Assembly: GCA_965261345.1 (NCBI GenBank)
Contig: OZ253449.1
Span: 2,221,826 to 2,285,825 of the forward strand
Length of the DNA: 64,000 bases
Direction of reading: 5' to 3'
DNA from: Chloroflexota bacterium
Lineage (GTDB): Bacteria; Chloroflexota; UBA11872; VXNJ01
Numbering within the stretch: the stretch's first letter is position 1; the number at the start of each line of letters is the position of its first letter. The position numbers and the translations under genes are program-made. The notes beneath the pieces are model-generated. The model did not search any database, was not told where the DNA came from, and saw only the letters and a list, made by a program, of their open reading frames with translations. Positions 1 through 64,000 of the stretch are shown here, one piece after another.

Positions 1-232
1 GATGACTCCAACCCTCGGGCTGGCCCTGCCAGGCGTGGGCGTTATCCCAGTGGCCGGATTGGTGGATGTACCGGCCGGTCATGAAGTTGGCGCGCGACGG
101 CACGCAGATCGGGCAGTTGACATAAGCGCGGTCAAAGCGGACCCCGCGGGCGGCTAAGGCATCGATGTTGGGGGTCTTGACGACTTCGTGTCCGTAGCAA
201 CCAGTCATCCTGCGGGTGTGTTCATCAGACAT
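1..232 (-). CDS. Sulfatase (arylsulfatase family), N-terminal part; gene continues beyond window start
   Basis: Minus-strand translation from the ATG (revcomp of 230-232) gives MSDEHTRRMTGCYGHEVVKTPNIDALAARGVRFDRAYVNCPICVPSRANFMTGRY.... This is the sulfatase N-terminal signature, including the C-x-P-S-R formylglycine motif. Not in the ORF track because it runs off the window edge. Confidence 0.6.
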   Translation of the reverse strand, partial: MSDEHTRRMTGCYGHEVVKTPNIDALAARGVRFDRAYVNCPICVPSRANFMTGRYIHQSGHWDNAHAWQGQPEGWSH

Positions 233-391
233 GAGAATTAGCAGGTTCATCGGTTGCATGGTCGGGGTCGGTCCTATTTGGGGCATCGTATCTCTCTAAA
301 TGTTGCCGTAGGGAGCACCCACCGCCCCCGGAATTTTTTTTGGTACCTTGGACTATCGGGTCGGTGCTCACACGGCCTGGAATCATGGGCG

Positions 392-403
392 CTCTCTAGA
401 GAG
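392..403. promoter_or_regulatory. Perfect 12-bp palindrome CTCTCTAGAGAG 12 nt upstream of the SRAP start codon
   Basis: Seen directly. Position is consistent with an operator or translation-control element. No canonical LexA/Cheo box was found. Confidence 0.3.
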
Positions 404-415
404 ATCGGCTTGGCA

Positions 416-1078
416 ATGTGCGGACGCTTCGGGCTCTTTTCCGACCTCGATCATCTGGCCGAGCAATTCGGCTTTGAGCCGCTGGCGTTGCGCGAGCTTT
501 ACCAGACCTCCTACAACGTTGCCCCGACCCAGGATGTGTTGACGGTTTCCGCTCCCGGGCTAACCCTGGAACCGATATGGATGCGCTGGGGGCTGGTGGC
601 CCCCTGGCTGGCCGCCGGGCGGCCGCTGGGCAAACCGATCTTCAACGCCCGGTCGGAGACGATCGCGCAGAAACCGATGTTTCGCAGTGCCTTCCGCCGC
701 CGCCGCGGCCTGGTGCTCGCCGATGGCTTCTATGAGTGGCAGCGGATCGGCGCGCGCCGGCAAGCGCACTGGATTCGCCGGCGCGACCGGGCGCCGCTGG
801 CGCTGGCAGCGATATGGGAGCGGCAGGCCGGATCGGGGCTCCGCTCCTGTGCGGTCGCCACCACCACCGCCAACGAACTTATGGCGCCGGTCCACCAGCG
901 GATGCCGGTTCTATTGGATCCGACGACGGTTTCGCGCTGGCTGGACCCGGGCGCTGGCCGCGATGAGTTGCTCTCCCTCTGCGATCCCCGGGCGTGGCCG
1001 GACATGGAGGTGCTGGCGGTCTCAGATAGGGTTGGCCGGGTGGCCAACAACGACCCCAGCCTCATCGATCCGATTTAG
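416..1078 (+). CDS. SRAP-domain (SOS-response associated peptidase, YedK/HMCES family) abasic-site processing protein
   Basis: The ORF track opens at 254, but the family-typical N-terminus MCGRF (ATG at 416-418) lies inside it. The Cys2 nucleophile requires Met1 removal, so 416 is the biological start. The whole sequence matches the SRAP fold (FNARSET, DGFYEW). Confidence 0.8.
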   Translation: MCGRFGLFSDLDHLAEQFGFEPLALRELYQTSYNVAPTQDVLTVSAPGLTLEPIWMRWGLVAPWLAAGRPLGKPIFNARSETIAQKPMFRSAFRRRRGLVLADGFYEWQRIGARRQAHWIRRRDRAPLALAAIWERQAGSGLRSCAVATTTANELMAPVHQRMPVLLDPTTVSRWLDPGAGRDELLSLCDPRAWPDMEVLAVSDRVGRVANNDPSLIDPI

Positions 1079-1103
1079 GCGGTAGGGCGGCCGCTGGCGC
1101 CGC

Positions 1104-4100
1104 TTAACCCCAATCGCGGCTTGGTTCATTGACCACCAGTTCGGCCGACCAGGGCGGGGCCAGGGCCCGGGCCCGGTCGACCATGATGTTGGCGCAACCG
1201 TCGCGGCGTGACATCTCTCCCTCCACCAGCACCAGCGGGGCACAGAGGGCGTCGCGGTGCCTGTCCCAGGTCGACGGCCAGACCGCCAGCGGGACCATCC
1301 CGAATTCATCCTGCAGGGTCATAAAGATCATCTGCCCCAGCGGCCGCTGCCGCCGCAGCACCTTGCCGGCGACGCTGATCCGGACACCGTCAGGGACGTG
1401 GGCAAGCTGGCGGCTGCTTAGCACCGACCCGGCCAGCTGCGGGCGCAGGACCGACATCACATGACCATCGGTCCAGAGCCCCAGGGTTTGGTACTCGTAG
1501 GCCATCCGGCTAGATGCCGGCAACGGCGCGAGATTGGCCATCGTCGCTCCAAGCGGCAGCGGCAGGGGAGCCTGGGCCGAGGGCGGGCGGTAGCGCAGAC
1601 CCACCTCCCAGAGGGCTTGCCGGCGATCGTCAAATCCGGCCAGCCGGTCGCAGGCCCCGGCCTTGACCAGGGCTTCCAGGGCCCCCTGGTAGAGCCCGCT
1701 GCGAGCCACCAGGTCGCCCAGCGAGCGGAAATTTCCGCTCTTTACGCGCGCGTCCAGCATTCGCTGGGCGCTGGTCTGTTCTACGCCGGCCACAAACGTT
1801 AAGCCCATCCGGAAGGCCGCCTTGCCCGCGGGACTGCAGCGCAGCTGGCTGCGGTTAACGTCCGGCCCAAGGACGCTGACCCCGCGTTGGTGGGCATCTT
1901 CCTTGAGGGTCTCGATCGACCAGAAGCCCATCGGCTGAGCATTAAAGATCGCACAGTAAAACTCAACCGGAAAGTAATGCCGCACCCAGGCCATGTGATA
2001 GGCGGTGGCGCCGAAGGCCAGGGCATGGGCCTCGGGGAACATGTAATGCGGGTTGAATTTCTTAAATATCCGATCGGCTATCGCGGTCGGCACCCCGCGC
2101 GCCCTGGCGCCATCGCGGAAGCGCTCCCAGTAGGAACGGAGCAGGTCGGTGTTGTTGCGGCGCTGAAAGGCCCGCCGCAGCAGATCAGATTCCGAGGCCG
2201 ACAGACCGCCCACGTCCATCCCCAGCTGGACCACCTGGTCCTGGAAGAGAATGATCCCCAGCGACTTGGCCAATGCCCGCTCCTCCAAGGGGTGGTCATA
2301 GTCCCAGGCCCGTCCACCGCGGCGGCGCAGGAATTCCGATACCCCGTCATTGGCTCCCACCCCGGGCCGCACGGCGGCCACCTCCAGGGCCATGTCGTAG
2401 AGATGGCGGGGCTTCATGCGCGCGATCGTCTGCATCTGCGCGGCGCTCTCGACCTGGAACACCCCCACCGTGTCGCCGCGACCCAGGTCGGCATAGACCG
2501 CCGGATCGGCATGATCAATCCGGCTCAGATCGAGTCGCCGGTGGTGGCGGGCCTCGATCAGCTGCAGGCACTCCTGTAGCTGCGAGAGCGCGCCGAGAGC
2601 TAGGAAATCGATCTTGACAAAGCCGGCATCCTCGATCGTGTGTTTGTCCCACTGGCAGATGTAGCGTCCGGCAATTGCCGACGGCTGCACCGGCACCATC
2701 TCGCTAAGTGGCCGCGAACTGATGATCATCCCGCCCGGATGCTGCGCCAGCCCCTTGGGAAACCCCTGCAACTGACCGCCCAGCTCGATCAGGTCGCGCC
2801 AGCCGCGGTGATCGCGCTTGCCCGCCAGCTGCGGTATCTTGGTCAGCGCCTCCTCCAGGTCGGCCGCCGATCGCGATTCGGCGCGGCGGGCCAGGAGTTC
2901 AAGCTCGGTGGCCGGCAACCCCAGCGCCCGGCCGACATCGCGGACCGCGCCCTTGAGGCGGTAGGTGGGGATCATCGCGGTGAGCGCGGCGCGCTCGGGG
3001 CCCAACTCGGCAAACACCTTCAGGATCAGTTTTTCGCGGATGTCGCGCGGAAAATCCAGATCGATGTCGGGTGGACCAACCAGCCGGTCCTCGGGCAGGA
3101 ACCGCTCCAGTGGCAGATCGTATTGCAGGGGGTCGACATGTGAGAGCCCGATCAGGGTGCCGGTGAGCATGGCCACCGATGAGCCGCGCCCGCGCCCGGG
3201 TGCGCGTTCAGCCAGCGGGGCTCCCGCCGGCAGGTGTCCCAACTCGACGGCAACCTGCCTGGCCCACTCGATGATTTGGCGGTAGAGCAGAAAGAATCCG
3301 GCCAGGTCGTGTTTGGCAATCAGGCGGAATTCCTCGTCCAGGCGCGCCTGGACGGCGGGGCCGATCCGGCCGTAGCGCTGCCGGGCGGCGGCCCGGCAGA
3401 CATGCTCGAAATAGGCCTGCCCACTGGCAAAACCGGGCGGGATCGGGTAGCTGGGGAAGGAATAGCGGATCTGCTTGGCGGCAAAGGCCATGCAGCGCCG
3501 GGCGATCAGGTCGTTGTTGGCCAGCGCCTGCGGCCAGCGCCTGAACAGGCGGGCCAATTCGGAGCGCTCGCGCAGGTGGTAGTTGCGGTTTGGGTGCCGC
3601 TGGCGATGACAGCCGTCAAGGGTGGTATTGAGGCGAATTGCGGTCAGGACGTCGCAGAGTCGATGGCGGCTGCGGTCGTGATAGCAGGCCCCATTGGTTG
3701 CGACGATGCCAATTCCCAGGTGGCCGGCCAGCTGGGCCCGGTCACGATTGCCGGCCAGCTCGCCGGGGGCAAGATGGCGCTGCAGTTGCACAAAGACCGC
3801 CTCGTTGCCCAGCATCTGGCAGTAGCTGCCCAGCAATCGGCGGGCGGCGGCGATGTTGCCGGCCGCAAGCAGTTGCGCCAGATGTCCACCCGGGGCCCCC
3901 ACCAGGGCGATGAGTCCCTGCCCGTGCTCGGCCAATTGCCCGCGATCGAGTACCGGATCGCGGCGATCGCCCCGCTGGTGGGCGTTGCTGATCAGGCGGC
4001 ACAAATTGGCATAGCCGATTCCGGTTTCGGCCAGCAGGGTGATGGGGGCGGGCTTGAGCTGGTCGTGCGCAATTGCCAGCTCGGCGCCGATGATCGGCTT

Positions 4101-4286
4101 TATCCCCACCGCCTGGGCGGCCGCGGCCAGTTCCAGCGCCCCGGTCAGGTTATTGCGGTCGGTAAGGGCCAGCGCCCGATAGCCCAGCTGGGCCGCGCGG
4201 GCGACCAGTTCGTCAACCGATGAGGCTCCCCGCCCGAACGAGTACCAGCTCCGGCAGGCCAGCTCGCTGTAGCTTGGCAGCTCCAT
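1104..4286 (-). CDS. dnaE2: Error-prone DNA polymerase III alpha-like subunit DnaE2 (ImuC)
   Basis: 1060 aa. PHP-domain N-terminus MELPSYSELACRSWYSFGRGASSVDELV.ALALTDRNNLTG and a Pol III alpha core. The length (shorter than DnaE1) and position immediately downstream of an ImuB-like gene are typical of the mutasome polymerase. Confidence 0.85.
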   Translation of the reverse strand: MELPSYSELACRSWYSFGRGASSVDELVARAAQLGYRALALTDRNNLTGALELAAAAQAVGIKPIIGAELAIAHDQLKPAPITLLAETGIGYANLCRLISNAHQRGDRRDPVLDRGQLAEHGQGLIALVGAPGGHLAQLLAAGNIAAARRLLGSYCQMLGNEAVFVQLQRHLAPGELAGNRDRAQLAGHLGIGIVATNGACYHDRSRHRLCDVLTAIRLNTTLDGCHRQRHPNRNYHLRERSELARLFRRWPQALANNDLIARRCMAFAAKQIRYSFPSYPIPPGFASGQAYFEHVCRAAARQRYGRIGPAVQARLDEEFRLIAKHDLAGFFLLYRQIIEWARQVAVELGHLPAGAPLAERAPGRGRGSSVAMLTGTLIGLSHVDPLQYDLPLERFLPEDRLVGPPDIDLDFPRDIREKLILKVFAELGPERAALTAMIPTYRLKGAVRDVGRALGLPATELELLARRAESRSAADLEEALTKIPQLAGKRDHRGWRDLIELGGQLQGFPKGLAQHPGGMIISSRPLSEMVPVQPSAIAGRYICQWDKHTIEDAGFVKIDFLALGALSQLQECLQLIEARHHRRLDLSRIDHADPAVYADLGRGDTVGVFQVESAAQMQTIARMKPRHLYDMALEVAAVRPGVGANDGVSEFLRRRGGRAWDYDHPLEERALAKSLGIILFQDQVVQLGMDVGGLSASESDLLRRAFQRRNNTDLLRSYWERFRDGARARGVPTAIADRIFKKFNPHYMFPEAHALAFGATAYHMAWVRHYFPVEFYCAIFNAQPMGFWSIETLKEDAHQRGVSVLGPDVNRSQLRCSPAGKAAFRMGLTFVAGVEQTSAQRMLDARVKSGNFRSLGDLVARSGLYQGALEALVKAGACDRLAGFDDRRQALWEVGLRYRPPSAQAPLPLPLGATMANLAPLPASSRMAYEYQTLGLWTDGHVMSVLRPQLAGSVLSSRQLAHVPDGVRISVAGKVLRRQRPLGQMIFMTLQDEFGMVPLAVWPSTWDRHRDALCAPLVLVEGEMSRRDGCANIMVDRARALAPPWSAELVVNEPSRDWG

Positions 4287-4288
4287 GA

Positions 4289-4582
4289 TTAGTAGCTTTG
4301 CTGGTACCAGCGCCCGCTGACCAGGTCGCAGAACACGGTCAGCAACTGTCCGCTGGCTAGCAACAGCTGGAAATAACGGCGGCGGATCGGCTCATCGCGC
4401 CACCATTCATCATCTAGTTCCCATACGTCCAGCAGCGCCCGCACCGGAATTTGCCGGCCAGGGTGTGGTGCAACCGCCAGCGGGAGGCCGCGATCATCAC
4501 TGTGCACACCGGTGGCGCGCGGCAGGTTTACGGGGCGGTAAAACGGACCAGCGCCTGGCGCCGTTCCGGAATGCGTGACCAT
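4289..4582 (-). CDS. Small ORF between imuB and dnaE2; possibly the frameshifted C-terminal tail of ImuB (DUF4113-like), otherwise a hypothetical protein
   Basis: 97-aa ORF overlapping the 3' end of imuB by ~55 nt in a different frame. It ends in the conserved-looking motif WELDDEWWRDEPIRRRYFQLLLASGQLLTVFCDLVSGRWYQQ, 3 nt before the dnaE2 start. Confidence 0.35.
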   Translation of the reverse strand: MVTHSGTAPGAGPFYRPVNLPRATGVHSDDRGLPLAVAPHPGRQIPVRALLDVWELDDEWWRDEPIRRRYFQLLLASGQLLTVFCDLVSGRWYQQSY

Positions 4583-5727
4583 GGTTCTACTTCAATTACC
4601 CGCAGCAACGCCTCGCCGGCGAGGCGTTTACCCAGCCGGGCTACCGCGACCTGCAGGTCGGTTTTGCGCGATTGCGACCAGAGTTCGGCCTGGATGGTGG
4701 GCACCGTATCAAGCTGGCCCAGTTCGACCTGGAGGTTCTCGACCGGACCGGGCAGGCCCAGTGGCCCATCGCCCAGCCCCGCCAGTCCTGCCTGGATGGC
4801 TGAGTGGGCGGCGGCGGGGCTGGCGGCCAACTCCTTGAAAGTGTGCCTAAAAGACCAGGTCGGGTGATCGCTGATCTGCCCGATCAGGACCGCTTGACCA
4901 GCTGCCCTTCCCTCCATTGCCGGGAGGCGGTATAGGCGCTGCAACAGGGCCAGCAGCCCACTGCTGAAGGCCTCTACACTCACCGCTGGAAATGGAAACT
5001 CGAGCCGGTCGGCAGCCGTTGGCGTGGCCGGCAATGGCCTTAAAGGGGCGTGGTCGCGACCCTGGGCCAGCTCCCAGGCCCGGGCCCCGTCGGGACCGAA
5101 GCGCGCGCGCAGGGCCGCTTGCGGCTGGGCGGCCAGGTCGCCGATGCACTGTAGGCCGAAATCCTCAAGCAGTCGACGCGTTGCCTCCGGCAACGGCAGC
5201 AGCGATAGCGGCAGATCAGCCAGGAAGGACCGCAAGGCCTCCGGACTGGTCGGAGCCGGCAGCATCTGATTGGCGCCCGACTGCTCGGCCGCACAATAGG
5301 CTGCGAATTTCCCCGTGCCCATCCCCAGCCGAACCTCCCAGTCGCCCGCGACGGCAGCGCGCAGGCGGCCGGTTAGGCCGCCAATGCCCCCGTAGAGCGC
5401 GGCCAGCCCACCTATATCGATGTAGGCATGACCCGGATCGGTGCTTTCAACCCCGGGAAAGCAGTTGGCCAGATGACCGATTACGCGTTCCCAACAGAGG
5501 CGGTAATGGACCGGGTCGGCGGCAATGAGGGCCACATCCGGGTAACTGGCCAGAATCTGGCTGAGCGGGGTTCCCGGCCGGGCGCCGATTGTCGGACTTG
5601 CCTCGCGTAGCCGCGGGCGCGAGGCGATGCCGTCGTAGATTACCAGCGGGCGTCCGGCCAGCTCGCGATGGCGTGCTGATTCGGCCTGCAGGGCCAGCCG
5701 GGGAATGATCAAACAAGCTACATACAT
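4528..5727 (-). CDS. imuB: ImuB, Y-family-polymerase-like mutasome component
   Basis: Y-family/UmuC-like fold starting MYVACLIIPRLALQAESARHRELAGRPLVIYDG (ATG = revcomp of 5725-5727). The ORF track extends to 5838, but the family-typical N-terminus begins at 5727. Sits directly upstream of dnaE2. Confidence 0.75.
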   Translation of the reverse strand: MYVACLIIPRLALQAESARHRELAGRPLVIYDGIASRPRLREASPTIGARPGTPLSQILASYPDVALIAADPVHYRLCWERVIGHLANCFPGVESTDPGHAYIDIGGLAALYGGIGGLTGRLRAAVAGDWEVRLGMGTGKFAAYCAAEQSGANQMLPAPTSPEALRSFLADLPLSLLPLPEATRRLLEDFGLQCIGDLAAQPQAALRARFGPDGARAWELAQGRDHAPLRPLPATPTAADRLEFPFPAVSVEAFSSGLLALLQRLYRLPAMEGRAAGQAVLIGQISDHPTWSFRHTFKELAASPAAAHSAIQAGLAGLGDGPLGLPGPVENLQVELGQLDTVPTIQAELWSQSRKTDLQVAVARLGKRLAGEALLRVIEVEPWSRIPERRQALVRFTAP

Positions 5728-5964
5728 AGTCCATGATGATATCAAAACAAGATATGAAAGATGCATACGTTTAGCTAACGCAATAATGCAATTACCGCCC
5801 ACGTCCGGGTAGCCCGATGCCCGGATCCGATTTGCCAATAGCCGGCTCTCCCCTGCCGGTCCGGTCCGCCAGCGGCGGCTTTTTTAAAAAATCCCTTGTA
5901 AGGTCGGGTAATTTGGAGCGCAAATTGATAATTTGGAGGCTGAGCGTTTCAAACTGTCCGTTTT

Positions 5965-7053
5965 GTGCTGGAATGCCCTGGCCTAAAGCACCGATTCGTC
6001 CTGGGAGCTGCCGTGCCGTTGACTGACGACTTTCAAATTCCGGTATCAGATGCGCCGTTTTGCGCCGAGACCGACCTGTCTGCCCAGCAGGACTGGCGGA
6101 CCCCCATCGATCGTTTCTTCGTGCGCAGCCACTTTGCCGAGCCGACGCTTGGCACCGACCATCAGATTTCCATCCGGGGCGCGGTTGCCCGACCCTACTC
6201 GCTCGGCAGCGATCAGCTGCTGGAAATGGAATCGGTGACCCATACGGTCACCATCGAGTGCGCCGGCAACAGCCGATCGTATCTCTCACCGCCGGCGGCG
6301 GGCCTGCAGTTCCAGCATGGTGCGGCCGGCAACGCCAGCTGGGAAGGGGTGCCGCTGGCCGTGCTGCTGGAGTCGGCCGAGATCCTGCCCGGAGCGCTGG
6401 AGGTCCTGTTCCGCGGGGCCGATGCCGGTATGGAGGGCGGCGAGCACATGAGCTTTGAGCGCTCGCTGCCACTTGACCGGGCGCTTTCACCCGATACGAT
6501 CGTTGCGCATTCGATGAATGGTCGCCTGCTTACCCGGTCCCATGGGTTCCCGGCCCGCCTGATCGTGCCCGGCTGGTACGGGATGGCCTCGGTCAAATGG
6601 CTAACCGATATCGAGGTGATCGATTACCATTTTGACGGCCACTTCCAGTCCGATGCCTACACCTTTATTAATCCCGGCGCCGGCTCGGGCCCCAATCCCC
6701 CGGTTACGACCATGGCGATCAAGTCGGTCATCACCCGGCCGAACCAGGGCGCCAGGTTGCGGGGTCCGGTTACGATTTCCGGTTTTGCCTGGTCGGGCAA
6801 TGGCTTGGTAGACCTGGTCGAGGTGAGCCCCGACCAGGGCGAAAGCTGGATTGCCGCCGATTTGGCGCCGACCGATTCCCCGCGTGCCTGGCGCGGGTGG
6901 AGCCTGGACTGGCATCCGCCGGGCAGCGGACACTATGTTCTTTCCGCCCGGGCCCGCGATGCGGCCGGCAACATGCAACCGCGACGAGCCAGCTGGAATT
7001 ACCGCGGCTACGTAAATAACGCGATGCAGGCCATCTCGGTCATTGTTGAATAG
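5965..7053 (+). CDS. Sulfite-oxidase-family molybdopterin oxidoreductase (Mo-co binding domain plus dimerisation domain)
   Basis: Motifs VRSHFAEP and ECAGNSRS (Mo-ligating Cys). C-terminal Ig-like Moco dimerisation region. Confidence 0.75.
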   Translation: MLECPGLKHRFVLGAAVPLTDDFQIPVSDAPFCAETDLSAQQDWRTPIDRFFVRSHFAEPTLGTDHQISIRGAVARPYSLGSDQLLEMESVTHTVTIECAGNSRSYLSPPAAGLQFQHGAAGNASWEGVPLAVLLESAEILPGALEVLFRGADAGMEGGEHMSFERSLPLDRALSPDTIVAHSMNGRLLTRSHGFPARLIVPGWYGMASVKWLTDIEVIDYHFDGHFQSDAYTFINPGAGSGPNPPVTTMAIKSVITRPNQGARLRGPVTISGFAWSGNGLVDLVEVSPDQGESWIAADLAPTDSPRAWRGWSLDWHPPGSGHYVLSARARDAAGNMQPRRASWNYRGYVNNAMQAISVIVE

Positions 7054-7114
7054 CCCGGGGCACCCACAAGGCCCTCGCCGATTGGCCGGGGTTCCGCCGG
7101 CGCCGGCGTCGGCT

Positions 7115-7188
7115 TGGCTGGGGTAGAAGGATTCGAACCTCCGCTACGTGGGCCAGAACCACGCGTCCTACCGCTAGACGATACCCCA
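7115..7188 (-). tRNA. tRNA-Gln (anticodon CTG)
   Basis: Minus strand reads TGGGGTATCGTCTAGCGGTAGGACGCGTGGTTCTGGCCCACGTAGCGGAGGTTCGAATCCTTCTACCCCAGCCA. Folds as a cloverleaf with anticodon loop TTCTGGC, a GGTTCGAATCC T-arm and an encoded CCA. Confidence 0.85.
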
Positions 7189-7268
7189 ATTGGCGCCGGG
7201 TTGAATCAGCGTTGAAAATGTTAGCAAGCAACCTACCGCCAATCAGCCCCACCGACAGGCCCGCCTAA

Positions 7269-9704
7269 GTGATCCGAACGAGTCCGATTTACCACGCCGG
7301 GCGGCCCGCAGCGGGCCGATTGCTGCTGTTTGCCCTAGCGCTCTTTTCAGCGCTGGCGCTGGCGGGCGGGGCCGCCGCGGTCGCGGTGCGGGCGCTGGGT
7401 GAAGAAAACGAGGGGATTTGCAATTACTCGGCGCCGATGCGCAATGCCCTGCTTGCGCACGAGGAAAAGGAATTCTTCCTGTGTGATTCGTCTCCGTTTA
7501 CCGATGATGATCAGGACTTTATCTGGGCCGGCGATCTGGACCTGGCAAGCCATGTGGGCTCGTACTTTACCCCCGGCCAGGGCGAGCTGGACGGCTATGC
7601 TGCAGGGTCACGCGTGGATTTGATCAGGCCCGGCTTTGCGGTAGACGACATAAATGCCGACGCGGCGCTGGAGTCGTACCGGAACAACGAGGATTACCGT
7701 GAGTTCGGCATCGATTCCCAAGGGTCGGAGGCCGATCGGCAAAACTCCGACGGAGTGCTGGGTCTAACCTTCCTGCTGGACGGTTCACCGCCGGCCCGCA
7801 GCGGATTGACCAGCGACAGGTTCTTCGGCACCGAGGGCGAACTGGTGTGGATTACCTTCCAGATGGGGGATCCGCCGGATGGATTCTCCAACTGGAAGGA
7901 TTCTGATCTCGATGGCGATGGTTTTTATCTAACGCTTGAGCTGGAAATTGAAACGTCCGGCGATTCGCGCTCGGTTTTCTTCCTGGTCAATTCGGATGAT
8001 CCGCCCGATACCCTCTATGCAATCCCATTCTTAATTCCCGAAAACGATGAGATCGAATCGACCCAACGGGTTGACGTGAACCTGACCCCAGTCGGCGTAT
8101 ACGACACCCGCGTGGACGCCGCCGACCTGGCGCCGACCGACTACATCGACGATGAGGAAGATCGATTCGAAGAGATCGAGCGGGCGCTCGCGCGCGGCGA
8201 TCGGGCAACCCTTGAGGTGAGCGACGACGACCTGCCGGCCAATCGGGTTTGTGACCGCAGCCGGGTGGTAACCGAGGCGCTGGAGGCGGCCACCGGTGAT
8301 GATTGCGATGAAATCAGCGTCGCCGACCTGGCCGGCATCGCCGACCTTGATCTTTCGGAGCTGGGAATCGAGACACTGGCCGCCGATGATTTCGCCGGCC
8401 TCGCAAAGTTGCGGAGATTGGACTTGGCTGGAAATGACATCTCCAGCCTGCCGGCCGGCGTTTTTTCCGGGGTCGGCTCCGAACTGACCGCGCCGACGGT
8501 GGCAGTGATTGACATAAGTGACAATGCCGGTCCCGCCGATCGCGGATTTTCACTGGCCAACGTGTCAAGCCGATTTCGCGCGAGCATGAAAGCGCGCCAG
8601 GCCGTCCGGCTCAATTCGTTCGTTAACATAAGCGACCCCAGCTACGGTTTCGAAGATTCCTCGTATTCGGTTCGCGAGGGGCAAAACCTGGTTGTCGGGC
8701 TCTCGGCCTTCCGCGATAGCACTATCACGTTCCGGGCGTTTGCGCGCGACAGCGGGCGCTATTCCGACACCGATTGCCAAGCCCCCTGTGAGGCCCCCGG
8801 GGCAGCGGTGATCGATGAGGACGGAGAGTATCTGCTCGGGTTTTCGGTACCGATCGACGAAGACGAGAACGACGATACCTTCACCATGCTTTACGGAGCG
8901 GGCATTGATCCCGACTCACTGGACTCGATCGCCGGCCTGGCAAAGCTCACCGTGACCGAAGCGGCGGTTGTGCTACCCAGCGAATTTGATTCGATCGTGG
9001 TATTGGCGGGCACCGAACTGATTACGGCCCCGAACAATCCCGACTTAGACCACAACCTCTCTGATCTATCAGTTACCCGCGGCCGGCTGCGCCTGAACGC
9101 TCCTTTCCGGCAGTTCTACTACGACACCGGCGGCCTTACACGCTGGGGCTACCCGACCTCGGAAGTCCTTATGCTTGAACCTGGCACGCTTTCGCAGTTC
9201 TTCCAGCGCGGTGTGGTCGACTTTCACGATGTCGGCTTCGGCTGGATCCTGGAACGGCGATTGACCTGGGACTACGTAGGTGGTGGAGCCGGCGGAAGCT
9301 TTGACCAGGGGGTCGAACCGGCGCCGGTTCAACCGGGCGGCGGACCGGTGGTCGGATTCGGTCACGCAGTGACCAACCAGACCGCCAGCGGGGGTCGCAC
9401 CGGATTCCTCGACACCTACAACGAACTCGGCGGAGTGGACAGTTTCGGCTATGCCAAGACGGCTGCGCGGGTGGACACCAACCTGCCGGGGACGCTATTC
9501 GAACCCGGTACAACCCCAGGATTTATTCGACAGTACTTCCAGGCGGCAATCTTCCAGCGCTCTGCGGCGGGCACCGTCGAAATTACCCTGCTGGGCGATA
9601 CGCTGCGCAATCAGTTGGTGCCGCAGCACTCCAGCATCCCCGCCTTCAGGCGCGCCAACCGGCTGCTGGAAGGTCAGGTCCTGAATCTGCAGCTGATCAA
9701 TTGA
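7269..9704 (+). CDS. Secreted/cell-surface protein: signal peptide, acidic Asp/Glu-rich region, leucine-rich repeats, two C-terminal LGFP-type repeats
   Basis: N-terminal hydrophobic segment LLLFALALFSALALAGGAAAVA. LRR-like LDLSELGIETLAADDFAGLAKLRRLDLAGNDISSLPAGVF. C-terminus GGLTRWGYPTSEV...GTLSQFFQRGVVDF and ELGGVDSFGYAKT...GFIRQYFQAAIFQ fit the LGFP cell-wall-anchoring repeat pattern. Paralogous to the CDS at 51587-52291. Confidence 0.7.
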   Translation: MIRTSPIYHAGRPAAGRLLLFALALFSALALAGGAAAVAVRALGEENEGICNYSAPMRNALLAHEEKEFFLCDSSPFTDDDQDFIWAGDLDLASHVGSYFTPGQGELDGYAAGSRVDLIRPGFAVDDINADAALESYRNNEDYREFGIDSQGSEADRQNSDGVLGLTFLLDGSPPARSGLTSDRFFGTEGELVWITFQMGDPPDGFSNWKDSDLDGDGFYLTLELEIETSGDSRSVFFLVNSDDPPDTLYAIPFLIPENDEIESTQRVDVNLTPVGVYDTRVDAADLAPTDYIDDEEDRFEEIERALARGDRATLEVSDDDLPANRVCDRSRVVTEALEAATGDDCDEISVADLAGIADLDLSELGIETLAADDFAGLAKLRRLDLAGNDISSLPAGVFSGVGSELTAPTVAVIDISDNAGPADRGFSLANVSSRFRASMKARQAVRLNSFVNISDPSYGFEDSSYSVREGQNLVVGLSAFRDSTITFRAFARDSGRYSDTDCQAPCEAPGAAVIDEDGEYLLGFSVPIDEDENDDTFTMLYGAGIDPDSLDSIAGLAKLTVTEAAVVLPSEFDSIVVLAGTELITAPNNPDLDHNLSDLSVTRGRLRLNAPFRQFYYDTGGLTRWGYPTSEVLMLEPGTLSQFFQRGVVDFHDVGFGWILERRLTWDYVGGGAGGSFDQGVEPAPVQPGGGPVVGFGHAVTNQTASGGRTGFLDTYNELGGVDSFGYAKTAARVDTNLPGTLFEPGTTPGFIRQYFQAAIFQRSAAGTVEITLLGDTLRNQLVPQHSSIPAFRRANRLLEGQVLNLQLIN

Positions 9705-9780
9705 CCGGGCCGGTTAGCGCCGGCCAGGCAGCGCCCGCCGCAGTCTGGCTGGCAATTGGTCGCGTCGCGTTGACGGGAGG

Positions 9781-10347
9781 GTGCGAGTCGTGCAATTAGG
9801 CTGGCGGACGGTGGCTTCGCGATTGGCCTGGAGCGGCCGCTTTCCGGTGTTTGAGGATGAGATCGAAGCCGAATTCGACGGACGCCGCCACACCTACACC
9901 TACCTTGCCTCGCGGGCCCGGGCGGTTTCCATCCTGGCCCAGGGCGTGGACGGTCGGATATTAACGGTGCGCGAATACCGTCACCCGCTCGGACAGGTCG
10001 TGCGCGACCTGCCGATGGGGTCGCTGCGCAAGGATGAGGACCCGTTGGCGGGGGCGGCCCGCGAACTGCGTGAAGAAACCGGGTACCGCGCCGGTAAGCT
10101 CGCATGGTTTGGCGCGGTGCATCCGATTCCGGCGCTCACCCGCCTTCGTTTGGAGTATTTTTTCGCCCAAAACCTCGAATTCGTCGGCGCCCAGCGCGAT
10201 GAATCAGAAATCATGGAAACCGATTGGCTAGAACTGGGGCAAGTGGTCGCTGGAATCGAGGCCGGCAACCTGCAGGCCGGTTCGATCCAGTTGGGGGTCC
10301 TAATGGCCGCCCAGCGCGGTTTGATCTGCCTGCCCGCGCCGGCATGA
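9781..10347 (+). CDS. NUDIX hydrolase
   Basis: Nudix box G.AARELREETGY. Stop overlaps the gltX start (ATGA). Confidence 0.75.
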   Translation: MRVVQLGWRTVASRLAWSGRFPVFEDEIEAEFDGRRHTYTYLASRARAVSILAQGVDGRILTVREYRHPLGQVVRDLPMGSLRKDEDPLAGAARELREETGYRAGKLAWFGAVHPIPALTRLRLEYFFAQNLEFVGAQRDESEIMETDWLELGQVVAGIEAGNLQAGSIQLGVLMAAQRGLICLPAPA

Positions 10348-11870
10348 AGCCCGAAACGCCTACCCGGCCGCGCTATCGGATCGCCCCCAGCCCCACCGGC
10401 TCGATCCACATCGGCACCGCCCGGACGGCGCTTTACAACTACCTGCTAGCCCGTCAAAGCGGTGGAGATTTCGTGTTACGGGTCGAGGACACCGCCCGCG
10501 ATCGAAACCGGCCTGAATGGGAAGCGGCGATATATTCGGGGCTTGCCTGGTTGGGCCTGGATTGGGATGAGGGTCCCGATATCGGCGGGCCCTATGGGCC
10601 CTACCGCCAGAGCGAACGCTTAGAACAACATCGCGTCTGGCTTGATCGCCTCATTTGCAGCGGCCGGGTCTATCGCTGTTTTTGCAGCCCGGAAGAGCTG
10701 GCTCAGGAACGCTGGGACGCCCAGCGGGCCAAACTACCGCCGCGCTATTCCGGGCGCTGCCGGCGGCTGTCGGATGCTCAGGTTTCCGCCCGCCTGGCGG
10801 GCGGTGAACCTGCCACCTACCGCTTTGCGGTCCCGCAAAAAAGCGTTGGCTACCCGGATTTGATAATGGGTAACCTGGAGGAAGACGCGGCCCTGTGGGG
10901 TGATTTCATCGTGGCCCGTTCCGACCACTCACCGGTCTACAACTTCGCCGTGGTGGCCGACGACTGCGACATGGCCATTACCTGCGTTCTGCGGGGGGCC
11001 GACCACATCTCCAACACGTTCAAGCAACTGGTGCTCTATGAGGCGCTCGGGGTTGAGGCTCCGCAGTTTGGGCACATCCCCTTGGCGCTTAATGCAAAAC
11101 GGCAAAAGCTCTCCAAACGGGACGGATCGGTCTCGATTGCCGAATACCGCGATCTGGGCTATCTCCCCGAGGCGGCAAACAATTTCATGGCCCTCCTGGG
11201 GTGGAACCCCGGCGATGAACGTGAGTTTTTCACCCTTGACCAACTGGTGTCCGAGTTCTCCGTGGCGCGCATCAATCGCTCCAACGGGGTCTTCGACAAC
11301 GATCGCCTGGACTGGTTCAACGGTCAATATCTGCGCCAGTTGAAGCTCCCGCAACTGGCCGAACGGGCCTGGACCTGGCTGCAGGCGAGTGGCTACTTTG
11401 ACGGTGCGGGTTCCCCGCGGAAATCGATCGGCGATGGAACCCTCGACTTCCAGCCGGTGGACCGCCCCGAGCGCGAGTACTTTTCCTCCGCCCTGGGCCT
11501 GGAACAGGAGCGGATCAAGAAACTGGCCGATCTGCCGGCGGTCATTTCGTTCTTTTTCGTCGATCGCGTCGATCCCGAGTTAAAGGATCTGGTGGCCCGC
11601 CGGCAGAGCCCCCAGGACACCGCGGCCGCGCTTACCCGGGTGGCCGATTGGACCCGCGGGCGCGATCTTTCCGATCTGGCCGCCACCGAAGATTTCCTCC
11701 GCAGCCTGGCCGCAAGTCTGGGTTGGAAGGCCGGAGTATTGTTCATGCCAATCCGGATCGCGCTGACCGGTTCGAAGGCGACTCCGCCGCTATTTGAAAC
11801 GATGGCCGTCCTGGGCGCCGGTCGGGTCCAGGACCGGCTCCGCCGGGCCGTTGCGGGCCTTGATGGCTAG
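10344..11870 (+). CDS. gltX: Glutamate--tRNA ligase
   Basis: Class I HIGH motif (SIHIGTART) and KMSKS-like KLSKRDG. ATG at 10344 precedes MKPETPTRPRYRIAPSPTG. The ORF track's upstream extension from 10224 is unlikely to be translated. Confidence 0.9.
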   Translation: MKPETPTRPRYRIAPSPTGSIHIGTARTALYNYLLARQSGGDFVLRVEDTARDRNRPEWEAAIYSGLAWLGLDWDEGPDIGGPYGPYRQSERLEQHRVWLDRLICSGRVYRCFCSPEELAQERWDAQRAKLPPRYSGRCRRLSDAQVSARLAGGEPATYRFAVPQKSVGYPDLIMGNLEEDAALWGDFIVARSDHSPVYNFAVVADDCDMAITCVLRGADHISNTFKQLVLYEALGVEAPQFGHIPLALNAKRQKLSKRDGSVSIAEYRDLGYLPEAANNFMALLGWNPGDEREFFTLDQLVSEFSVARINRSNGVFDNDRLDWFNGQYLRQLKLPQLAERAWTWLQASGYFDGAGSPRKSIGDGTLDFQPVDRPEREYFSSALGLEQERIKKLADLPAVISFFFVDRVDPELKDLVARRQSPQDTAAALTRVADWTRGRDLSDLAATEDFLRSLAASLGWKAGVLFMPIRIALTGSKATPPLFETMAVLGAGRVQDRLRRAVAGLDG

Positions 11871-11901
11871 TCCGGGCAGTAGTCCGCCAGGGGGCGCCGA
11901 G

Positions 11902-12258
11902 ATGGGCTGCAATATCGGCCCTGCGCACCGCCGCCGCAGATTGATCAGCGGGTTCATCATGATCCAATTGACGATCATCGGGTTTGCCATCCTGCTGGCC
12001 GTCGGGGCCGAACCTTGGCAGCGGGCACTTGTAGGGATTCCGCTCTGGGCTGGCTTGGTATGGATTGGACAGTTCCAGCAGCGAATCTGCATCTATTTCG
12101 TTTTTGCCGGAATATCCGACCCCGCGCTTGGGATATCGGCAGAGCAGCTTCAATCCGCGGCCTACCGGCGTGCCGTGCGCGCCCGCACGCGAACGCTGGT
12201 TGGGGTCAGCTTTCTGATCGCCTTGGCGGTTGCGGCCCTTTCGCTGCTAGTTCCCTAG
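11902..12258 (+). CDS. Hypothetical small membrane protein
   Basis: ORF immediately downstream of gltX with 3 predicted hydrophobic helices (IMIQLTIIGFAILLAVGA, GIPLWAGLVWIG, VGVSFLIALAVAALSLLV). No family recognised and the start is uncertain. Confidence 0.3.
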   Translation: MGCNIGPAHRRRRLISGFIMIQLTIIGFAILLAVGAEPWQRALVGIPLWAGLVWIGQFQQRICIYFVFAGISDPALGISAEQLQSAAYRRAVRARTRTLVGVSFLIALAVAALSLLVP

Positions 12259-13022
12259 GGATCTAGCAGCCACAGTTTCGCCCGACCGATCGGGTCGCTC
12301 GGGACTCGAAGATGACTGGGGTGCGTAATGGTTCCCGCCACCGCCCCAGCTTGGCCACTCCAACCATTCCACCAACCCGGGGCCTTCGCCCATCGCTCCC
12401 CTCGGCACCAGGGAGGGATCGAACTCATCCTCGATAACCGGTTCGATTGGAGCATTAAACGAGGGATGCTCGGCAAAGTCGGGTATTTAAAGTGACCACA
12501 TAGGGTTTCGCCCAAGAGGGTCAGCGGCAGGCGCAGCGGTCGCTTTGGGAGGTCGCTGGGGATTGAAAGATTGCGCCGGTTCAGCGCTTGGATTGACCAC
12601 GGCGGCCATCTGGGTCGAGTCGGCGGTGGGGTTCGAGTTATCGACTACAGACTGCCCGGTCGCAAATTCAACGTCGATTAGGGATCGGTGCAACTGGCCC
12701 ACAGTACGGATCGGGCAATCGCTGCGGCCGGCAGTGCCAGGGCGCCTCCGTCGGGGGCCGAAATTGTGCGTTTGATGGGCACTTGCAACATTTGCGGCAT
12801 ATTTTGCGCAGTTGGCTGCGGCCTGAACGGTAGCCGATGCGGTTTACCCTCGGGCGCGGTGCAATTGAACTCAGTTTTTTGGAAGATCGGTCCGAATAAC
12901 TTGTACCGGGCGGCATGGTGCGAATAATTTTTGACCAGTGGCGCTGGGACCCCAACTGTCGGGTTGATCGCCACCGGAATCGGGACGGCTCGGTACGAAC
13001 GCTTGAGCGGGTGGCCGGACTG

Positions 13023-14450
13023 CTACCAGCCCGGGAGGTAATCGGCCTCGGCGTTGAACAGCTCATCGGTCATCTTGGCGATCTCGTCGGTACTGCAGAC
13101 CGCGGCGGTCAGCGGATCGAGCATGAGCGCCTGTTTGGCCAGATCGCGGTCACGGCGCAGTCCGGCCAGGGTCCCCAGTTCGACAATGCTCATGTTGCTG
13201 CGGCAGACCGCCGCCATCTGCGGCGGCAGGGCCCCGTAGGCGGTGGGGGTAACCGATTGGGCGTGGGCCAAACAGGCCAATTCGACGATCCCGTCGGATG
13301 GCAGATTTGAAATCAAGGCGCCGGCGCCGGACCAGTTGTTGGGCACGTTGCCGTGGAAGACGAACGGCTCGTTCTTGGCCGATGCCTCAATGATCCAGGA
13401 GGCATATTCGAAGCTGCGGCGGGTCTCGATCGGCGCGCGGCCGTCGGCCATTGCCCGGCGCGAAGCTTCATCGGCGGCCCGCCGACTTGGCCAATTGGTC
13501 AAGAGGAACCCGGTCTGTCCGTGGTAGCCGCCTCGCATGAAGCGCTCCCTGGTCGTTGCCCGTTTCCGATACCAGGGCAGGTATTCGGAAAGGTGCCCGG
13601 AGCTCTCGGTGATGAAGGCGCCGAAATGGAGCATCATGTCCTTGCGCACCAGATCGAGCGAATCATCGCCCGGTTCGGCCCGCTCCAGATCGCGGCGCGC
13701 CTGGGCCTTTAGCAGCGGATACAGATCGCGCTCCCCGTGTTGGAGCCTTGTAAACCAGGCCAAGTGGTTGATCCCGGCACATTCCCAGGTCATCTGGTCG
13801 TATTCGATCCCGGCCTGCTGAGCCAGCAGCCGGCTGGTGCCCTGGACCGAATGGCAGAGGCCGACGACCCGCATGTCTGAGGCTTGAGCGGCCGCCTGGC
13901 AGAGCATTCCCATCGGGTTGGTGTAGTTGAGGACGATCGCCTCGGGGCAGAATCGCTCGCAGTCGGTAAGGATCTGCAGAAACGCCGGCAAGGTCCTAAA
14001 TGTTTTGAAAAGACCGCCCGGTCCGATCGTGTCGCCGATGCACTGATCAACTCCGTAGCGAGCCGGAATCGCGTTTTCGAATTCGATTGTCTGCAGGCCG
14101 GAAACCTCTATCGTTACCACGATCCAATCGGCCCCGGCCAGCAAATTACACCGGTCGGTGTCGGCTTGCAGGTCCCACTTGATACCAGCTCCGGCCTGGC
14201 CGATTAGGGCGCCGATCAACCGGCGCATCGTTGCCAGCCGATCGGGATCGACGTCCACCAAACGGATCTGGCCGCCGGCGTTGTCGGGGATGGCCAGGAT
14301 GTCGGCAACTAGCTTGGGGGTGAAATGGCTACCGGCGCCGACGATAACTACGTTGATGGGGGTCGGCATCGCTCCGGGAAGGCCGCGCTGGTTTTCCGAA
14401 ACCATCGTTTCGGTCCCGATTGCCGGCACAGTTACGGTTGGGTCAGGCAT
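13023..14450 (-). CDS. Glycoside hydrolase family 4 (NAD+/Mn2+-dependent alpha-glucosidase/alpha-galactosidase-type)
   Basis: N-terminal Rossmann segment INVVIVGAGSHFTPKLV and the GH4 core (NYTNPMGMLCQA..VVGLCHS). The true start may be internal, near 14369. Confidence 0.8.
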   Translation of the reverse strand: MPDPTVTVPAIGTETMVSENQRGLPGAMPTPINVVIVGAGSHFTPKLVADILAIPDNAGGQIRLVDVDPDRLATMRRLIGALIGQAGAGIKWDLQADTDRCNLLAGADWIVVTIEVSGLQTIEFENAIPARYGVDQCIGDTIGPGGLFKTFRTLPAFLQILTDCERFCPEAIVLNYTNPMGMLCQAAAQASDMRVVGLCHSVQGTSRLLAQQAGIEYDQMTWECAGINHLAWFTRLQHGERDLYPLLKAQARRDLERAEPGDDSLDLVRKDMMLHFGAFITESSGHLSEYLPWYRKRATTRERFMRGGYHGQTGFLLTNWPSRRAADEASRRAMADGRAPIETRRSFEYASWIIEASAKNEPFVFHGNVPNNWSGAGALISNLPSDGIVELACLAHAQSVTPTAYGALPPQMAAVCRSNMSIVELGTLAGLRRDRDLAKQALMLDPLTAAVCSTDEIAKMTDELFNAEADYLPGW

Positions 14451-14538
14451 TGCGGTCGTTATTCCTTAGCGTCGCCGGCGGAAGATCGGAGCGGTCGCTC
14501 GCGGCACCGATCGGATGTGTGCCTTCGCGGTTGGACAC

Positions 14539-15318
14539 CTAAAAGATCGTAAACCCGCCATCGACGACGAGGTCCAGGCCGACCGTGAAATTCGAGGCCG
14601 CAGACGCCAAGTAAATCACCGCACCCTGAAGGTCCTCGACCGAACCCATGCGCCCGATCGGAGTGTCGCGCAGCCAGATCGGCTGACAGTGCTCGCGGAT
14701 CCGGGGGTTGTCGGCCATATCGGTGGTAATGTAGCCGGGGCTGAGGGCGTTGACATAAATGCCATGCGCGATCCATTCGGCCGCCAGCGAGCGGGTCAGG
14801 TGAATCAGGCCGGCTTTGGAGGTGTTGTAGTGCGCCTGCCACTGCGGGCGGTTGACTATGCTGCCCGACATCGAGGCGTTGTTGATGATCTTGCCGCCCC
14901 CGGTGGGAATCATGGCCCGGGCTTCGGCCTGCATGCATAAGAACGGCCCCTTGAGGTTGGTGTCAATTACCCAGTCCCAACCCGCTTCCGAGGTGTCCAG
15001 GGTGGCGGCGTGCTCGCCGACGCCGGCATTGTTGACTGCAATGTCAAGGCGATCCCAGCGGGCCACTATATCCTCGACGAATCCATCAACCTCTGATTTT
15101 TGGGTCACGTCCGCCGGCAATACCAGGGTGCGTCGCCCAAGGCCGTCGATCGCCGCGGCGGTCTCTTCCAACGGCGCCTGGCGGCGCCCGACCAGGGCGA
15201 CGTCGGCCCCGGCTTCAGCCAGCCCAATCGCCAGTGCCCGCCCGATGCCAGAACCGGCGCCGGTTACCACGGCGTTCTTGTCGGCCAGCGAAAATCGATC
15301 GAGTACACCCATCAGCAT
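14539..15318 (-). CDS. SDR-family short-chain dehydrogenase/reductase
   Basis: TGAGSGIGRA cofactor motif, NNAG, and catalytic YNTSK. Co-oriented with and upstream of the GH4 gene. Confidence 0.8.
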   Translation of the reverse strand: MLMGVLDRFSLADKNAVVTGAGSGIGRALAIGLAEAGADVALVGRRQAPLEETAAAIDGLGRRTLVLPADVTQKSEVDGFVEDIVARWDRLDIAVNNAGVGEHAATLDTSEAGWDWVIDTNLKGPFLCMQAEARAMIPTGGGKIINNASMSGSIVNRPQWQAHYNTSKAGLIHLTRSLAAEWIAHGIYVNALSPGYITTDMADNPRIREHCQPIWLRDTPIGRMGSVEDLQGAVIYLASAASNFTVGLDLVVDGGFTIF

Positions 15319-15411
15319 CTCCTATTTAAGTTGCCTGCCGTCTAACTTTTGCATTAACGCGCTCCTAGAATTTTTAATGAGTCGGCAGCACCCGGAACGA
15401 AAAAATAACCA

Positions 15412-15723
15412 ATGGCAAAAACTGGACCGCGGATCAAGGCCCTCAGCCTGAACCCCGACGCCAAGCCAACCAGAATCGATACCGACCGTTACTACCAGAT
15501 GAAGGCGGCGATCCTGTCCGAAATCTGCGGCCGCAAGCTGGCCATCGCCTTCTCCGATCTGGCTCCGACCCTGGTGACCAGGCTCCGTGGTCCAGTCTGG
15601 CGCGGCGCCTCGATCAAATGGCATGCCACGACCGTAAAGTTGGATCTTGAGGCCCGTGGCCTGATCCACCGGACTCAGATTCGCAATCGCCAATACCTAA
15701 ATCCTGGACCCGGATCGCGATGA
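15412..15723 (+). CDS. Hypothetical protein
   Basis: 103-aa ORF with reasonable composition. Its stop overlaps the start of the downstream DUF454 gene (ATGA). No family recognised. Confidence 0.4.
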   Translation: MAKTGPRIKALSLNPDAKPTRIDTDRYYQMKAAILSEICGRKLAIAFSDLAPTLVTRLRGPVWRGASIKWHATTVKLDLEARGLIHRTQIRNRQYLNPGPGSR

Positions 15724-16118
15724 CAGGCACGGCCTGGTCAAGGCGCCTGGTGCGCTATCTCTATCTACTGGGCGGCCTGCTGTGCCTGCTGTTGGCAGGC
15801 ATTGGCGTGGTGGTCCCGGGAATGCCGACCACGGTGTTTCTGTTGCTGGCGGCCGGAGCGTTTGCGCGCAGCTGCCCGGTTATGTATCGCTGGCTGATCG
15901 ACAACCGGCTATTTGGCCCTTACCTGCGCGCCTGGCAGGAAAATCCTTCGCTTCCGCGCTGGCTGAAGGCCTACATCGTCGCGGTAATACTTTTCAGCGT
16001 TACCGCGTCGCTGCTGCTGGCAAACCCGCCGTTCCTGATCGGGGTACCGGCGGTCGGACTGGCGCTGGTGGGCTGTTATTGGGTCTCGCTCAGGGTTCCC
16101 ACCCGGACGGCTGGTTGA
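15720..16118 (+). CDS. DUF454/YbaN-family inner-membrane protein
   Basis: ~130 aa with the YbaN-like topology: LLGGLLCLLLAGIGVVVPGMPTTVFLLLAAGAFARS...YIVAVILFSVTASLLL. Confidence 0.65.
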   Translation: MTGTAWSRRLVRYLYLLGGLLCLLLAGIGVVVPGMPTTVFLLLAAGAFARSCPVMYRWLIDNRLFGPYLRAWQENPSLPRWLKAYIVAVILFSVTASLLLANPPFLIGVPAVGLALVGCYWVSLRVPTRTAG

Positions 16119-16136
16119 GGCCGGCAAATAACCGCT

Positions 16137-16838
16137 CTAAGCCTTAATCGCCGAGGGACAGAGTTCGGCCAGTTGGCAGTTAGGGCAATCAGCCCGGCGG
16201 GCCTTGCAGATCCGGCGGCCGTGCCAAATCAAGCTATGCCCAAAGAAAACCCACTCGGCCTGGTCCACCAGCGCCATTAGGTCCTTTTCAATCCTTACTG
16301 GGTCCTGGGCGGTGGTCAATCCCAAGCGTTGGGCGAGCCGGCTGATATGGGTATCTACGACGATCCCGCTGGCGATTCCAAACGCGGTTCCAAGCACCAC
16401 GTTGGCTGTCTTACGGGCTACTCCGCGAAGGGTCAGCAACTCGTCCATCGAGGCGGGCAACCGGCCGTCGTACTCCTCAACCACCCTGGTCGCGGCGGCC
16501 TTGATCGCCCGCGCCTTATTGCGGAAGAACCCGGTGCGCCGAACCAACTCTTCAATTTCAGCAAGATCGGCGGCGGCAAAGTCGGTCGGCGAGGGAAAGC
16601 GGGCAAACAAGGCCGGAGTCTCGGCGTTGACCCGTTCGTCGGTGCATTGCGCCGAAAGAATCGTGGCAACGGTAAGCTCCCATGCGCTGGAATATTGCAG
16701 TTCGCAGTCGGCATCGGGGTACAGCGCCCTGAGTTGGGCCACGATCGTTGCGGTCCGCTCGGTTCGCTTGGCTCGGCTTTCGCGCCAGCGCCGAATCTTG
16801 ACTGCGCCGGATTTAGGTTTGGCATTGCGGGCGGCCAA
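16137..16838 (-). CDS. nth: Endonuclease III (DNA-(apurinic/apyrimidinic site) lyase)
   Basis: HhH-GPD core (LTLRGVARKTANVVL) and C-terminal 4Fe-4S motif C-x6-C-x2-C-x5-C (CKARRADCPNCQLAELC). Confidence 0.85.
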   Translation of the reverse strand: MAARNAKPKSGAVKIRRWRESRAKRTERTATIVAQLRALYPDADCELQYSSAWELTVATILSAQCTDERVNAETPALFARFPSPTDFAAADLAEIEELVRRTGFFRNKARAIKAAATRVVEEYDGRLPASMDELLTLRGVARKTANVVLGTAFGIASGIVVDTHISRLAQRLGLTTAQDPVRIEKDLMALVDQAEWVFFGHSLIWHGRRICKARRADCPNCQLAELCPSAIKA

Positions 16839-16945
16839 TTAACGCTACCTTTGGTACTTTGCTACATGTCGTGATTATCTTGGTAGATTGCCAATCTGCC
16901 CGGTTATTGTGAAGGCTGGCGAAAAAGATTTGGAGCTGGCCAGAG

Positions 16946-17812
16946 TTGAGTGGATGGACATTTGAACAGGTTTCGACGGGCCACGCCTTTAGCGAAGGGC
17001 CCCAGTGGACCGGCGATTCGATCCTGTTTACCGATCTGTACAACCATCGGATCCTCAGATTTGACCCGGCCAGCGGCCGGACCGAGTGTTACTTTCAGGG
17101 CGTGCTGCAGGGCAACGGCCTGCTGTATTCGCAATCTCGCCGGCTCTACTGTTGCGAGATGGTCGGCCGCTGCGTCTCCGAAATTGGACCCGGCCGTCGG
17201 GTGGTGGTCGACTCACATGCCGGTCGCCGGCTCAATTCACCCAACGACATAACCGAGGATTCGGCCGGCCGGCTATGGTTTACCGATCCTCGCTACGGCC
17301 ATATCCGCCGCGATATGGAACTGGATCACGAGTCGATTTTTCGCTATGACCCCGCCGGCGATGGCCTCAAGCGCCTCACCTTCGATACAACTCGCCCCAA
17401 TGGTCTGCTGCTGTCGGCCGACGAGAAAACCCTCTACGTGGCCCAGAGCGATTACGGAGAGGCGGCCAAGCGCGAACTGCGCGCCTATCCGGTCCTGCCC
17501 GACCAGACCCTCGGGCCCCACCGGGTGCTGCACAATTTTTTTCCGGGGCGCGGGGTTGATGGGATGGCCCTTAGTGACACCGACCACGTCCTGGCGGTCT
17601 CGGGTTGGGCGGTGAGCGGGCAGGGCCCGATGATTACGGTTTTTGAAGATTCCGGGCGGGTGACCGAGACCCAGCCGACACCCTATCCGGTGCCCACCAA
17701 TATCTGTTTTGGGGGCCCCGATCTTTCCGATCTATACCTGACCGCCGGTGATGGCTGCCTTTACCGGGTCGCCGACTCCGGTTACCGTGGCGCCGAACGC
17801 TACCGCCGCTGA
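16946..17812 (+). CDS. SMP-30/gluconolactonase/LRE-family beta-propeller hydrolase
   Basis: Family-typical FSEGPQW...ILFTDL...LYCCE...PNDI...LWFTD segments. Start is probably TTG at 16946. Confidence 0.75.
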   Translation: MSGWTFEQVSTGHAFSEGPQWTGDSILFTDLYNHRILRFDPASGRTECYFQGVLQGNGLLYSQSRRLYCCEMVGRCVSEIGPGRRVVVDSHAGRRLNSPNDITEDSAGRLWFTDPRYGHIRRDMELDHESIFRYDPAGDGLKRLTFDTTRPNGLLLSADEKTLYVAQSDYGEAAKRELRAYPVLPDQTLGPHRVLHNFFPGRGVDGMALSDTDHVLAVSGWAVSGQGPMITVFEDSGRVTETQPTPYPVPTNICFGGPDLSDLYLTAGDGCLYRVADSGYRGAERYRR

Positions 17813-17883
17813 TCGCGGCGGTAGCGAAGAAAATACTGGCCCCAAAAACAGGTAGGCGGTGACCGGGTGATTGGATTGGATTC

Positions 17884-20370
17884 TTAGTCGCGATTGGTTC
17901 CGGATCGGACGTTGCGGCCGGGCGCGTAGCGGGAAAGCAGGGCCGACCGGTCGATCCACATCTCGCCGACCTGGAATGCGAAACCGCCTTGATGGAGTGG
18001 CGCCATATCGGCCTGGCCGGTGTCCGCGTGGTCTCTATTGCGGCGCAGGTGCGCGGTTCGTTCTGGCATGTAGAGAGAGAGCAGGCCGAGCATGTAGGCC
18101 CGATCTAGTTCACGGCGCCAGGTTGGCGGTTGCTCGCGGATTGAAAATCCCAACCGCCGAGCTCCCCGAAAAAGTAGGGTCGTTGCGGTAACCGCTTGCA
18201 CACAGCGACCATTGCGGTCGAGCGAACCGTCGGCCATTTGTTGCGACAGGGCGGCCAGATCTTCGCGCAGGGTTTTGATGACCTGCCAGGTCCGGACCGG
18301 CGCGGCGGCACCGGCCAATCGGGCAAGCTGGCGGTTGGAAAAGTGAATCCGGCAAATTAAATCACCGCGGCGTATACGATTTCCATCTGGCAATATGAGC
18401 GGACGCCAATCCTTATGGATTTCCAAACCGTAGAGTAATAGGCCGTCGCTGCGCACCGGTTGCAACCGGTGCCAACGCGAGTAAAGTCGATCCCAAACCC
18501 ACCAAATCCAGAGCAGGCCGGAGGGGCGGCCCGGTGCGTGCTTGCCGGCGGATTTGAGGGCTATGCGCAACCCGGCGTGGGCCATTTGCCCAGCCACACG
18601 GGTCGCCGGCGGAGAAGGCGCTCCCGGTGCCGGCCCACCGGCCGAATACCAGCGCCGTCCAATCCCCAGAAAGCCCAACGCCCAGCGTAGAAACATCCAG
18701 ATCATCCCGATCCGCCAGGGCAGGGCGCGCAACCGCCGCGGCGAGGTGCGAATACTTGCGGCGCCGCGGTTTTGGCCGAGAAATTGGCTTGGACCGATGC
18801 GCTGCAACCGGCCGTTTGAGGATCGCAGCGACGCGGTCGCGCGGCGCATCAAATCCAGGTCCTCGGCCAGCTGCAGCTCGCAATCAAATCCGCCGAGGCG
18901 CTGGAATAGCTCCCAGTCTAAGTAGACCATCTGGGAATGGATGTCAAAGAGCCGCTTGCCAAATTCCAAAGCGTTGAAGAATCCGCACTCCCAGAAATTG
19001 TTCGATGCCGACTTGACCCGGATACTCCCGCCGTGGGAGCCGTTGCGCCAAGCTGAGGCCACTGCCAGAAGAACCGCCGGCTCCAGCGTGGAATCTGCAT
19101 CCAGAAAAACCAGCACGTCGCCACGTGCCAGGGTCGCGCCCAGATTTTTTGCCCGCGCCGTGCCACGGTTCGGTTCTTGCGCCAGGCGCACCGGCGGCAT
19201 ATCCGCCGGGGTGTCCGTCCAGCGGCGCGCCAGATTCTCGACCACGTCTACGGTGGTGTCGCGTGAACCGTTGTCTACGACCACGCATTCCACTCGGTCA
19301 AGCGGATATTGCTGCTCGGCAACCGATTTGAGCGCAAAGGTGATGTGGGATTGTTCGTTGAGGGCGGGCACAATTACTGAAATAAGCGGCGATTTTTGGT
19401 TGCCCTGGGACCGGCCATTGCCCAGCGCGAGCAACTGGCTGGCCGTTACGATGTCCCGTTGTGCCGCCAAAGCGGTAAGGTGATCGAGCACGCGCCGCCG
19501 CGCGCGGCCATCCTGGAGCCGTTGCGGATGCAGGAACACCTTGACCACCGGGCTGCGCGACAGACCTCCGTAACGGAGCCGGGCGAGCGCCGCGACGGCC
19601 CAGTTGCCCAATTGCAGCAACCGCTCGTGGAAGCCGCCAACTCCCATAAAACCCTGCCACGGGGTCGCGATCGCCCGCCCGGTCCGCAAGTCGCGCAACC
19701 CCGACTGTTCGAGCACATAGCGGTATCCGGCAGACGCCACACCGGACCGACCGGCGTGATTGGTCAGCCAGGCCGGGGCGCAAAATCCGTCCGGCTCCAC
19801 CCCGATGGCTTCGACGATAGCGCGCCGAGCGGCAAGGGCGGCTTCGCCGGCGATGGGAGCCGACAGGCTTGAGAATTCACTAGCCCGCGGGGCAAACAGC
19901 CGGCCCCGCAGGCGGGCAAGCGGCGAACCCTGCAACCTGCCGCGGGTCGTGTGCGACCAGCCGTGGGCAACGATCTCACTGCCGGCGGCGACCTCTGCCC
20001 GCAGCAGCCTGCACAGCTCCGCGTCTTCTGCCAGCGGCCAACGACCGGCATAGCAGGGCACCACCTTGAGTACGCGCGGCCGGATGTTGCGCTGATCCAA
20101 CTCGTCGAGCAACTGGCGCACTCCAGACGCAAACGGCGGCGCCACATCATGAATCGTAACCAGCAATTTGGGCCTGGGTCGCGAGCGGGAGTCGGCGCGC
20201 ATTCCCTTCATCCTAGAGTTCCAACCCCGCCGCACCGGAGACATCGATACGGGTTCGATCTCCAACCCCAGGGTGCGCCGCCCGCGGATATCAGGTCCAA
20301 AGTTCCTGCCTGCCTCATCGCTGAAAAGGTTGCTGACGGTGGCAGCCCACAGCGCCGCCACGGCGCCCAT
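17884..20370 (-). CDS. Large multidomain protein: polysaccharide-deacetylase-like (DUF2334-type) N-domain, family-2 glycosyltransferase, uncharacterised C-terminal domain
   Basis: 828 aa. Deacetylase-like region KLLVTIHDVAPPF...IVAHGWSHT. GT2 region LISVIVPALNEQ...VVVDNGSRD...FLDADS. C-terminal ~270 aa has two hydrophobic segments and no recognised family. The N-terminal ~60 aa is low-complexity, so the start is uncertain. Confidence 0.7.
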   Translation of the reverse strand: MGAVAALWAATVSNLFSDEAGRNFGPDIRGRRTLGLEIEPVSMSPVRRGWNSRMKGMRADSRSRPRPKLLVTIHDVAPPFASGVRQLLDELDQRNIRPRVLKVVPCYAGRWPLAEDAELCRLLRAEVAAGSEIVAHGWSHTTRGRLQGSPLARLRGRLFAPRASEFSSLSAPIAGEAALAARRAIVEAIGVEPDGFCAPAWLTNHAGRSGVASAGYRYVLEQSGLRDLRTGRAIATPWQGFMGVGGFHERLLQLGNWAVAALARLRYGGLSRSPVVKVFLHPQRLQDGRARRRVLDHLTALAAQRDIVTASQLLALGNGRSQGNQKSPLISVIVPALNEQSHITFALKSVAEQQYPLDRVECVVVDNGSRDTTVDVVENLARRWTDTPADMPPVRLAQEPNRGTARAKNLGATLARGDVLVFLDADSTLEPAVLLAVASAWRNGSHGGSIRVKSASNNFWECGFFNALEFGKRLFDIHSQMVYLDWELFQRLGGFDCELQLAEDLDLMRRATASLRSSNGRLQRIGPSQFLGQNRGAASIRTSPRRLRALPWRIGMIWMFLRWALGFLGIGRRWYSAGGPAPGAPSPPATRVAGQMAHAGLRIALKSAGKHAPGRPSGLLWIWWVWDRLYSRWHRLQPVRSDGLLLYGLEIHKDWRPLILPDGNRIRRGDLICRIHFSNRQLARLAGAAAPVRTWQVIKTLREDLAALSQQMADGSLDRNGRCVQAVTATTLLFRGARRLGFSIREQPPTWRRELDRAYMLGLLSLYMPERTAHLRRNRDHADTGQADMAPLHQGGFAFQVGEMWIDRSALLSRYAPGRNVRSGTNRD

Positions 20371-20531
20371 CGCGCTTGATTATTCTTCCCCCGCCACTTC
20401 CTCCCGCGGTACAAATTGCTCTGCTACGCCCCGGCGGGCAGCACCAGATAAATTACCTGCTGCCGGTGGCTCTCCGTTTGCTGCGCTAATCTCCGCCTCT
20501 CTTGAATCTTTAGGCGATCACTCTTCCAAAT

Positions 20532-20595
20532 CCGCTAATTTTCGGACTCGCCGCGGTTATTTAGGATCTGACGGGAACCTGACGGAAATTAGCGG
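20532..20595. repeat. Inverted repeat (10-bp perfect arms CCGCTAATTT / AAATTAGCGG, 44-nt spacer containing a TGACGG direct repeat) in the leader of the deacetylase/GT2 gene
   Basis: Seen directly in sequence. Lies between tRNA-Lys and the start of the 828-aa gene, on the same transcriptional orientation. Confidence 0.5.
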
Positions 20596-20854
20596 TTGCC
20601 AAGTCGGCGTGCCCGCAGCGACCGCCCGGTCGGGAGCTAGCAGCTGCCCAATTCTTGGCCTGCGGGTGCACTCGATGGCCAAAACCGGGCCGGGTCGACC
20701 GATCGCGGTCAGGTGACCAGCAAAAACCGGCTGAACTTGTGACCGCCCGCCCCCGGCAGCAACCGGCCGGTATTTCCCCTCGGGCAAACCAAAATTGTTG
20801 CGGGAATGTTGCGGGCATTTTGCCCGAATAACCGAAGGCGGCGGCGGCCACTGC

Positions 20855-20929
<75 letters not shown>

Positions 20930-20973
20930 GCAAGAGTATAAGAGCGCCCGCCAGCGCGGTTTTCTTGAAGGAG

Positions 20974-21258
20974 TTAGGCGACCTGGCGCTCGCGCAGATT
21001 GGCCACGTGCCCGCGTATGTTGCGGGCCAGATCCTCATCGGATGCGGCAGATTCAGCCATCTGAATGAAGTCTTCCGAGGAGAGTTGCAACTGGGCCAGC
21101 ACCCGACGGTCGATCGGGCAGGGATAAATGTATTCGTCGATGTAGCCGCCGGCCAAGGCCAGCGCTTTATCTGACATGCGCGCAATCCAGGGCACGCCGT
21201 CGACGGCCACGTCGCGGCCGCGCGGACGGAACGGACGTTCGATGGTGGGTTCGGTCAT
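20974..21258 (-). CDS. Conserved hypothetical protein
   Basis: 94-aa ORF with non-repetitive composition (…VPWIARMSDKALALAGGYIDEYIYPCPIDRRVLAQL…). No family confidently recognised. Confidence 0.45.
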   Translation of the reverse strand: MTEPTIERPFRPRGRDVAVDGVPWIARMSDKALALAGGYIDEYIYPCPIDRRVLAQLQLSSEDFIQMAESAASDEDLARNIRGHVANLRERQVA

Positions 21259-21339
21259 CTTCAGGCTCCAGCCGGGCGATTAGTTTGCAGGCGCACGCAT
21301 TGCTTGAGTCTATTCGCTGATCCGACGAAATTCCACCGC

Positions 21340-22293
21340 CTAGGGCAACCGATCCAGTCCCATTTCATGGACCAGCTCGGTGACTTCGTCCGGCCTGGCC
21401 ACCGGTTCGGCCAGGGCCGCAAGCAACGACTTTCGCCGATTGGCAGATTGTGGTCCAGCCGGGCCGGACTCAAACCGATCGAGCGCGGTCAGCAGGGCCA
21501 GGAAACGATGGACTCCCAGCAGCTCCGGCCGGTAGCCGCCGCCGCCGATGTATTCGAAAAGGCCGATCAATTCAAGCGCCAGTGGCGTGGTGACCGCACA
21601 GGTGAAGTGATCGGTTGCCCCGCGGGCTCCGCTGGCGATTAGGTAGGACACCAAGCGGCGTTCCACCCACTCGGCCCCCAGCACTGAGAAGTCGACAACC
21701 GCGACCGACTGTCCATCGCTAACCAGGTTGCTGGCCGAACAATCCAGCGACCCGTAATTCCAAGACCCCTGCCAGGCGATCTCATAGACCGGCTGCAGCA
21801 GATCCTCGGCATCGAAGAGATCGGGGTTGATCGACCGGCAGGCCCGGGCGGTGCTGGCCAGCTCCCCCCGATCGCGCTCGCGCAGGTGCTCGTCGATTAG
21901 CTGGTCGGATTCGCTGCGCGACCCCGACAGATCGGCGAATATGAGATCGATGGCCAGCAGCGAACGCAGGGCGACAGATACCTGGGGATCGTCGCGATCA
22001 TGGCTGATGACCGCGTCCAGGGTTTGCTCACCGACCCAGGAAAGCAGCAGTGCCGCCTCCTCCATATTGGCGGCAATCACCTGCGGGGCGGGCGCGTCGA
22101 ATGCGGCCAACTGTTCGAGCGTGGCCTTCTCGGTGCGGTAGGCGTCCAGATCCTGTCCGTATAGCTTTAGGGCCCAACGCCGACCGTCTGACCCGCTGAC
22201 TGAGTAACAGGCTCGTCCGTTGGAACGTTCAACTATCGGCTGAGTCGAAACCGTGGCTCCGGTCAAATCCGCGGCCAGTTGATCGGGCTTCAC
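21340..22293 (-). CDS. Phosphotransferase-enzyme-family protein (aminoglycoside/choline-kinase-like protein-kinase fold)
   Basis: Kinase-like catalytic segment GSLDCSASNLVSDGQSVAVVDFS (the HGD..N..DF equivalent) and an N-terminal nucleotide-binding lobe (WALKLYG). Confidence 0.6.
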   Translation of the reverse strand: MKPDQLAADLTGATVSTQPIVERSNGRACYSVSGSDGRRWALKLYGQDLDAYRTEKATLEQLAAFDAPAPQVIAANMEEAALLLSWVGEQTLDAVISHDRDDPQVSVALRSLLAIDLIFADLSGSRSESDQLIDEHLRERDRGELASTARACRSINPDLFDAEDLLQPVYEIAWQGSWNYGSLDCSASNLVSDGQSVAVVDFSVLGAEWVERRLVSYLIASGARGATDHFTCAVTTPLALELIGLFEYIGGGGYRPELLGVHRFLALLTALDRFESGPAGPQSANRRKSLLAALAEPVARPDEVTELVHEMGLDRLP

Positions 22294-22551
22294 TGCCCCG
22301 ACCTCAATCTCAGCCGCAACTCGGGTGTGAACGCAGGCCGGTCGGCCAAAGCGGCATCAACCCGGATTGGCGCCGGTGCGGGAGCAGTACTGCAGGTTGG
22401 AAATGACCCAACGCCTGGTTTGGCTGAGAGGCGGCGGCGGGTTATCGTGGAATGCCCGCACGCCGAGCCGGTGGCGTGGCGATCGAGCGGCAGCCGGTTC
22501 ATCCGTTCTGCCCCATAGGCAAAAATCGGATAATCCGGCCAGGGCTCGATC

Positions 22552-23073
22552 GTGATGCGAACACTAGTACTCAATCAGGATTACCAGCCGCTAAACATTT
22601 GCGCGGACCGGCGCGCATTCGTGCTGCTCGATCGCGGCAAGGCCGACCTCATCAGCGAGTACCGACAGCGCTTTGCCACGTTCTCCGGTTCGCTGGTCCG
22701 ACCGTCGGTTATCCGCATGCGCTACTACATCCGGCGCCCCCAGCCGGGGGCTAATCTGGGTCGCCGAGAACTGTTTGAGCGGGATGATCACTCCTGTCAG
22801 TACTGCGGCGCGCGCAACGCCGAATTTACGGTCGATCACGTTGTTCCCAAGCGCCTGGGCGGAGCCGGAACCTGGGAAAACCTGGTAACTAGTTGCCGAA
22901 TGTGCAATCTGAAAAAAGGCGGTAAGACGTTGGGTGAGGCTGGGATGCGGCTTTACCGTAAACCCGGTCGGCCGATCATTTCGATGAACCGGATGGTGCT
23001 TTCCAAGGCCGGGCCTCAAATTGATCCGAGCTGGCGGCAATTCCTTCAACCGGCGCTTATCAAGTCAGGCTAA
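22552..23073 (+). CDS. HNH endonuclease
   Basis: C-terminal HNH motif DHSCQYCGARNAEFTVDHVVPKRLGG..WENLVTSCRMCNLKKG. Confidence 0.75.
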   Translation: MMRTLVLNQDYQPLNICADRRAFVLLDRGKADLISEYRQRFATFSGSLVRPSVIRMRYYIRRPQPGANLGRRELFERDDHSCQYCGARNAEFTVDHVVPKRLGGAGTWENLVTSCRMCNLKKGGKTLGEAGMRLYRKPGRPIISMNRMVLSKAGPQIDPSWRQFLQPALIKSG

Positions 23074-23097
23074 ACGCCCCGTCCGGGGCGCTAGTCG

Positions 23098-23310
23098 CTA
23101 GGGGTTGGCGCTTTCCTTCTCGTCGGATTCGGCGACCCCCTCCATATCGGCCTGGGCGTCCGATTCCTCGTCCTCCGGGCGAGCTTCCTGTCTAAATTCC
23201 CGAATGCTTCGACCCAACGCTCCGCCGATCCCGGATATCTTGCCGACACCGAAGACGACTAGAACGATTACCAGGACGATCAGGAGTTCGAGCGGGCCTA
23301 CCGATGGCAC
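23098..23310 (-). CDS. tatA: Twin-arginine translocase subunit TatA/E
   Basis: MPSVGPLELLIVLVIVLVVFGVGKISGIGGALGRSIREFRQE followed by an acidic tail, the classic TatA architecture. Confidence 0.8.
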   Translation of the reverse strand: MPSVGPLELLIVLVIVLVVFGVGKISGIGGALGRSIREFRQEARPEDEESDAQADMEGVAESDEKESANP

Positions 23311-23400
23311 GATCTGAACCTTACTACTTAGGAGACTAGGTCCGCCGGTGCAATTGGCACCTGGGCGGCGGACGTTCCTATTTTAGGGAGTTGGTGGAAG

Positions 23401-24072
23401 TTAGCCGCGATGCAGGCCGCGGGCCTGCGGGCTCCCCAGGTAGGAGAGCGAGCGCTGGTAGTTGTCCTCGGATATCCATCCCTTAGACATGTAGTAGGTC
23501 AGGATCTGACCTAGTTCGAGGATCGCGATCAGGTTGATCCCGGCCGCGCCGAGCCGAGCCGACGATTGCGCGGCTCGGTCGATTAGCACCACCGCGTCGG
23601 TGACCTCCAGGCCAACCGCGCGCAACGCCTCTGCGGTCTGGACCACCGACCCGCCCGAGGTGATCAGGTCGTCGACGATGAGTACCGCCTGGCCGGGCAG
23701 GAATCGACCCTCAATGCGGGCCTCCGCGGCGGTGGCCGGGTTTACGTAAATTAAGGGAATATCGGCGGCCAATGAGATAGCGGTAGCCAGGTTGAGTCCA
23801 CCCAATGGCACCCCGGCGATAAGGTCGAACGGTCCGCATTGCGGTCGGCGCCGACCCTGGCGTGACCAGATCTCCTCCAAGACCACGTCAGCAGCCGCGC
23901 GCAGCCCCGGCGGGTTGCAGCAGAGCACCTTGGGGTTCATGTAGACCGGAGAGTTGATGGTCGAACGGCCGAGCGTAAAGCTGCCAAATTCGATCCCACC
24001 CAGTTCGTAGATGGTACGGGCCAGGGCCAGGACGATCGATTCTTGGGCACTGGAATCTTGGGGAGGAATCAA
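23401..24072 (-). CDS. pyrE: Orotate phosphoribosyltransferase
   Basis: Type I PRTase PRPP-binding motif VLIVDDLITSGGS and the OPRTase N-terminal region. Confidence 0.85.
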   Translation of the reverse strand: MIPPQDSSAQESIVLALARTIYELGGIEFGSFTLGRSTINSPVYMNPKVLCCNPPGLRAAADVVLEEIWSRQGRRRPQCGPFDLIAGVPLGGLNLATAISLAADIPLIYVNPATAAEARIEGRFLPGQAVLIVDDLITSGGSVVQTAEALRAVGLEVTDAVVLIDRAAQSSARLGAAGINLIAILELGQILTYYMSKGWISEDNYQRSLSYLGSPQARGLHRG

Positions 24073-24221
24073 AAATTGCCCCGGGACTTGATTGGGTTTC
24101 TATCAAATCTAATAATCGGGCGCAAGCAAATTGACCGATCCGCCCGAGGAGGGTTCTGCTGGCTGAGTTCGATCCGGTCGCCTTCATCGCCGCCAAACGC
24201 GACGGGCGACCGCACCCCCGC

Positions 24222-25490
24222 TTGGAACTGAACCGATTCGTAACCGGCCTGACCGCCGGGCAGATACCCGATTACCAGACCGCGGCATGGCTGATGGCCG
24301 TTCGCTGGCGCGGGCTAGATGAAGCCGAAACGCTCTATCTGACCAATGCGATCGCCGATTCAGGGTCCCGAATCAGCTGGTCCCATTCGGATCGTCCGGT
24401 GGTCGACAAGCATTCGACCGGCGGGGTTGGCGACAAGACCTCGCTGGTGGTGGTGCCGCTGGCGGCCGCCTGCGGGATGGCCGTTCCAAAGCTATCCGGA
24501 CGCGGGCTCGGGCCGACCGGTGGAACGCTGGACAAACTGGAGGCGATCAGTGGATTTGAGGTGAATCTTGGCGCGGCGCGGCTGGTGGATCAGGTCGATC
24601 GGCTCGGATTGGCGATCGCTGCCCAATCAAAAGATCTGGCGCCGGCCGACGGGCGGCTGTACGCGCTGCGCGACGTGACTGCCACCATCGATTCGATTCC
24701 CCTGATCGCGTCCTCGATCATGGGTAAAAAGCTGGCCGGCGGGGCATCTACCCTGGCGCTCGACGTTAAGTGTGGCAGTGGTGCCTTTATGCCCGATTTT
24801 GAGTCCGCGCGCACCCTGGCCGAGAGCATGGCCGCCATCGGGTCGGCCGCCGGCGTAAACGTCCGCGCCTATATTTCGGCGATGGACCGCCCTCTGGGGT
24901 ATGCGGTCGGAAATTCGCTTGAGGTCAGCGAGGCGATCGAATGCCTCTCGGGCGAAGGTCCGCCCGACCTGCGGGAGCTGGCGATAACCATCGTTGCCGG
25001 CCTGCTGCGCGACTGCGGACTAAAGAGCGCACCGCGGGCCGCCCGCCAGGCCACCGACCAGGCGTTGGCATCGGGCCGCGCGTTGGCCAAATTCGCCCAA
25101 ATGGTTAACGCGCAAGGCGGCGACTTGGATGCCTTCCAGCGCAAGCCACCGCATGCCGAGGCCGTCCGGGCGGCATTTTCTGCCCATTCGGGAGGCCACT
25201 TGGCCGGCATCGATGCGGGCGCAATTGCTTCGCTTGTCCACTCACTCGGCGGTGGGCGCAGCCACAAATCTGACCCGATCGATCACGCGGTGGGAGTCGT
25301 ACTGCAATGCTCTCTCGGCCAGGCGGTTGCTCCCGGACAACCGCTGGCGACCATATACGCGCGCAGCCGTGCGCAGCTGACTGCTTCACAGGTGGAAATG
25401 CGGGAAGCGTTTACCATCACCGACTCTCCGCCGCTGCCCGGCGCGCTGCTGCTGGGCCAGGTGGCGCAGTCGGCAGCTCCCAAAAATTAG
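24222..25490 (+). CDS. deoA: Thymidine/pyrimidine-nucleoside phosphorylase
   Basis: Motifs DKHSTGGVGDKTSL and LSGRGLGPTGGTLDKLE. The ORF track starts at TTG 24222, but the conserved N-terminus (…FDPVAFIAAKRDGRPHPRLELNRF…) is encoded in frame upstream back to the stop at 24132 with no ATG/GTG/TTG. The true start is unresolved and may be CTG at 24156/24159. Confidence 0.85.
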   Translation: MELNRFVTGLTAGQIPDYQTAAWLMAVRWRGLDEAETLYLTNAIADSGSRISWSHSDRPVVDKHSTGGVGDKTSLVVVPLAAACGMAVPKLSGRGLGPTGGTLDKLEAISGFEVNLGAARLVDQVDRLGLAIAAQSKDLAPADGRLYALRDVTATIDSIPLIASSIMGKKLAGGASTLALDVKCGSGAFMPDFESARTLAESMAAIGSAAGVNVRAYISAMDRPLGYAVGNSLEVSEAIECLSGEGPPDLRELAITIVAGLLRDCGLKSAPRAARQATDQALASGRALAKFAQMVNAQGGDLDAFQRKPPHAEAVRAAFSAHSGGHLAGIDAGAIASLVHSLGGGRSHKSDPIDHAVGVVLQCSLGQAVAPGQPLATIYARSRAQLTASQVEMREAFTITDSPPLPGALLLGQVAQSAAPKN

Positions 25491-25666
25491 ACTTTTGGCA
25501 TATGCCGCCCGACATTTCCCAATCAACCTGGCCTTGACTGAAGCTGCCTGACCCGATACCCGCCGCGGGGATACCGCCGGCCTTACTGAGCCCCTACGAT
25601 CCGGGCGCGGTAGAACCCGAAATCTACGCCGCCTGGGAGGCGTCGGGGGCGTTCACCGCGCCGGTT

Positions 25667-28240
25667 GTGAACGATCGCCGGCCGTTTACGATTGCCATGC
25701 CGCCGCCGAACCTGACCGGCGCCCTCCACTACGGGCACGTGGCGTTTGTGACGTTCCAGGACTTAATGACCCGTTGGCAGCGCATGCGCGGCACTCCGAC
25801 GCTCTGGTTGCCGGGTACCGATCACGCCGCGATCGCCACCAACGCGGTGCTGGTTGCCCAACTTGCCAAAGAGGGCAAATCGCGCGAGGAGATCGGCCGG
25901 CCTGCGTTTGAGGCCATGTTCTGGGAATGGATGGCCACGAGCGGGGCGCGGATTCGCTCGCAGCTGCGCCTGGCGGGAGCCTCGTGCGACTGGTCGCGCG
26001 AACGATTTACGATGGACGCCGGGCTCAGTCGGGCGGTCAACGCTGCTTTCGTCGAGCTCTACGAGCGCGGTCTCATCTACCGTGGAAACTACCTGGTCAA
26101 TTGGGATCCGGTCGACCAGACGGCGATCTCCGATATCGAGGTCGAATACCGGGACGTCGAATCATTCCTCTGGACGGTTCGCTACCCACTGGTTGATGGC
26201 GGCCACATTGAAGTTGCCACAACGCGGCCCGAGACCATCCTGGGCGATACCGCAATCGCGGTCAATCCCGACGATGAGCGCTATGCCCACCTGGTTGGAA
26301 GGTTGGCCCGGGTGCCGGTGATCGACCGGCAGATTCCGATTGTTGCCGATTCCTACGTGGACAGGGATTTTGGCTCCGGTGCGGTCAAGGTCACGCCCGC
26401 TCACGATCCCAACGACTATGCGATCGGGCAGCGCCACGACCTGACGATGATCAACATCCTCAATCGCGACGGGACGCTCAACGGTAACGCCGGCCCGTTC
26501 GTCGGGCAGGATCGTTTGGAAGCGCGCGAAAACCTGGTTGAGTGGCTGCGCGCCAACGACCTGGTCGCCAGCTGCCGCCCGCACAGCCACGCGGTGGGTC
26601 ACGGTCAGCGCTCGGGGGCGGTGATCGAACCGATGCTCTCGCGGCAATGGTTCGTTAGCACCAGCTCGATGGCCGCCAAGGCCGCCGCCGCGGTGCGCTC
26701 GGGCGCTATCTCGTTTCACCCCGAACGCTTTGCTCAGGTCTTCCTGCACTGGATGGACAACATCCGCGACTGGTGCATCTCGCGCCAGATCTGGGTCGGC
26801 CATCGGGTCCCGGTCTGGTACTGCTCGCAATGCCCCGACCCGATCGTGCGGACCAGCCCGCCGGAAAACTGTCCGAGCTGCGGGGGCAGCGTTACCCAGG
26901 ACGGCGACGTCCTTGATACCTGGTTTAGCTCGGGCCTGTGGACGTTTTCCACCCTGGGTTGGCCAGACCGGACCGAGGACCTGTCGTACTTCCACCCGAC
27001 CACGGTGATGGAGACCGGCTACGACATCATATTTTTCTGGGTGGCGCGGATGGCCATGCTGAGCCTCGAGTTGCTCGACCAGATCCCTTTTGAGCACGTC
27101 TATCTCAATGGCCTGCTGCGCCGCGCCGACGGATCCAAGGTTTCTAAGTCCAATCCCCAGCCGGGCGATGATCCGGCCGATGTAATTGAGCAATTCGGAG
27201 CCGACGCGGTGCGATTTTTCATCGCCACCGGGTCGGCTCCCGGCAACGATATGAAGCTCTCGCTGGAGCGGCTAACCGGCGCTCGCAACTTTGCCAACAA
27301 GCTCTGGAACGCGACCCGCTTCGTCCTTGCCGCGCAGCGGTCTGCGGCCGGTCAGCTGGCCCCACCGTCGGCCTTTGACCAATGGATCCTGCACCGTGCC
27401 GCGGCAACCGTGGAGCGGGTTTCCACCCTGCTATCGCGTTTTCAGTTCGGTGAGGCCGGACAGCTAGTCCACGACCTGCTATGGGACGACTTTTGTGACT
27501 GGTATATCGAGGCCGCCAAGCTGCGACTGGCCGGGTCCGACGGACCGGCTGCGGCCCGGGCCGCCCACACTCTCAAAACCGTCCTGATCACCGGGTTAAA
27601 ACTTCTCCACCCCTACATGCCGTTCGTGACCGAAGCGCTCTGGGGGCACCTTCACCCCGACGGCGGTGCGGGTGCGCTGATAACCGCGCGCTGGCCCGAA
27701 TCCGAGCCCGAGGATCTGCAACGATCCGCGGTGGCCAAGAACGTGGACGCCCTGCAGGCGGCGATTAAGGCAATCCGGCGAAAGCGTGCGGATTTCCGGA
27801 TCGATCCTGGGACGCAGATTAGCGCTGAGATCGTGCCTGGCGCCGCCGAAGTCCAGGCGCGGGCCGAGGCGCCGGTGATCGAGCGCCTGGCGGGAATCTC
27901 CGATCTACGGATCAGTGCCGCCCAACCGGCCGCGACCGAACCGTCGGCCGGATCGATAATGCGCCGGCACGATCGCCGCTGCGCCTTCATCGTCGCGGCC
28001 GGAATCGCCGTCTATTTGCCGTTGGAAGAGTTGCTCGACTTTGCGGCCGAACGCGAACGGGCCCGTTCGCAGGCAGATGTCTTAGAGGCCAGCGTCAAGC
28101 GTCTGGCCGGGTTGCTGGCCAACCCCGGGTTTGTGGGCAAGGCGCCAGCCGATGTGGTCGAGCAACGCCGCCGGCAGCTCTCCGAAGCGCGCGCCGACCT
28201 GGCCCAACTCAACCAATTCATCGCCGAATTAGAAGCCTGA
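25667..28240 (+). CDS. valS: Valine--tRNA ligase
   Basis: PPPNLTGALHYGHV (HIGH region), KVSKSNPQ (KMSKS-like), editing and anticodon-binding domains, C-terminal coiled coil. The family-typical N-terminus (…SPYDPGAVEPEIYAAWEASGAF…) lies in frame upstream of the first GTG (25667) with no canonical start codon back to the stop at 25535. The true start is unresolved (CTG 25586?). Confidence 0.9.
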   Translation: MNDRRPFTIAMPPPNLTGALHYGHVAFVTFQDLMTRWQRMRGTPTLWLPGTDHAAIATNAVLVAQLAKEGKSREEIGRPAFEAMFWEWMATSGARIRSQLRLAGASCDWSRERFTMDAGLSRAVNAAFVELYERGLIYRGNYLVNWDPVDQTAISDIEVEYRDVESFLWTVRYPLVDGGHIEVATTRPETILGDTAIAVNPDDERYAHLVGRLARVPVIDRQIPIVADSYVDRDFGSGAVKVTPAHDPNDYAIGQRHDLTMINILNRDGTLNGNAGPFVGQDRLEARENLVEWLRANDLVASCRPHSHAVGHGQRSGAVIEPMLSRQWFVSTSSMAAKAAAAVRSGAISFHPERFAQVFLHWMDNIRDWCISRQIWVGHRVPVWYCSQCPDPIVRTSPPENCPSCGGSVTQDGDVLDTWFSSGLWTFSTLGWPDRTEDLSYFHPTTVMETGYDIIFFWVARMAMLSLELLDQIPFEHVYLNGLLRRADGSKVSKSNPQPGDDPADVIEQFGADAVRFFIATGSAPGNDMKLSLERLTGARNFANKLWNATRFVLAAQRSAAGQLAPPSAFDQWILHRAAATVERVSTLLSRFQFGEAGQLVHDLLWDDFCDWYIEAAKLRLAGSDGPAAARAAHTLKTVLITGLKLLHPYMPFVTEALWGHLHPDGGAGALITARWPESEPEDLQRSAVAKNVDALQAAIKAIRRKRADFRIDPGTQISAEIVPGAAEVQARAEAPVIERLAGISDLRISAAQPAATEPSAGSIMRRHDRRCAFIVAAGIAVYLPLEELLDFAAERERARSQADVLEASVKRLAGLLANPGFVGKAPADVVEQRRRQLSEARADLAQLNQFIAELEA

Positions 28241-28242
28241 GC

Positions 28243-29850
28243 ATGTCGATGGCCGAACCGGCGGCGATCCCCGCATTCCAGATCTCTCTCTTCGAACGCC
28301 TGTTCGCCTCGATCGCCCAGGAGATGGGAATTACCCTGCAACGCTCCTCGTTCTCGCCCAACATCAAGGAGCGGCGCGATTTTTCATGCGCGGTATTTGA
28401 TCGCCAGGGCCGGATCATTTCGCAGGCTGAACACATTCCGGTCCACCTGGGAGCGATGCCGATGTCGGTCGCCGCGGCAATGGAGCTCTTTGAGCGCGAT
28501 CGCGCCGTCCCCGGCGACTTGGTGATCCTCAACGACCCCTATCGCGGCGGCACCCATCTGCCCGACATTACGACCGTCTCGCCGATCTACGTCCCGACCG
28601 AGACCGGCCCGGAGATGTTCGGCTATGCGGCCACCCGCGCCCACCACGCCGATGTCGGGGGAATGAGCCCGGGGTCGATGGCGATCGCGCGGGAGATCTA
28701 CCAGGAAGGGCTAATCATCCCGCCGGTCAAGCTGGTGCGTTCAGGAATCGTCGACCCGGGGATGATGGACCTAATCACGCGCAACGTACGCACCCCCGAC
28801 GAGCGTCGCGGCGACCTGACCGCGCAGTTGGCGGCGCACCGGGTGGCCGATCGCCGCACCGCCGATATCGCCGACCGCTATGGGCTCGCGCGGCTGCTGG
28901 CAATCTCGGGCGAGCTGATCGCTTACTCTAATCGCTTAGCACGCGCCCGCATCGCGAAGCTGCCACACGGCAGCTTCGCATTTACCGATTGCCTCGATGA
29001 CGACGGGGTCAGCGAGCAGCCGATCCCGATATCAGTCCGGGTAACCATCGGTCCGGACGGGCTCGAATTTGATTTTGCCGGCACCAGCGGTCCGGTTGTT
29101 GGGTCGCTGAACGCTCCGGCCTCGGTGGCCCGCTCGGCGGTTTACTACGTGTTGCGTTGCATTGTCGGGATGGATGTGCCGGCCAATGACGGGCTCTACA
29201 GCGCGGTTTCAATAAACGTGCCCGAGGCCAGTCTGCTGGACCCGCAGATCCCGCGTCCGGTGGCCGGCGGCAACGTCGAAACCTCGCAGCGGGTAGTCGA
29301 CGTCCTCTGGGGAGCGCTGGCGCAGGCCCTGCCCGATCTGGTTCCGGCGGCCGGCCAGGGAACCATGAACAACGTGACCCTGGGCGGGTACGACCACCAG
29401 CGCGGTCGGCCATTTGCCTATTACGAAACGATGGGCGGTGGTGGTGGTGGCGGTCCGCGGCGAGCCGGCGCATCGGGAATTCACGTGGCCATGAGCAATA
29501 CCTGGAACAGCCCGGTCGAAGCGCTCGAACACGCCCTGCCGGTCCAGGTCGAGTGCTACGCGCTGCGTCCCGGCTCGGGTGGAAAGGGTGCCCACCCGGG
29601 TGGGATGGGCCTCCGACGCGACATAAAGGTGCTCACCGAGACCGTTGTCACCCTGCTCGGCGAGCGCCGCCGCAACCGCCCCTGGGGACTGGCCGGCGGC
29701 GGCCCGGGCGAACTTGGTTCGGATTACCTGCGCCGTGACGGGAAATGGGAGCCGGTCCCGGCCAAGGCCAGCATCACCCTGCAGGCGGGCGAGGTGATCT
29801 CGCTGCGCTCACCGGGCGGGGGCGGATGGGGCAGTCCGGCGGGGTCATAG
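28243..29850 (+). CDS. Hydantoinase B/oxoprolinase-family protein (HyuB-like)
   Basis: Family core …[21 protein letters not shown]… 535 aa. No hyuA-like partner adjacent. Confidence 0.85.
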
Positions 29851-29895
29851 GATCGATGTCCGGGTCTGCCCGCGCAGCGGTTATTTAGTTATCGG

Positions 29896-30639
29896 GTGCG
29901 GGCATTGACCACTCCATCTGCTAGCGACCATTCCGATTGCCTGATCGCCCGGCTGCGGGCCGCCGCCAGCGCCAGCGGTGACTTGGTGGTCATCGGGAGC
30001 GCTGCTACCGGACCCGAAATTGCCCAGGAACTGACCCGGCCGCTGGCGGCCCGCCTGGCCGGCGACGTGCGATCCGCCCGCCTGGAGATCGAGTTTGCGG
30101 GTCCGGCCGTCGGCTTGCCGATCGCGCGGTTCGGGGCCGACGAGATACGTCAGTTGATTAGGTTTGATGCGGTGCCCCGATTTGGTCCAAGCTCGCCCGA
30201 TACCCGCTGCCGGCCGGTGGGCGAATTGACAGTCGATCGTTTCGCCGATTTTTTCGAGGCCGTATTTGAACCCGCTCAACTCGGGCTCGGCAGTTGCGCC
30301 GAGATCGCCGAGTTGGCCCGGAAGCTGCATGCAGGTCGCCCGATCGAGGGCCGGACCGATTACCGCGGGGCTGTAATCGAAGTCGGCGGCCGCGCGGCCG
30401 GACTGCTGTTTCTGGCCGGATTCGGCGCAACCCGGCGGATCGGTTTTATGGGAGTTGAGCCAGGGCTGCGCAAGAACCCGGGGATGCGCGCGGTGCTGGC
30501 GGCCGGGACCAACTGGATTAGCGACCAGGGAGTGGTGGCGCTTCTGGCCGAAGTGGCCTTGGGCAACCCGGTTTCGCTCCGGTTTGTAAAGCGGCTCGGC
30601 GGCCGCGCGGCCGGATCGCGGATCATTTACCGCTTCTAG
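29896..30639 (+). CDS. Hypothetical protein, possibly acyl-CoA N-acyltransferase (GNAT)-like C-terminus
   Basis: GTG-start ORF of 247 aa. The C-terminal …GVVALLAEVALGNPVSLRFVKRLGG… is weakly reminiscent of the GNAT fold. Assignment is tentative. Confidence 0.45.
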   Translation: MRALTTPSASDHSDCLIARLRAAASASGDLVVIGSAATGPEIAQELTRPLAARLAGDVRSARLEIEFAGPAVGLPIARFGADEIRQLIRFDAVPRFGPSSPDTRCRPVGELTVDRFADFFEAVFEPAQLGLGSCAEIAELARKLHAGRPIEGRTDYRGAVIEVGGRAAGLLFLAGFGATRRIGFMGVEPGLRKNPGMRAVLAAGTNWISDQGVVALLAEVALGNPVSLRFVKRLGGRAAGSRIIYRF

Positions 30640-30641
30640 CC

Positions 30642-31211
30642 TCAGCCGTCCCCGAGCCGAGCGCTTGCCAGCACGCGGTAGATCGGCCCCGACGAAAGCA
30701 GCCGACTCGACATCAGGTCGATCCGCCGGGCAATCATGCCAAGCTCGAGGTCAGCCAAAGCCGCCGCCGCGACCAGACCGAGTTCTTTGCGCTCGGCCCG
30801 CCCCAGCGAACGCCGGACCCGGGCGATTGTCAGATGCGGCCGGAAGCTAGATTGCGCCAGCGGCAGTCCGACGTCCGCCAGCCGGGACAGCAGGCGCGCG
30901 CGGAGCTGGCAAAGCTGCTTGATGTGTCCGGAAACCGCCAGCGTGATCACCCGGCCCGAAAAGACTGGATTGGCGATCGCTGGGCGGAAACGCAGCTCCA
31001 GTGGAGCCGACCCGGCCGCCGATGCGTTGAGGGCAGCGCCAATAAATTCCTGCTGGGCCGGTTCGATATCGCCCAGGAACGCCAATGTCAGGTGGAGATT
31101 GCCGGGGGGAACCAGCCGCAGCTGGTGGTGATGAGGTTGCAGCGACGCAGTCGCCGTGCCAATCGCCCGGGCACTGCATGCGGGCAGCCCGATTGCCACG
31201 AACGCCCTCAT
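30642..31211 (-). CDS. thpR: RNA 2',3'-cyclic phosphodiesterase (2H phosphoesterase, LigT/ThpR)
   Basis: Two H-x-T-x motifs (HLTLAFLG and HLTIARV) with appropriate spacing. Overlaps the hemW stop by 4 nt. Confidence 0.75.
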   Translation of the reverse strand: MRAFVAIGLPACSARAIGTATASLQPHHHQLRLVPPGNLHLTLAFLGDIEPAQQEFIGAALNASAAGSAPLELRFRPAIANPVFSGRVITLAVSGHIKQLCQLRARLLSRLADVGLPLAQSSFRPHLTIARVRRSLGRAERKELGLVAAAALADLELGMIARRIDLMSSRLLSSGPIYRVLASARLGDG

Positions 31212-32422
31212 CGGCCGGCCGCTGCGCTCGGCAGTAGCGCCGCTCCCAGGCCGTCGGCCACGTACATACCGTAGTCGGTCGGGGCGATTTGGGCGCCGCT
31301 AACGTTCAACAGCCCGGCATTGGCCAACTCGGCGATGCGTTCACCGTGCTCGGCAAACAGGTCGTAGTCAAATTGGCGGGCGAGCTGATCGGCGTCCAGC
31401 CCGACGGCGGTGCGCAGCGGCAGGGTGAGTGCCTCCAGCAGCAGGTCGGCGGGGGCGAGGGTTTCCGACCCGGCCACGATCGAATGACCAGATTCGAGCA
31501 GCGTTCGGTAACGGCGCGGATCTTTGACTAAGTGGTAACGACGCTTACCGATGAATCCGTGGCCGCCGCAACCCAGTGGCAGGTAGCGGTGACCGGCCCA
31601 GACGTTGGAGTTGTGGCGGCAGGCGAAACCTGGGCGGGCCCAGTTCGAGGTCTCGTAGTGGGTAAAACCGGCCTGCCCCAGCACCGCCAGCGCCAGCTGG
31701 TAGAACTCCGACATCTCGTCCCCCTTGACCAGGGTCCCCAGCCTTTGGGCTCGCCGTCGGGCACGCGGTGAATCCAGGGTCAGGGCGTAACAGGAGATGT
31801 GGTTGACCGGAAGGTCGGCGGCCCGTTCAAGATCGCCCCGCCAGGCCGCCAGGTTCTGCCCCGGAGTGCCGTATATCAGATCGAGCGAGACCGATTCAAA
31901 TCCGCCGTTACCGGCCAGTTCGCAGGCCAATTGGGCCTGCTTTGCGCTGTGGCCGCGGTCGAGCTGACCCAATCTCCGGTCGGCGAAGGACTGGACCCCC
32001 AAGCTGATACGATTGGCGCCGGCGGCAGCCAGGCCCGCAAGCAGCCCTGCGGTAATGTCCTGGGGATTGGTCTCGACCGAAATCTCGGCTGTTGGCTGGC
32101 ACGCAAAGCTGGCCGCTACGGCCGCCAGCAGATCGGCCAGCCCGGTCGCACCGGCCAGGCTCGGGGTGCCGCCGCCAACGTAGATGGTCGAGATCTGAGG
32201 GGCCGGGTCGGCATATTCGCCCACCTGGACAATTTCGCTCGCCAGCGCCGCCAGGTAGGCTTCGCGATCGACGGGAGAACCAACGGCCACGTTGAAATCG
32301 CAATACCAGCAGTGGTGGTGGCAGTAAGGAAAGTGGAGGTAGAGTCCGATCGGACCGGCGCTGGCGGGTTCGGCCCGATTGGCAAAAACATGCGGGTTGC
32401 CCGGTGGCGCAGCTTGGTTCAA
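31208..32422 (-). CDS. hemW: Radical SAM heme chaperone HemW (HemN-like, oxygen-independent coproporphyrinogen oxidase family)
   Basis: CxxxCxxC radical-SAM motif in LYLHFPYCHHHCWYCDF, plus the HemN C-terminal domain. Confidence 0.85.
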   Translation of the reverse strand: MNQAAPPGNPHVFANRAEPASAGPIGLYLHFPYCHHHCWYCDFNVAVGSPVDREAYLAALASEIVQVGEYADPAPQISTIYVGGGTPSLAGATGLADLLAAVAASFACQPTAEISVETNPQDITAGLLAGLAAAGANRISLGVQSFADRRLGQLDRGHSAKQAQLACELAGNGGFESVSLDLIYGTPGQNLAAWRGDLERAADLPVNHISCYALTLDSPRARRRAQRLGTLVKGDEMSEFYQLALAVLGQAGFTHYETSNWARPGFACRHNSNVWAGHRYLPLGCGGHGFIGKRRYHLVKDPRRYRTLLESGHSIVAGSETLAPADLLLEALTLPLRTAVGLDADQLARQFDYDLFAEHGERIAELANAGLLNVSGAQIAPTDYGMYVADGLGAALLPSAAAGR

Positions 32423-32463
32423 GCACCGCCCCGATCAACGTTTAAAACCCGTGGATTTGATAA

Positions 32464-33348
32464 TTGCCGGTCGGCCCCAGCGGCCCGCAATTTCTCAGAC
32501 CGCGCCAGCTTGCCCTGATCATCGATTCCCATACCCACATTTTTCCACCGCGGCAGATTGCCGGACGGGCGGCGATCGCGCGGCGCGAGCCCTGGTTCGG
32601 AGTGCTCTATGGGTCCGGCGGCCGGATGGCGACCGCCGAGCGGCTTCTGGAAGAGATGGATCGTTCCGGGATCGAGCGTTCACTGGCCTTTGGTTTTGGT
32701 TGGCGCGACCCCCATCTCTGCCGCGAGCAAAACGAATACTTGGTCGAATCGGCCGAGCGCTCGGCCGGCCGAATAAGGGTGGCAATCACCGTTCCGATGG
32801 GTGAAGCAGCGGCGGCCGAAGCCGAACTGGACCACTTTGCGAATGCCCCGATCGCCGGGGTTGGCGAGCTCTACGCCGGCGCCCAGGGGTTCGACCTCGG
32901 GACGCTGGCGCAGGATTCTTGCCTACCCCAGATCTGCCGCCAGAACGACCTGATCCTGTGTGTACACGTTTCCGAGCCGGCCGGCCACAACTACCCGGGC
33001 AAGGACTTGACCGGGCCGCGCAGCATCGGAAAATTTATCGCCGGCATGCCGCCCGGCCTGCGCCTGCAACTACCGCACTGGGGGGCCGGCTTTGGAATCT
33101 ACGAGTCCATGCCCGAGGTGGCGGCGGCGACCGCCTCAGTGCGCTATGACTGTGCCGCTTCGCACCTTCTCTACGACCGCCGCATCTATCACCTGATGTC
33201 CCAGATCGCCCCGCAGCGGATCATGTTCGGATCGGATTTCCCCTTAACCGGCCAAGCGCGGATGCTGGCCCGCGTAAAAAAGATCGGGCTGCCCGCGGAC
33301 TTATTAACGGCGTTCCTAGGTGGCAACGCCGCCGCCTGGGGGATCTAG
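32464..33348 (+). CDS. Amidohydrolase-2-family metal-dependent hydrolase (TIM barrel)
   Basis: N-terminal IIDSHTHIFPP metal-binding His-x-His and the amidohydrolase-type barrel. Confidence 0.7.
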   Translation: MPVGPSGPQFLRPRQLALIIDSHTHIFPPRQIAGRAAIARREPWFGVLYGSGGRMATAERLLEEMDRSGIERSLAFGFGWRDPHLCREQNEYLVESAERSAGRIRVAITVPMGEAAAAEAELDHFANAPIAGVGELYAGAQGFDLGTLAQDSCLPQICRQNDLILCVHVSEPAGHNYPGKDLTGPRSIGKFIAGMPPGLRLQLPHWGAGFGIYESMPEVAAATASVRYDCAASHLLYDRRIYHLMSQIAPQRIMFGSDFPLTGQARMLARVKKIGLPADLLTAFLGGNAAAWGI

Positions 33349-33373
33349 AGGACGATTGCAATTGCCTGACCGA

Positions 33374-33955
33374 ACGATGTTGTTGGGAACTTCGAATTCC
33401 GGCAAGGTGGACGAGCTGCGAGCGCTGCTGCAAGGCTGCGGCTGGAGGGCAGTATCTCCGGCGGATTTGGTAATCGAGTTGTCGGTTGTCGAATCCGGCG
33501 CCACCTACTCTGAAAACTCGGCCCTGAAGGCGATTGCCTACTCGCGGGCCTGTGATCTGCCGGTGCTTTCTGATGATTCAGGCCTCGAAGTTGACGCCCT
33601 TAACGGGGCCCCGGGAATCGCCTCGGCCCGCATGGCCGGCGGGAGCGACCGGGGCCGCACCGATCATCTGCTGGCCCTACTTAAGGGGGTGCCTTCGCAG
33701 CGGCGCGGCGCCCGGTTCGTCTGCATGGCAACGATCGCCCGTCAGGGCGTTGTGCTGGCCGTCGGCTGCGGGCAGCTCCGCGGCCGGATCGCTCCTGCCG
33801 CCGCCGGCGGTGGAGGTTTCGGCTACGATCCAGTGTTCCTGCCCGACGGTTGCGCTATCACTCTGAGCGAGCTCGGGAAAGATTACAAGAACGAGATCTC
33901 ACATCGTCGCCAGGCGGTCGTCGAAGTGCTGAAAATCCTTGCCGACAAGACCTAG
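33374..33955 (+). CDS. rdgB: Non-canonical purine NTP pyrophosphatase (RdgB/Ham1 family)
   Basis: MLLGTSNSGKVDE…SDDSGLEVDALNGAPG…GFGYDPVF. The ORF track starts at 33320, but the family N-terminus begins at the ATG at 33374. Confidence 0.8.
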   Translation, partial: TMLLGTSNSGKVDELRALLQGCGWRAVSPADLVIELSVVESGATYSENSALKAIAYSRACDLPVLSDDSGLEVDALNGAPGIASARMAGGSDRGRTDHLLALLKGVPSQRRGARFVCMATIARQGVVLAVGCGQLRGRIAPAAAGGGGFGYDPVFLPDGCAITLSELGKDYKNEISHRRQAVVEVLKILADKT

Positions 33956-34805
33956 GCGTCCGGATTCGGGTCGCCGCCGGGCCGGGGCTCCGCGCGGATT
34001 TCGACCGCGCCGCGCGCGCGGCCAGAATCTGCTAATCGACCAGGAGATAGTGGAACGCATCGTGACCGTCGCGGGGATCGATGCTACCAGCAACGTGCTT
34101 GAAATCGGCGCCGGGTCGGGTGTGCTCACGCGCGCCCTGGCCGCCCGCGCCGGGCAGGTCTTGGCAATCGAGGTGGAGGCCGAGTTGACGATCCAACTGC
34201 GCCAGGAACTGAAAGGCTACGACAACCTGAAAGTAATCCGCGGCGACGCCCGTACGATCGACCTGGCCACCTTCTTTCCCGGCTGCAAGTACAAACTGGT
34301 CGCCAATCTCCCTTACTCAGTGGGCACACCAATGCTGGTGGACGCAATCCGCGCCGACCACCGGCCCGACCAGATAACGGTCATGCTGCAGCGCGAGGTG
34401 GCTGAGCGGATCTGCGCCCTCCCCGGGGACTGGTCGACTCTGACGGTTATGACCCGACCCTTCGGTGATCCCCATATCGCCTTCGGCGTCCCGCCGTCGG
34501 CCTTCTGGCCCAAGCCCAAGGTCGCCTCGGCGGTAGTGAGCATTACCACCAACGACCGCGATCGCTCCGATCCGGCGACCGCGATCGCAATATTCCTGGC
34601 CCGCCACGCCTTTGCCCAGCGCCGCAAGAAGCTGGCAAATTCACTGGCCGCCGGGCTGCACCTGGAGCGGCCGCCGATCCTGGAGCTGCTCACTGCCGCC
34701 GGCCTTGATCCAAACGATCGTCCGGCCAACCTGGACATGGACCAGTGGTTTCGTTTGGCGGAAACGTTCCGAGCCCAAGAAAGCCTGCCGCATGGGCTGG
34801 CTTGA
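33939..34805 (+). CDS. rsmA: 16S rRNA (adenine1518/1519-N6)-dimethyltransferase
   Basis: GQNLLIDQEIVERIV…VLEIGAGSGVLT SAM-binding motif and KsgA core. Overlaps the rdgB end. Confidence 0.85.
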   Translation: MPTRPRRPDSGRRRAGAPRGFRPRRARGQNLLIDQEIVERIVTVAGIDATSNVLEIGAGSGVLTRALAARAGQVLAIEVEAELTIQLRQELKGYDNLKVIRGDARTIDLATFFPGCKYKLVANLPYSVGTPMLVDAIRADHRPDQITVMLQREVAERICALPGDWSTLTVMTRPFGDPHIAFGVPPSAFWPKPKVASAVVSITTNDRDRSDPATAIAIFLARHAFAQRRKKLANSLAAGLHLERPPILELLTAAGLDPNDRPANLDMDQWFRLAETFRAQESLPHGLA

Positions 34806-35409
34806 CCGTTTTCGATCGGGTGAGCGACCGGTCCGACTGGTGGCCTTTCTGGGCAATCCCGGCGCCAAGCATGCCAGGTCGCGCCACAATGTTGGCTGGC
34901 GGGTGGGCCGGGCGGCGCTAGCCTCCCGACCCGGCGCCAAAACCCGGCGGCGCTACCAATCCGAATTTGCAATCTGCCAGTTGGGGTCGTACCCGTCCGC
35001 CCTGCTCTTTCCGCATACATATATGAATGAATCGGGCCGGGCGGTCCGAGCGGCGCTGAAGGGATTGCGGCTCGAGCCGCAACAGCTGGTCGTGGTGCAC
35101 GACGATCTCGACCTTGGATTTGCCACCCTGCGCATTCGTTGCGGTGGGTCGGCCGGTGGCAACCGCGGGGTTGAATCGATCATCGGGGCGGTCGGCGACC
35201 ACGAATTTATGCGAATCAAGCTGGGAATCGGCCGCCCGCCACCGGGTCAGGATCCGGCCAAATACGTGCTGGGAAACTTCGGCCGCGGCCAGGAACCGGC
35301 GGCGGCAAGGATGATTGAGGCCGCAACCCGGGCGCTAGAGCAGGTTGGCGAGCTGCCCCCGGACCAACTTATGAACGAATTCAACCGCGACTGGGGCCGG
35401 ATGCCATGA
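34792..35409 (+). CDS. pth: Peptidyl-tRNA hydrolase
   Basis: ATG at 34792 precedes MGWLDRF…LVAFLGNPGAKHARSRHNVGW (Pth signature). Overlaps the rsmA end by 14 nt. The ORF track's extension from 34612 is not biological. Confidence 0.85.
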   Translation: MGWLDRFRSGERPVRLVAFLGNPGAKHARSRHNVGWRVGRAALASRPGAKTRRRYQSEFAICQLGSYPSALLFPHTYMNESGRAVRAALKGLRLEPQQLVVVHDDLDLGFATLRIRCGGSAGGNRGVESIIGAVGDHEFMRIKLGIGRPPPGQDPAKYVLGNFGRGQEPAAARMIEAATRALEQVGELPPDQLMNEFNRDWGRMP

Positions 35410-38400
35410 GAGCCGAGCGAATTGTTGATTTGCTCACCCGCCGCGATGAATTTGCCGCCGCGATCGAAAGCGCCCTCGAGCCGGGCCAAAAGACGATCTG
35501 TTGCATGCGGCCAACCGGCGCGATGGTGGTCGCCAAACTGGTGGCGCAGGCCAAGGCCCCGCTGCTGCTGCTGGTCTCCGACGAGAACCGCGCCGAGGAA
35601 CTGGTCCGCGAGCTCGAGTTGTGGGCGCCACGGCTGGACGTGCTCCATTTTCCGGCCGCCGACCACTATCTAAATGCCCAGTCCGGCATCGATCACGCGA
35701 TTCTGGCCGGCCGCTCGCAGGTGCTAAAGCGACTCACCTTAGCCCGCCTCAACCAAACCCAGTCAAGCAGCTTCCTGGTGATCGCCTCGGCCCGGGCGAT
35801 CGCCCCCAAGCTCTGCCCGGTCGAAGAATTTGCCGAGCGTCTGCTCTCGCTGGCGCCGGGGATGCGGATCGAGCCGCGGCTGCTGGCCGAGCGCCTCCAG
35901 GAGCTCGGATACCGTCGGTCGCCGCTGGTGGAGGAACCGGGCGAATTCGTTCAACGCGGCGGACTCGTCGACTTTTTCCCGCCCGAGGCCAAGCTACCGA
36001 TCCGGGTCGACTTTTTTGACGACGAAATTGAATCACTGCGCCATTTTGCGGTCGGCAGTCAACGATCCGAAAACCACCTGGAGGCCTGGGAGGTCGGCTC
36101 GGCCACTGAGTACGCGGTCTGGTCCAGTCCGGAAGCGGCCGCTCAACTCTCGCAACTTGATGCCTCCGGGCTGCGTCGCGCTGACCAGGACCGCTTCGCC
36201 CGCGAAATAGCCCTGCTCGAGCACCAAGCGTTTTTTGACGCCGCCCCGTTCCTGCTCGGTTCGGCCCTTCCGCGCTTCAGCTGCCTGCTCGACTACGCCG
36301 CCGGCCTTGGCATGGCCATCGAAGAGCCGGATCTGGTGCGTTGGTCGCTGGCTGAATACTGCGGCACCGAGGCCCGGTTGCGCGCCGAAATGGTCGCCGA
36401 TCGCCAGCTCCCGGCCGGCCTGGGTTCGCCTTTGTTTGACAGCCAATGGCTAAGTGATCGGTTCGGCGAGGCGGAATTGACGATCACCCAGAGCCCGCCC
36501 GGTCCCAACGCGCCGGTGGTGACTGCGGCGACCGAGATGTCGGCCCCCGACAGCTACGGCGGGCGTCTACTGCACATGGCCCATGAACTCTCGCAATCGG
36601 GGATGGCCACGATACTGGCCAGCTACCAGGGCGATCGATTGCTCGAACTGCTAGTTGAGCATGGCGTCTGGGCCAAACGACTCGCCGACGCAACGATGCC
36701 GCTGCGGGCCGGTGACGTGGTGGTGGTCCGGGCCTCGCTCGCAAACGGCTGGCGTCATCGTTCGTTGAATCTGCAGCTACTTACCGATTCGGAAATCTTT
36801 GGGCGCCAGCGCCGCCAGAAACAGGCAACATTCCAACCGCATGCCGACGAAGACTTCCTGCTTGACCTGAGCCCGGGCGAACTGGTGGTTCACGTCGAGC
36901 AGGGTATCGGACGGTACCAGGGGGTGGTGCGGCTGGCGGATGCGGCCGGCGACCGCGAATACCTGCAAATCATCTATGCCCAGGATGCCAAGCTCTACGT
37001 CCCGGTCGAGCAGATGGGGCGGATCCAGCGTTACGTGGCCGCCGGCGAGGCCACTCCCAAACTCTCGCGCTTGGGGACCGCCGACTGGAACCGGGCCAAG
37101 ACCAAGGCGACGAAGGCGGCGCGCGACATTGCCGGCGAACTGTTGGAAATCTACGCCACCCGCGAAACCAGCACCGGCCATCGCTTCGGCCCCGACTCGG
37201 ATTGGCAGGTTGCTATGGAGCAGGCCTTCCCGTTCGTGGAAACACCCGATCAACTCTCGGCCATCGAGGCAGTAAAGGCCGACATGGAGGCCGATCGGCC
37301 AATGGATCGGTTGATCTGCGGCGATGTCGGTTTCGGTAAGACCGAGGTCGCCGTCCGGGCCTCGTTCAAGGCGGCCCACGAGGGCAAGCAGGTGGCAGTT
37401 CTGGTCCCGACCACCATCCTGGCCCAGCAGCACTTTGATACGTTTGGCGACCGATTGCAGGAATTCCCGATGCGGGTGGCCATGCTCTCGCGCTTCCAGA
37501 CCCCGGGCGAGCAGAAACGGGTGGTCTCCGAAATTGCCTCCGGCAACGTTGATGTCGTAATCGGCACCCACCGGCTGCTCTCACGCGATATCAAGTTCGC
37601 CGACCTCGGGTTGGTGGTTGTCGATGAAGAACAGCGTTTCGGGGTATCGCAAAAGGAAAAACTAAAAAAAATGCGCGCTGATGTGGACATCCTTACCCTG
37701 ACCGCCACCCCGATTCCGCGCACCCTGCACATGGCCCTTACCGAGGTTCGTGACATCTCGGTGATCGAGTCGCCGCCGCACAATCGCCGGCCGGTCAAGT
37801 CCTACGTGACCGGTTATTCCGAGGATGTGGTCCGAGAAGCGATCGAATCGGAGTTGGCCCGCGGCGGGCAGGTGTTCTTCGTTCACAACCGCGTCAACTC
37901 CATCTATGGGGCCGCCACCAGGGTGCGCAAGATTTGTCCCGCCGCCCGGGTGGCGGTCGCCCACGGACAGATGCCGGCCAACGCCCTGGAATCGACGATG
38001 GTTGAATTTGCCTCCGGTCAGAGCGACGTTTTGGTCTGCACCGCGATCATCGAGAACGGGGTCGATCTTCCCAACGTAAATACCCTGATAGTCGACGAAT
38101 GCTGGATGTTCGGCTTGGCCCAGCTGTACCAGTTGCGCGGGCGGGTGGGGCGTTCGGCGACCCAGGCCTATGCCTATTTCCTCTACACCCGCGAGGACCG
38201 ACTGACTGAATCCGCGCAGCAGCGCTTGCAGGCGGTGCTTGAGGCCAATGACCTGGGCGCGGGTCTGCGATTGGCAATGCGCGACCTGCAGATCCGCGGG
38301 GCCGGTGACATGCTGGGCGCCAACCAATCCGGGTTTGCCAACTCGGTGGGCCTCTATATGTACCTGCAAATGGTTCGCGATGCGGTCCGGGAATCAAAGA

Positions 38401-38888
38401 ACGACGGGTCGGCCCCCGAACGCAAACAGCACATCACCCCGGTCGATCTTCCGCTGGCAGCCTACATTCCGGACGAGTATGCCGGTACTTATGCCGCCAA
38501 ACTGCGCGAATACCAACGCCTGGTACGGGCGATCTCAGTTAGTGATGTTGAAGCGGTGGCCGACGGGTTGCGCGAGCGGTTCGGCGAATTTCCCGCGGCG
38601 GTCGCCAATCTGGTCTACGTGGCCCGGGTGCGGGCGCGGGCCACCGCCCTTGGAATCAATTCGATCGCCACCACTGGTGGCGATCTCTCTATCCGGGTCG
38701 ATGGGCAATTTGCTATCGATCGCTCCGACCTTCGGCGAACCCTAGGCTGGGATGCCCGGGTCGGGCAGATGGGAATTGTCTGGCCCGATTTCGAATCGGC
38801 GCCGGACTGGCGCGACAAGCTGCTCTCCTGCATGGAACGGCTGGCCGCTCGCAGGGGATCGGTCAATCCGGCCCCCGCCAAGGCCTAA
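35406..38888 (+). CDS. mfd: Transcription-repair coupling factor
   Basis: 1160 aa. UvrB-homology N-domain and a RecG-like SF2 helicase core (LICGDVGFGKTEVA, DEEQRFG, TLTATPIPRTL). Start overlaps the pth stop (ATGA). Confidence 0.9.
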   Translation: MRAERIVDLLTRRDEFAAAIESALEPGQKTICCMRPTGAMVVAKLVAQAKAPLLLLVSDENRAEELVRELELWAPRLDVLHFPAADHYLNAQSGIDHAILAGRSQVLKRLTLARLNQTQSSSFLVIASARAIAPKLCPVEEFAERLLSLAPGMRIEPRLLAERLQELGYRRSPLVEEPGEFVQRGGLVDFFPPEAKLPIRVDFFDDEIESLRHFAVGSQRSENHLEAWEVGSATEYAVWSSPEAAAQLSQLDASGLRRADQDRFAREIALLEHQAFFDAAPFLLGSALPRFSCLLDYAAGLGMAIEEPDLVRWSLAEYCGTEARLRAEMVADRQLPAGLGSPLFDSQWLSDRFGEAELTITQSPPGPNAPVVTAATEMSAPDSYGGRLLHMAHELSQSGMATILASYQGDRLLELLVEHGVWAKRLADATMPLRAGDVVVVRASLANGWRHRSLNLQLLTDSEIFGRQRRQKQATFQPHADEDFLLDLSPGELVVHVEQGIGRYQGVVRLADAAGDREYLQIIYAQDAKLYVPVEQMGRIQRYVAAGEATPKLSRLGTADWNRAKTKATKAARDIAGELLEIYATRETSTGHRFGPDSDWQVAMEQAFPFVETPDQLSAIEAVKADMEADRPMDRLICGDVGFGKTEVAVRASFKAAHEGKQVAVLVPTTILAQQHFDTFGDRLQEFPMRVAMLSRFQTPGEQKRVVSEIASGNVDVVIGTHRLLSRDIKFADLGLVVVDEEQRFGVSQKEKLKKMRADVDILTLTATPIPRTLHMALTEVRDISVIESPPHNRRPVKSYVTGYSEDVVREAIESELARGGQVFFVHNRVNSIYGAATRVRKICPAARVAVAHGQMPANALESTMVEFASGQSDVLVCTAIIENGVDLPNVNTLIVDECWMFGLAQLYQLRGRVGRSATQAYAYFLYTREDRLTESAQQRLQAVLEANDLGAGLRLAMRDLQIRGAGDMLGANQSGFANSVGLYMYLQMVRDAVRESKNDGSAPERKQHITPVDLPLAAYIPDEYAGTYAAKLREYQRLVRAISVSDVEAVADGLRERFGEFPAAVANLVYVARVRARATALGINSIATTGGDLSIRVDGQFAIDRSDLRRTLGWDARVGQMGIVWPDFESAPDWRDKLLSCMERLAARRGSVNPAPAKA

Positions 38889-39065
38889 CCGAACCCGCCG
38901 CGCATGCGTCTGTTATTGTTGTTTGCTTTGAGGGACGCCGAGGCTAGAGGAGTTTCGATGAGCGCGCCGGCGGTCAATAAAATCCCGCGGCCACAGTTAT
39001 TTCAGTGCTGCCCGCACCGAACCGAAACCCACCAAATTATTAAGTTCAAGAACAGCCTGCCCTAG

Positions 39066-41459
39066 ATGGCCCAACGTCGCAAGACCCCCAAATCGCCGCC
39101 CGGCAAATCCAAAGCGGCGCCCAATCTCGTAATCGTTGAATCGCGCACCAAGGCCCAGACGATCAAGCGCTACCTGGGCAAGGACTATCAGGTCCTGGCC
39201 TCGGTTGGGCACGTTCGCGATCTCCCCAAGAGCAACCTCGGCGTCGACTTAGAAAACGGGTTTTCGCCGACTTATGTCGTACCGCGCGACAAGCAGAAGA
39301 CGGTCACTCAGATCCGCAAGGCCGCCGCCGAATCACAGACTGTGCTGCTAGCCACCGACCCGGATCGCGAAGGTGAGGCGATCGCCTGGCACCTGATGGC
39401 GGCGGCCAATTTGGATGCTGACAAGACCAGCCGGATCCGGTTTCATGAAATCACCAAGTCGGCGGTCGCTGAGGCGCTGGCCGCCCCGCGGGCGGTAGAC
39501 AATGATTTGGTGGCCGCCCAGCAGGCGCGTCGGGTTCTGGACCGCCTGGTGGGATTTACGATTTCGCCAATTCTGCGGCGGCGCATCCCCGGCGGGCGAT
39601 CGGCCGGTCGGGTTCAGAGCGTTGCCCTGCGGATCGTAGTAGATCGCGAAATTCAGCGCCGCGCCTTCATCCCGGTAGATTGGTGGACGTTGTCTGGTTC
39701 GTTTGGCCGCAAAGACGGCGAGAGCGCTGAGTTTGAAGCCGCCCTGTATGCGAAGGGGTCAGAACTGAAACTGGATTCGCAGGCCGCTGCCGACACCACC
39801 CTGGCGGATCTGAGCACAACCGGCTACACCGTTTCCGACCGCAAAATTTCCGACCGGCAGCTGCGTCCACTAGCCCCCTTTACGACCGCCAGCCTGCAGC
39901 GGGCGGCCTCCAACCGGCTGGGTCTTTCTCCGTCGCAAACGATGCGGATCGCGCAAGGCCTTTACGAGGGAGTCCGGGTTGCCGGGCGCGGGCAGATCGG
40001 CCTGATCACCTATATGCGAACCGACTCGGTTTCCGTTTCGGGGCAGGCGTTGGGAGCGGCGCGAAATTACATCGAGTCCGAATTTGGCTCGGAAGACCTC
40101 CCGGCCAAGCCCAATTTTTACAAGACTCGTACCCGCAACGCCCAAGAGGCCCATGAGGCGATCCGACCGACTGAGGCCAACCTTGCCCCGACGATGGTTG
40201 CCGATGCCTTAAATTCCGACCAGCTCCGTCTTTACGATCTCATCTGGCGGCAATTTATTGCAAGCCAGATGATCCCGGCCACATCCCGGCGAGCGGTCTG
40301 TGACATTGCCGCCGATTCGGCTAGCGGACTGTTCTTCCGGGTCGGCGCATCACGGGTGGTAACGCCGGGGCATCTCCGGGTGGCCGGCTACGGACCGCGC
40401 ATCGACCAAGCCGAATCGGATCGTTTCGATTGCTTGACGCAGCTGGAGACCGGCGCCCGACTAAAGCTCTTTGCGGCCGAGATTGCCAAGCACACGTCGG
40501 AACCGCCCTCGCGCTATAGCGAGGCGGGTCTGATCCGGGTGCTCGAAGACGAGGGGATCGGCCGACCCAGCACCTACGCCTCGATAATTCGCACACTCAA
40601 GGACCGCGAATACGTAACCACCGAGCGCCGGACCATGATCCCGACCCAAACCGGCGAGTTCGTGACCACTGCAATGTCCGAATTCTTCGCCGACATCGTC
40701 GATATCGCTTTTACCGCCCGGATGGAAGCCGAACTCGACCGTGTCGCCCGCGGCGAACGCGGTTGGGTTGAGGCCACTGGGGAATTCTGGGGAAGATTGG
40801 ATGCCGATTTGAACAACGCCCGCGAAAACCTAAAGAAACCGGTCGCCGACAAGCCGATCGACGAAGAGTGCCCGAAATGCTCCAAGGGGTTGGTCCAGCG
40901 ACTGGGCCGCAACGGCATGTTCATCGGATGCAGCGGGTTCCCCGAATGCCGCTACACCCGCAACATCGAGGGCGCCGAGGAGGAAGACTCAAAGCCGGAA
41001 GAACTAAACGAAAAGTGCCCGGACTGCGAGTCGGAACTCGTCTACAAACAGGGGCGCTTTGGCAAGTTCATCGGGTGCAGCAACTATCCCGAGTGCCGCT
41101 ACACGCGGCAGATTCTCCAGCCGATTGGAGTGGATTGCCCCCAGTGCGATGACGGCGAACTAGTGGTGAAGAAGACTCGCCGCGGAAGAATCTTCTATGG
41201 TTGCCAACGCTATCCGGACTGCGATTACTCAACCTGGCAAGACCCGCGGCGCACTCCCGCCGGGGCCGCCGACCGACCGGCCAAATCGTCGACTGAGTCA
41301 AACGGGCAATCCGAACCGGCTGCCAAGATCGGTTCCTGCCCCCAATGCGGCAAGGACCTAAATCTGAAACGCGGACGCTATGGCGAATTCGTCGGGTGCA
41401 GTGGGTTCCCTAAATGCCGCTTTACCGGCAAACCAGCCGACTTTGCGGCCGCCGGATAG
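39066..41459 (+). CDS. topA: DNA topoisomerase I with C-terminal zinc-ribbon repeats
   Basis: Toprim N-terminus (LVIVESRTKAQTI), type IA core, and four C-terminal C4 zinc ribbons (CPKC…C..C repeated). Confidence 0.9.
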   Translation: MAQRRKTPKSPPGKSKAAPNLVIVESRTKAQTIKRYLGKDYQVLASVGHVRDLPKSNLGVDLENGFSPTYVVPRDKQKTVTQIRKAAAESQTVLLATDPDREGEAIAWHLMAAANLDADKTSRIRFHEITKSAVAEALAAPRAVDNDLVAAQQARRVLDRLVGFTISPILRRRIPGGRSAGRVQSVALRIVVDREIQRRAFIPVDWWTLSGSFGRKDGESAEFEAALYAKGSELKLDSQAAADTTLADLSTTGYTVSDRKISDRQLRPLAPFTTASLQRAASNRLGLSPSQTMRIAQGLYEGVRVAGRGQIGLITYMRTDSVSVSGQALGAARNYIESEFGSEDLPAKPNFYKTRTRNAQEAHEAIRPTEANLAPTMVADALNSDQLRLYDLIWRQFIASQMIPATSRRAVCDIAADSASGLFFRVGASRVVTPGHLRVAGYGPRIDQAESDRFDCLTQLETGARLKLFAAEIAKHTSEPPSRYSEAGLIRVLEDEGIGRPSTYASIIRTLKDREYVTTERRTMIPTQTGEFVTTAMSEFFADIVDIAFTARMEAELDRVARGERGWVEATGEFWGRLDADLNNARENLKKPVADKPIDEECPKCSKGLVQRLGRNGMFIGCSGFPECRYTRNIEGAEEEDSKPEELNEKCPDCESELVYKQGRFGKFIGCSNYPECRYTRQILQPIGVDCPQCDDGELVVKKTRRGRIFYGCQRYPDCDYSTWQDPRRTPAGAADRPAKSSTESNGQSEPAAKIGSCPQCGKDLNLKRGRYGEFVGCSGFPKCRFTGKPADFAAAG

Positions 41460-41732
41460 GAATACCTGATCCCATAAAGTCGTTGCGGAAGCTGGACTAC
41501 ACCCCTGCGCCGCTACCCCAGACGGCAACGAAGTCCGGGGCCAAACCTGGCGGCGACAAAGCCTGTAAGCGAGCGCTTGATCGGCGACGCTTAAGTACAG
41601 GAATTTGCCGCCGGGCGGAACCGGAACCGTGGTCTGGAAGCGGGGTAACCCGGGCCAAGTCGGGCGCGCCCTTCTTCGGGTTCGCCCAAAAGGCCGTGCT
41701 GGGCGCTCGCTAAACCCCATACTCCATCTGGA

Positions 41733-43754
41733 TCAGCGGCCGCTCCGGAGCGGCGCCAGATGTGCCGCCACTTCGTCGATGCTGCGGGTTATCCGCAGGT
41801 CCGGCAGGCTTCGCAGCAGCCAGTTGCCGTAACGCCTGGTAAGGATCCGGTCTTCGAGCAGCGCCAGCACTCCGATGTCCGATCGGCTGCGGATCAAGCG
41901 CCCAAAACCCTGTTTTAGATCAATTGCCGTAAGCGGGAGCGAGAGCGCCCCAAAAGATGATCCGTTCTGCTGCTCGATCGCCCGGCAACGGGCCGCAAAC
42001 ACCGGGTCGGACGGCGCCGGGAAGGGCAGGCGGTCGATTACCACCATAGCCAGCGCCTCACCGCGGATGTCAACGCCCTGCCAGAAACCCTTGGTGGCAA
42101 ACAGGACGGCGTTCTGGGAGCGCCGAAATCTGCTCAGCAGGTGTCGCGTCGACGCCTGACCCTGCAGCAGACAGGTCCGGTCGGGCAGGGCCGGCTCCAC
42201 CAGGCGGTGGAATTGGCGCATCCGGCGCAGGCTGGTGCAGAGCATGAATACGCCGCCAGGGCAGGAATTGACCAGCTGAACAATCTGGTCGGCGATCGGG
42301 CCCAGTTCGGCCTCCCCGGCGCCAACCCGCGGCGGCGGCATACTGGCGGGAACATACAGCAGCGCCTGGCGCTGCAGGTCGAACGGGCTTTCGATCTGCC
42401 GCTCGATCGCATTTGTCAATCCGATTCGCGAGCGCGCGAACTCAAAATTGCCGGCCGTAGCCAGGGTCGCCGAGGTCAATGTCACCGAGGCCGCCAGGCG
42501 ATCGGGGCCAAACATCCGATCTGCCAGGATCGGGGCCACACTAAGCGGGGTGGCGATCATCCCGTAATGATCCTGGCGGTCGGGTTGGAGGTGGAATATG
42601 TAGTCGGGGTCGTGATCGCCGAGCACGTAATTTAGCGCTTCGAGCAGGTCCTGGATCGAGGCGAGCACCGGCACCAGCGGACCGAACTTGGGATCTTCGG
42701 TTTCAACCGATTCGCGCAGCGAGCGCGCGACCAGGTCCAGGCTGGATATAAGTGAGCTCGCCTGGTCGCTAATGAAATCCACGAAACGGTCACGCGATTC
42801 GGCATCGATTGAGACCTGACGCCGGTAAGGGCCATCTGTGCTCCCGCCCGCCAAGTCGGTAACGTAACGGTCGAGGCGATTAAAGAACGGCTCGGCGGCG
42901 ATGTCGAGCCCCCCGGCCGGTGGCATCCGCAGGCCGGTCAGTGCCCGGGCGGTCCGCAGGTTGCGCGCCAGCCGCTGCCAACGCGCGCGAGTGATTTCGA
43001 TCGAGAAGGCCGAGGAAGCAAACGATTCAAGCTGATGGGCCTCGTCGATTACGGCAACGTCGTGCGGTGGTAGCAGCGGATCCGCCCCCTGCTGATAGGA
43101 GTTGATTGCGGCCAGATAAAGCGCCTGATTGGTCACGATCACGTCGGCCGAACGGGCCTTCTGGCGCACCGCCGTTACGTGACACTCAGCATATAGCTGG
43201 CAGCGTTCGCCGTGGCACATATCGCCGGCTCCGTTGATCTTGGACAGGAGCGGGTCGGATGGGGGGACATTGCCCAATTCGGCAAAATCGCCGGTCTGGG
43301 TCGTTTGTGACCAGGTTGCGACTTCGGCAAGCAGCTCCCGCCGCCCGCCCGCACCAAGATCTTCGAGAGTGAGTTGACCGCCGTGCAGCTGCGCAAATTT
43401 GTATTTACATAAATAATTGGCGGCGCCCTTGAGGTTGGCGACCACAAGGTCATTTCGACCAAGGGCGGCGGCGATCAGCGGGAGGTCTTTTTCAACCAGC
43501 TGATCTTGCAATGCCCGGGTGGCGGTTGCCACCCACAACCTCTTGCCGAGCAAGATCGCCGGAGCAACGTAGGCAAATGTCTTTCCGGTTCCGGTACCGG
43601 CCTCCACGAGCAGGTCATCTCCGGCGGCAATCGCATCGGCGACTGCCTTGGCCATCTGGATTTGGCCGGCGCGGGGTTCAAACTGCTCCCCGAGGACCCT
43701 GGCGAATCGCCCTTGCGGGCCAAACACCGAGTCGAGGTCAGGTCCGCCGACCAT
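41733..43754 (-). CDS. DinG/Rad3-family ATP-dependent DNA helicase
   Basis: Walker A GTGTGKT, DEAH box VIDEAHQLE, and helicase C-terminal motifs. ~670 aa. Confidence 0.8.
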   Translation of the reverse strand: MVGGPDLDSVFGPQGRFARVLGEQFEPRAGQIQMAKAVADAIAAGDDLLVEAGTGTGKTFAYVAPAILLGKRLWVATATRALQDQLVEKDLPLIAAALGRNDLVVANLKGAANYLCKYKFAQLHGGQLTLEDLGAGGRRELLAEVATWSQTTQTGDFAELGNVPPSDPLLSKINGAGDMCHGERCQLYAECHVTAVRQKARSADVIVTNQALYLAAINSYQQGADPLLPPHDVAVIDEAHQLESFASSAFSIEITRARWQRLARNLRTARALTGLRMPPAGGLDIAAEPFFNRLDRYVTDLAGGSTDGPYRRQVSIDAESRDRFVDFISDQASSLISSLDLVARSLRESVETEDPKFGPLVPVLASIQDLLEALNYVLGDHDPDYIFHLQPDRQDHYGMIATPLSVAPILADRMFGPDRLAASVTLTSATLATAGNFEFARSRIGLTNAIERQIESPFDLQRQALLYVPASMPPPRVGAGEAELGPIADQIVQLVNSCPGGVFMLCTSLRRMRQFHRLVEPALPDRTCLLQGQASTRHLLSRFRRSQNAVLFATKGFWQGVDIRGEALAMVVIDRLPFPAPSDPVFAARCRAIEQQNGSSFGALSLPLTAIDLKQGFGRLIRSRSDIGVLALLEDRILTRRYGNWLLRSLPDLRITRSIDEVAAHLAPLRSGR

Positions 43755-43796
43755 CAGCCGGTGAGGACCTGAGCTGAGGGAACCGCGGGCGGGCGG

Positions 43797-46232
43797 TTAG
43801 TCCGAATCGATCTGAACCGAAATGGACTGGGCGATTGAATCAATCGCTGAGCCAATGTGAATCTGGTGCGGGCCGCAGTGCAGCGTCCAGCCGCGCGTGC
43901 CGGGGTCCCAAAACGAGAACGACCGGTCATTGAATTCAAGCTCGACCGCTCCGGTTTCGCCGGGATCCAACTCGATCCGGGCGAATGCCCCCAGTTCCCG
44001 GCGCGGGCGGAACACCGGCCCTGCCGGCGACTCAATATAAGCCTGGACCACCTGCGCGCCGCGGCGGTCTCCGTTGTTGGTCACGTCCACTTCAATCCGC
44101 AGGTAACCGCCCGGGCCGTGCGAGCAAATTCGTGGGTTCCCGATTTGGAAGGTTGTATAGGAAAGCCCGTGACCGAAGCGGTATCGGGCCGGCAGTTGGC
44201 GGGTGTCGAAATGGCGATAGCCCATCAACAATCCCTCGCCGTAGCGGACCTCGCCGGATTCGCCCGGAAAATTTCCAAATGAAGGCGAATGTTCGATCCG
44301 CAACGGGATGGTTGTCGGCAGTCGTCCGGATGGGTTGACAGCCCCGCTGATAACGTCGGTCAGGGCATTTGCCAATTCCTGGCCGCCAAACCAGCATTGC
44401 AAGATCGCGGGTACGCTCTCGTCCCAGGCCATCGTCACCGGTGAGGCGGCATTGATAACCACCACGGTGTTGGGATTGGCCTGGGCGACCCGCAAAATCA
44501 GTTCGTCCTGGCCACAGGGAAGGTTCATGTCGGGGCGGTCTACGCCCTCGCTCTCAAAGTCCTCGTTATTGCCAACCACAACGATTGCGATATCGGCAGC
44601 GCGCGCCGATTTGACCGCGGCCTCGAGCATGTCGGCCGGCAGTGGCGGCCGCAACCCCACCCGGGCCGCCCGAAACATGGGGGCGCCTTGCCCGAGATAA
44701 TCGATGTGTATTTTGTGCTGTCCCGCGGACAGCACCAAATCCTCTATCGCCTCGATACTTCCAAACCCGAAATAAGACTCACCGGGTGGGAGCGGCGCAT
44801 TGATACCGTCAATTACGACCTTGCCATCAACCGACACGCGGGTCTGCCCCACCTGGTAGAGCGACAGCTGGTAGGTTCCCGCAATATCTGCGTTAAATAT
44901 CGCGCTGGCGCGGGCGCGGATCAACGACCCATTGGGATTGGGCGCAAAGTCCAAAAATTCCGACCGTGAAACCGTTTCGGTACGGCTTACCGCTCCGTCA
45001 GCGTCGAGATATTCAACCCTCATGCCCGCGCCTCCGTCCGGGGATTGCAGGTTGGGCGCCTCAATCGTCGGCAAGAATTTGCCGACCCAGACACCCGGCG
45101 AATATTCGACCGTGCTACCTGGTCCGAGCGCCGCTCGCAGGCTGCCGGGCAGATCGATCCGGTAATGTGGCTGTAGCTGCGCCGATCCGCCGCCGTAGAG
45201 CTGAAGGCGGCCGGCATTGTGGCCGATGAGGGCTACTTTTTTTCCGCCGGCCAGCGGCAATAGATCCCCATCATTTTTTAAAAGTACGATGGCCTCGGCC
45301 GCCGCCCGGCGAATGATCTGGCGATGTTCGGGCAGATCGACCTCGTTTTCATGGTCGATCATCGGGCCTTCAAATCCACCGACCCGCTCGATCAGCTGCA
45401 GGATCCGGGAGGCTTGCTCATCGACCAACCCCGGATCGACGTCGCCAGTATCGACCGCGGCGGCCAACGCTGGACCGAAAAATCGCGGCGGACCGGGCAT
45501 CTCAACATCGAGCCCGGCGTTGGACGATTCGACCGTGTCGACGGCCGAAAACCAATCGGTCATGACGATCCCGTCGAACCCCCACTCCTCCCGGAGCAGG
45601 TCGCGCAAGAGCCACCCATTGGCGGTGCAGAAAGTGCCGTTGAGGCGGTTGTAGGCGGTCATGACCCCCCAGACACCAGCTTCTTTAACTGCCGCTTCGA
45701 AGGGCGGCAGGTAGAGTTCGCGCAGGGTCCGCTCATCGATGACGGAGTTGATGGTCATGCGCTCGAACTCAGCGTCGTTTCCGACAAAATGCTTAATGAC
45801 GCAGGCAACGCGTTCCGACTGGACGCCGCGGATGTATGCGACCGCCATCCTCGCCGAGAGGAAGGGGTCTTCCGAATAGCATTCGAAATTCCGCCCGTAG
45901 AGCGGGGAGCGATGAAGGTTTACGGTCGGGGCCAGCAGAACCGAACAGGATTTGGTCTTGGATTCCTGGCCAAGTGCAACGCCGATCCGTTCAACCAGGG
46001 CCGGGTTCCAGGTCGCCCCCAGAGCCGATCCGCAGGGGAAGCACGCCGAAGTTTTGCCCAACCCGAATATGCCGGCACCGCGCGCGCCGTTGGGCCCGTC
46101 GGTAACTTTCAGGCCGGGAACGCCCAGGCGCTCTATTCCCTGCATGAACCACATTGATTCTCCGGATGTGAGGGCGGCCTTTTCCGCGATGGTCAGGGCG
46201 CGAACGATATCGGGGCGGGGTCGATTGTTCAC
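43797..46232 (-). CDS. Glycoside hydrolase family 3 beta-glucosidase (BglX-like) with C-terminal beta-sandwich domain(s)
   Basis: GH3 N-domain (…SEDPFL…GFDGIVMTDW…) and C-terminal GH3 plus fibronectin-III-like domains. 811 aa. Confidence 0.85.
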   Translation of the reverse strand: MNNRPRPDIVRALTIAEKAALTSGESMWFMQGIERLGVPGLKVTDGPNGARGAGIFGLGKTSACFPCGSALGATWNPALVERIGVALGQESKTKSCSVLLAPTVNLHRSPLYGRNFECYSEDPFLSARMAVAYIRGVQSERVACVIKHFVGNDAEFERMTINSVIDERTLRELYLPPFEAAVKEAGVWGVMTAYNRLNGTFCTANGWLLRDLLREEWGFDGIVMTDWFSAVDTVESSNAGLDVEMPGPPRFFGPALAAAVDTGDVDPGLVDEQASRILQLIERVGGFEGPMIDHENEVDLPEHRQIIRRAAAEAIVLLKNDGDLLPLAGGKKVALIGHNAGRLQLYGGGSAQLQPHYRIDLPGSLRAALGPGSTVEYSPGVWVGKFLPTIEAPNLQSPDGGAGMRVEYLDADGAVSRTETVSRSEFLDFAPNPNGSLIRARASAIFNADIAGTYQLSLYQVGQTRVSVDGKVVIDGINAPLPPGESYFGFGSIEAIEDLVLSAGQHKIHIDYLGQGAPMFRAARVGLRPPLPADMLEAAVKSARAADIAIVVVGNNEDFESEGVDRPDMNLPCGQDELILRVAQANPNTVVVINAASPVTMAWDESVPAILQCWFGGQELANALTDVISGAVNPSGRLPTTIPLRIEHSPSFGNFPGESGEVRYGEGLLMGYRHFDTRQLPARYRFGHGLSYTTFQIGNPRICSHGPGGYLRIEVDVTNNGDRRGAQVVQAYIESPAGPVFRPRRELGAFARIELDPGETGAVELEFNDRSFSFWDPGTRGWTLHCGPHQIHIGSAIDSIAQSISVQIDSD

Positions 46233-46425
46233 GGTCGATATGCTCTTTTCTGGCTCATTGGATTCAATATCTAAGGGTTACAGGATGGCTCGTACATAAA
46301 TTGTTGACTATTCGGATTCCAATTGCGTTGCAGAGAATGCCGGCCGGCCGGTCCTTTCCTGGATTGGTGATATTGCCGTCCATGGCAACCCTGAATCTTG
46401 CCGGCAATCGCCGGAGTTCTTTCCC

Positions 46426-47073
46426 TTGTTTTGCCAACTGCGTTCGATGTGGATCGGCTGCCATGTCGCACCAGTTGAACCCGGCACGATTGCTAACCGG
46501 GTCCAATTCTGGGATCACTGCTTAAGGTTCAACCGGTGCGGCGGCGCTTTGTGGCAAGTTGCTGGCATTCGCCGGCTCGGCCTAATTTCGGTCACCGGAA
46601 GTTCCGGTGCGGCGAGCGGTGCCGACCGTCTGCCGCCGCCGGGCCACGGCCATCAGGCACTGCACTGTGACAATCAGACATCGTCGGTGGTGCTGAACTA
46701 CGGTGCCTGCAATTCGGTCTGGATGCTTGACGACTTCACCCCCGACAATGGTGCCACGCGTCTGGTGCCGGGAACCCACCGGCTGCTGGCGCAGCCGCGC
46801 GATCATCTGGCCGACCCGCACCCGGGCCAGATATTGGCCCTCGGCCGGGCCGGCACGGTGATCGTTTTAAATGGCATCATCTGGCACGGCGGCACCGCCA
46901 ACCGCACCAGCCGGCCGCGGCGAGCCATCCACTCTTTCTGGCTGGCGCGCCAGATAGAGCAGCAGACCGACCAGGCACACTGGATTTCGCCCGCCGCTAT
47001 CGCCGAATTGAGTCCGGCCCTGCGCTATTTGGTTCACGTATTGAACCGGCCGCCGGATCGCTGTGCAGTATAA
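46426..47073 (+). pseudogene. Truncated duplicate of the downstream PhyH-family dioxygenase gene (C-terminal ~140 codons conserved, N-terminal half replaced by unrelated sequence)
   Basis: nt ~46636-47040 are ~90% identical to 47491-47907 (PPGHGxQALHCDNQ…LVPGTHRL…WHGGT.NRTSRPRRAIH). The N-terminal part of the ORF has no PhyH similarity. Confidence 0.55.
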
Positions 47074-47907
47074 ACGACAATTACAATACTTGGGTCAGGT
47101 TGACATGGCCGCCGCCCGGCAGGCGCGCAACTTGAAGGTGGAGGGGCAGAGATGGATACGAAGACAGCGTTGGCCGAACTGGGCGTTAACGATGAGGCGT
47201 TGACGGAGGAAGAAAAAAGGGAGCTCGACGAGCGGGGCTACGTGATTTTTGAAGATCTCTTCGGCGGTGAGCAACTGGCTGCCATGCGGCAGCGATTTGA
47301 TCGGGTGCTTGCGCTTGAGGGTGGCGACGGTAGGGAAGCTAATGCCGAGGCCAATGTCGGAAGACTGGCCAATCTCGTCGAAAAGGGCTCCGAATTTGCT
47401 ACCTGTTACTCTCACCCCAAGGTTCTGGCCGCGATTTGGCACGTCATCGGCGGCGAGATGCATTTGGGCTCCCTCAATGGGCGCGCGGCGCCGCCGGGCC
47501 ACGGCAATCAAGCACTGCACTGTGACAATCAAAAATCGGCGGTGGTGCTGAACTACGGTGCCTGCAATTCGCTCTGGATGCTTGACGACTTCACCCCCGA
47601 CAACGGTGCCACGCGTCTGGTGCCGGGAACCCACCGGCTGGTGGCGCAGCCGGGCGATCATCTGGCCGACCCGCTGGCCGAGCACCCGGACCAGATATTG
47701 GCCCTCGGCCGGGCCGGGGCGGTGCTCGTTTTTAATGGCATCACCTGGCACGGCGGCACCGTCAACCGCACCAGCCGGCCGCGGCGAGCCATCCACTGTT
47801 TCTGGCTGGCGCGCCAGATTAAGCAGCAGCTGATCCAGGCTGATTGGCTCTCCCCGGCCACGATCGAAAACCTCTCACCGGCGGTCCGCTACGTCCTGCA
47901 CGTATGA
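46636..47907 (+). repeat. Tandem direct duplication (~410 bp units at 46636-47040 and 47491-47907, ~90% identity) covering the 3' two-thirds of the PhyH gene
   Basis: Direct nucleotide comparison of the two segments; they run colinear through both stop codons. Confidence 0.7.
47152..47907 (+). CDS. Phytanoyl-CoA dioxygenase (PhyH)-family Fe(II)/2-oxoglutarate-dependent oxygenase
   Basis: 251 aa. His-x-Asp…His facial triad context (ALHCDNQ … WHGGTVNRT…RR). Confidence 0.8.
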   Translation: MDTKTALAELGVNDEALTEEEKRELDERGYVIFEDLFGGEQLAAMRQRFDRVLALEGGDGREANAEANVGRLANLVEKGSEFATCYSHPKVLAAIWHVIGGEMHLGSLNGRAAPPGHGNQALHCDNQKSAVVLNYGACNSLWMLDDFTPDNGATRLVPGTHRLVAQPGDHLADPLAEHPDQILALGRAGAVLVFNGITWHGGTVNRTSRPRRAIHCFWLARQIKQQLIQADWLSPATIENLSPAVRYVLHV

Positions 47908-47938
47908 ACTTAGCGGCTTTGGCTGAACGGGCTCACGT

Positions 47939-48297
47939 TTGCGTGATCGGGGCTGGGATCGTCTCGGGGCTTCGATTGGCTACCACCTGGCCTGCGAGGA
48001 CGTAGGCGATGTTGTGGTCGTGGATCGGTCGCCACTGCCTGGTTGGGGATCGAGCGGTTGCGCGGCAGGCGGGTTCAGGCTGCAATTTACGGACCCGGCC
48101 GATATCGCCTTTTCGCGCTGGAGCGCTTGCTGCGATTTGAACGCGACACCGGAGTCAGCCCGCAGCTTCGCCAGTACGGATACGTGTTCTTGGCCCAGAG
48201 CCCGGCGCGCCTGGCTGCCCTGACGGCGATCAACGCCGCCCAGCGCGGCGCCGGCCTGACCGAAGCGGCGAGGCCGCTACGACCAGCTAAGGGTTAA
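47939..48297 (+). pseudogene. FAD-dependent oxidoreductase (DAO family) N-terminal fragment, frameshifted and truncated
   Basis: Across two frames the region reads VCVIGAGIVGASIGYHLA.EDVGDVVVVDR…GSSGCAAGGFRLQF… then …LERLLRFERDTGVSPQLRQYGYVFLA…, the first ~120 aa of a DAO-type flavoenzyme. It ends where the IS relic begins. Confidence 0.55.
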
Positions 48298-48299
48298 TC

Positions 48300-49420
48300 G
48301 CATCCGCAAATGTTATGGCCTGCGTTCGTATTGCCGCAGGCGCAAAGACCGCGGGCTGCTGCAGCCGCGCGCGATGGCCGCGCGGCTGGGGATCCCGGTT
48401 GGTTCGCTGGGATACTGGCGACGCCGAGACCGGCTGATCGGCCACGTTGCCGACGATAGAGGCATGCGGCTCTAGGAGTGGCCCGACAATACGCCGGTCC
48501 CGCCCACCCGGAAACCAAGGAAGGAAGGTCGCGACAACGACGCCGTTGTCGTCGACATGATCAGCGAGGTGCAGTGTGCAACCTGAGTTTTGGTCTGCGG
48601 CCTTCGGGCATGGATGAACTTCTGGCGCGCGCCCATGGCGGCGACCATCCTCCCGAACTGGTGGGCCCTGAACTCAAGAGCCGTCGTCGGTCATGACGGC
48701 TTCGAGCTGCCAGCCCCGGGCCGACGGATCCCTGGCCACCCTGCGCGCCGGTCTGGACGTCCAGCGGGCGGACGGATTGCGCGGGGTTAGGTGCAGCTCG
48801 GCCCAGAGGTAGGAGGAAGCAACGTCGATGGCGCTGTGCCGCCACAGGGTGCCCCCGGTGCCGGAGAGGAGGCTGATTTGGAAGCAATCAAATTGCACCA
48901 GCGCGCCGGGACGATCGACAGGTGGCGCTCGGGTTCCGGTTCGGGACGCTGCGGTCCCGGCGGGGCGGCAGAGCCGGCCACCAGCGCCAGGCGCCTGGCG
49001 CGGTCGCTGCGCCCATGGCGCTTCAGCACCCGCCGGACGCCGGCGGCCGAGACCCGTAGCCCGCCCCACTCCGCACGTTGCGGCTCGGCCGCGGGCCGGA
49101 CCGGTCCCAGGCCGGGGTTGCCGCTCGCGAACGCCACGATGCGCTGCTCGAACAAGGGTGAGATGGAGTTCGGCATCTGCGCGCGGCGGCGCTCTCGGGG
49201 GCGCAGGAGGCCGGGGCCGTAGCTATCGGCCCGGGACTTCCAGCGGTAGAAGGCGGAGTGATGTATCCCGATTACCCGGCGGGCGTCCCTGACGCTGCCG
49301 ATTCCCCTGGCCAATGCCAAAGTGCGCAGGCGGTAGCGGTATATTGCGTCTTCGGGGGTCATGCAAAGAGGCCTTTGCTGCGTTTGGTTTCACAGCAGAA
49401 TGCCTTGCGTGGCCCCTACG
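48300..49420 (-). mobile_element. Degenerate IS481-family insertion sequence (frameshifted, 3'-truncated transposase)
   Basis: Minus-strand ORFs 48787-49362 (HTH N-terminus: …IGIHHSAFYRWKSR…FEQRIVAFASGNPGLGP…) and 48674-49069 (start of the DDE integrase core: LVQFDCFQISLLSGTGGTLWRHSAIDVASSYLWAELH…MTDDGS) lie in different frames. The rest of the catalytic domain is missing. Confidence 0.55.
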
Positions 49421-49464
49421 AAATCAGGTGCTGACCTGTCGCAGGTACTCGGAAATAGGGCGGC

Positions 49465-50997
49465 CTAGGCGAGCGCCAGTTTGCGGTGCCGCCGATCGTA
49501 TGTCGAGGCCAGCTTGACCAGCAGGGCCTTTCGCATTCGGCCCAGCGCGGGGGCATGGGCCGGATCGCCGGCCAGGTTGACATGCTCGCCGGGGTCAGCC
49601 TTGCGGTCGTAGAGGATCTCGTTGCCCTCGCCGTCAATCCAGTACTTGTTTAGTTTGTCGATGAGCGTGAGCACCGAGAATCCGCCCAGCGAATCGCGGG
49701 TGGCGCCGGGAACCGCGTAGCCAATCTGCGCATTGCCGGGATCGAAGTACTCCACCAGCACACTGTCCTTGCCCGGTCCGTCGGCACTGGCGAGCTGCCC
49801 CCAAAGCGAGGCCCCGTCGACCGGCGCCGGGATCGGCAGCGAGAGGGCCTCCAGCAGGGTGGGCACGAGATCTACAGCTTCGAAGAATCCGTCAAATGTT
49901 CGCCCGCCGGGCAGGCCACCCGGCCAGCGCCAGACCATCGGTACGTGCAGGCAGGAATCGTAGTGGGCCTGGTGCTTGCCCATGGTGTAGTTGTCGCCAC
50001 AGGCGTCGCCGTGATCTGAGTAGTAGACCACGATCGTGTTGTCGAGTTGGCCGGAGCGCCGCAAATGCTCGATCACGCGCCCGCAATGGTGATCGACCAT
50101 CGTGCAGGAAGCATAGTAGTACCGTCGGAATTGGATTACCTCTTCCTCCATGCGCGGAAGCAGGCGCTCGGCGATCTGGCGCACCATCACCGGCTTGTCG
50201 TCCAATTCGCCGGGCACCACGTCGGGCCGCGGCACGCTTGCGGCCGGATAGCGATCGACATATTCGGCCGGCGGATTGCAGGGCGGGTGCGGAAGATAAA
50301 AACCGGCGATGGCGAACCACGGAGTGTCACCGGCGGCGTCGATGAACCCAATAGTCTGGTCGGCCACCCAGGCGCTGTAGGAGAGCTCCTCGGGAGCCTC
50401 GAAATCCCAATATTGCTCGCTGCGATCGCCGGTTACCGGGTGCGGCACGCCGACCTTGGCTTCCATGCCCGGGGCGACCTGACGAATCCAGCGGATGTAG
50501 TCGTCGGGGTAGCAGCCCGGCCCTTCGGCGTTAACGTGCACGTCGAAGCCGTAGCCGGGATGCGGGCGATCATAGTTGCGCGAGCTATGCGGCAGGAAGT
50601 GCAGTTTGCCCAGGTTGCCGGTCCGGTAGCCGGCATCGGAGAGGATCTGGGCAACCGTCAACTCGTCCTCTGAGAGTGCGATGCCATTGGAAGTAACGCC
50701 GTGATTGCGGGGGTAGCGACCGGTCAGCAGGGTGGCGCGCGACGGCGCGCAGACGGGATTGTTGACGTAATTGCCGGTCACGTTGACTCCCTCGGCCGCC
50801 AGGGAATCAATGGCCGGCGTCTGCACGTAGCCGTCGGAATTTACGCCCAGGCAATCGAAGCGCTGCTGGTCTGACGTGAGGAATAGGACGTTGGGGGGGC
50901 GTTCGACCATTGCGGTGCCTCCGGTTATCCGGGCAATCGGCGTTCGTTTGGCCATTATTGGAAAAATCGATTGCCAACGGGGCGGAAGACGTTGCAA
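49465..50997 (-). CDS. Sulfatase (arylsulfatase family)
   Basis: NVLFLTSDQQRFDCLG…NPVCAPSRATLLTGRYP (C-x-P-S-R formylglycine motif) and the sulfatase C-domain. The likely start is the internal MVERPP (~50910). Confidence 0.85.
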   Translation of the reverse strand: MQRLPPRWQSIFPIMAKRTPIARITGGTAMVERPPNVLFLTSDQQRFDCLGVNSDGYVQTPAIDSLAAEGVNVTGNYVNNPVCAPSRATLLTGRYPRNHGVTSNGIALSEDELTVAQILSDAGYRTGNLGKLHFLPHSSRNYDRPHPGYGFDVHVNAEGPGCYPDDYIRWIRQVAPGMEAKVGVPHPVTGDRSEQYWDFEAPEELSYSAWVADQTIGFIDAAGDTPWFAIAGFYLPHPPCNPPAEYVDRYPAASVPRPDVVPGELDDKPVMVRQIAERLLPRMEEEVIQFRRYYYASCTMVDHHCGRVIEHLRRSGQLDNTIVVYYSDHGDACGDNYTMGKHQAHYDSCLHVPMVWRWPGGLPGGRTFDGFFEAVDLVPTLLEALSLPIPAPVDGASLWGQLASADGPGKDSVLVEYFDPGNAQIGYAVPGATRDSLGGFSVLTLIDKLNKYWIDGEGNEILYDRKADPGEHVNLAGDPAHAPALGRMRKALLVKLASTYDRRHRKLALA

Positions 50998-51554
50998 ATA
51001 ACCGCAGTCGAGAGCTTTGTCTATCGCCTCCCTGGCCGATCTTTCGTCGGAGCCTTAGTCTACCCCGACGAAGGCTTGACCGGCCCGGGTGAAGCCACCC
51101 TGATGGAGCGAAGCGGCAGCGTCCGGGCCGCTTTGATGGAAATGGGCGAAATCGTGGCGGAATGGATCCCATGGCCTCGGAAAACGTCTGGTGGCGGCTT
51201 TTCTTGGGTGATCGACGGCGCAGTGGGCCGGTGACCGCATCGGCCATCGACGCCATTGACGTGGCCGTCTGGGATATCCGTGGTCAGGCCCTCGGGGTTC
51301 CCATCCATACGCTGCTTGGAGGTGCGCTGCGCGCTGCGGTGCGGATGTACAACCATGCGGTCATGCCCGAACCGGTAGCGGTGGCGGATGCCCTCGGCCC
51401 GCTGCTGGAGGAGGGTTGGACGGCGGCTAAGTTCATCGCCTCACCTTCCGACCCCACCGGCGTGCCCAACCGCGAACGGTTCGATCCGCGGGCCGCAGTC
51501 CGGCGCGGCGCGGCCGCCACGGCGGCTGCCGCCCACCACCTGATTCTGAGCTAA
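50971..51554 (+). pseudogene. Enolase-superfamily (MR/MLE-type) N-terminal gene fragment, frameshifted
   Basis: Two overlapping frames encode …ITAVESFVYRLP… and …ASAIDAIDVAVWDIRGQALGVPIHTLLGG.LR…VRMY…, which resemble the capping domain of mandelate-racemase/muconate-lactonising enzymes. No barrel domain follows. Confidence 0.5.
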
Positions 51555-51586
51555 AAACCCCGGCCTTTACCCATTCGATCGAGGTA

Positions 51587-52291
51587 TTGGACAGCCTGCC
51601 GGTTAGAGCCATGGGCAATCCAAATCTTGACCACAACATCCGTGATCTCTTGGTATCGCTTGACGATGGCAGCAAGGTAACCGCGGGGTTCCTTTCCCAC
51701 TACAACCTGACCGGCCAGCTGGAGCGCTGGGGCTTTCCAACCTCAGAGGTACTGGTACTAGAAGACGGCACCCTAACCCATTTCTATCAAAGAGGGGCAG
51801 TTGACTTCCACTACCTGGGCAGCGGCTGGATTGTGGAAAGAAGACTTGCCTGCGACTACGTCGGTGGGGCAGCAGAGGGATCCACCGACCAGGGAGTAGA
51901 AACCGATCTTCTAAATCCTCATCCCGGTACGCTCTTAGGTCCCTGGGGATACAAGGTATCCGACTTTGCCATCGATGGCACCGAGGTTGGCTTTGCCGAA
52001 TTCTTTGTTGCCCTGGGCGGAGTCTCGGTCTCCGGCTTGCCCAAGATCGATGCCAGGGAGTACGTGGATCTTCCCGGCAGACTGCATGCCCCAGGGAGAA
52101 CCTACGGCTTTATCCGCCAGTACTTCCAGGCGGCGGTGCTAGAGTTTCATCCCAATGACGAGCGAACCCCGGTAATGCTGACCCTTCTGGGCGATACCCT
52201 GCGCGGCGTTCTGGTGCCCGACTTTGCCGAGCATCCTCCGTTTAACGCTGCCATAGAGCTGGTAATCGGAGACGGGTATGCGCCCTACTAG
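51587..52291 (+). CDS. LGFP-repeat protein (paralogous to the C-terminal domain of the 7269-9704 protein; no signal peptide, possibly a gene remnant)
   Basis: NPNLDHNIRDL…ERWGFPTSEVLVLEDGTLTHFYQRGAVDFH…YGFIRQYFQAAVLEF…TLLGDTLRGVLVP aligns residue-for-residue with residues ~600-800 of the large surface protein. Confidence 0.6.
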   Translation: MDSLPVRAMGNPNLDHNIRDLLVSLDDGSKVTAGFLSHYNLTGQLERWGFPTSEVLVLEDGTLTHFYQRGAVDFHYLGSGWIVERRLACDYVGGAAEGSTDQGVETDLLNPHPGTLLGPWGYKVSDFAIDGTEVGFAEFFVALGGVSVSGLPKIDAREYVDLPGRLHAPGRTYGFIRQYFQAAVLEFHPNDERTPVMLTLLGDTLRGVLVPDFAEHPPFNAAIELVIGDGYAPY

Positions 52292-52369
52292 GTGCCGAGG
52301 GCGGCACCGGATGGTCGACTTGCGCCGTTGACTGCTGTCAATATCGAAAAACCTGCAACATGAAGACGA

Positions 52370-53164
52370 TCACGCCGGGTTAATTCGACCGGTCAACAGG
52401 CCGAGCATCGCATCAAATCCCGCCAGTTGCATGCGGATTCGAGTTTCCAGCTCAATGACCCCCGGCGTTTCGAGCGTTACGCCTCGATCGGAGAGATTGG
52501 TCATTACGTAAAAGGGCAACGGCCAGTTCTCCCGATCGCGCATGTATTCGGCAATTTCTTCGGGAGTTTCCTCGTCTTCGTCGTCATCGGACCGGTGGAC
52601 GACGCCGCGATCGACCGGCATCTCATCGACTTCTGGCTTGGAAAATATGGGCCCTTCGCGTGCAACCGCCGCGACCAGGACATCCGACCAGGCATTGGGC
52701 ATGCTTGTGAAACAGTAAAAGCCGTCTTCAACCGGATCCTCATGGGCGTCGATCCAAAGATCAAGGCGCTCCTGCCCAATCATTTCCAGGCCCAAGCGAG
52801 ATTCGGGGCTGTCGCCCAGTTTGAATGTTCGGTTCACATCCTGGCCATCTACGTTCTCGCGGGTGCCAAGGTCAAAACCGGTCGGGTTTACGCAGGGCAA
52901 GACCTTGAATCGAATCTCAGGCCAGTTACGCCAACGCTGCTCCTCTAAAAATTGCAGGACAGCGTGCACGGGCGCCGGTTCATCACCATGCGTTCCGGAA
53001 TATAAGCCCACCAAGTACCGGGGGTCGTTGCCGGGCCGCAGCTCCAACCGAATCAAATCAAGCTGGCGTTCAGGCAATCGATGACGATGGATCGTTAGCC
53101 CGGGCGTTCCTTCCAACGCCTCGTAACGGGCCAGCAGGGCGGCGTAATTAGTAACTCTGGGCAT
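52370..53164 (-). CDS. Succinylglutamate desuccinylase/aspartoacylase (AstE/AspA, M14-like zinc hydrolase) family protein
   Basis: GTHGDEPAP zinc-binding motif, LPCVNPTGF, NRTF, and an acidic C-terminal region. Paralog of 54696-55466. Confidence 0.8.
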   Translation of the reverse strand: MPRVTNYAALLARYEALEGTPGLTIHRHRLPERQLDLIRLELRPGNDPRYLVGLYSGTHGDEPAPVHAVLQFLEEQRWRNWPEIRFKVLPCVNPTGFDLGTRENVDGQDVNRTFKLGDSPESRLGLEMIGQERLDLWIDAHEDPVEDGFYCFTSMPNAWSDVLVAAVAREGPIFSKPEVDEMPVDRGVVHRSDDDEDEETPEEIAEYMRDRENWPLPFYVMTNLSDRGVTLETPGVIELETRIRMQLAGFDAMLGLLTGRINPA

Positions 53165-53390
53165 GAAATATTTGGCTGATCAAACTTTGGCGCTCGATTA
53201 TCGAAAGGAGTTGGCGCGAAATACGGGTCGGAATGGATGCGTGCGACGTGGCAGGTTCAAACGCGCCCGGCACCCCAATGGACATAGAATTCGGCCGGGA
53301 AATGGTTTGGTCACCGGCAAACGCCAATTGCCAACCCAACCCAGGCTGTGAGCTGGTTATCCGAAGAGGCCAAGATTGCTTCTGCGGTCG

Positions 53391-54497
53391 TCAAACCGCC
53401 CACTTGGCAACGGCACCGGGATCGAGTTCCAACCCCAACCCGGGTTTGTCGTGAAACGGGGACCACTGCCCGTTTTTTTGTTGAGGAAACTCGGTGTACC
53501 AAATCCGATCGACGGTCAAATTGGTGTTCATGTATTCGACTACTTTTAGGTTTGGGGCAGCACAGCATACGTGCAGGTGAACCAGCTGGACCGAGTGCGG
53601 CGCGACCGGTAAGTTGGCTGCGTGGGCCAAGTGTGAAATCTTGAGCCATTCCGTAATGCCGCCGCAGCGGCCCACATCCGGTTGACAGATGTCGGCCCCG
53701 CCGGCGGCGATCAACTCGGCAAACCCAAATTTGGTGTATTCGTGCTCACCCGTAGCAACCGGGATATTGACTGCTTCGCGGACCCGAGCAAGCCCGCGGA
53801 TATCGTCGGCGATGAGCGGCTCTTCGTACCAGCCCACGTTGAACTCTTCAAACTCCTTGGCCATGTAGATCGCCTGTTTGGCGTAATACCCGTTGTTGGC
53901 GTCTATATATATTTCGACGTCATCGCCGACCGCCGAACGCACCGCCGCCAGGCGGGCAATGTCTTCACGTTCGGACTGTCCAAAATCCTTGCCCACCTTC
54001 ATCTTGAGGCGGGGAATGCCCTGGTCGACATAATCGACCATTTCGGCAATCAGTTCCTTTTCGGTGAAATTGGTCCAGCCGCCACTCCCGTAGATCGGAA
54101 GAGATTCCTGGTAGGGACCAAGCAGCTTGAAGAGCGGCAATCCTAGCGCCTTGGCTTTTAGATCCCAAAGCCCAATATCAACCGCCGATATCGCGCAGAT
54201 CGCCACGCCCTTTCGACCGTATCCGCGAACATGCCAGAACATGTCGTTCCAGAGTTGCTCGATGTTGAATGGATCCTTGCCGATGAGCAGCTTGCGAAAT
54301 CCTTCATCGATCGCCTGGCGAACACCCGGATAGGCGAGCCCGATCCCCAGGCCTTCCACGCCCCCGTCGGTATGGATGTGCACGAACACCTGCCCGCGTC
54401 CGCCGGCCCATTTCGGCGGGTCGGGGATAGTGGCATCCTGGATTGGGCGAGCGTGTGGATAAAAGAGCTGGGTGGTGGTTACATCGGTAATTTGCAC
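53391..54497 (-). CDS. Mandelate racemase/muconate lactonising enzyme-family protein (enolase superfamily)
   Basis: Capping domain (…AISAVDIGLWDLKAKALGLPLFKLLGP…) and barrel metal ligands (KVG…IDANNGY…EEP…ATGE). 368 aa. Confidence 0.85.
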   Translation of the reverse strand: MQITDVTTTQLFYPHARPIQDATIPDPPKWAGGRGQVFVHIHTDGGVEGLGIGLAYPGVRQAIDEGFRKLLIGKDPFNIEQLWNDMFWHVRGYGRKGVAICAISAVDIGLWDLKAKALGLPLFKLLGPYQESLPIYGSGGWTNFTEKELIAEMVDYVDQGIPRLKMKVGKDFGQSEREDIARLAAVRSAVGDDVEIYIDANNGYYAKQAIYMAKEFEEFNVGWYEEPLIADDIRGLARVREAVNIPVATGEHEYTKFGFAELIAAGGADICQPDVGRCGGITEWLKISHLAHAANLPVAPHSVQLVHLHVCCAAPNLKVVEYMNTNLTVDRIWYTEFPQQKNGQWSPFHDKPGLGLELDPGAVAKWAV

Positions 54498-54695
54498 GGT
54501 GGCTGATCCGGCCCTAGCAGCGAAATGAAATGCGCCCCAATTTCAACATCAAAAGCGATTGCTCGGGCCCGCCCGCAGCGTTTCTACGGAGAAGGGCCGC
54601 TACAAAACTCCCGGACGTTAAGACAGAGGAACCGCCACTTGCGCAATACACAAATTAATCGTGGGCACCGAATCGTGGGAGCGTTGGCCGGCGCC

Positions 54696-55466
54696 TTAGT
54701 TACCGCTGACCAGATTCAATAGCTCCGTGTAGGCTGCCAGCTGCATATTGACTCGCGTGTCCAGGTCAATTACCCCGGGGGTTTCCAGGGTTACCGATCG
54801 CGGGCTTATCTGGGCCTCAACGTGAGTTGACAAGCCCCATTGGTCTGTTTCCCGGCTTCGTTGCTGGCGCGCTAGGCGGCGCGCCCGATTCAGCGCCACG
54901 ATGCCGTTTTCAACTTTCATCTCGTCAACTTCCTCACGCGGGTAGATCGGGCCCTCCCTGGCGACCGCGGCAACCAACCGCGGATCCCAGGCCGATGGAA
55001 GTCGCGAGAAACAGTAAAACCCGTCTTCAACCGGGTCTTCGTGGGCGTCGATCCAAAGATCGGTGGGTTCTACTCCGATCAGCACTAAGGCGGCCAGAGC
55101 TTCGGGGCTATTGCCCAACTTGAATGTGCGATTTACGTCCTGGCCCTTAGCGTTTTCACGCGTGCCAAGGTCGAAACCGGTCGGGTTGACGCAGGGCAAC
55201 ACCCGCATTTCCAGATTGGGCCAGGCCCGCCAACGCTCTTCTTCGAGGAATTGCAACGTCGCATGAACCGGGGCCGGCTCATCGCCGTGGCTGCCGGCGC
55301 TCAGGCCTACCGTGTGCTTGATCGGGCCCTGGGAGACCAGCGTTAGCCCAACCAACTCGATTGACCGGTCGGGCATTCGAAATCTCGAGATCGTCACCCC
55401 CGGCAGCGTTGCCAGGCGTTCATAGCGAGCCAAGAGTTGGGCGTATTTGACCGGTCGCGCCATCAA
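54696..55466 (-). CDS. Succinylglutamate desuccinylase/aspartoacylase (AstE/AspA) family protein, paralog
   Basis: GSHGDEPAP, LPCVNPTGFDLGTRENAKGQDVNRTFKLG. ~60% identical to the 52370-53164 product over the catalytic region. Confidence 0.8.
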   Translation of the reverse strand: MMARPVKYAQLLARYERLATLPGVTISRFRMPDRSIELVGLTLVSQGPIKHTVGLSAGSHGDEPAPVHATLQFLEEERWRAWPNLEMRVLPCVNPTGFDLGTRENAKGQDVNRTFKLGNSPEALAALVLIGVEPTDLWIDAHEDPVEDGFYCFSRLPSAWDPRLVAAVAREGPIYPREEVDEMKVENGIVALNRARRLARQQRSRETDQWGLSTHVEAQISPRSVTLETPGVIDLDTRVNMQLAAYTELLNLVSGN

Positions 55467-56211
55467 GATCCTTTTTCGCGGGCCGATTGACGGGTAGATT
55501 ATCCGTGTACGGGAATCGAGCGCGCTCGGTCAAATTACCGCGTCGGCGATCTGAACGGATGGGCTGGGCCGGTCACATTGACGTGCATCCTGCTCTTTTT
55601 ACCGGAATTCCATTGCTCGAACGCGGTGCCGACCGGGAATGGGGACCGGATCCCGAATACGTGGCCTACAGGCAGGACGCGAGCGTACTAATTCCTTGGC
55701 CCGGCCGCAGATCAAGGTCAAGCTGGCGGCAGGTAGCTTTGCGTATTTAGTGCGCGTTGACCGCCACCGCAATATGTTTTGGGATACCAGCAGGATAAAT
55801 CACCCAAGACAGCGAGCCTCTTAACGGAATCGCGCCCACGCGCGGGTCCAGACCGCCGAGGCCAGCGACGGCGCTGTCCAACGGGCCAGCAGGCGGGCTA
55901 GGGCGACCGGAGTCGGGACAGAAGCGGAAATTTCCGCGCATGCGTGCGACGGCCGGCATTTGCACTAAATGGCTTCGGGTTGGCGGGGCCATCTGCGAGC
56001 CGGTAAATATCATAGGCGGTCGTTGTCAGTGACAAAATAATTTTTCCAACCCCGAACGCCGCAGCTGGGAATTTCCGGTCCCGGTTGCCCGGCCGGCGTC
56101 GCATCCTGATGACCTGGAATCAGGCCGGCGCGGCAGCATGAATTTCTTGCTGCTGCAAGCGGTCGAAATCGACTCCGGAACCTGAGCGCCGATCGGGCGT
56201 CGCGGTGGGTG

Positions 56212-57258
56212 TTAGGCGTTCCATTCCAAGGCGACGCCGAGATAGGATTCCTTCTCGTTTAGGAGTCCCAGGTAAGCGCGCTCGATCTGCCGCGGAGGCA
56301 GTCGGTGTGAGATCAACGGTTCGATCTGCAACCGCCCGCGGGTGGCCAAATCCAGGACGGTCGACAGGTTGTGAATAGTCGATTCGTCGCTGGCGGTCTG
56401 CGGCCAGAACGGTATCAACCACTGCAGTGAACCGCGCAACTTGAGGCCGCGCCGGTGAACGTCTCGCAGTAGCGGGGTCAGATCGACCACATGCTCGCGC
56501 CGCGGCGATCCCAAGAGGACCAGCTGTCCGAAGCTGCGCACGAAAGGATAGAGCCCGCCGAGGACGGCTGCCTCGCCGACCGCGTCGACGGCAATGTCGA
56601 GCCCGTTCGGTGCGCCCAGGCCGGCAATGCCGGCGCCCACTTGTTGCGCGACTGGTTCGGCGATTGCTTCGACGCCGATCATCGTTGCCAGTTCGCGTCT
56701 CCGGCTGGAAGGATCGATCCCGATCACCCGGCAGCCGGCCAGCTGGTAAAGTTGCGCGGCCATGTTGCCGATCAATCCCAGCTCCCAGATCCCAACCCGA
56801 TCGTTGAGGCGCGGGCGTGAATTGGAAAGAGCGCTGAACGCTATCAGTGGCATCATGCACGCGGCCGCAACTGCCCCGTCCAACCCTTCGGGAACGCGAG
56901 CGAGCAGCTGTGTGCCCGGAGTTCCCGCGTCGGGCACCCGCAGGTGCTGAAAATCCTGGTGCCTGCTCGAGCTAAATACCCGCTCACCAATCTCGAATCC
57001 GGACACCGCGGCACTCTTGGCGACGATGCGTCCGACGTTGGCATACCCGGCCGCCCAGGGGTAGGCGCACCAGGAACCCGGGACCGTTACGTTCTTGTCC
57101 AATCCGGTGAAATTGGCCAGTTCGGTGCCGGCCGAGATGAACGTGAATTCGGTCTCGACCGTCAGTTCGTCTGGCCCCGGCCGGTCGGCGATTTCTATCG
57201 CATCAAGGAATACCTGACCACGTCCCGCGACGAGCACTCTAACAGCCTGCATGCTCAA
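56212..57258 (-). CDS. Medium-chain dehydrogenase/reductase (MDR, alcohol-dehydrogenase-like)
   Basis: GroES-like N-domain and Rossmann domain (GIWELGLIGNMAAQL…GCRVIGID). Tandem paralog of the next gene. Confidence 0.8.
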   Translation of the reverse strand: MSMQAVRVLVAGRGQVFLDAIEIADRPGPDELTVETEFTFISAGTELANFTGLDKNVTVPGSWCAYPWAAGYANVGRIVAKSAAVSGFEIGERVFSSSRHQDFQHLRVPDAGTPGTQLLARVPEGLDGAVAAACMMPLIAFSALSNSRPRLNDRVGIWELGLIGNMAAQLYQLAGCRVIGIDPSSRRRELATMIGVEAIAEPVAQQVGAGIAGLGAPNGLDIAVDAVGEAAVLGGLYPFVRSFGQLVLLGSPRREHVVDLTPLLRDVHRRGLKLRGSLQWLIPFWPQTASDESTIHNLSTVLDLATRGRLQIEPLISHRLPPRQIERAYLGLLNEKESYLGVALEWNA

Positions 57259-57309
57259 CCGCTCTTGGTCCGGATTGGCGCCTACATGAGGATGCGGGCG
57301 GTCCGGAGA

Positions 57310-58359
57310 CTATTGCCTCCAAATGAGCGCGACGCCGCTGTAGTGCTCCTTGTCATTTAGAAGACCCTGGTAGGCGCGCTCTATCTGCTGCGGCGGCATC
57401 CGGTGCGAGATCAGCGGTTCTACCTGCAGGCGACCGCGGGCGACCAGGTCCAATACCGTTTCCAGGTTGTGCAAGGTCGACTCATCGAAGGCGGTTTGCG
57501 GCGTTAGCGGGATCAGCCATTCGAGCGATCCGCGAAGCTTTATTCCGCGCCAGTGGATATCTGACAACAGCGGATTCATGTCGGCGACGTGCTCGCGGCG
57601 TGGTGAACCCAACAGGGTCACCTGGCCGAAGCGGCGCACGAACCGATGGATCTGGGCAAGGATTGCCGATTCACCAACAGCATCGATCGCGATATCCAAT
57701 CCGTCGCAAGCTCCCAGGCCGCCCATCTGGGCCTTAACGTCGGCCGGTTCCGGCGAAGCCACCCGCCCGATCCCGACGCCCTGCGCCAGGTCGCGTCTAA
57801 AGCCCGCCGGATCGATGCCGATCACTCGGCAGCCGGCCAGTTGGAAAAGCTGCGCTGCCATGTTGCCGACCATTCCCAGGCCCCAGATCCCGACGGTGTC
57901 ATTGAGGCGCCGGGGGGTGTTGGAGAGCGAGCTCATCGCCACCAGCGGCATGCGGCAGGCGGCGGCGACCGCCGGGTCGAGGTCGTCGGGGACCTTTGCC
58001 AGCAGCGACCCGGCCACGCTCACGCCCAGTCCGGGACCACCGTGGGTGACGAAGTGGACCTGTTGGTGTTTGGCGAAAGAAAAGACCCGGTCGCCGACCC
58101 CAAAGTCTTCGATCTTTTCACCGACTTTGATCACACGGCCGACATTGGCGTACCCGGAGGGCCAGGGATATTCGCACCAGGACCCTTTCTCGTAGACCTG
58201 CGGGGTCAGGGCGGTGTAGTTGGCCAGCTCCGTCCCGGCGGAGATAAACGTGGCTTCGGTCTCAACCATGACCTCGCCGGGACCGGGCCGGTCGGCTATC
58301 TCGATTTCTTCCAGCAGGACCTGGTTCTTACCTGGCACCAGTACCCGATTTGTGCGCAT
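57310..58359 (-). CDS. Medium-chain dehydrogenase/reductase (MDR), tandem paralog
   Basis: Same architecture (GIWGLGMVGNMAAQLFQLAGCRVIGIDP). ~55-60% identical to 56212-57258. Confidence 0.8.
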   Translation of the reverse strand: MRTNRVLVPGKNQVLLEEIEIADRPGPGEVMVETEATFISAGTELANYTALTPQVYEKGSWCEYPWPSGYANVGRVIKVGEKIEDFGVGDRVFSFAKHQQVHFVTHGGPGLGVSVAGSLLAKVPDDLDPAVAAACRMPLVAMSSLSNTPRRLNDTVGIWGLGMVGNMAAQLFQLAGCRVIGIDPAGFRRDLAQGVGIGRVASPEPADVKAQMGGLGACDGLDIAIDAVGESAILAQIHRFVRRFGQVTLLGSPRREHVADMNPLLSDIHWRGIKLRGSLEWLIPLTPQTAFDESTLHNLETVLDLVARGRLQVEPLISHRMPPQQIERAYQGLLNDKEHYSGVALIWRQ

Positions 58360-58908
58360 CAGAAGACCCCGTCCTCTATGAAATTACGATTGGCGCCGGA
58401 CCGCGGCGGCGGGTTGGGCACCAAAGCCGTTCGCCCATATCTTCAACTTATCGATAAAAAAGAGTGGCAAATGGCGGTAGGGACGGTTACGGTTGAGCGG
58501 ACGTTGTCATTGGCACGGTCCGCGGCCAAAGGTGGCCGCGCGACACCGGGATCACCAGCGGTGACCTTGAGAATTCCAAACGCAGGTGGACCACTTTCCG
58601 GGGTGTGTTCGCCGGGTCGGACGTAGTTGCGTTTGCGGCGGCAAGGACCTGGGCTTGCTTGGCAGCCGGATAAATAGTCGATGCGGTAATCATGGTGCTG
58701 CCCATCTGCGTGGACGGTTGGTGCCGACCACGCGGACGGACGAACCTCCCGGAGAGCGCCGGCCGGTGGGCCTGTTTTTCGCAACGGCGTGCTGATTTTG
58801 GGCCCTGGCGGTGATCGCGCTATTGGTTGCGCTTTGGGCCCAAATTCGTAGCCCCCGATAATCTCGGTCGGGCCGTCGGGCCCAAAACCTGCTTGCGAAT
58901 TTAGGAAA

Positions 58909-59715
58909 ATGATGGCCAAGATCGCCGCTGAGCTGTTCACCGTCCGTGAACACCTGGGCAATCAGCAGCAACTGCATGAAACGGTTCATCGCCTGGCCGG
59001 GATTGGCTTTGAGTACGTGGAGTTGGCGGCGGTCGCGGCGGTCGACGGCCCAGACGCTGACACCAGTCCGGCAACGCTGCGGCAAATGCTCGACGACCAC
59101 GGGCTTCGGGCCTCAAGCGCCCACCGGCGCTTTGGAAACCTGCGCGACAACACCGCGGAGGAACTTGATTACCTCCAAACCCTGGGCTGTTCGATGGTGG
59201 CGCCACCGGTCATCTTCGATGTTTACGATTACCGCGATTTCGACGGTTACCGGCGCTTTCTCGAAGAAGCACAACCGGTCCGCGAAACAGTGGCCGCCGC
59301 CGGCATCGATTTTGCCTACCACAACCATTCGCACGAGTTTGTGTATTTTGCCGGCACCAACGCCATGGAATACATGATCGAAAAGAGCCAAATGCAGATG
59401 GAGCTGGACACCTACTGGACCGCGATTTCCGGCGCTGACCCGGCGGAGATGATCTCACGCCTGAAAGGTCGAATCCGTTATCTGCACTGCAAGGACGCAC
59501 AGGTCTTTCCGACCGACGATCCGGATTTGTTTGCCATGCCCGGACCCACCTTCGCACCGGTCGGCGAGGGCCTGCTGAACTGGGGCGCAATCCTGGCCGC
59601 GGCGGCTGAGGCCGGAACCGAGTACTACATCATCGAGCAGGATGTTTGTCGGCGCGATCCGTTCGACTGCCTAGCGTCTTCATTCCAGTTCCTTTCGGAG
59701 GAAACCAAAACCTAG
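58909..59715 (+). CDS. Sugar phosphate isomerase/epimerase (xylose-isomerase-like TIM barrel)
   Basis: Family-typical …GFEYVEL…, …HNHSHEF…, …LHCKDA… segments. 268 aa. Confidence 0.8.
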   Translation: MMAKIAAELFTVREHLGNQQQLHETVHRLAGIGFEYVELAAVAAVDGPDADTSPATLRQMLDDHGLRASSAHRRFGNLRDNTAEELDYLQTLGCSMVAPPVIFDVYDYRDFDGYRRFLEEAQPVRETVAAAGIDFAYHNHSHEFVYFAGTNAMEYMIEKSQMQMELDTYWTAISGADPAEMISRLKGRIRYLHCKDAQVFPTDDPDLFAMPGPTFAPVGEGLLNWGAILAAAAEAGTEYYIIEQDVCRRDPFDCLASSFQFLSEETKT

Positions 59716-60008
59716 TCAAAAACGCGCCGCGCATGCCGGCCGCTACTTTTAAGCGGCGATCGCGGCACTGCCGGGTCGGCCCCCAGGCCGCTGTGACTGG
59801 GACGGGCCGCGCGGGCGTCGGGTAAACCCCTTCATCATCCGACCGTTGGACGGCTATCCCTCACCCGACCCCAGTCCGGCGGTGCGGTCAAGTTCCGGGC
59901 CCGAGACCGGTCAAACCTTTCCAGTGCAGATGGCCGGGGCCGCCTGCTCAGTCGGGCTTGACCGCGCTGACGGAATTAAGCGCCGCTACCGGTTGAACCG
60001 CGCTAGTC

Positions 60009-60665
60009 CTATCCGGTTCCAAACTGACGGTCGCCGGCATCGCCAAGACCGGGAAGGATGAAGCCGCGTTCGTCTAACCGATCGTCCAGGGCGGCAATGA
60101 ATATCGGCACTTCGGGGTGTTCGCCGTGCAGGCGAGCCACTCCTTCGGGGGCCGCGATCAAGCCCACAAAGGTGATGCTGGAGATTCCCTGGCGCTTCAG
60201 CAGCCGGCATGCGGCCGAGGCCGATCCGCCGGTCGCCAGCATTGGGTCCAGCAGCAGGCACATCTGCACGGCGACAGGACCCGCCGCCGCGGCGTAGTAC
60301 TCGATCGGGTCGAGCGTTTCCTCATCGCGGCGCAGGCCCAGGTGATAGACGACGGAATCGGGTAGGACCTCGGAAAGCGCCTCCGACATGCCCAGCCCGG
60401 CGCGCATCACCGGCGCCAGTCCGATCCGTCCCGGCAGGCGCCGTCCGGGGGCGATGGCCGCGGGGGCCGCAACCTCCACTGGCGTGGTGGCCAGGTCGGC
60501 GGTCGCTTCGTAGAAGATGAGGCGGGTCAGATCCCTAACCAGGGTGCGGAATCGGTGCGGCGGCGTGGCGGCGGCGCGAAGTTCGCACAGCTTGTGCTGC
60601 ACAACCGGGTGGGCCGACACCCAGAGTTTGGAGTTGGATTTAGTTGGATCCATCGGTTCAGACAA
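60009..60665 (-). CDS. upp: Uracil phosphoribosyltransferase
   Basis: PRPP-binding LLLDPMLATGGSA motif and C-terminal FILPGLGDAGDRQFGT. Confidence 0.85.
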   Translation of the reverse strand: MSEPMDPTKSNSKLWVSAHPVVQHKLCELRAAATPPHRFRTLVRDLTRLIFYEATADLATTPVEVAAPAAIAPGRRLPGRIGLAPVMRAGLGMSEALSEVLPDSVVYHLGLRRDEETLDPIEYYAAAAGPVAVQMCLLLDPMLATGGSASAACRLLKRQGISSITFVGLIAAPEGVARLHGEHPEVPIFIAALDDRLDERGFILPGLGDAGDRQFGTG

Positions 60666-61560
60666 TTTTGGGCTAAGGCTCGGCGGGCCGCCTAAATATC
60701 CATTCGTGCGTTGGCCGGCTGGCGCGGGTGTTGGTTCCTGTAGACCCTTCTAGGCATCCGATTGGTGCTGCGACCGCCAGCGCGTTTGAGCCGCTGAAAG
60801 CTCCGCGGTTATCGCCCGGACCTGCGCCGGCGATCTGGCCACCCCACCAGCGGGTCATGCGGCATAGCCAGCTAGAGGAGATCACGGTTGCCGATATCGG
60901 CCGCTCCCTTGGCCATGCCATGCATGTTGATAGATGCCTGGCTGGACGGCCCGCAGGACAGCGGCATTTCTCAAAGTTGCCCCATGCATGACCGGTTGCG
61001 GTTGTCGTGACCAGGATCTTCCACCACGCAGGCGGTGGAGAGGTTGAGGATGGCGCCGCCGCTGCGGTCATTGAAGTACCCGGCGGAGATGTCGCCCGGT
61101 CCCGATTGCTTCGGCGATGCAGGGGCGGTGTCCATCGACCTGATCGCCGGGATCGATCGGGCCGTTAGCCTGCGCTTGCCCAGGTTCCGTGCGCGCCGCT
61201 CGCGCTTGGTTTATGCGGCCAATTTCAGCAATTTGCCCACGGCCATTGGTCCAACTTCCATCACTCGAGCATGCGCATCGCGGGGCGGCAGATCGTATTT
61301 GGGCAGCAACTATTTCGCGGCGGCGATATCCGCGAGTTCCCAAGTGGGAAAACAGAGGATAGGATGCAAACATGCTCACGTATTTGCCGTTTGCCATATT
61401 TGCCGCATGAATTCCACGTCGGTGACGCCGTCCAAATTATTGGGTTCCGCGTGAATTGGCCGTCTGTCCGATTGAACCCGTTTGCAAAAATTCGCATCCC
61501 AGTGGCTACGAACTGTCGGTGGCTGGTTCTCGATAACTTAAAACTGCCGGGCAGGGCAGC

Positions 61561-62826
61561 TTGACCGCAAGTGGCCAAATCACCATCTACGGCATTCAAT
61601 GGTGCCCAGACTGCCGCCGCTGCCGCCAATTTTTGGGCGAGCATGGCATTGGCTTTCGCTGGGTGGATCTCCTCGAGCAGGCTTCCGCCGAGCAGGAGTT
61701 CGCCCAGCTCGACATTGGTCGCCCGGTGCTGCCTACGGTGCTGCTCGCGAATGGGCGGGCGTTGCTGCGGCCGAGCAATGCCGAATTGGCCGACGCGCTC
61801 GCAATCGATACCGATCGTGAGCGGCGCTATTGGCCCCTGATCATCATCGGAGGGGGTCCAGCCGGGCTCGTCGCGGCGACATTTGCCGCCCGCGATGGTT
61901 TCGACACGCTGGTAATTGAGCGTGAACAGGTGGGAGGCAACGCCAATCTCTCCGGCGAAGTTGAGAACATGCCCGGTTTCCCGACGGCGATAAGCGGATT
62001 TGAGCTAAGTGACCGCTTGCGCGCCCAGGCCCGTAAAGCCAACGTCGAGATGATCCAGGCCGCCAACGTTGTTCGAATCGACAGCCTGGGGCCGTACCAC
62101 ACGGTGGTAACCGAGGACGGTGAAGAATACAGCTGCTTTGCCTTAATCATTGCGACCGGCAGCACATATCGTCGCCTGCAGATCCCCGGTGAGTCCAAAT
62201 TGAATGGTTCCGGTGTCTACTACTGTGCGGCCACCGACGCGTATTTCTATACCGGAGAACACGTGGCCGTAGTTGGCGGCGGCAATTCGGCCGCCGAAGC
62301 GGCGCTGGCACTAGCTAGCTATGCCGGGAAGGTCTCGATGCTCGTGCGCGGTGAAAACCTCACTGCCAACGCCATCATCGCCGAACGGCTATTGGAAATC
62401 GCCAATATTGAAGTTATCTACGGAGTTGATCTGCACGAATTTCGCGGCGACGGCCAACTCGAAGCGGTTCGTGTGCGCGACATGCAGACCGATCAACTGC
62501 GCGATATTGCGGTCCGCGCGGCCTTCGTGTTTATCGGGATGCGACCAAATTCCGAATTCCTGCGCGAGGGTCGGGTTGAACTGGACCGACGGGGCTTTAT
62601 CTGCACCGGCAGCGACGTATCCAGCCGCGGCGACCTGGGTGCGGACCCCGACGAATTGGCCGATTTTGCGACGGCCGTGGCACCTGGGATATTCGAGTCT
62701 TCGGTTCTGGGAATATTTGCCGCAGGCGACATACGAAAAAACAGCTCAAAATTCGTTGCCACCGCCACCGGCGAGGGTGCCGCAGTGGCGATGTTGGCCA
62801 GCCAATACCTGCGCAACATGGCCTAG
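61561..62826 (+). CDS. Glutaredoxin-like domain fused to thioredoxin-reductase-like flavoprotein (atypical: single Cys in place of CxxC)
   Basis: N-terminus ITIYGIQWCPDCRRCRQFL (Grx/NrdH-type CPxC). Then FAD motif IIIGGGPAGL, an NAD(P)-type GGGNSA motif, and FAAGD. The canonical TrxR active site CATCD is replaced by CAATD. Confidence 0.8.
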   Translation: MTASGQITIYGIQWCPDCRRCRQFLGEHGIGFRWVDLLEQASAEQEFAQLDIGRPVLPTVLLANGRALLRPSNAELADALAIDTDRERRYWPLIIIGGGPAGLVAATFAARDGFDTLVIEREQVGGNANLSGEVENMPGFPTAISGFELSDRLRAQARKANVEMIQAANVVRIDSLGPYHTVVTEDGEEYSCFALIIATGSTYRRLQIPGESKLNGSGVYYCAATDAYFYTGEHVAVVGGGNSAAEAALALASYAGKVSMLVRGENLTANAIIAERLLEIANIEVIYGVDLHEFRGDGQLEAVRVRDMQTDQLRDIAVRAAFVFIGMRPNSEFLREGRVELDRRGFICTGSDVSSRGDLGADPDELADFATAVAPGIFESSVLGIFAAGDIRKNSSKFVATATGEGAAVAMLASQYLRNMA

Positions 62827-63155
62827 CGATTTATCGCTCAGGCGGAATCGATCTTGGCAAATCGGATTGCCGTAATCGCTAGGGATCGGGATTCTGCGCG
62901 CGTATTGAACCTGGCCTGCCTGCGTCCATGCACGGCCTGACGCCGCCTGCTCCGCCGATCGGGAATGGCCGTCCCGGACCCCGGCGCAATGGGCCCGGAT
63001 GCGACCGACGCAAGGCTCGGCCGAGTTGACGGATACCAGGTAAATTCCTCGGCCAATAACGGGATCCGTCCGGTAAAGGGTTTACCGGATCCGCGGGGTG
63101 GCTTTTGCCTGGCTTTACCGGCCAACAATCCGACCCCGATGCGACTAGGCGGCCG

Positions 63156-64000
63156 CTACGCGGGGCCGCTGAGAATGGCGTCGGTCATTACCGCCAGGAA
63201 CAACAATGCCAGGTAGGCCAGCGAATACAGGTAGAGCGGCCTTGCCTCCTTGGCATCTTCTGTCCGCTTCAATCTCACCGCCCGATAGATGAACACCGCC
63301 CCAAGTACCAGGGCCGAGACCAGGTACATAAATCCGACCGCGCCGGTTGCAAAGAACATTACGGTCAACGCAACCAGCAAGATCGTATGTAGCAGGATCT
63401 GTAACTTCGTTTGCCCAAGGTCGGTTACGACTGGCAACATCGGCACCCCGGCGCGAGCATAATCCTCTTTGATCAAGAGCGCCAAGGCCCAAAAATGCGG
63501 TGGCGTCCAAAAGAAGATGATTGCGAACAGGTAGGCCGCCGGAAGATCAATCGACCCGGTAATGGCAGCCCACCCGACCATCGGTGGGATGGCGCCGACA
63601 GCTCCGCCGATGACGATGTTGTGGGGCGTCGAACGCTTGAGGCCGAGGGTGTAAATGAATATGTAGATCAAGGTCCCGCTCAATGCAAGCACGGCGCTGA
63701 GTACATTTGCAAGCGAACCCAATAGCGTGAACGCCGCGACGTTGAGCGCGATTCCAAATATCAAAGCGTGCCGCCTTGAAATTCGGCCGCTGGCAACCGG
63801 TCGACGGCTAGTGCGTCGCATCTTTTGGTCGAGATCACCTTCAGCGCCGTGATTTAGGGCATTTGCCCCGCCGGCGGCCAGATACCCACGGACGAGAACG
63901 AGTCCTGCAATCGCCGGGTCGGGCCAACCCTTCGCGGCAAGGACCATCCCGCCGACAGCGGTTAGGAGGAGGAGGAATATGATCCGAGGCTTTGTCAGCG
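63156..64000 (-). CDS. ctaB: Protoheme IX farnesyltransferase (heme O synthase), 5' end runs off the window
   Basis: UbiA-family motifs (…ANALNHGAEGDLD…RRP…). Translation upstream of the track's Met continues in frame to the window edge (LTKPRIIFLLLLTAVGGMVLAAKGW), matching the CtaB N-terminus. Confidence 0.85.
   Translation of the reverse strand, partial: LTKPRIIFLLLLTAVGGMVLAAKGWPDPAIAGLVLVRGYLAAGGANALNHGAEGDLDQKMRRTSRRPVASGRISRRHALIFGIALNVAAFTLLGSLANVLSAVLALSGTLIYIFIYTLGLKRSTPHNIVIGGAVGAIPPMVGWAAITGSIDLPAAYLFAIIFFWTPPHFWALALLIKEDYARAGVPMLPVVTDLGQTKLQILLHTILLVALTVMFFATGAVGFMYLVSALVLGAVFIYRAVRLKRTEDAKEARPLYLYSLAYLALLFLAVMTDAILSGPA

Follow-up and report, generated by a model that had tools for sequence, protein, structure and literature searches.

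The DnaE2X-iPolY-ImuBC-RecA system, a split-ImuB translesion mutasome, has been defined in earlier work (PMC3765255, PMC6511836, PMC12926913). Genomes carrying it are reported to lack imuA, and RecA has been proposed as the substitute (PMC6511836, PMC12926913, PMC8072749). The only version with genetics is that of Deinococcus, which is listed under this system (PMC12926913) and in which UV mutagenesis of Deinococcus deserti and D. ficus needs ImuY, DnaE2, and RecA (PMC8072749). The Deinococcus operons encode an inactive Y-family homologue, a stand-alone ImuB-C of approximately 80 to 100 aa, and DnaE2, in this order and without imuA; they begin with lexA and are SOS-induced. Two further systems, those described in Sphaerobacter thermophilus and in Dehalogenimonas lykanthroporepellens (Timinskas and Venclovas, PMC6511836; supplementary data file 4 of PMC12926913), come from the same phylum as the DNA analyzed here. 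In published surveys, which drew on complete genomes, the split-ImuB group is called small. By contrast, in the ImuA'-ImuB-DnaE2 system of Mycobacterium tuberculosis and the ImuA-ImuB-DnaE2 systems of Pseudomonas and Caulobacter, ImuB-C and the Y-family domain form one fused protein, and the RecA-like ImuA or ImuA' is essential.

The window, i.e., the whole 64-kb stretch of DNA that was analyzed (out of a 2.39-Mb genome), contains a cassette of three genes on the minus strand, which open reading frame (ORF) analysis orders as iPolY, imuB-C, and dnaE2, the same order as in Deinococcus. The locus very probably represents a split-ImuB translesion mutasome of the imuY/iPolY-imuB-C-dnaE2 (DnaE2X-iPolY-ImuBC-RecA) type. 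As such, the cassette belongs to an already described kind and is not a new type. Its features are as follows.

416-1078, plus strand: SRAP (YedK/HMCES-family) gene, 220 aa, PF02586
1104-4286, minus strand: dnaE2, error-prone Pol III alpha paralogue, DnaE2X-like, 1060 aa
4289-4582, minus strand: imuB-C, stand-alone ImuB C-terminal domain, 97 aa
4528-4582, minus strand: iPolY/imuB-C overlap of 55 nt, read from the sequence
4528-5727, minus strand: imuY/iPolY, Y-family polymerase homologue predicted to be catalytically inactive, 399 aa
4594-4671, minus strand: RecA-NT-like motif of iPolY, aa 353-378, SRKTDLQVAVARLGKRLAGEALLRVI, from hhalign
4678-4692, minus strand: putative beta-clamp-binding motif QAELW of iPolY, aa 346-350, from conservation and consensus
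5736-5748, minus strand: TGTTT(T)G...TATCAT/TATAAT element, probable -10 box, from upstream alignments
5728-5964, no strand: divergent intergenic region of 237 bp with the cassette promoter, no LexA box
5965-7053: Mo-oxidoreductase gene, divergent from iPolY

Two gene calls differ from the preliminary description. It had placed dnaE2 directly downstream of imuB, overlooking that the intervening 241 bp belong to the 97-aa gene on the minus strand, and it had started the Y-family gene at a TTG at 5838. The true start is the ATG at 5727 (MYVAC..., giving 399 aa); all homologues start likewise, with a conserved MxxAC. Domain and family-model matches confirm that, as it had proposed, this is a mutagenesis cassette based on DnaE2 and accompanied by an SRAP gene, and the divergent Mo-oxidoreductase gene is indeed present upstream of the Y-family gene.

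All three cassette proteins match published members of the split-ImuB system, with 37 to 48% identity to the listed Chloroflexi proteins. DnaE2 contains PHP, DNA_pol3_alpha, finger, HHH_6, and OB domains, and its translation shows PDIDLDF and KIDFLALG, both polymerase motifs. It scores 823.6 bits against the NCBIfam error-prone polymerase model NF004225 versus 608.3 bits against the DnaE1 model NF004226. In addition, it is 48% identical (E 7e-120) to the D. lykanthroporepellens DnaE2X (ADJ25745), the reference being the first 399 residues of that protein, taken from the supplement. The earlier assignment of the 1060-aa polymerase to DnaE2 and not DnaE1 therefore holds, by identity and model scores rather than by a tree. 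The H-x-H motif of the PHP domain is degenerate (ELACRS, TDRNN), which could be relevant if ImuB-C docks on PHP. Elsewhere in the window, an ORF at 35406-38888 (1160 aa) considered as DnaE1 turned out to be mfd, and two 811-aa ORFs considered as paralogues are unrelated to each other.

ImuB-C aligns over its full length with the published ImuB-C ADJ25744 (47% identity, E 1e-26). Its N terminus reads MVTHSG..., and the published protein starts with the same MV residues, implying the same embedded start (see below). Only 10 close relatives were reached when the 97-aa sequence was used in a word-indexed search, and an exhaustive profile search was needed; this matched 1,519 representative clusters, the best 150 of which are nearly all stand-alone proteins of approximately 95 aa. 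The AF2 model (pLDDT 81.5) is all-beta with six strands, and a PDB fold search with it gave no match, as the literature reports for ImuB-C. The protein is longer than the Deinococcus ImuB-C (97 versus 80 aa).

The 399-aa iPolY gives a weak match to the IMS Pfam family and is 37% identical over its full length to the S. thermophilus iPolY (ACZ39475; E 4e-60), with which it has the VEVEPWSRIPERR tail in common. By look and unaligned, the C terminus of the Deinococcus ImuY appears unlike that of the window protein. In the alignment, E. coli DinB D103/E104 correspond to G99/H100, G99 being invariant among 42 homologues, and the DxD region near the N terminus reads ACLIIPR by eye, in a part that HMMER left unaligned. 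The protein thus does not retain all catalytic acidic residues of DinB, whose retention the preliminary description would have counted against its reading. The Y-family active site is disrupted, and iPolY is, as far as its residues tell, catalytically dead. In the family profile, the sole hhalign match to E. coli RecA pairs RecA residues 6 to 31 with iPolY aa 353 to 378, at the expected position; the match is weak (E 0.033, 15% identity), and the segment is conserved in the S. thermophilus iPolY. Upstream of it, Q346 is invariant and L349 at least 90% conserved among the 42 homologues, and QETLF and QGSIF stand in published members where the window protein has QAELW. The consensus of beta-clamp motifs is Qxx[LI][FW], from which QAELW is a putative clamp-binding motif.

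The preliminary description regarded the locus as a classic LexA-regulated imuA-imuB-dnaE2 mutasome from which imuA has been lost or displaced to another part of the genome. A Y-family-like gene next to dnaE2 fits this view, and Actinobacteria split cassettes with imuA' elsewhere are known (PMC6511836). However, ImuB-C is not fused to the Y-family protein here but has its own gene, all three proteins match iPolY, ImuB-C, and DnaE2X members, and the genomes of the matched members are reported without any imuA (PMC6511836, PMC12926913). The cassette's neighbors are the Mo-oxidoreductase and SRAP genes, not imuA, and a classic mutasome is therefore improbable. As had been stated earlier, no imuA lies between the Mo-oxidoreductase and Y-family genes, the 237-bp intergenic region being too small. 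Among the 30 window ORFs scanned (64 kb of the 2.39-Mb genome), none matched imuA, recA, lexA, or RecA-fold families. Likewise, the flanks (±7 kb) of the cassette in 81 related loci, which represent species-level Chloroflexota from short-read and long-read assemblies, contained neither recA nor lexA. Since the cassette is of the split-ImuB type, an absent imuA is normal, and a search for a missing one is unneeded; the apparent "imuB-dnaE2 without imuA" is corrected to a split-ImuB mutasome. An extra segment of approximately 600 to 900 nt between iPolY and imuB-C in three relatives (L034, L037, and L042), considered as imuA, encodes an RHH and PIN toxin-antitoxin-like pair.

The split itself takes the form of overlapping genes. 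imuB-C is read in the -1 frame with respect to iPolY, and its ATG (4582-4580) lies within CCA TGG, the codons for Pro-Trp in the EPWS motif of iPolY, which is invariant, so that 55 nt are shared before the iPolY stop codon (4528-4530) separates the Y-family domain from ImuB-C. Among the 81 related loci, 80 of which gave tblastn matches to ImuB-C, 71 have an embedded imuB-C start in the EPWS codons, with the same stop position, 54 or 57 nt after the motif. The EPWS proline codon is CCA in 46/81 loci against a 12% background and CCC in only 4/81 against 38% (p 4e-12), and a GGAG-like Shine-Dalgarno core precedes the embedded start in 55/81. In six loci, imuB-C begins downstream of the iPolY stop, from an ATG of its own in the +1 frame. 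The overlap is without mention in the split-ImuB papers PMC6511836 and PMC12926913.

A programmed -1 ribosomal frameshift, giving iPolY as the short product and a fused ImuB as the full-length one in the manner of dnaX tau/gamma, is highly improbable. It would agree with the -1 frame of ImuB-C in most loci, and the window overlap includes both a U-run (CGU UUU A) and, at 4549-4563, a small hairpin. Nevertheless, the U-run is limited to the window's clade, and slippery heptamers (X XXY YYZ) in register within the overlap occur in 0/81 loci. Moreover, codon-level selection acts on the embedded NTG start, which follows the GGAG-like element in most loci, a -1-frame stop lies directly ahead of the imuB-C start in four loci, and seven have imuB-C without overlap or in the +1 frame. 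The skewed codon usage and the lack of slippery sites argue for a real, separate imuB-C start at the EPWS site. That imuB is a single broken gene, whether because a T4/C4 homopolymer was misassembled in a long-read metagenome-assembled genome or because of recent pseudogenization, has next to no probability: the contig_2 naming of the source contig is in long-read-assembler style, one base inserted at CGTTTTAC would fuse both frames, and fused homologues of 489 aa exist, yet 71/81 species show the same two ORFs and stop position, some of them in short-read assemblies made with SPAdes and MEGAHIT, the split is also in the GenBank annotation of cultured isolates, and several independent contigs on record give identical 97-aa products. 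From these comparisons of sequence, the split is neither a sequencing error nor a programmed frameshift.

LexA control is frequent, though not universal, in split-ImuB systems. Unlike the Deinococcus operons, the window cassette has neither a lexA gene nor a LexA box. The best match to AGAAC-N4-GTTCT upstream of SRAP or iPolY is 6/10 (4 mismatches), and none with two or fewer mismatches occurs within window positions 1 to 10976, in agreement with the earlier statement that no canonical LexA box precedes either gene. In a scan for 12 box types known from the literature, the upstream regions held no fit except one perfect TTTG-N5-CAAA at 5912-5924. This is the only one in 64 kb (0.7 expected), lies nearer the divergent gene, and is not kept in relatives, and was thus taken as probably a chance match. 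The canonical Gram-positive-type AGAAC-N4-GTTCT box is present in the promoter of 51/81 relatives (at least 8/10 matches, reached by approximately 4% of random windows), while none was found in the window's own clade. The non-canonical operator suggested by the preliminary description is neither favored nor disfavored by these results: the canonical box is absent from the clade, and no alternative conserved palindrome was found upstream. The sole conserved block in alignments of the window with L001 and L002 to L006 is TGTTT(T)G...TATCAT/TATAAT, 8 nt upstream of the iPolY ATG. This element is probably a -10 box, which suggests a very short or absent leader; a strict sigma-70 scan found no full promoter. 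The window's clade may have lost the LexA operator of its relatives and may transcribe the cassette from a promoter abutting the start codon.

We tentatively propose, as a possibility on the doubtful side, that the overlap is a translational-coupling device one base insertion away from a fused ImuB and, jointly, that the cassette of this clade is uncoupled from the SOS response. Natural refusions of iPolY and ImuB-C occur (P0014/P0015 and L082). If this reading of the overlap is true, it offers a concrete, testable route to the origin of the canonical fused ImuB.

Following published AlphaFold models for the subunit contacts, iPolY would act as a scaffold, holding the complex on the beta clamp through its Qxx[LI][FW] motif and binding RecA, the stand-in for the absent ImuA, through its RecA-NT-like helix. 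The PHP domain of DnaE2 would be the docking site of the ImuB-C beta-barrel (97 aa). DnaE2 would be the only active polymerase, carrying out error-prone lesion bypass. ImuB-C would be made as its own polypeptide, initiated at the ATG that lies within the EPWS codons and 55 nt ahead of the stop codon of iPolY. The dnaE2 ATG lies 2 nt after the imuB-C stop, and together with the overlapping imuB-C start, this suggests that the three products are probably translationally coupled. The window cassette and the ImuA(')-ImuB-DnaE2 systems alike combine a scaffold with a clamp motif, RecA-NT, ImuB-C, and an active DnaE2, and presumably have the same output, damage-induced mutagenesis; in the window, the Y-family protein and ImuB-C are separate, and ImuA is missing. 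From the literature, the Chloroflexota cassette would likewise require RecA and be mutagenic. What was observed directly is which genes are present, their homology, the loss of the catalytic residues, and the conservation of the overlap and its start codon.

At least 584 confirmed stretches in GTDB species-representative genomes are relatives of iPolY, and the best 80 of these are all from Chloroflexota, in which the split-ImuB system is widespread. This spread, the conserved overlap with its embedded start, and the presence of a LexA box in most members but not in this clade are modest new points, which leave the understanding of translesion synthesis unchanged.

In comparison with S. thermophilus and D. 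lykanthroporepellens, the missing LexA box and the SRAP neighbor are particular to the window's clade. The distant accession number of the S. thermophilus dnaE2 suggests that it lies away from the other genes, whereas the window dnaE2 adjoins them. The SRAP gene is convergent with the cassette, as previously described, and separated from dnaE2 by a 25-nt spacer. Its product matches PF02586 in full (profile 1-214/214, E 2.2e-59) and, like E. coli YedK and HMCES, has a full-length domain and a Met-Cys N terminus (MCGRFG, with the catalytic Cys at residue 2). It adjoins a mutagenic polymerase cassette, in line with the SOS-operon association of the family (Aravind et al. 2013, PMC3765255). No motif common to the SRAP and iPolY upstream regions was found in the window's clade. 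As a recurrent companion, the convergent SRAP protein probably shields abasic sites in single-stranded DNA. Of the 81 related loci, 14 have an SRAP gene no more than 7 kb to either side of the cassette, variously arranged. The SRAP gene of the window is convergent and not co-transcribed, in contrast to other Chloroflexota in which it is co-directional and immediately upstream (L010, L016, L017, L025, and L082; L083 also has it directly upstream on the same strand). The exact 220-aa SRAP product is already on record.

The region 254-5838 carries four genes, not three:

416-1078, + strand: SRAP gene (ATG at 416, N-terminus MCGRF...; whole-profile match to PF02586, E 2e-59)
4528-5727, - strand: Y-family-polymerase-like gene (iPolY, 399 aa), first in order of transcription
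4289-4582, - strand: 97-aa ORF (ImuB-C), second in order of transcription
1104-4286, - strand: Pol III alpha paralogue (dnaE2, 1060 aa), third in order of transcription

The preliminary description of this region (254-5838), as imuB and dnaE2 with an SRAP gene and no imuA, was largely right but overlooked one gene. The 241-bp stretch that it took for a gap between the Y-family gene and dnaE2 is the 97-aa ORF, which is shifted to the -1 frame with respect to the Y-family gene and shares the last 55 nt of that gene. The dnaE2 ATG follows 2 nt past its TAA stop. The Y-family gene had been drawn from TTG 5838; this 37-codon extension is unsupported, because all homologues begin MxxAC.

The polymerase is DnaE2 and not DnaE1: the NCBIfam model for error-prone DNA polymerase gives it 823.6 bits, the DnaE1 model 608.3 bits. 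It shares 48% identity with Dehalogenimonas lykanthroporepellens DnaE2X (over the available N-terminal 399 residues of that reference), and its polymerase aspartate motifs, PDIDLDF and KIDFLALG, are intact. The Y-family protein is predicted to be catalytically dead: in a HMMER alignment, the catalytic D103/E104 of E. coli DinB correspond to G99/H100, with G99 unchanged across 42 homologues. Given the DnaE2-over-DnaE1 scores and the loss of D103/E104, both readings that could have overturned the original assignment, a replicative DnaE1 and a bona fide DinB, therefore fall away. iPolY shares 37% identity and the VEVEPWSRIPERR tail with its Sphaerobacter thermophilus counterpart. Its QAELW motif (Q346 invariant, L349 nearly so) has the Qxx[LI][FW] form of clamp-binding motifs. 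The sole region of the family profile that hhalign paired with E. coli RecA is aa 353-378, aligned to RecA residues 6-31 (the RecA-NT helix) with a weak score (E 0.033) and in the expected position.

The 97-aa protein is a stand-alone ImuB C-terminal domain that shares 47% identity along its whole length with the ImuB-C reported for D. lykanthroporepellens (E 1e-26). Its predicted model is all-beta with six strands (pLDDT 81.5) and found no match in a fold search of the PDB, as likewise reported for ImuB-C (PMC12926913). A profile search indicates a large family (1519 representative clusters), the best 150 clusters being almost all stand-alone proteins of ~95 aa. The PHP domain is the proposed docking surface for ImuB-C on DnaE2. 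The metal-binding motifs of this domain are degenerate in the window (aa 10-45, ~4152-4259), reading ELACRS and TDRNN versus ELHCHS and TDHDN in many relatives; they are degenerate too in one clade of related loci, L007-L020 (ELRAMS).

The architecture of the locus is already known from the literature. A stand-alone ImuB-C accompanied by DnaE2 and an inactive DinB was reported by Aravind et al. in 2013 (PMC3765255). Timinskas and Venclovas (2019) described an operon of inactive PolY, stand-alone ImuB-C and DnaE2, the Kyrpidia tusciae type; they found imuA neither in such operons nor in the genomes and proposed RecA as its replacement (PMC6511836). A 2026 survey names the system DnaE2X-iPolY-ImuBC-RecA ("split ImuB"), regards it as a possible ancestor of ImuA-ImuB-DnaE2 and lists S. 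thermophilus and D. lykanthroporepellens as Chloroflexi members in its supplement (PMC12926913). The equivalent imuY-imuB-C-dnaE2 cassette of Deinococcus deserti and D. ficus is SOS-induced, and UV mutagenesis there requires ImuY, DnaE2 and RecA (PMC8072749). The earlier interpretation had the function right and the family wrong. As the split type is reported to be imuA-free, the missing imuA is expected and no anomaly. What we add is small and unsurprising: iPolY and imuB-C share a conserved overlap around an embedded start codon, the two have re-fused naturally in some cases, the system is broadly distributed in Chloroflexota, and the window's clade has lost the LexA box.

Scanning the GTDB species-representative genomes by sequence pattern gave at least 599 stretches, at least 584 of them confirmed relatives. 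The best 80 all belong to Chloroflexota (Dehalococcoidia, SAR202, Thermomicrobiales and Chloroflexia) and, together with the related locus L001, form the 81-locus set. Among the matches listed, the window's closest relatives are Chloroflexota MAGs throughout. Across the 81 loci, the EPWSR[IL]PER motif near the iPolY C-terminus is invariant, with the iPolY stop 51-57 nt (mostly 54 or 57) past its first codon. The -1 frame encodes ImuB-C in 73 loci; in 71 of these its start codon (ATG, GTG or TTG) takes its first base from the end of the Pro codon and its TG from the Trp codon. In six loci ImuB-C is in the +1 frame and has an ATG of its own, and in one it is in the -1 frame but starts beyond the iPolY stop. 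Usage of the Pro codon at the embedded-start site is strongly skewed.

Pro codons at the embedded-start site and elsewhere in the same genes
CCA: 46/81 at the site; 12% elsewhere; p 4e-22
CCC: 4/81 at the site; 38% elsewhere; p 4e-12

These statistics ignore shared ancestry, although the loci are species representatives with only 32-61% protein identity. Three of the four CCC cases have no overlapping ImuB-C. In 55/81 loci the embedded start is preceded, at a distance of 4-16 nt, by an SD-like core (GGAG/GAGG/AGGA). Synthesis of ImuB-C by frameshifting is rejected, since an in-register X XXY YYZ heptamer occurs in 0/81 loci. An assembly error is likewise rejected as the source of the split, given the same overlap across species in short-read and long-read assemblies alike. 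From the conserved overlap, Pro-codon skew, SD-like cores and lack of heptamers, we conclude that ImuB-C translation begins at an internal start codon within the overlap. The published ImuB-C N-termini, MVPNP... and MVTDSG..., have the same embedded start. The overlap goes unmentioned in both surveys (PMC6511836, PMC12926913).

In four Thermomicrobiales/Chloroflexia loci (L034, L037, L042 and L030), the boundary between iPolY and imuB-C is interrupted precisely by a VapBC-like RHH and PIN-domain pair, which may point either way and lies about 100-900 nt past the EPWS motif. The overlap is lost there because of the insertion, and the embedded-start site reads CCC/CTG.

Two related protein clusters of 489 aa (P0014 and P0015) are true fusions whose junction matches that of the split form; split and fused states therefore interconvert. 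One such fusion is encoded in an SRAP-imuB-dnaE2 operon found in two assemblies. The operon with the natural 489-aa iPolY::ImuB-C fusion in L082 (5259-10656) and L083 has on its flanks a ThiF/E1-like gene and an SMODS/DncV-like nucleotidyltransferase, a CBASS-like pair.

Upstream of iPolY, 51/81 relatives match AGAAC-N4-GTTCT at ≥8/10, a level reached by about 4% of same-size random windows. This is the Gram-positive-type LexA box sought in the preliminary description, typically flanked by a TTGACA-like -35 and a TATAAT -10. Its reported absence upstream of the window's genes holds: in the window, in L001 and in L002-L006, the best match upstream of iPolY is 6-7/10, and other known LexA box types gave no convincing fit in the window. 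The sole upstream element conserved in this clade is TGTTTG-N0-2-TATAAT/TATCAT, and its position, ending ~8 nt before the iPolY ATG, suggests a near-leaderless transcript. The scanned ORFs of the window include neither lexA nor recA, and neither gene occurs within 7 kb of the cassette at any of the 81 loci.

Other sequence elements were noted. In the divergent intergenic region, closer to the Mo-oxidoreductase gene, a direct repeat (CTCCAAATTA x2, 5908-5937) encloses a perfect palindrome, AATTTG-N5-CAAATT (5910-5926). Its TTTG-N5-CAAA core occurs once in 64 kb versus 0.7 expected, and the palindrome is not conserved in L002-L006. At 5866-5894, a GC hairpin (CCGCCAGCGGCGG) with a trailing T6 on the + strand, continuing into a T6A6 palindrome, looks like a terminator pointing to the Mo-oxidoreductase gene; no + strand gene ends there. 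Perfect GAAC-N4-GTTC cores were seen in the window only at 21228-21241 (GGAACGGACGTTCG), between ORFs 17884-20370 and 21340-22293, and at 28293-28306 (CGAACGCCTGTTCG). Window-wide LexA-box counts are not above chance (16 versus 11.7). In L010, L016 and L017, variant LexA-like boxes (AGCAC-N4-ATGCT) overlap the iPolY -10.

The association of SRAP with the cassette, also pointed out earlier, is borne out: SRAP lies within 7 kb in 14/81 loci, either convergent (the window's arrangement), directly upstream on the same strand, or downstream. By a rough estimate that takes SRAP to be normally a single-copy gene and the genomes to be 2-5 Mb in size, it is strongly enriched near the cassette, in agreement with the association of SRAP with mutagenic polymerase operons in the literature (Aravind et al. 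2013; PMC3765255). Where SRAP directly precedes iPolY, in the clade of L010, L016 and L017, the SRAP ATG is preceded at 5-20 nt by a conserved palindrome resembling GCTAA-N3-TTAGC.

The wider neighbourhood is rich in DNA-maintenance genes (16137-16838, 22552-23073, 33320-33955, 35406-38888, 39066-41459 and 41733-43754), namely an HhH-GPD glycosylase, an HNH endonuclease, Ham1 (ITPase family), mfd, topA and a YoaA/DinG-like helicase; this clustering is probably coincidental. Further along, ORF 48787-49362 carries HTH_32/HTH_28 domains with a transposase-like N-terminus and is followed by a dip in G+C (0.57-0.60 at 52-56 kb versus ~0.63 elsewhere), and 48787-56000 may be a mobile or acquired segment.

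Follow-up and report, generated by a model that had tools for sequence, protein, structure and literature searches.

A conserved acidic leucine-rich repeat protein of Chloroflexota with a C-terminal di-repeat module remotely similar to the LGFP domain

One open reading frame in the 64,000 nucleotide stretch of DNA from an uncultured Chloroflexota bacterium analysed here (the window) raises the question of what kind of surface protein it encodes and by what means such a protein would be kept on the cell. The initial annotation read it as an 811 aa cell-envelope adhesin or scaffold with a signal or anchor sequence, an acidic low-complexity region, leucine-rich repeats, and two LGFP-type repeats. 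The complete CDS of 811 aa, here p811, lies exactly where it had been placed, at 7269..9704 on the forward strand. It is TGA/TAA-bounded and has a GTG start that fits the orthologues and sits, in the ORF list, immediately 3' of an in-frame TAA. Chloroflexota MAGs contain 14 homologues of nearly full length. The ORF is genuine, conserved, and under purifying selection, with an omega of 0.22–0.25 against its orthologues over the whole ORF. Regional values are 0.19 for the acidic N-terminal region, 0.43 for residues 426–571, and 0.15 for the C-terminal module, which is the most constrained part of the protein.

The p811 locus is chromosomal and synteny is kept among relatives at 52% identity. Its neighbours are tRNA-Gln, NUDIX, gltX, and a Mo-oxidoreductase; these and the synteny look housekeeping, and the operon or island context was rejected as a functional clue. 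Conserved full-length paralogues of the p811 type number four per genome. A second ORF of 811 aa (43797–46232) was rejected as a paralogue, being a GH3 glycosidase. Sulfatases and glycosidases are abundant in the window and in its relatives.

The N-terminus of p811 resembles a signal peptide (residues 1–42, 7269..7394, forward strand). An n-region containing R3, R12, and R17 (charge +3) is followed by an h-region of about 23 aa from L18 to V40, a c-region of V40-R41-A42, and then L43-G44. The hydrophobic stretch extends over residues 17–41 with a Kyte-Doolittle maximum of 2.27, and the 'VRA|LG' after it, including A42-L43-G44, is invariant in the 14 homologues. A similar layout is present in 16 p811 paralogues, with an AxA-like motif ahead of 'GIC.Y'. 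In a heuristic reading, these features agree with the signal or anchor sequence that had been claimed and predict a signal peptide, probably cleaved after Val-Arg-Ala42. It would be of the Sec type and would carry p811 across the membrane. The h-region is long and could alternatively be an uncleaved anchor. Sorting as a lipoprotein or through LPXTG or PEP-CTERM was rejected, as none of these motifs is present in the p811 sequence.

The whole protein has a pI of 4.16 and a net charge of -76, and is the most acidic among 18 window proteins. Residues 43–322 (7395..8234, forward strand) form an acidic, conserved N-terminal ectodomain with a net charge of -48, a pI of 4.05, and many invariant columns; Asp and Glu make up 22.9% of residues 51–330. 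This ectodomain has a region around Cys51 and Cys72, a beta-rich part at approximately 167–279, and then helices up to an invariant 'DDD' (319–321). A second conserved acidic and beta-rich segment, residues 426–571 (8544..8981, forward strand), has predicted strands at approximately 463–563 and contains an invariant C503-x3-C507 pair. Six Cys are invariant in the 14 homologues, grouped as three local pairs. The only low-entropy stretch in p811 is the signal h-region. The region described initially as long, Asp/Glu-rich, and of low complexity is indeed acidic, but it is conserved folded sequence rather than low-complexity, given its conservation throughout, its invariant Cys, and its low omega.

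A homology search with the acidic N-domain returned only four unannotated fragments, and the domain is seen in the p811 family only. An AF2 model of the N-terminal ectodomain, built from 13 sequences, is beta-rich and has a pLDDT of 51, because of which its fold matches are leads only. Foldseek with this model finds tandem beta-sandwiches of the Calx-beta or Ig-like Ca2+-binding kind, the best being NCX1 Calx-beta CBD12 (3US9, E 1.3e-5), with CBD1 (3GIN) matched at a TMt of 0.61. Two acidic motifs read directly from the sequence, 'IPENDEIESTQRVDVNL' and 'VPIDEDENDDTFTMLYG', look like the Calx-beta C-terminal signature. The sequence tests of Calx-beta membership failed: there is no Pfam match to Calx-beta (PF03160) in any of the 14 p811 family members, hhalign against the Pfam-verified Calx-beta segment of P0015, an LRR protein, gives E values of 0.09–0.19, and the PDB sequence searches are empty. 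Membership was rejected, its support being the Foldseek match from a low-confidence model, and the resemblance is kept as a lead.

Weak Foldseek matches of the same model are to tandem Ig-like arrays, including the S-layer protein 7ptp, the biofilm scaffold RbmA, and PAD Ig domains. These bear on a reading in which p811 and its three paralogues are a scaffold of the envelope, similar to an S-layer, in an unusual and possibly peptidoglycan-free wall, with the C-terminal module attaching or self-assembling the layer and the LRR having no external ligand. Some sponge Chloroflexota of SAR202 are without peptidoglycan genes. There are none in the 64-kb window, several MAG names suggest that the lineage is associated with sponges, and the p811 lineage may likewise be without peptidoglycan. 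The SAR202 symbionts, the four conserved full-length paralogues in each small genome, the syntenic, housekeeping-like gene, and an extreme acidity typical of Ca2+-bridged surface layers are all consistent with a scaffold. It is nevertheless considered unlikely, since the low confidence of the N-terminal model makes the fold matches weak, and since enzymes and cytochromes carry the module too, which is the behaviour of a generic tag and not of a lattice element.

Between the two acidic segments is the LRR unit, residues 323–425 (8235..8543, forward strand). It has a Cys328/Cys346 N-terminal cap and approximately three leucine-rich repeats, with strands at about 359–361, 383–385, and 410–415. 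LRR_8 (PF13855) matches residues 354–391 with an E value of 2.2e-5 and 24.5 bits, under the gathering score of 27, and is matched in 14 out of 14 p811 family members, the best at 5.6e-8. By BLASTP, residues 302–419 align with P0015, which has eight LRR_8 stretches, at an E value of 1e-16, and the LRR is the best-predicted portion of the N-terminal model (pLDDT 70–84). The leucine-rich repeats noted previously are therefore genuine, having both the HMM match and tandem LxxLxLxxN repeats, but with only about three repeats the unit is minimal. Together with the segments either side of the capped three-repeat LRR, mature p811 would be a highly acidic, disulfide-stabilised ectodomain. This would most likely be a binding or adhesion unit, and its stabilisation by Ca2+ is possible.

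The internalins offer a comparison for this arrangement. InlB of Listeria is an internalin-type LRR surface protein with GW modules, and the design that it would share with p811 is a signal peptide, a capped LRR binding unit, one or more beta-sandwich domains, and C-terminal repeats that associate with the wall non-covalently. In contrast to the internalins, p811 has only about three LRRs with a Cys-Cys cap common to environmental LRR proteins, these are set between large acidic domains specific to the family, and its anchor bears no relation to GW or LPXTG. Sequence homology between the two is limited to the LRR.

The C-terminal part of p811 is an LGFP-like di-repeat module, residues ~572–811 (8982..9701, forward strand), in which leading strands come first, then repeat 1 and repeat 2 joined by a Gly-rich linker, and last a helix and tail at the C-terminus. 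Repeat 1 (residues 609–669, 9093..9275, forward strand) has a helix and four strands, with the motifs 'GGLTRWGYPTSE' and 'SQFFQRG'. Repeat 2 (residues 707–783, 9387..9617, forward strand) has a helix, three strands, and an insertion of about 13 aa, with the motifs 'GGVDSFGYAKT' and 'RQYFQAA'; most homologues have FGFPKT in place of the FGYAKT of p811. The hhalign comparison of repeat 1 with repeat 2 (96.7%, E 3.8e-10) shows, at the sequence level, that the two are homologous through an internal duplication. Across 48 sequences, module positions R167, Q168, F170, and Q171 in repeat 2 are invariant and G40 and G140 are nearly so. The AF2 model of the module is a single compact unit (pLDDT 88, pTM 0.83), in which repeat 1 has helices at module positions 26–32 and 35–39 and strands at 47–50, 53–58, 61–67, and 72–76, and repeat 2 has helices at 126–132 and 136–139 and strands at 166–170, 173–177, and 183–187. 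Both repeats in this model have the helix and three to four strands that define LGFP. The LGFP-type motif is W-G-Y-P (626–629) in repeat 1 and F-G-Y-A in repeat 2, F-G-F-P in most homologues, and it aligns with the 'LGYP/LGFP/YGFP' of PS1.

The claim of two LGFP-type repeats holds for the number of repeats and not for Pfam membership, the similarity to LGFP being at the level of remote homology. PF08310, with a gathering score of 22 bits, has no match at E≤10 in p811, p234 (the second module copy described below), the isolated repeats, the family consensus, or the 14 homologues, while the PS1 positive control scores 218 bits (E 1.1e-65) with five repeats. As PF08310 is silent, the module lies outside the LGFP family as Pfam defines it, and the absence of a significant LGFP HMM match is formally a result that the initial annotation had named as refuting it. 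NCBIfam for LGFP is likewise negative in p811, and PDB sequence-profile searches with the module find nothing at E≤10. The relation to LGFP surfaced with repeat-level profiles, not with the whole-module profile. Repeat 1 aligns with the PS1 LGFP repeats over 51 columns by hhalign (87.2%, E 3.8e-6), the observed value of 30.3 being roughly 10 SD above 80 column shuffles (9.5 ± 2.1, maximum 16.4). Direct matches of repeat 2 to PS1 (E 0.041) and of the whole module to the single PS1 sequence (E 0.03) are weak. Foldseek with the module model ranks the LGFP protein top, with an E value of 0.015 and a TM of 0.21.

The silence of PF08310, the empty PDB searches, and these modest Foldseek values would also be expected if the resemblance to LGFP were convergent or spurious and the module an unrelated small beta-rich domain, for example for protein-protein docking or oligomerisation. 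This is very improbable, as two independent methods converge on one protein out of 48,000 to 350,000 chains, the repeat-level profile match spans the whole repeat and is far outside the shuffled controls, and both families have GG-x4-hG[FY]P[TS] and Q-x-F-[QE]-x-G. Homology to the LGFP domain solved in MytA/PS1 is detectable, and from these alignments the module appears to be an uncatalogued extracytoplasmic domain that is a distant relative of LGFP.

In corynebacteria, the LGFP domain of MytA/PS1 is reported to bind the peptidoglycan-arabinogalactan cell wall (PMC11299179). Common to the p811 module and the LGFP (PF08310) of Corynebacterium glutamicum MytA/PS1 (6SWZ, 6SX4) are a unit of about 55–75 aa with an N-terminal helix and then an antiparallel sheet of 3–4 strands, an invariant Gly within the h-G-[FY]-P-[TS] motif, 'GG' ahead of this motif and Q-x-F-[QE]-x-G after it, and a C-terminal position on a protein that is exported or, for p811, predicted to be. 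The p811 module differs in being undetected by PF08310, in having two repeats, separated by a Gly-rich linker of about 40 aa, rather than five, and in its additional leading strands and C-terminal helix. There is no tandem array of approximately 4–5 contiguous repeats, and a compact globule is predicted, not a stalk. The p811 module is also found in Chloroflexota, not Mycobacteriales, and arabinogalactan is not expected there. In the literature on LGFP in Chloroflexi, no relevant paper was found.

The module is not confined to p811. At least 165 protein clusters match it strongly, and one 2.36-Mb Chloroflexota chromosome carries it at least 10 times. It is placed at the N-terminal or the C-terminal end of its carrier proteins, nearly all of which have signal segments, and every fusion partner is extracytoplasmic: cytochrome c, Trypsin_2, CotH, cadherin (11 times), LRR arrays, Reg_prop and Sortilin/BNR propellers, and PPC. 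The module is mobile and reused on many surface proteins of the lineage. SLH, LysM, GW, and CWB/choline-binding domains are modular non-covalent wall anchors, and share with it the character of a promiscuous terminal module that recurs many times in a genome, on exported proteins that are otherwise unrelated. These are functional analogues without sequence or fold relation to it, and none of these Pfam families match the p811 family.

Modules of this kind could instead be lectin or CBM-like and target secreted proteins to an external glycan, such as a sulfated polysaccharide of a host matrix or of algae, in which case p811 would be a released binding protein. LGFP-type repeats bind glycans, the module is present on enzymes (Trypsin_2, CotH) and on propellers typical of glycan-sensing proteins, and the abundance of sulfatases and glycosidases noted above would suit this role. 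The module was also not found in viral contigs, where it is not used by phage lysins as a wall-binding domain, and therefore wall binding gains no endolysin-based support. Among approximately 30 proteins scanned, however, none has the module fused to a glycoside hydrolase or sulfatase. Cytochrome c is joined to the module by a Pro/Thr/Ala-rich linker, and such c-type cytochrome fusions fit retention on the producer rather than substrate targeting. The module is carried in addition by structural and adhesive proteins (cadherin, LRR). Targeting to an external glycan is thus thought to have a low probability.

The reading preferred here, and considered reasonably likely, is that p811 is an exported surface protein with a binding ectodomain on a non-covalent LGFP-like envelope anchor. 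The near-neutral C-terminal module, with its two divergent LGFP-like repeats, would keep p811 non-covalently on a polymer of its own envelope, as the LGFP of MytA/PS1 does, and would be the general surface-retention tag of the lineage, at either end of many exported proteins. The overall picture of a cell-envelope adhesin or scaffold is in keeping with the acidity, the LRR, the LGFP-related module, and the predicted export, while cell-wall binding by the module is suggested by its fusion partners and their signal peptides.

A wider proposal, put forward tentatively, is that the di-repeat is a new envelope-retention family, a far-diverged sister of LGFP, and a surface-display tag of a marine Chloroflexota lineage and some Actinomycetota. 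If so, it would hold eukaryote-like LRR and cadherin adhesins, propellers, proteases, CotH kinases, and c-type cytochromes at the surface. Should the lineage be without peptidoglycan, like the sponge SAR202, the module's target would be an envelope polymer other than murein. The LGFP fold, for which the experimental evidence comes from a single corynebacterial protein, would extend to another phylum and possibly to another ligand. Little is understood about the envelopes of Chloroflexota, and most members are uncultured; the module would be a handle by which their surface proteome could be listed from sequence alone, among it the 'eukaryote-like' LRR and cadherin proteins believed to underlie interaction with the host in sponge symbionts. 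The module would in addition fill an annotation gap of approximately 165–1800 protein clusters with a conserved domain missed by Pfam and NCBIfam.

Other copies of the module are present in the window. The second, signal-less copy reported initially is found at 51587..52291 on the forward strand (p234), a module-only ORF without a signal segment that has 49% identity to the p811 module over 223 aa (E 4e-58). In the dN/dS comparison that had been proposed for the two modules, the omega of 0.15 for p811 is set against 0.91 for p234 and its orthologue, as in neutral evolution (4 synonymous and 11 non-synonymous changes), and selection differs between them (Fisher P 0.007). The substitutions in p234 include the change of a near-invariant Trp to C and, within FG[FY]P, of F to S, and the ORF adjoins a truncated enolase-superfamily gene. 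It is probably a decaying remnant and not a functional paralogue. A relic of a third copy, at 12415..12486 on the reverse strand, has kept no more than the final 24 codons, with an in-frame stop ahead of them, and shows 67% identity to the tail of p234 (tblastn E 5.8e-5).

The C-terminal module of the 811-aa acidic protein p811 (residues ~572–811) consists of two repeats that are homologous to one another (hhalign, 96.7%, E 3.8e-10). The AlphaFold2 model of the module is confident (pLDDT 88.3, pTM 0.83, from a 48-sequence alignment) and runs from two strands through a helix-helix-four-strand unit, a Gly-rich linker and a helix-helix-three-strand unit to a final helix, with the linker being the sole part with pLDDT < 50. 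The LGFP unit has been described as ~54 aa with an N-terminal helix and a 3–4-stranded antiparallel sheet, in which Gly alone is strictly conserved (PMC11299179), and the description as published there fits both halves of the module. At the position of the LGFP motif the halves carry W-G-Y-P and F-G-[FY]-[PA], and the Q-x-F-E-x-G of PS1, the LGFP-bearing mycoloyltransferase A (MytA) of C. glutamicum, corresponds to Q-x-F-Q-x-G. The loop within the linker, GGGxGGSxDxGxEP (window 9279–9320; module residues 84–97; protein residues 671–684), is nearly invariant, and its Gly/Asp pattern could be that of a metal-binding loop or of a flexible hinge.

Against a profile of the four PS1 repeats, repeat 1 aligns over 51 columns covering the whole repeat (hhalign, 87.2%, E 3.8e-6). 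The score of 30.3 compares with 9.5 +/- 2.1 (maximum 16.4) for 80 column-shuffled controls and 7.5 for the reversed profile. Repeat 2 matches PS1 weakly (E 0.041) and is linked to it through its homology to repeat 1. A Foldseek search of 350,542 PDB chains placed the C-terminal LGFP domain of PS1 (6SWZ) top, although weakly (E 0.015, TM 0.21). The initial annotation of two LGFP-type repeats was therefore right in kind, but the search with the Pfam LGFP HMM, PF08310, that had been set beforehand is silent, with no match at E<=10 in p811, in the module-only ORF p234, in the isolated repeats, in the family consensus or in 14 homologues. The same HMM finds five repeats in PS1 (1.1e-65) as positive control. 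NCBIfam likewise has nothing for LGFP in p811. Membership of Pfam LGFP is excluded, as the module fails both the HMM and the tandem-array test; it shares with that family the fold of the repeat, the motif and a remote homology that can be detected. We conclude that it is a far-diverged two-repeat LGFP relative, outside the current Pfam family and different in overall architecture.

The module profile matched 110 proteins in a word-indexed database, none of which has a Pfam domain over the module region. When 1.84 billion cluster representatives were searched exhaustively with hmmsearch, 1780 matched at E<=1e-3, of which 337 reached E<=1e-10 and 165 reached E<=1e-30. In GTDB species representatives 252 relatives were confirmed, and the best 80 of these are almost all from Chloroflexota MAGs. 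Individual chromosomes carry at least 10 (OZ244573.1, 2.36 Mb), at least 7 (OZ252242.1) and at least 6 (OZ242304.1) module loci. Most of 78 module-host ORFs open with a signal-like stretch of strong hydrophobicity, and the module is found either at the C-terminus of proteins of 800–1560 aa or right after that stretch in proteins of ~600–650 aa. Its partners include long LRR arrays, 11 cadherin repeats, SWM/DUF11 repeats, Reg_prop and Sortilin/BNR propellers, cadherin-like and PPC domains, Trypsin_2 proteases, CotH kinases with a lamin-tail domain and c-type cytochromes, the last being connected to it by Pro/Thr/Ala-rich linkers. These host proteins suggest that the module is an extracytoplasmic retention tag. 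Given that adhesin-like proteins, enzymes and cytochromes all carry the tag, the best explanation is that it holds exported proteins to the cell that makes them. No other region of p811 is as strongly constrained as the module (omega 0.15).

The LGFP domain of MytA is reported to retain that protein by binding peptidoglycan-arabinogalactan (PMC11299179). Bayer et al. report that genes for peptidoglycan synthesis are missing from sponge SAR202 genomes but present in Anaerolineae and Caldilineae. The module was absent from the viral contigs searched, so that no phage endolysin there uses it as a wall-binding domain. An 828-aa, very basic (pI 11.1) fusion of DUF2334 (polysaccharide-deacetylase-like), a family-2 glycosyltransferase and a YkoP domain is encoded at 17884–20370 (-). 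The protein is possibly a synthase of envelope material or exopolysaccharide; to name it as a candidate source of the polymer bound by the module is pure speculation.

The p811 ORF lies exactly where first annotated, at 7269–9704 (+), with a GTG start directly after an in-frame TAA, a start in keeping with the orthologues. A positive n-region (R3, R12, R17) is followed by a ~23-residue hydrophobic stretch (Kyte-Doolittle maximum 2.27) and then by V40-R41-A42/L43-G44, of which A-L-G is invariant in 14/14 near-full-length homologues. With a pI of 4.16 and a net charge of -76, p811 is the most acidic large protein of the window (others, pI 4.6 to 11.1), the excess charge being confined to residues 43–587 and the last 224 residues being near neutral (net -3). 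The Asp/Glu-rich region proposed initially is indeed acidic, but it is not of low complexity: low-entropy 20-mer windows fall only within the signal-like segment, and the region aligns readily across homologues at ~52% identity with dozens of invariant positions and is under purifying selection (omega 0.19, residues 45–330). Six cysteines are invariant and lie in three local pairs, C51/C72, C328/C346 and C503/C507.

The leucine-rich repeats proposed at the same time are real, although the array is small. LRR_8 scores 24.5 bits in p811, below the gathering score of 27, but matches 14/14 family members (best 5.6e-8), and residues 302–419 align at E 1e-16 with a protein that has eight LRR_8 stretches. 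In this alignment an N-terminal Cys-Cys cap, VCDRSRVV...C.EISVADLAGI, precedes ~three repeats. By homology search the acidic N-domain (residues 43–330) is restricted to the p811 family. The AlphaFold2 model of residues 45–590 is poor (pLDDT 51), with beta-rich regions at ~167–279 and ~463–563 either side of the better-predicted LRR; Foldseek with this model returns tandem beta-sandwiches, with the NCX1 Calx-beta pair top (E 1.3e-5; CBD1 TMt 0.61). Calx-beta-like acidic motifs are present in p811, but all sequence-level tests for Calx-beta were negative and a Ca2+-binding beta-sandwich ectodomain is therefore a lead only.

Internalin-type surface proteins combine a signal peptide, a capped LRR, beta domains and C-terminal repeats for non-covalent association with the wall. 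By analogy p811 would be similar in function and design, with an anchor that resembles LGFP. One p811 homologue is already labelled 'leucine-rich repeat domain-containing protein' by NCBI, so p811 is not in itself novel. The novelty lies in recognising the module as an LGFP-like domain of Chloroflexota that is uncatalogued, widespread and present in multiple copies, and in the four-paralogue acidic family that carries it. The main value of this is in annotation and surface-proteome prediction for uncultured Chloroflexota.

Four full-length paralogues of p811 architecture, one of ~50% and three of ~33–37% identity, are present per genome in 4/4 genomes (2.1–2.4 Mb). In OZ244573.1 these are loci L010, L014, L017 and L080 (~50%, 35%, 33% and 33%), with equivalents in OZ252242.1, OZ242304.1 and CBDBBM01; all have the N-terminal A-L-G ... 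G-I-C-x-Y motif and the C-terminal module. Presumably the window genome has three more copies outside the window. A second 811-aa ORF within it, at 43797–46232 (-), encodes a GH3 glycosidase that also has PA14 and Fn3-like domains and is unrelated to p811, its equal length being coincidence. Among module-bearing genomes, several MAG names (those beginning RHO, COS and SB0662) may point to sponge association. In OZ244573.1 a gene for GPP34 (Golgi phosphoprotein 3, PF05719) is located ~3 kb upstream of the p811 orthologue (locus L003, 6413–6844, -). GPP34 is linked to sponge symbiosis in Actinobacteriota in a 2025 paper (PMC11706023), and the link as reported there fits these sponge-style names.

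The order downstream of p811, NUDIX-gltX-GH4-SDR-DUF6958-DUF454-HhH-GPD-SGL, is kept at an 89%-identity orthologue and also at a 52%-identity orthologue on a 2.36-Mb chromosome. p811 is a chromosomal gene passed on by vertical descent. Upstream, tRNA-Gln (anticodon CTG; 7115–7188, -) sits between a Mo-cofactor oxidoreductase gene (5965–7053) and the p811 start, leaving ~80 bp for a promoter, in which no sigma-70-like site was found. Co-transcription of p811, NUDIX and gltX may occur. The longest gltX ORF (10224–11870, +) starts from TTG at 10224 and overlaps NUDIX (9781–10347, +) by ~120 nt. In relatives gltX is called from the NUDIX stop, the two genes overlapping by 4 nt, therefore the true start is probably near 10344. 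Further upstream, 254–5838 is a damage-inducible mutagenesis cassette of an SRAP peptidase (254–1078, +), a DnaE2-type error-prone polymerase (1104–4286, -) and an ImuB-like Y-family protein (4528–5838, -), kept upstream of p811 in close relatives but not in the 52%-identity relative.

The second, signal-less copy reported initially is also real. This ORF, p234 (51587–52291, +), has 49% identity to the p811 module over 223 aa (E 4e-58) and no signal segment. In p234 a near-invariant Trp is replaced (W->C), and the FG[FY]P motif carries F->S. Compared with its orthologue in the strain whose p811 is 99% identical, it has 11 non-synonymous and 4 synonymous differences (omega 0.91, against 0.22 for p811 in the same strain pair), a non-synonymous excess over the p811 module that is significant (Fisher P 0.007; binomial P 0.016). 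Directly preceding p234 is a truncated enolase-superfamily gene (50971–51554, +). Its ORF at 51162–51554 retains just positions 87–117 of MR_MLE_N, the end of that domain (E 3e-7), lacks the catalytic C-domain and shares 41% identity with the intact paralogue at 53391–54497, while the ORF at 50971–51234, in a different frame, appears to be its N-terminus. The arrangement points to a scar left by a deletion or rearrangement. We hold with moderate confidence that p234 is a decaying remnant at such a scar, on the basis of 15 substitutions only. Together with a 24-codon relic of a third module, p234 is evidence, of similarly moderate confidence, for birth-and-death turnover of module-bearing genes. 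The relic, IPDFAEHPSFNAPIEPVIEDEFDP, was found by tblastn at 12415–12486 (-) in the ~1.15 kb gene-poor gap between gltX and the GH4 gene; it follows an in-frame stop, and the module tail alone survives, 67% identical to that of p234.

Follow-up and report, generated by a model that had tools for sequence, protein, structure and literature searches.

A hydrolase, dehydratase-like enzyme and hydrolase gene trio in Chloroflexota, most likely a lineage-specific cassette of sugar-acid breakdown

Introduction

Three co-oriented genes in a 64,000-nucleotide stretch of a Chloroflexota genome (hereafter, the window) place an enolase-superfamily gene (E) between two related zinc hydrolase genes (H1 and H2). 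This raises the question of whether the trio racemises and deacylates N-acyl amino acids, as an earlier note on this DNA had suggested, or serves a different kind of catabolism. Here, we used profile models, sequence and fold comparisons, predicted structures and gene neighborhoods to place the three proteins. The trio is most likely a small, lineage-specific cassette of sugar-acid breakdown and not a racemase pathway.

Results

The three minus-strand open reading frames lie exactly where the earlier note placed them, and all are strong family matches rather than chance open reading frames. H1 (54696..55466, minus strand, 256 aa) is a predicted cytoplasmic M14-type zinc amidohydrolase based on HMM, AF2 model and fold search; its start is probably the ATG at 55463, and a database twin (P0001) begins one codon later than the 55466 call. 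E (53391..54497, minus strand, 368 aa, GTG start) was confirmed as an MR/MLE protein (Pfam MR_MLE_N, 65 bits; MR_MLE_C, 220 bits), and within the enolase superfamily it falls in the mandelate-racemase (MR) subgroup, resembling acid-sugar dehydratases and cycloisomerases. H2 (52370..53164, minus strand, 264 aa) has the same catalytic residues as H1 and, as had been proposed, is its paralogue (57% identity, E-value 5e-107). The intergenic gaps of 198 bp (H1 to E) and 226 bp (E to H2) are long for an operon.

E has the N-terminal capping domain and C-terminal modified TIM barrel of the MR subgroup, along with its KxK motif, Asp/Glu/Glu metal ligands and His-Asp dyad. The motif residues (K165-x-K167, D199, E225, E251, D274 and H301) are invariant in 32 orthologues and pair in alignment with K195/K197, D226, E252, E278, D301 and H328 of TalrD/GalrD (2pp0); the KxK lies on strand 2, the ligands at the ends of strands 3-5 with Glu as the third, and the His and Asp of the dyad on strands 7 and 6. 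The AF2 model of E, which is poor at residues 301-316, at and directly after the dyad residue H301, reaches TM 0.79-0.86 to MR-subgroup structures. Its best 50 fold matches all belong to dehydratases or cycloisomerases of the MR subgroup, and none is an NSAR, OSBS or dipeptide (Ala-Glu) epimerase (AEE) structure. The best PDB sequence matches are 3cyj (an uncharacterised Rubrobacter protein), TalrD/GalrD and 3,6-anhydro-L-galactonate cycloisomerase (5xd7); these and the L-talarate dehydratase 3cb3 share the two-domain fold (TM 0.79-0.85) at ~30-35% identity, with K-x-K, ligands and dyad identical to those of E. E differs from these relatives in standing between M14 hydrolases, and we know of no characterised TalrD/GalrD-type enzyme that is so flanked.

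Among the NCBIfam models, E scored highest on TalrD/GalrD (231 bits, cut-off 500), followed by the dehydratases of arabinonate (AraD; 202, cut-off 650), galactonate (GalD; 163, cut-off 311) and rhamnonate (RhamD; 154, cut-off 393), then GlcD/GalD (146, cut-off 750) and ManD (132, cut-off 550). E is thus below the cut-off of every named acid-sugar dehydratase equivalog, i.e., dehydratase-like but in no named specificity group, and because the scores are so far under these cut-offs its substrate cannot be transferred from the named enzymes. On the AEE models (73 and 29 bits), DgcA (55 bits) and OSBS (17-52 bits), the scores were far under the cut-offs and 3-5 times under the dehydratase scores. 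From sequence and model, we conclude that E is a predicted Mg2+-dependent enzyme of the MR subgroup that groups with acid-sugar dehydratases and cycloisomerases.

This placement bears directly on whether E could be an NSAR-like N-acyl-amino-acid racemase working with two enantiomer- or acyl-specific deacylases in D-to-L conversion or salvage. The shared logic, an enolase-superfamily enzyme plus an N-acyl-amino-acid hydrolase, is apparent: H1 and H2 resemble N-acyl-amino-acid deacylases, two paralogues are what two specificities would predict, and alpha-substituted carboxylates are substrates of both enzyme types. However, NSAR/OSBS enzymes and dipeptide epimerases, all known NSAR/OSBS enzymes included, belong to the MLE subgroup, in which a second catalytic Lys stands at the end of strand 6 and the third ligand is Asp. 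E is outside that subgroup, with Asp274 at the strand-6 position, Glu251 as the third ligand, and the dyad with H301 in place of the second Lys. Moreover, E orthologues are widespread without a deacylase, and the surrounding and recurrent contexts are of carbohydrate type (GH3, sulfatase, MDR, lactonase-family and mutarotase genes). We consider this reading very improbable. The earlier note had itself held its racemase proposal to be at odds with a middle gene of the sugar-acid dehydratase subgroup, and HMM, sequence and fold all put E among the acid-sugar dehydratases of the MR subgroup; the amino-acid racemisation route can therefore be set aside.

The AstE/AspA label given earlier fits the outer genes only loosely, and H1 and H2 are not true members of that family. 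Pfam AstE_AspA_cat does match both outer genes (29 and 32 bits), but barely over its cut-off of 25 and across the N-terminal ~65 residues only (profile positions 4-69 of 192), and the fold is closer to the cluster of 2qvp, REP34 and MpaA. AstE/AspA enzymes have a two-domain architecture with an extra C-terminal domain. H1 and H2 are shorter (256-264 aa versus 314-329 aa in 3cdx, 2qj8, 3na6 and 6twm), reach TM of only 0.48-0.60 to those structures, and score 20 bits on the NCBIfam aspartoacylase model (cut-off 180). The AF2 model of H1 is confident (pLDDT 91.9), with best fold matches to 2qvp/3b2y/3ieh and 4oko (TM 0.72-0.75 to 2qvp and 4oko). By sequence and fold together, the nearest relatives of H1 and H2 are the SO_3749-type N-acetylornithine deacetylase fold, REP34 and MpaA, and neither protein has an evident signal peptide.

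The Shewanella SO_3749-type family (NF052223; 2qvp, 3b2y, 3ieh), which has been validated genetically (PMC3219624), is the best match to H1 and H2 (TM 0.72-0.74). Its members are single-domain M14-like deacylases of ~270 aa acting on an N-acetyl amino acid. H1 and H2 were nevertheless rejected as members, being 23-25% identical and scoring 48-49 bits where the cut-off is 400; they also differ in that the gene is duplicated and lacks an arginine-biosynthesis context.

In carboxypeptidase A, the zinc ligands are H69, E72 and H196, with R127 and the N144/R145 clamp binding carboxylate and E270 as the catalytic residue. H1 and H2 have a site of this M14 metallocarboxypeptidase type, the equivalence being assigned by motif order: in H1, the predicted zinc ligands are H60, E63 and H142, the carboxylate-binding residues R103 and N112-R113, and the catalytic residue E228, all invariant in 40 homologues, H1 and H2 included. 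Judged by sequence, the two proteins are ancient duplicates and M14-type zinc amidohydrolases. Because the carboxypeptidase-type residue set is complete, with Arg and Asn-Arg for a free carboxylate, they should cleave an amide bond beside a carboxylate, either at a C-terminus or of the N-acyl-amino-acid kind. H1 has a basic segment at residues ~184-208, in place of which H2 has a strongly acidic one (DDDEDEETPEE).

The earlier note called the pairing of MR/MLE with two such hydrolase genes undescribed, a statement that calls for qualification. In mandelate racemase (the class is reviewed in PMC8142540), a Lys/His pair carries out 1,1-proton transfer, and the MR-subgroup pair could in principle do the same in E. 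An M14-like zinc amidase and an enolase-superfamily enzyme do act in one established catabolic route in E. coli, MpaA followed by YcjG (PMC2954226), but YcjG is an L-Ala-D/L-Glu epimerase of the MLE subgroup (Lys/Lys), whereas E is dehydratase-like and of the MR subgroup (Lys/His-Asp). A similar recycling of murein or D-amino-acid peptides, with H1 and H2 cutting gamma-D-Glu-diamino-acid-type bonds and E having evolved into a peptide epimerase inside the MR subgroup, is thus suggested by this precedent and by the place of MpaA among the relatives closest to the hydrolases in sequence and fold. It is very improbable given that H1 and H2 fail the MpaA model (31-34 bits, cut-off 157) and fit the MpaA fold (TM 0.58) less well than several others, while E, without the beta-6 Lys and with Glu rather than Asp as the third ligand, scored 29-73 bits on Ala-Glu epimerase models versus 231 on the dehydratase model. 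No peptide transporter, LdcA-like or PepD-like genes were seen nearby, and the neighborhood showed no genes of peptide recycling.

The H1-E-H2 order is kept in five Chloroflexota lineages (window/L170; L001-4 with L008; L168; L169; L005-7), with gaps of 82-264 bp, and both hydrolases retain all catalytic residues across homologues; the non-conservation that the earlier note had named as evidence against a module did not occur. The five lineages show three different flank arrangements, with breakpoints immediately outside the trio. All copies of the trio go back to one evolutionary origin, and a wider syntenic block is common to L001, L168 and L169, so that part of its conservation is plain inheritance. 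Scans for consensus promoters and terminators gave no signal above shuffled controls, and neither a shared regulatory element nor an Rfam match was found.

E belongs to a large and highly conserved Chloroflexota orthologue group, and no H homologue was found at any of 41 loci of E orthologues with 59-80% identity (27 with at least 1 kb of sequence downstream and 26 with at least 1 kb upstream); in most genomes, E thus functions with no such hydrolase beside it. Among the loci examined, only one small clade has the H-E-H cassette. The E of this clade has 14 clade-specific substitutions, including L54, Y56, C271, A294 and S302 (beside His301), and the position of A294 is Phe in 28 of 28 unlinked orthologues.

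The M14 clade itself recurs near other MR/MLE genes. A dehydratase-like MR/MLE gene of another subfamily lies directly downstream of the M14 gene on the same strand at three loci (L014, L021, L087), and one is found 1-2 genes away at four more (L009, L010, L174 and that of P0033); the same-strand order of hydrolase then MR/MLE recurs with four different MR/MLE subfamilies. Other neighbors of the clade are FucU mutarotase, Amidohydro_2 (4-bp overlap with H), SGL lactonase-family and MDR genes. An adjacent MR/MLE gene in at least four of nine independent lineages corresponds to P of ~7e-5 to 2e-3 at MR/MLE densities of 2.8-7%, with the lineage count made post hoc. MR/MLE paralogues make up 1.3-3.5% of genes in SAR202 group I genomes (PMC6946804), and such richness raises chance adjacency. 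In Verrucomicrobiota, Nitrospirota and others, the M14 family is found in housekeeping contexts with no MR/MLE gene beside it, the neighbors identified by eye being a biotin-synthase-like gene and a glycine-dehydrogenase-like gene of ~1000 aa.

These patterns also need to be weighed against the absence of any pathway link. E would then be one of many sugar-acid dehydratase paralogues that work with nearby dehydrogenases, and H1 and H2 independent scavengers, i.e., peptidases or deacylases that feed on dissolved organic matter, for example on its peptide fragments or N-acyl amino acids, with their adjacency inherited from one ancestral arrangement. The restriction of H neighbors to one clade of E, the single origin and shared synteny of the trio, its long gaps without a common regulatory element, the housekeeping contexts elsewhere and the much larger size of the E family (>120 clusters at ≥67% identity versus 16 at ≥53% for H) are all consistent with this. 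On the other hand, the trio has outlasted three rearrangements of its flanks, the order recurs with four MR/MLE subfamilies, and H is repeatedly found beside mutarotase, lactonase-family and MDR genes. We regard the absence of a link as unlikely, yet as deserving serious weight.

The flanking genes described earlier, tandem MDR dehydrogenases and a supposed sugar-phosphate isomerase, were recovered. MDR1 (56212..57258, minus strand), a medium-chain dehydrogenase/reductase co-oriented with the trio, lies 745 bp upstream of H1, and its tandem paralogue MDR2 (57310..58359, minus strand) is 62% identical to it. MDR1 is a possible pathway partner of E by dehydratase-plus-dehydrogenase logic. An MDR gene also precedes H1 in L001, L008, L168 and L169, yet it is of another MDR subfamily (24% identity), and an IS element lies between MDR1 and H1 in a strain of 98.7% identity. 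The isomerase is a xylose-isomerase-like TIM barrel (58909..59715, plus strand; AP_endonuc_2, with a weak IolE-like match) that is peripheral and divergent, and its membership of the module is uncertain. On the other side, an arylsulfatase-like sulfatase gene (49465..50997, minus strand) is peripheral, 1.4 kb beyond H2; at L113/L114, a sulfatase gene directly follows the E orthologue. The decay of this zone was borne out by a transposase fragment with only its HTH (48787-49362) and by the frameshifted pseudogene of a second MR/MLE protein (50971-51554, plus strand) that retains only the N-terminal domain, in two frames (MR_MLE_N positions 87-117 only).

Discussion

The earlier idea of a dedicated accessory catabolic module with a deacylase-type step may hold up, with sugar acids as its probable object. 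Based on genomic context, the hydrolases may be a clade-specific front end that unmasks an amide-blocked or N-acylated carboxylate for dehydration by E, a reading that we favor tentatively, at somewhat less than even odds. One small Chloroflexota lineage would have added the two hydrolases to E as an upper-pathway step, in which a sugar-derived acid, amide-masked or N-acylated, would be hydrolysed by H1 and H2; candidate substrates are an N-acyl-2-amino-2-deoxy-aldonate or an aldonoyl- or aldaroyl-amino-acid conjugate. With their oppositely charged variable segments, the two hydrolases may cover two substrate variants or act together. Hydrolysis would free the alpha-substituted carboxylate required by E. 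In E, Lys167 or His301 would take the alpha-proton, and loss of the beta-hydroxyl would yield a 2-keto-3-deoxy acid. MDR1 and MDR2 could act on this product in the manner of the non-phosphorylative sugar-acid routes put forward for SAR202-type Chloroflexota, where COG4948 paralogues are proposed to be dehydratases paired with dehydrogenases (PMC10444878). The SAR202-type expansions (PMC6946804, PMC10444878) resemble E and its loci in being Chloroflexota MR-family proteins with many close marine-metagenome orthologues, variable neighborhoods, tandem MR/MLE paralogues, and adjacent dehydrogenase, sulfatase and GH3 genes; they differ in that the H-E-H cassette is limited to its one clade, and a text search of PMC6946804 found nothing on M14 hydrolases.

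A more specific and considerably less probable version is that non-phosphorylative sugar oxidation includes a de-N-acylase, or an aldonoyl-amino-acid amidase, that has so far escaped recognition and is represented by the H clade. The sugar would be oxidised to its acid, and since in chemical terms an N-acyl-2-amino-2-deoxy-aldonate belongs to the N-acyl amino acids, H could strip the acyl group before beta-elimination by the MR-subgroup enzyme to a 2-keto-3-deoxy acid. To our knowledge, no MR-subgroup enzyme accepts an alpha-amino or alpha-acylamino substrate, and this would be the first alpha-amino or amide-derived substrate of an MR-subgroup 'dehydratase'. The recruitment of an amino-acid deacylase scaffold for an N-acetyl-amino-sugar acid has a precedent in OngB, which acts on GlcNAc1A and is followed by beta-elimination to a 2-keto-3-deoxy acid (PMC9537276, PMC12017989). 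Neither OngB nor OngC is homologous to M14 or MR/MLE proteins, and the likeness is one of proposed chemistry; the trio would be the counterpart, built from non-homologous enzymes, of the route that OngB and OngC provide for oxidised chitin sugars.

Dozens of enolase-superfamily paralogues, almost all without an assigned substrate, are encoded by marine and host-associated Chloroflexota and are thought to matter in the turnover of hard-to-degrade dissolved organic carbon. Because the M14 clade is repeatedly paired with dehydratase-like paralogues, lactonase-family genes and dehydrogenases, sugar acids that bear an amide or are N-acylated become the substrates to look for in at least some of these enzymes, and the trio, as a small clonable three-gene set, is a useful lead. 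If the coupling is not real, what remains is an ordinary accessory patch of catabolic genes, and the racemisation route is set aside either way. If it is real, it would add an amide-cleaving entry step to non-phosphorylative sugar-acid pathways.

Gene content around the trio

Three same-strand ORFs on the minus strand lie exactly where the earlier note placed them and encode H2 (52370-53164, 264 aa), E (53391-54497, 368 aa), and H1 (54696-55466, 256 aa), i.e., an enolase-superfamily enzyme (E) flanked by two paralogous zinc hydrolases that share 57% identity. The true H1 start is probably ATG 55463, as an identical database protein begins one codon downstream of the ORF start. Pfam assigned MR_MLE_N and MR_MLE_C to E, and AstE_AspA_cat to H1 and H2, the latter as short, barely significant matches to the N-terminal ~65 residues only. 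The neighboring tandem medium-chain dehydrogenases MDR1 (56212-57258) and MDR2 (57310-58359; 62% identical) and a xylose-isomerase-like TIM barrel were confirmed. Close to the trio there are also a sulfatase gene and two gene remnants, one of a transposase (HTH only) and one of an MR/MLE gene (N-terminal, frameshifted); a GH3 glycosidase and a pair of PhyH dioxygenases are encoded farther away.

Inspection of the flanks revealed several further features. The PhyH-family ORFs form an adjacent pair (46426-47907, +), of which the first seems to lack its N-terminal end. Short overlapping ORFs (47939-48297, +), one resembling by eye an FAD-dependent oxidoreductase fragment, lie beside the transposase fragment (48787-49362, -), which would fit a scar left by rearrangement between the PhyH pair and the sulfatase. 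The MR/MLE remnant (50971-51554, +) retains the N-terminal domain only, in two frames, begins within the 5' end of the opposite-strand sulfatase ORF, and looks like a rearrangement-derived pseudogene. Between this remnant and H2, a 234-aa ORF (51587-52291, +) had no match in Pfam or NCBIfam; together with a paralogue elsewhere in the window (9021-9674, +; 48% identity, 42 kb distant) and a third short fragment (12415-12486, -), it constitutes an unannotated repeated gene family. In L170, a contig from another sample that is 98.7% identical to the window, a ~1.74-kb IS element (506-2248; DDE_Tnp_1_4 transposase, 479 aa) lies between MDR1 and H1. The corresponding site in the window (~56211-56215) is empty, thus close strains are polymorphic for the insertion, and MDR1 and H1 do not have to share a transcript.

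Identity of E

Among NCBIfam models, E scored highest against those for TalrD/GalrD (231 bits), arabinonate (202), galactonate (163), rhamnonate (154), gluconate/galactonate (146), and mannonate (132) enzymes, followed by L-Ala-D/L-Glu epimerase (73 and 29), the N-acetyl-D-Glu racemase DgcA (55), and OSBS (17-52), and reached the curated cut-off of none. The top PDB sequence matches were 3cyj (an uncharacterized Rubrobacter protein, 212 bits), TalrD/GalrD 2pp0 (194 bits), and 5xd7 (3,6-anhydro-L-galactonate cycloisomerase, 193 bits), with the first MLE-subgroup entries at ~101 bits. The 50 best PDB neighbors of the AF2 model (pLDDT 83.7; residues 301-316 poor) were exclusively MR-subgroup dehydratases, cycloisomerases, and uncharacterized relatives, and included no NSAR, OSBS, or AEE structure. 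By its NCBIfam scores, E ranks with the acid-sugar dehydratases; NSAR, OSBS, Ala-Glu epimerase, and muconate cycloisomerase were rejected as identities for E on the NCBIfam, PDB sequence, and fold matches.

Counting along the printed pairwise alignment, K165/K167/D199/E225/E251/D274/H301 of E pair with K195/K197/D226/E252/E278/D301/H328 of 2pp0, which in this family are the KxK motif, three metal ligands, and His-Asp dyad of the MR subgroup, and all seven are invariant in 32 orthologues. In NSAR/OSBS enzymes and dipeptide epimerases, a second Lys lies on strand 6 and the third metal ligand is Asp. Of the motifs anticipated for E, KxK is present, but the third ligand is Glu, giving Asp/Glu/Glu rather than Asp/Glu/Asp. 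E thus has the machinery to remove the alpha-proton of a carboxylate with Mg2+ assistance, and it resembles beta-eliminating dehydratases. The earlier note had proposed an NSAR-like route, with E as a racemase between two AstE/AspA deacylases; the dehydratase-type placement of E by HMM, PDB sequence, and fold is the first of the two outcomes that the note had named as refuting it, and we regard this route as highly unlikely.

Identity of H1 and H2

An alignment of 40 homologues showed H60, E63, R103, N112, R113, H142, and E228 to be invariant. With equivalence to carboxypeptidase A assigned by motif order, these residues are the full M14 pattern, i.e., a zinc site (HxxE...H), a carboxylate clamp formed by Arg and Asn-Arg, and the catalytic Glu. 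H1 and H2 thus have the machinery to hydrolyze an amide next to a carboxylate held by the clamp. By inspection, neither protein has a hydrophobic N-terminus, so both are probably cytoplasmic.

The structures nearest to the H1 AF2 model (pLDDT 91.9) were the Shewanella "putative metallopeptidases" 2qvp, 3b2y, and 3ieh (TM 0.72-0.74), whose family is named N-acetylornithine deacetylase in NCBIfam; the gene SO_3749 was validated genetically (PMC3219624). The next matches were Francisella REP34 (TM 0.75) and bacterial cytosolic-carboxypeptidase-like proteins (~0.65), while AstE/AspA-family structures scored 0.48-0.60 and MpaA 0.58. Both proteins missed all curated NCBIfam models by a wide margin and fall below every curated cut-off as true AstE/AspA, MpaA, or ArgE-type deacetylases. 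Given this fold ranking and the missed models, we replace the AstE/AspA label with M14-type amidohydrolase of the SO_3749/REP34/MpaA cluster. A peptide route like that of MpaA and YcjG would likewise pair an M14 hydrolase with an enolase-superfamily enzyme, but the likeness is at the superfamily level only, the enolase subgroup and likely chemistry differ, and such a route is very improbable here.

One stretch diverges strongly between the paralogues. It is basic and Arg-rich (net +2 to +3) in H1 (residues ~184-208; ~54843-54917) and acidic and Asp/Glu-rich (net -7 to -9) in H2 (residues ~184-213; ~52526-52615), and these opposite charges occupy the same position in all H1-type and H2-type orthologues across lineages. 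Over their whole length, too, H2-type proteins are strongly acidic (net -14 to -23). The segments suggest a differing substrate charge preference or an H1-H2 contact.

Conservation of the trio

A neighborhood search across genomes showed that the trio is kept together in five related lineages, i.e., the window with its 98.7%-identical strain (L170/L171), L001-4 with L008, L168, L169, and L005-7. Identity within this clade is 83-88% for E, and separate sets of orthologues exist for H1 and for H2 at 67-77%, indicating that the duplication predates the clade and that both copies were retained with intact active sites. The second outcome that the note had named as refuting, a trio not kept together in any related genome, thus did not occur, although the cassette has a single evolutionary origin.

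Synteny extends beyond the trio in L001, L168, and L169, where genes for a TPP enzyme, an FAD oxidoreductase, an MBL-fold protein, and an MDR precede H1, E, and H2, followed by a 2-hydroxyacid-dehydrogenase-family gene (in L001 identified as formate dehydrogenase) and one for a pyridine-nucleotide-disulfide oxidoreductase, to which a glutaredoxin domain is joined in both L001 and L169. The window and L005-7 are flanked differently; in L005-7, E and H2 remain adjacent, but H1 is set apart from E by a small ORF and a gene for an MFS transporter. The only further gene near the trio common to the window and L001-type loci encodes a glutaredoxin-fused thioredoxin-reductase-like protein (window 61561-62826, +; L001 14370-15698, -; ~66% identity); it lies on opposite sides of the cassette, indicating that the surroundings were locally inverted or rearranged while H1-E-H2 stayed intact. 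High-GC noise dominated a tblastx comparison of the window with L001, L005, and L008, in which this gene was the only real match beyond the trio. The MDR upstream of H1 was rejected as a conserved partner, as that of L001 is 24% identical to MDR1 and of a different subfamily.

Genomic context of H and E homologues

We examined 80 genome loci that carry members of the wider M14 family. The M14 gene of Verrucomicrobiota, Nitrospirota, and others has housekeeping contexts with no MR/MLE gene, whereas contrasting contexts were found for 32-46%-identical relatives in Chloroflexota and one Poribacteria genome. In L014, L021, and L087, dehydratase-like MR/MLE genes of three different subfamilies lie directly downstream of the M14 gene on the same strand, and none of these neighbors is epimerase-like. 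MR/MLE genes are 1-2 genes from the M14 gene in L009, L010, L174, and the P0033 locus; the L174 locus further encodes an MDR dehydrogenase and an SGL lactonase-family protein. An adjacent MR/MLE gene in four of nine independent context lineages has P ~7e-5 to 2e-3 for MR/MLE densities of 2.8-7%, the lineages having been counted post hoc with the data already seen. The H-linked clade of E shares 14 substitutions that occur in all linked sequences and are rare in 28 unlinked ones, including L54, Y56, C271, A294 (Phe in all 28 unlinked orthologues), and S302 beside His301.

The M14 gene (H) also recurs in another gene order, [FucU mutarotase][H][Amidohydro_2][Amidase][PhyH]. The Amidohydro_2 start overlaps the M14 stop by 4 bp in ~40%-identity relatives (L173, 4786-4789; L018, 10780-10783), and this M14-Amidohydro_2 arrangement is a tight, recurrent cluster. 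In L009 the M14 stop instead overlaps the end of an opposite-strand unknown gene (10792-10795). A divergent FucU/RbsD mutarotase gene is upstream of the M14 gene in L172 and L173, and PhyH genes recur 2-3 genes from it in the type I loci L018, L172, and L173.

The E orthologue group is very large (>120 clusters at >=67% identity), and no H homologue was detected in 41 metagenomic loci with E orthologues at 59-80% identity (27 with at least 1 kb downstream and 26 with at least 1 kb upstream), thus E works without H in most genomes. The sole recurrent neighbor in these loci is a tandem second MR/MLE gene, rhamnonate-dehydratase-like and absent from the window. E orthologues at 67-78% identity often have this partner, ~35% identical to E, ahead of them on the same strand with a gap of ~65-110 bp (L089, L090, L093-L095, L099, L100, L103, and L107). 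The gaps in the window trio are 198 and 226 bp, an Rfam scan of 52000-56400 (E up to 1) detected no RNA element in them, and promoter and terminator consensus counts were at or below shuffled expectation and hence uninformative. SAR202-type Chloroflexota have 4-80 MR-family paralogues (1.3-3.5% of genes; PMC6946804, PMC10444878), and such numbers make chance adjacency more likely. These observations would suit a simple inherited adjacency of H and E, against which the recurrent MR/MLE neighbors and clade-specific substitutions count, and we consider it somewhat less probable than coupling.

Proposed pathway and significance

Tentatively, and at somewhat below even confidence, we propose that H1/H2 act as a clade-specific front end feeding the dehydratase E. 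They would unmask or de-N-acylate a sugar-derived acid, E would dehydrate the freed acid to a 2-keto-3-deoxy acid, and dehydrogenases such as MDR1/MDR2 would handle this product. Candidate substrates are aldonoyl- or aldaroyl-amino-acid amides, whose cleavage would free the carboxylate that E requires, and N-acyl-2-amino-2-deoxy-aldonates, formally N-acyl amino acids. A precedent for deacylase recruitment to an N-acyl-amino-sugar acid is the D-aminoacylase-like OngB, which acts on GlcNAc1A (PMC9537276, PMC12017989). Such a route agrees with the pairing of dehydratases and dehydrogenases put forward for cultured SAR202 (PMC10444878), and the trio fits this sugar-acid theme with an additional M14 step, which was absent from the literature searched on it. 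Literature searches on DUF2817, and on cassettes of M14 and MR/MLE genes in Chloroflexota of sponges or of SAR202, returned nothing usable. H1, E, and H2 are each a new member of a known superfamily, and the trio provides a concrete lead, from gene context, for substrate assignment in the large orphan expansion of MR/MLE paralogues.
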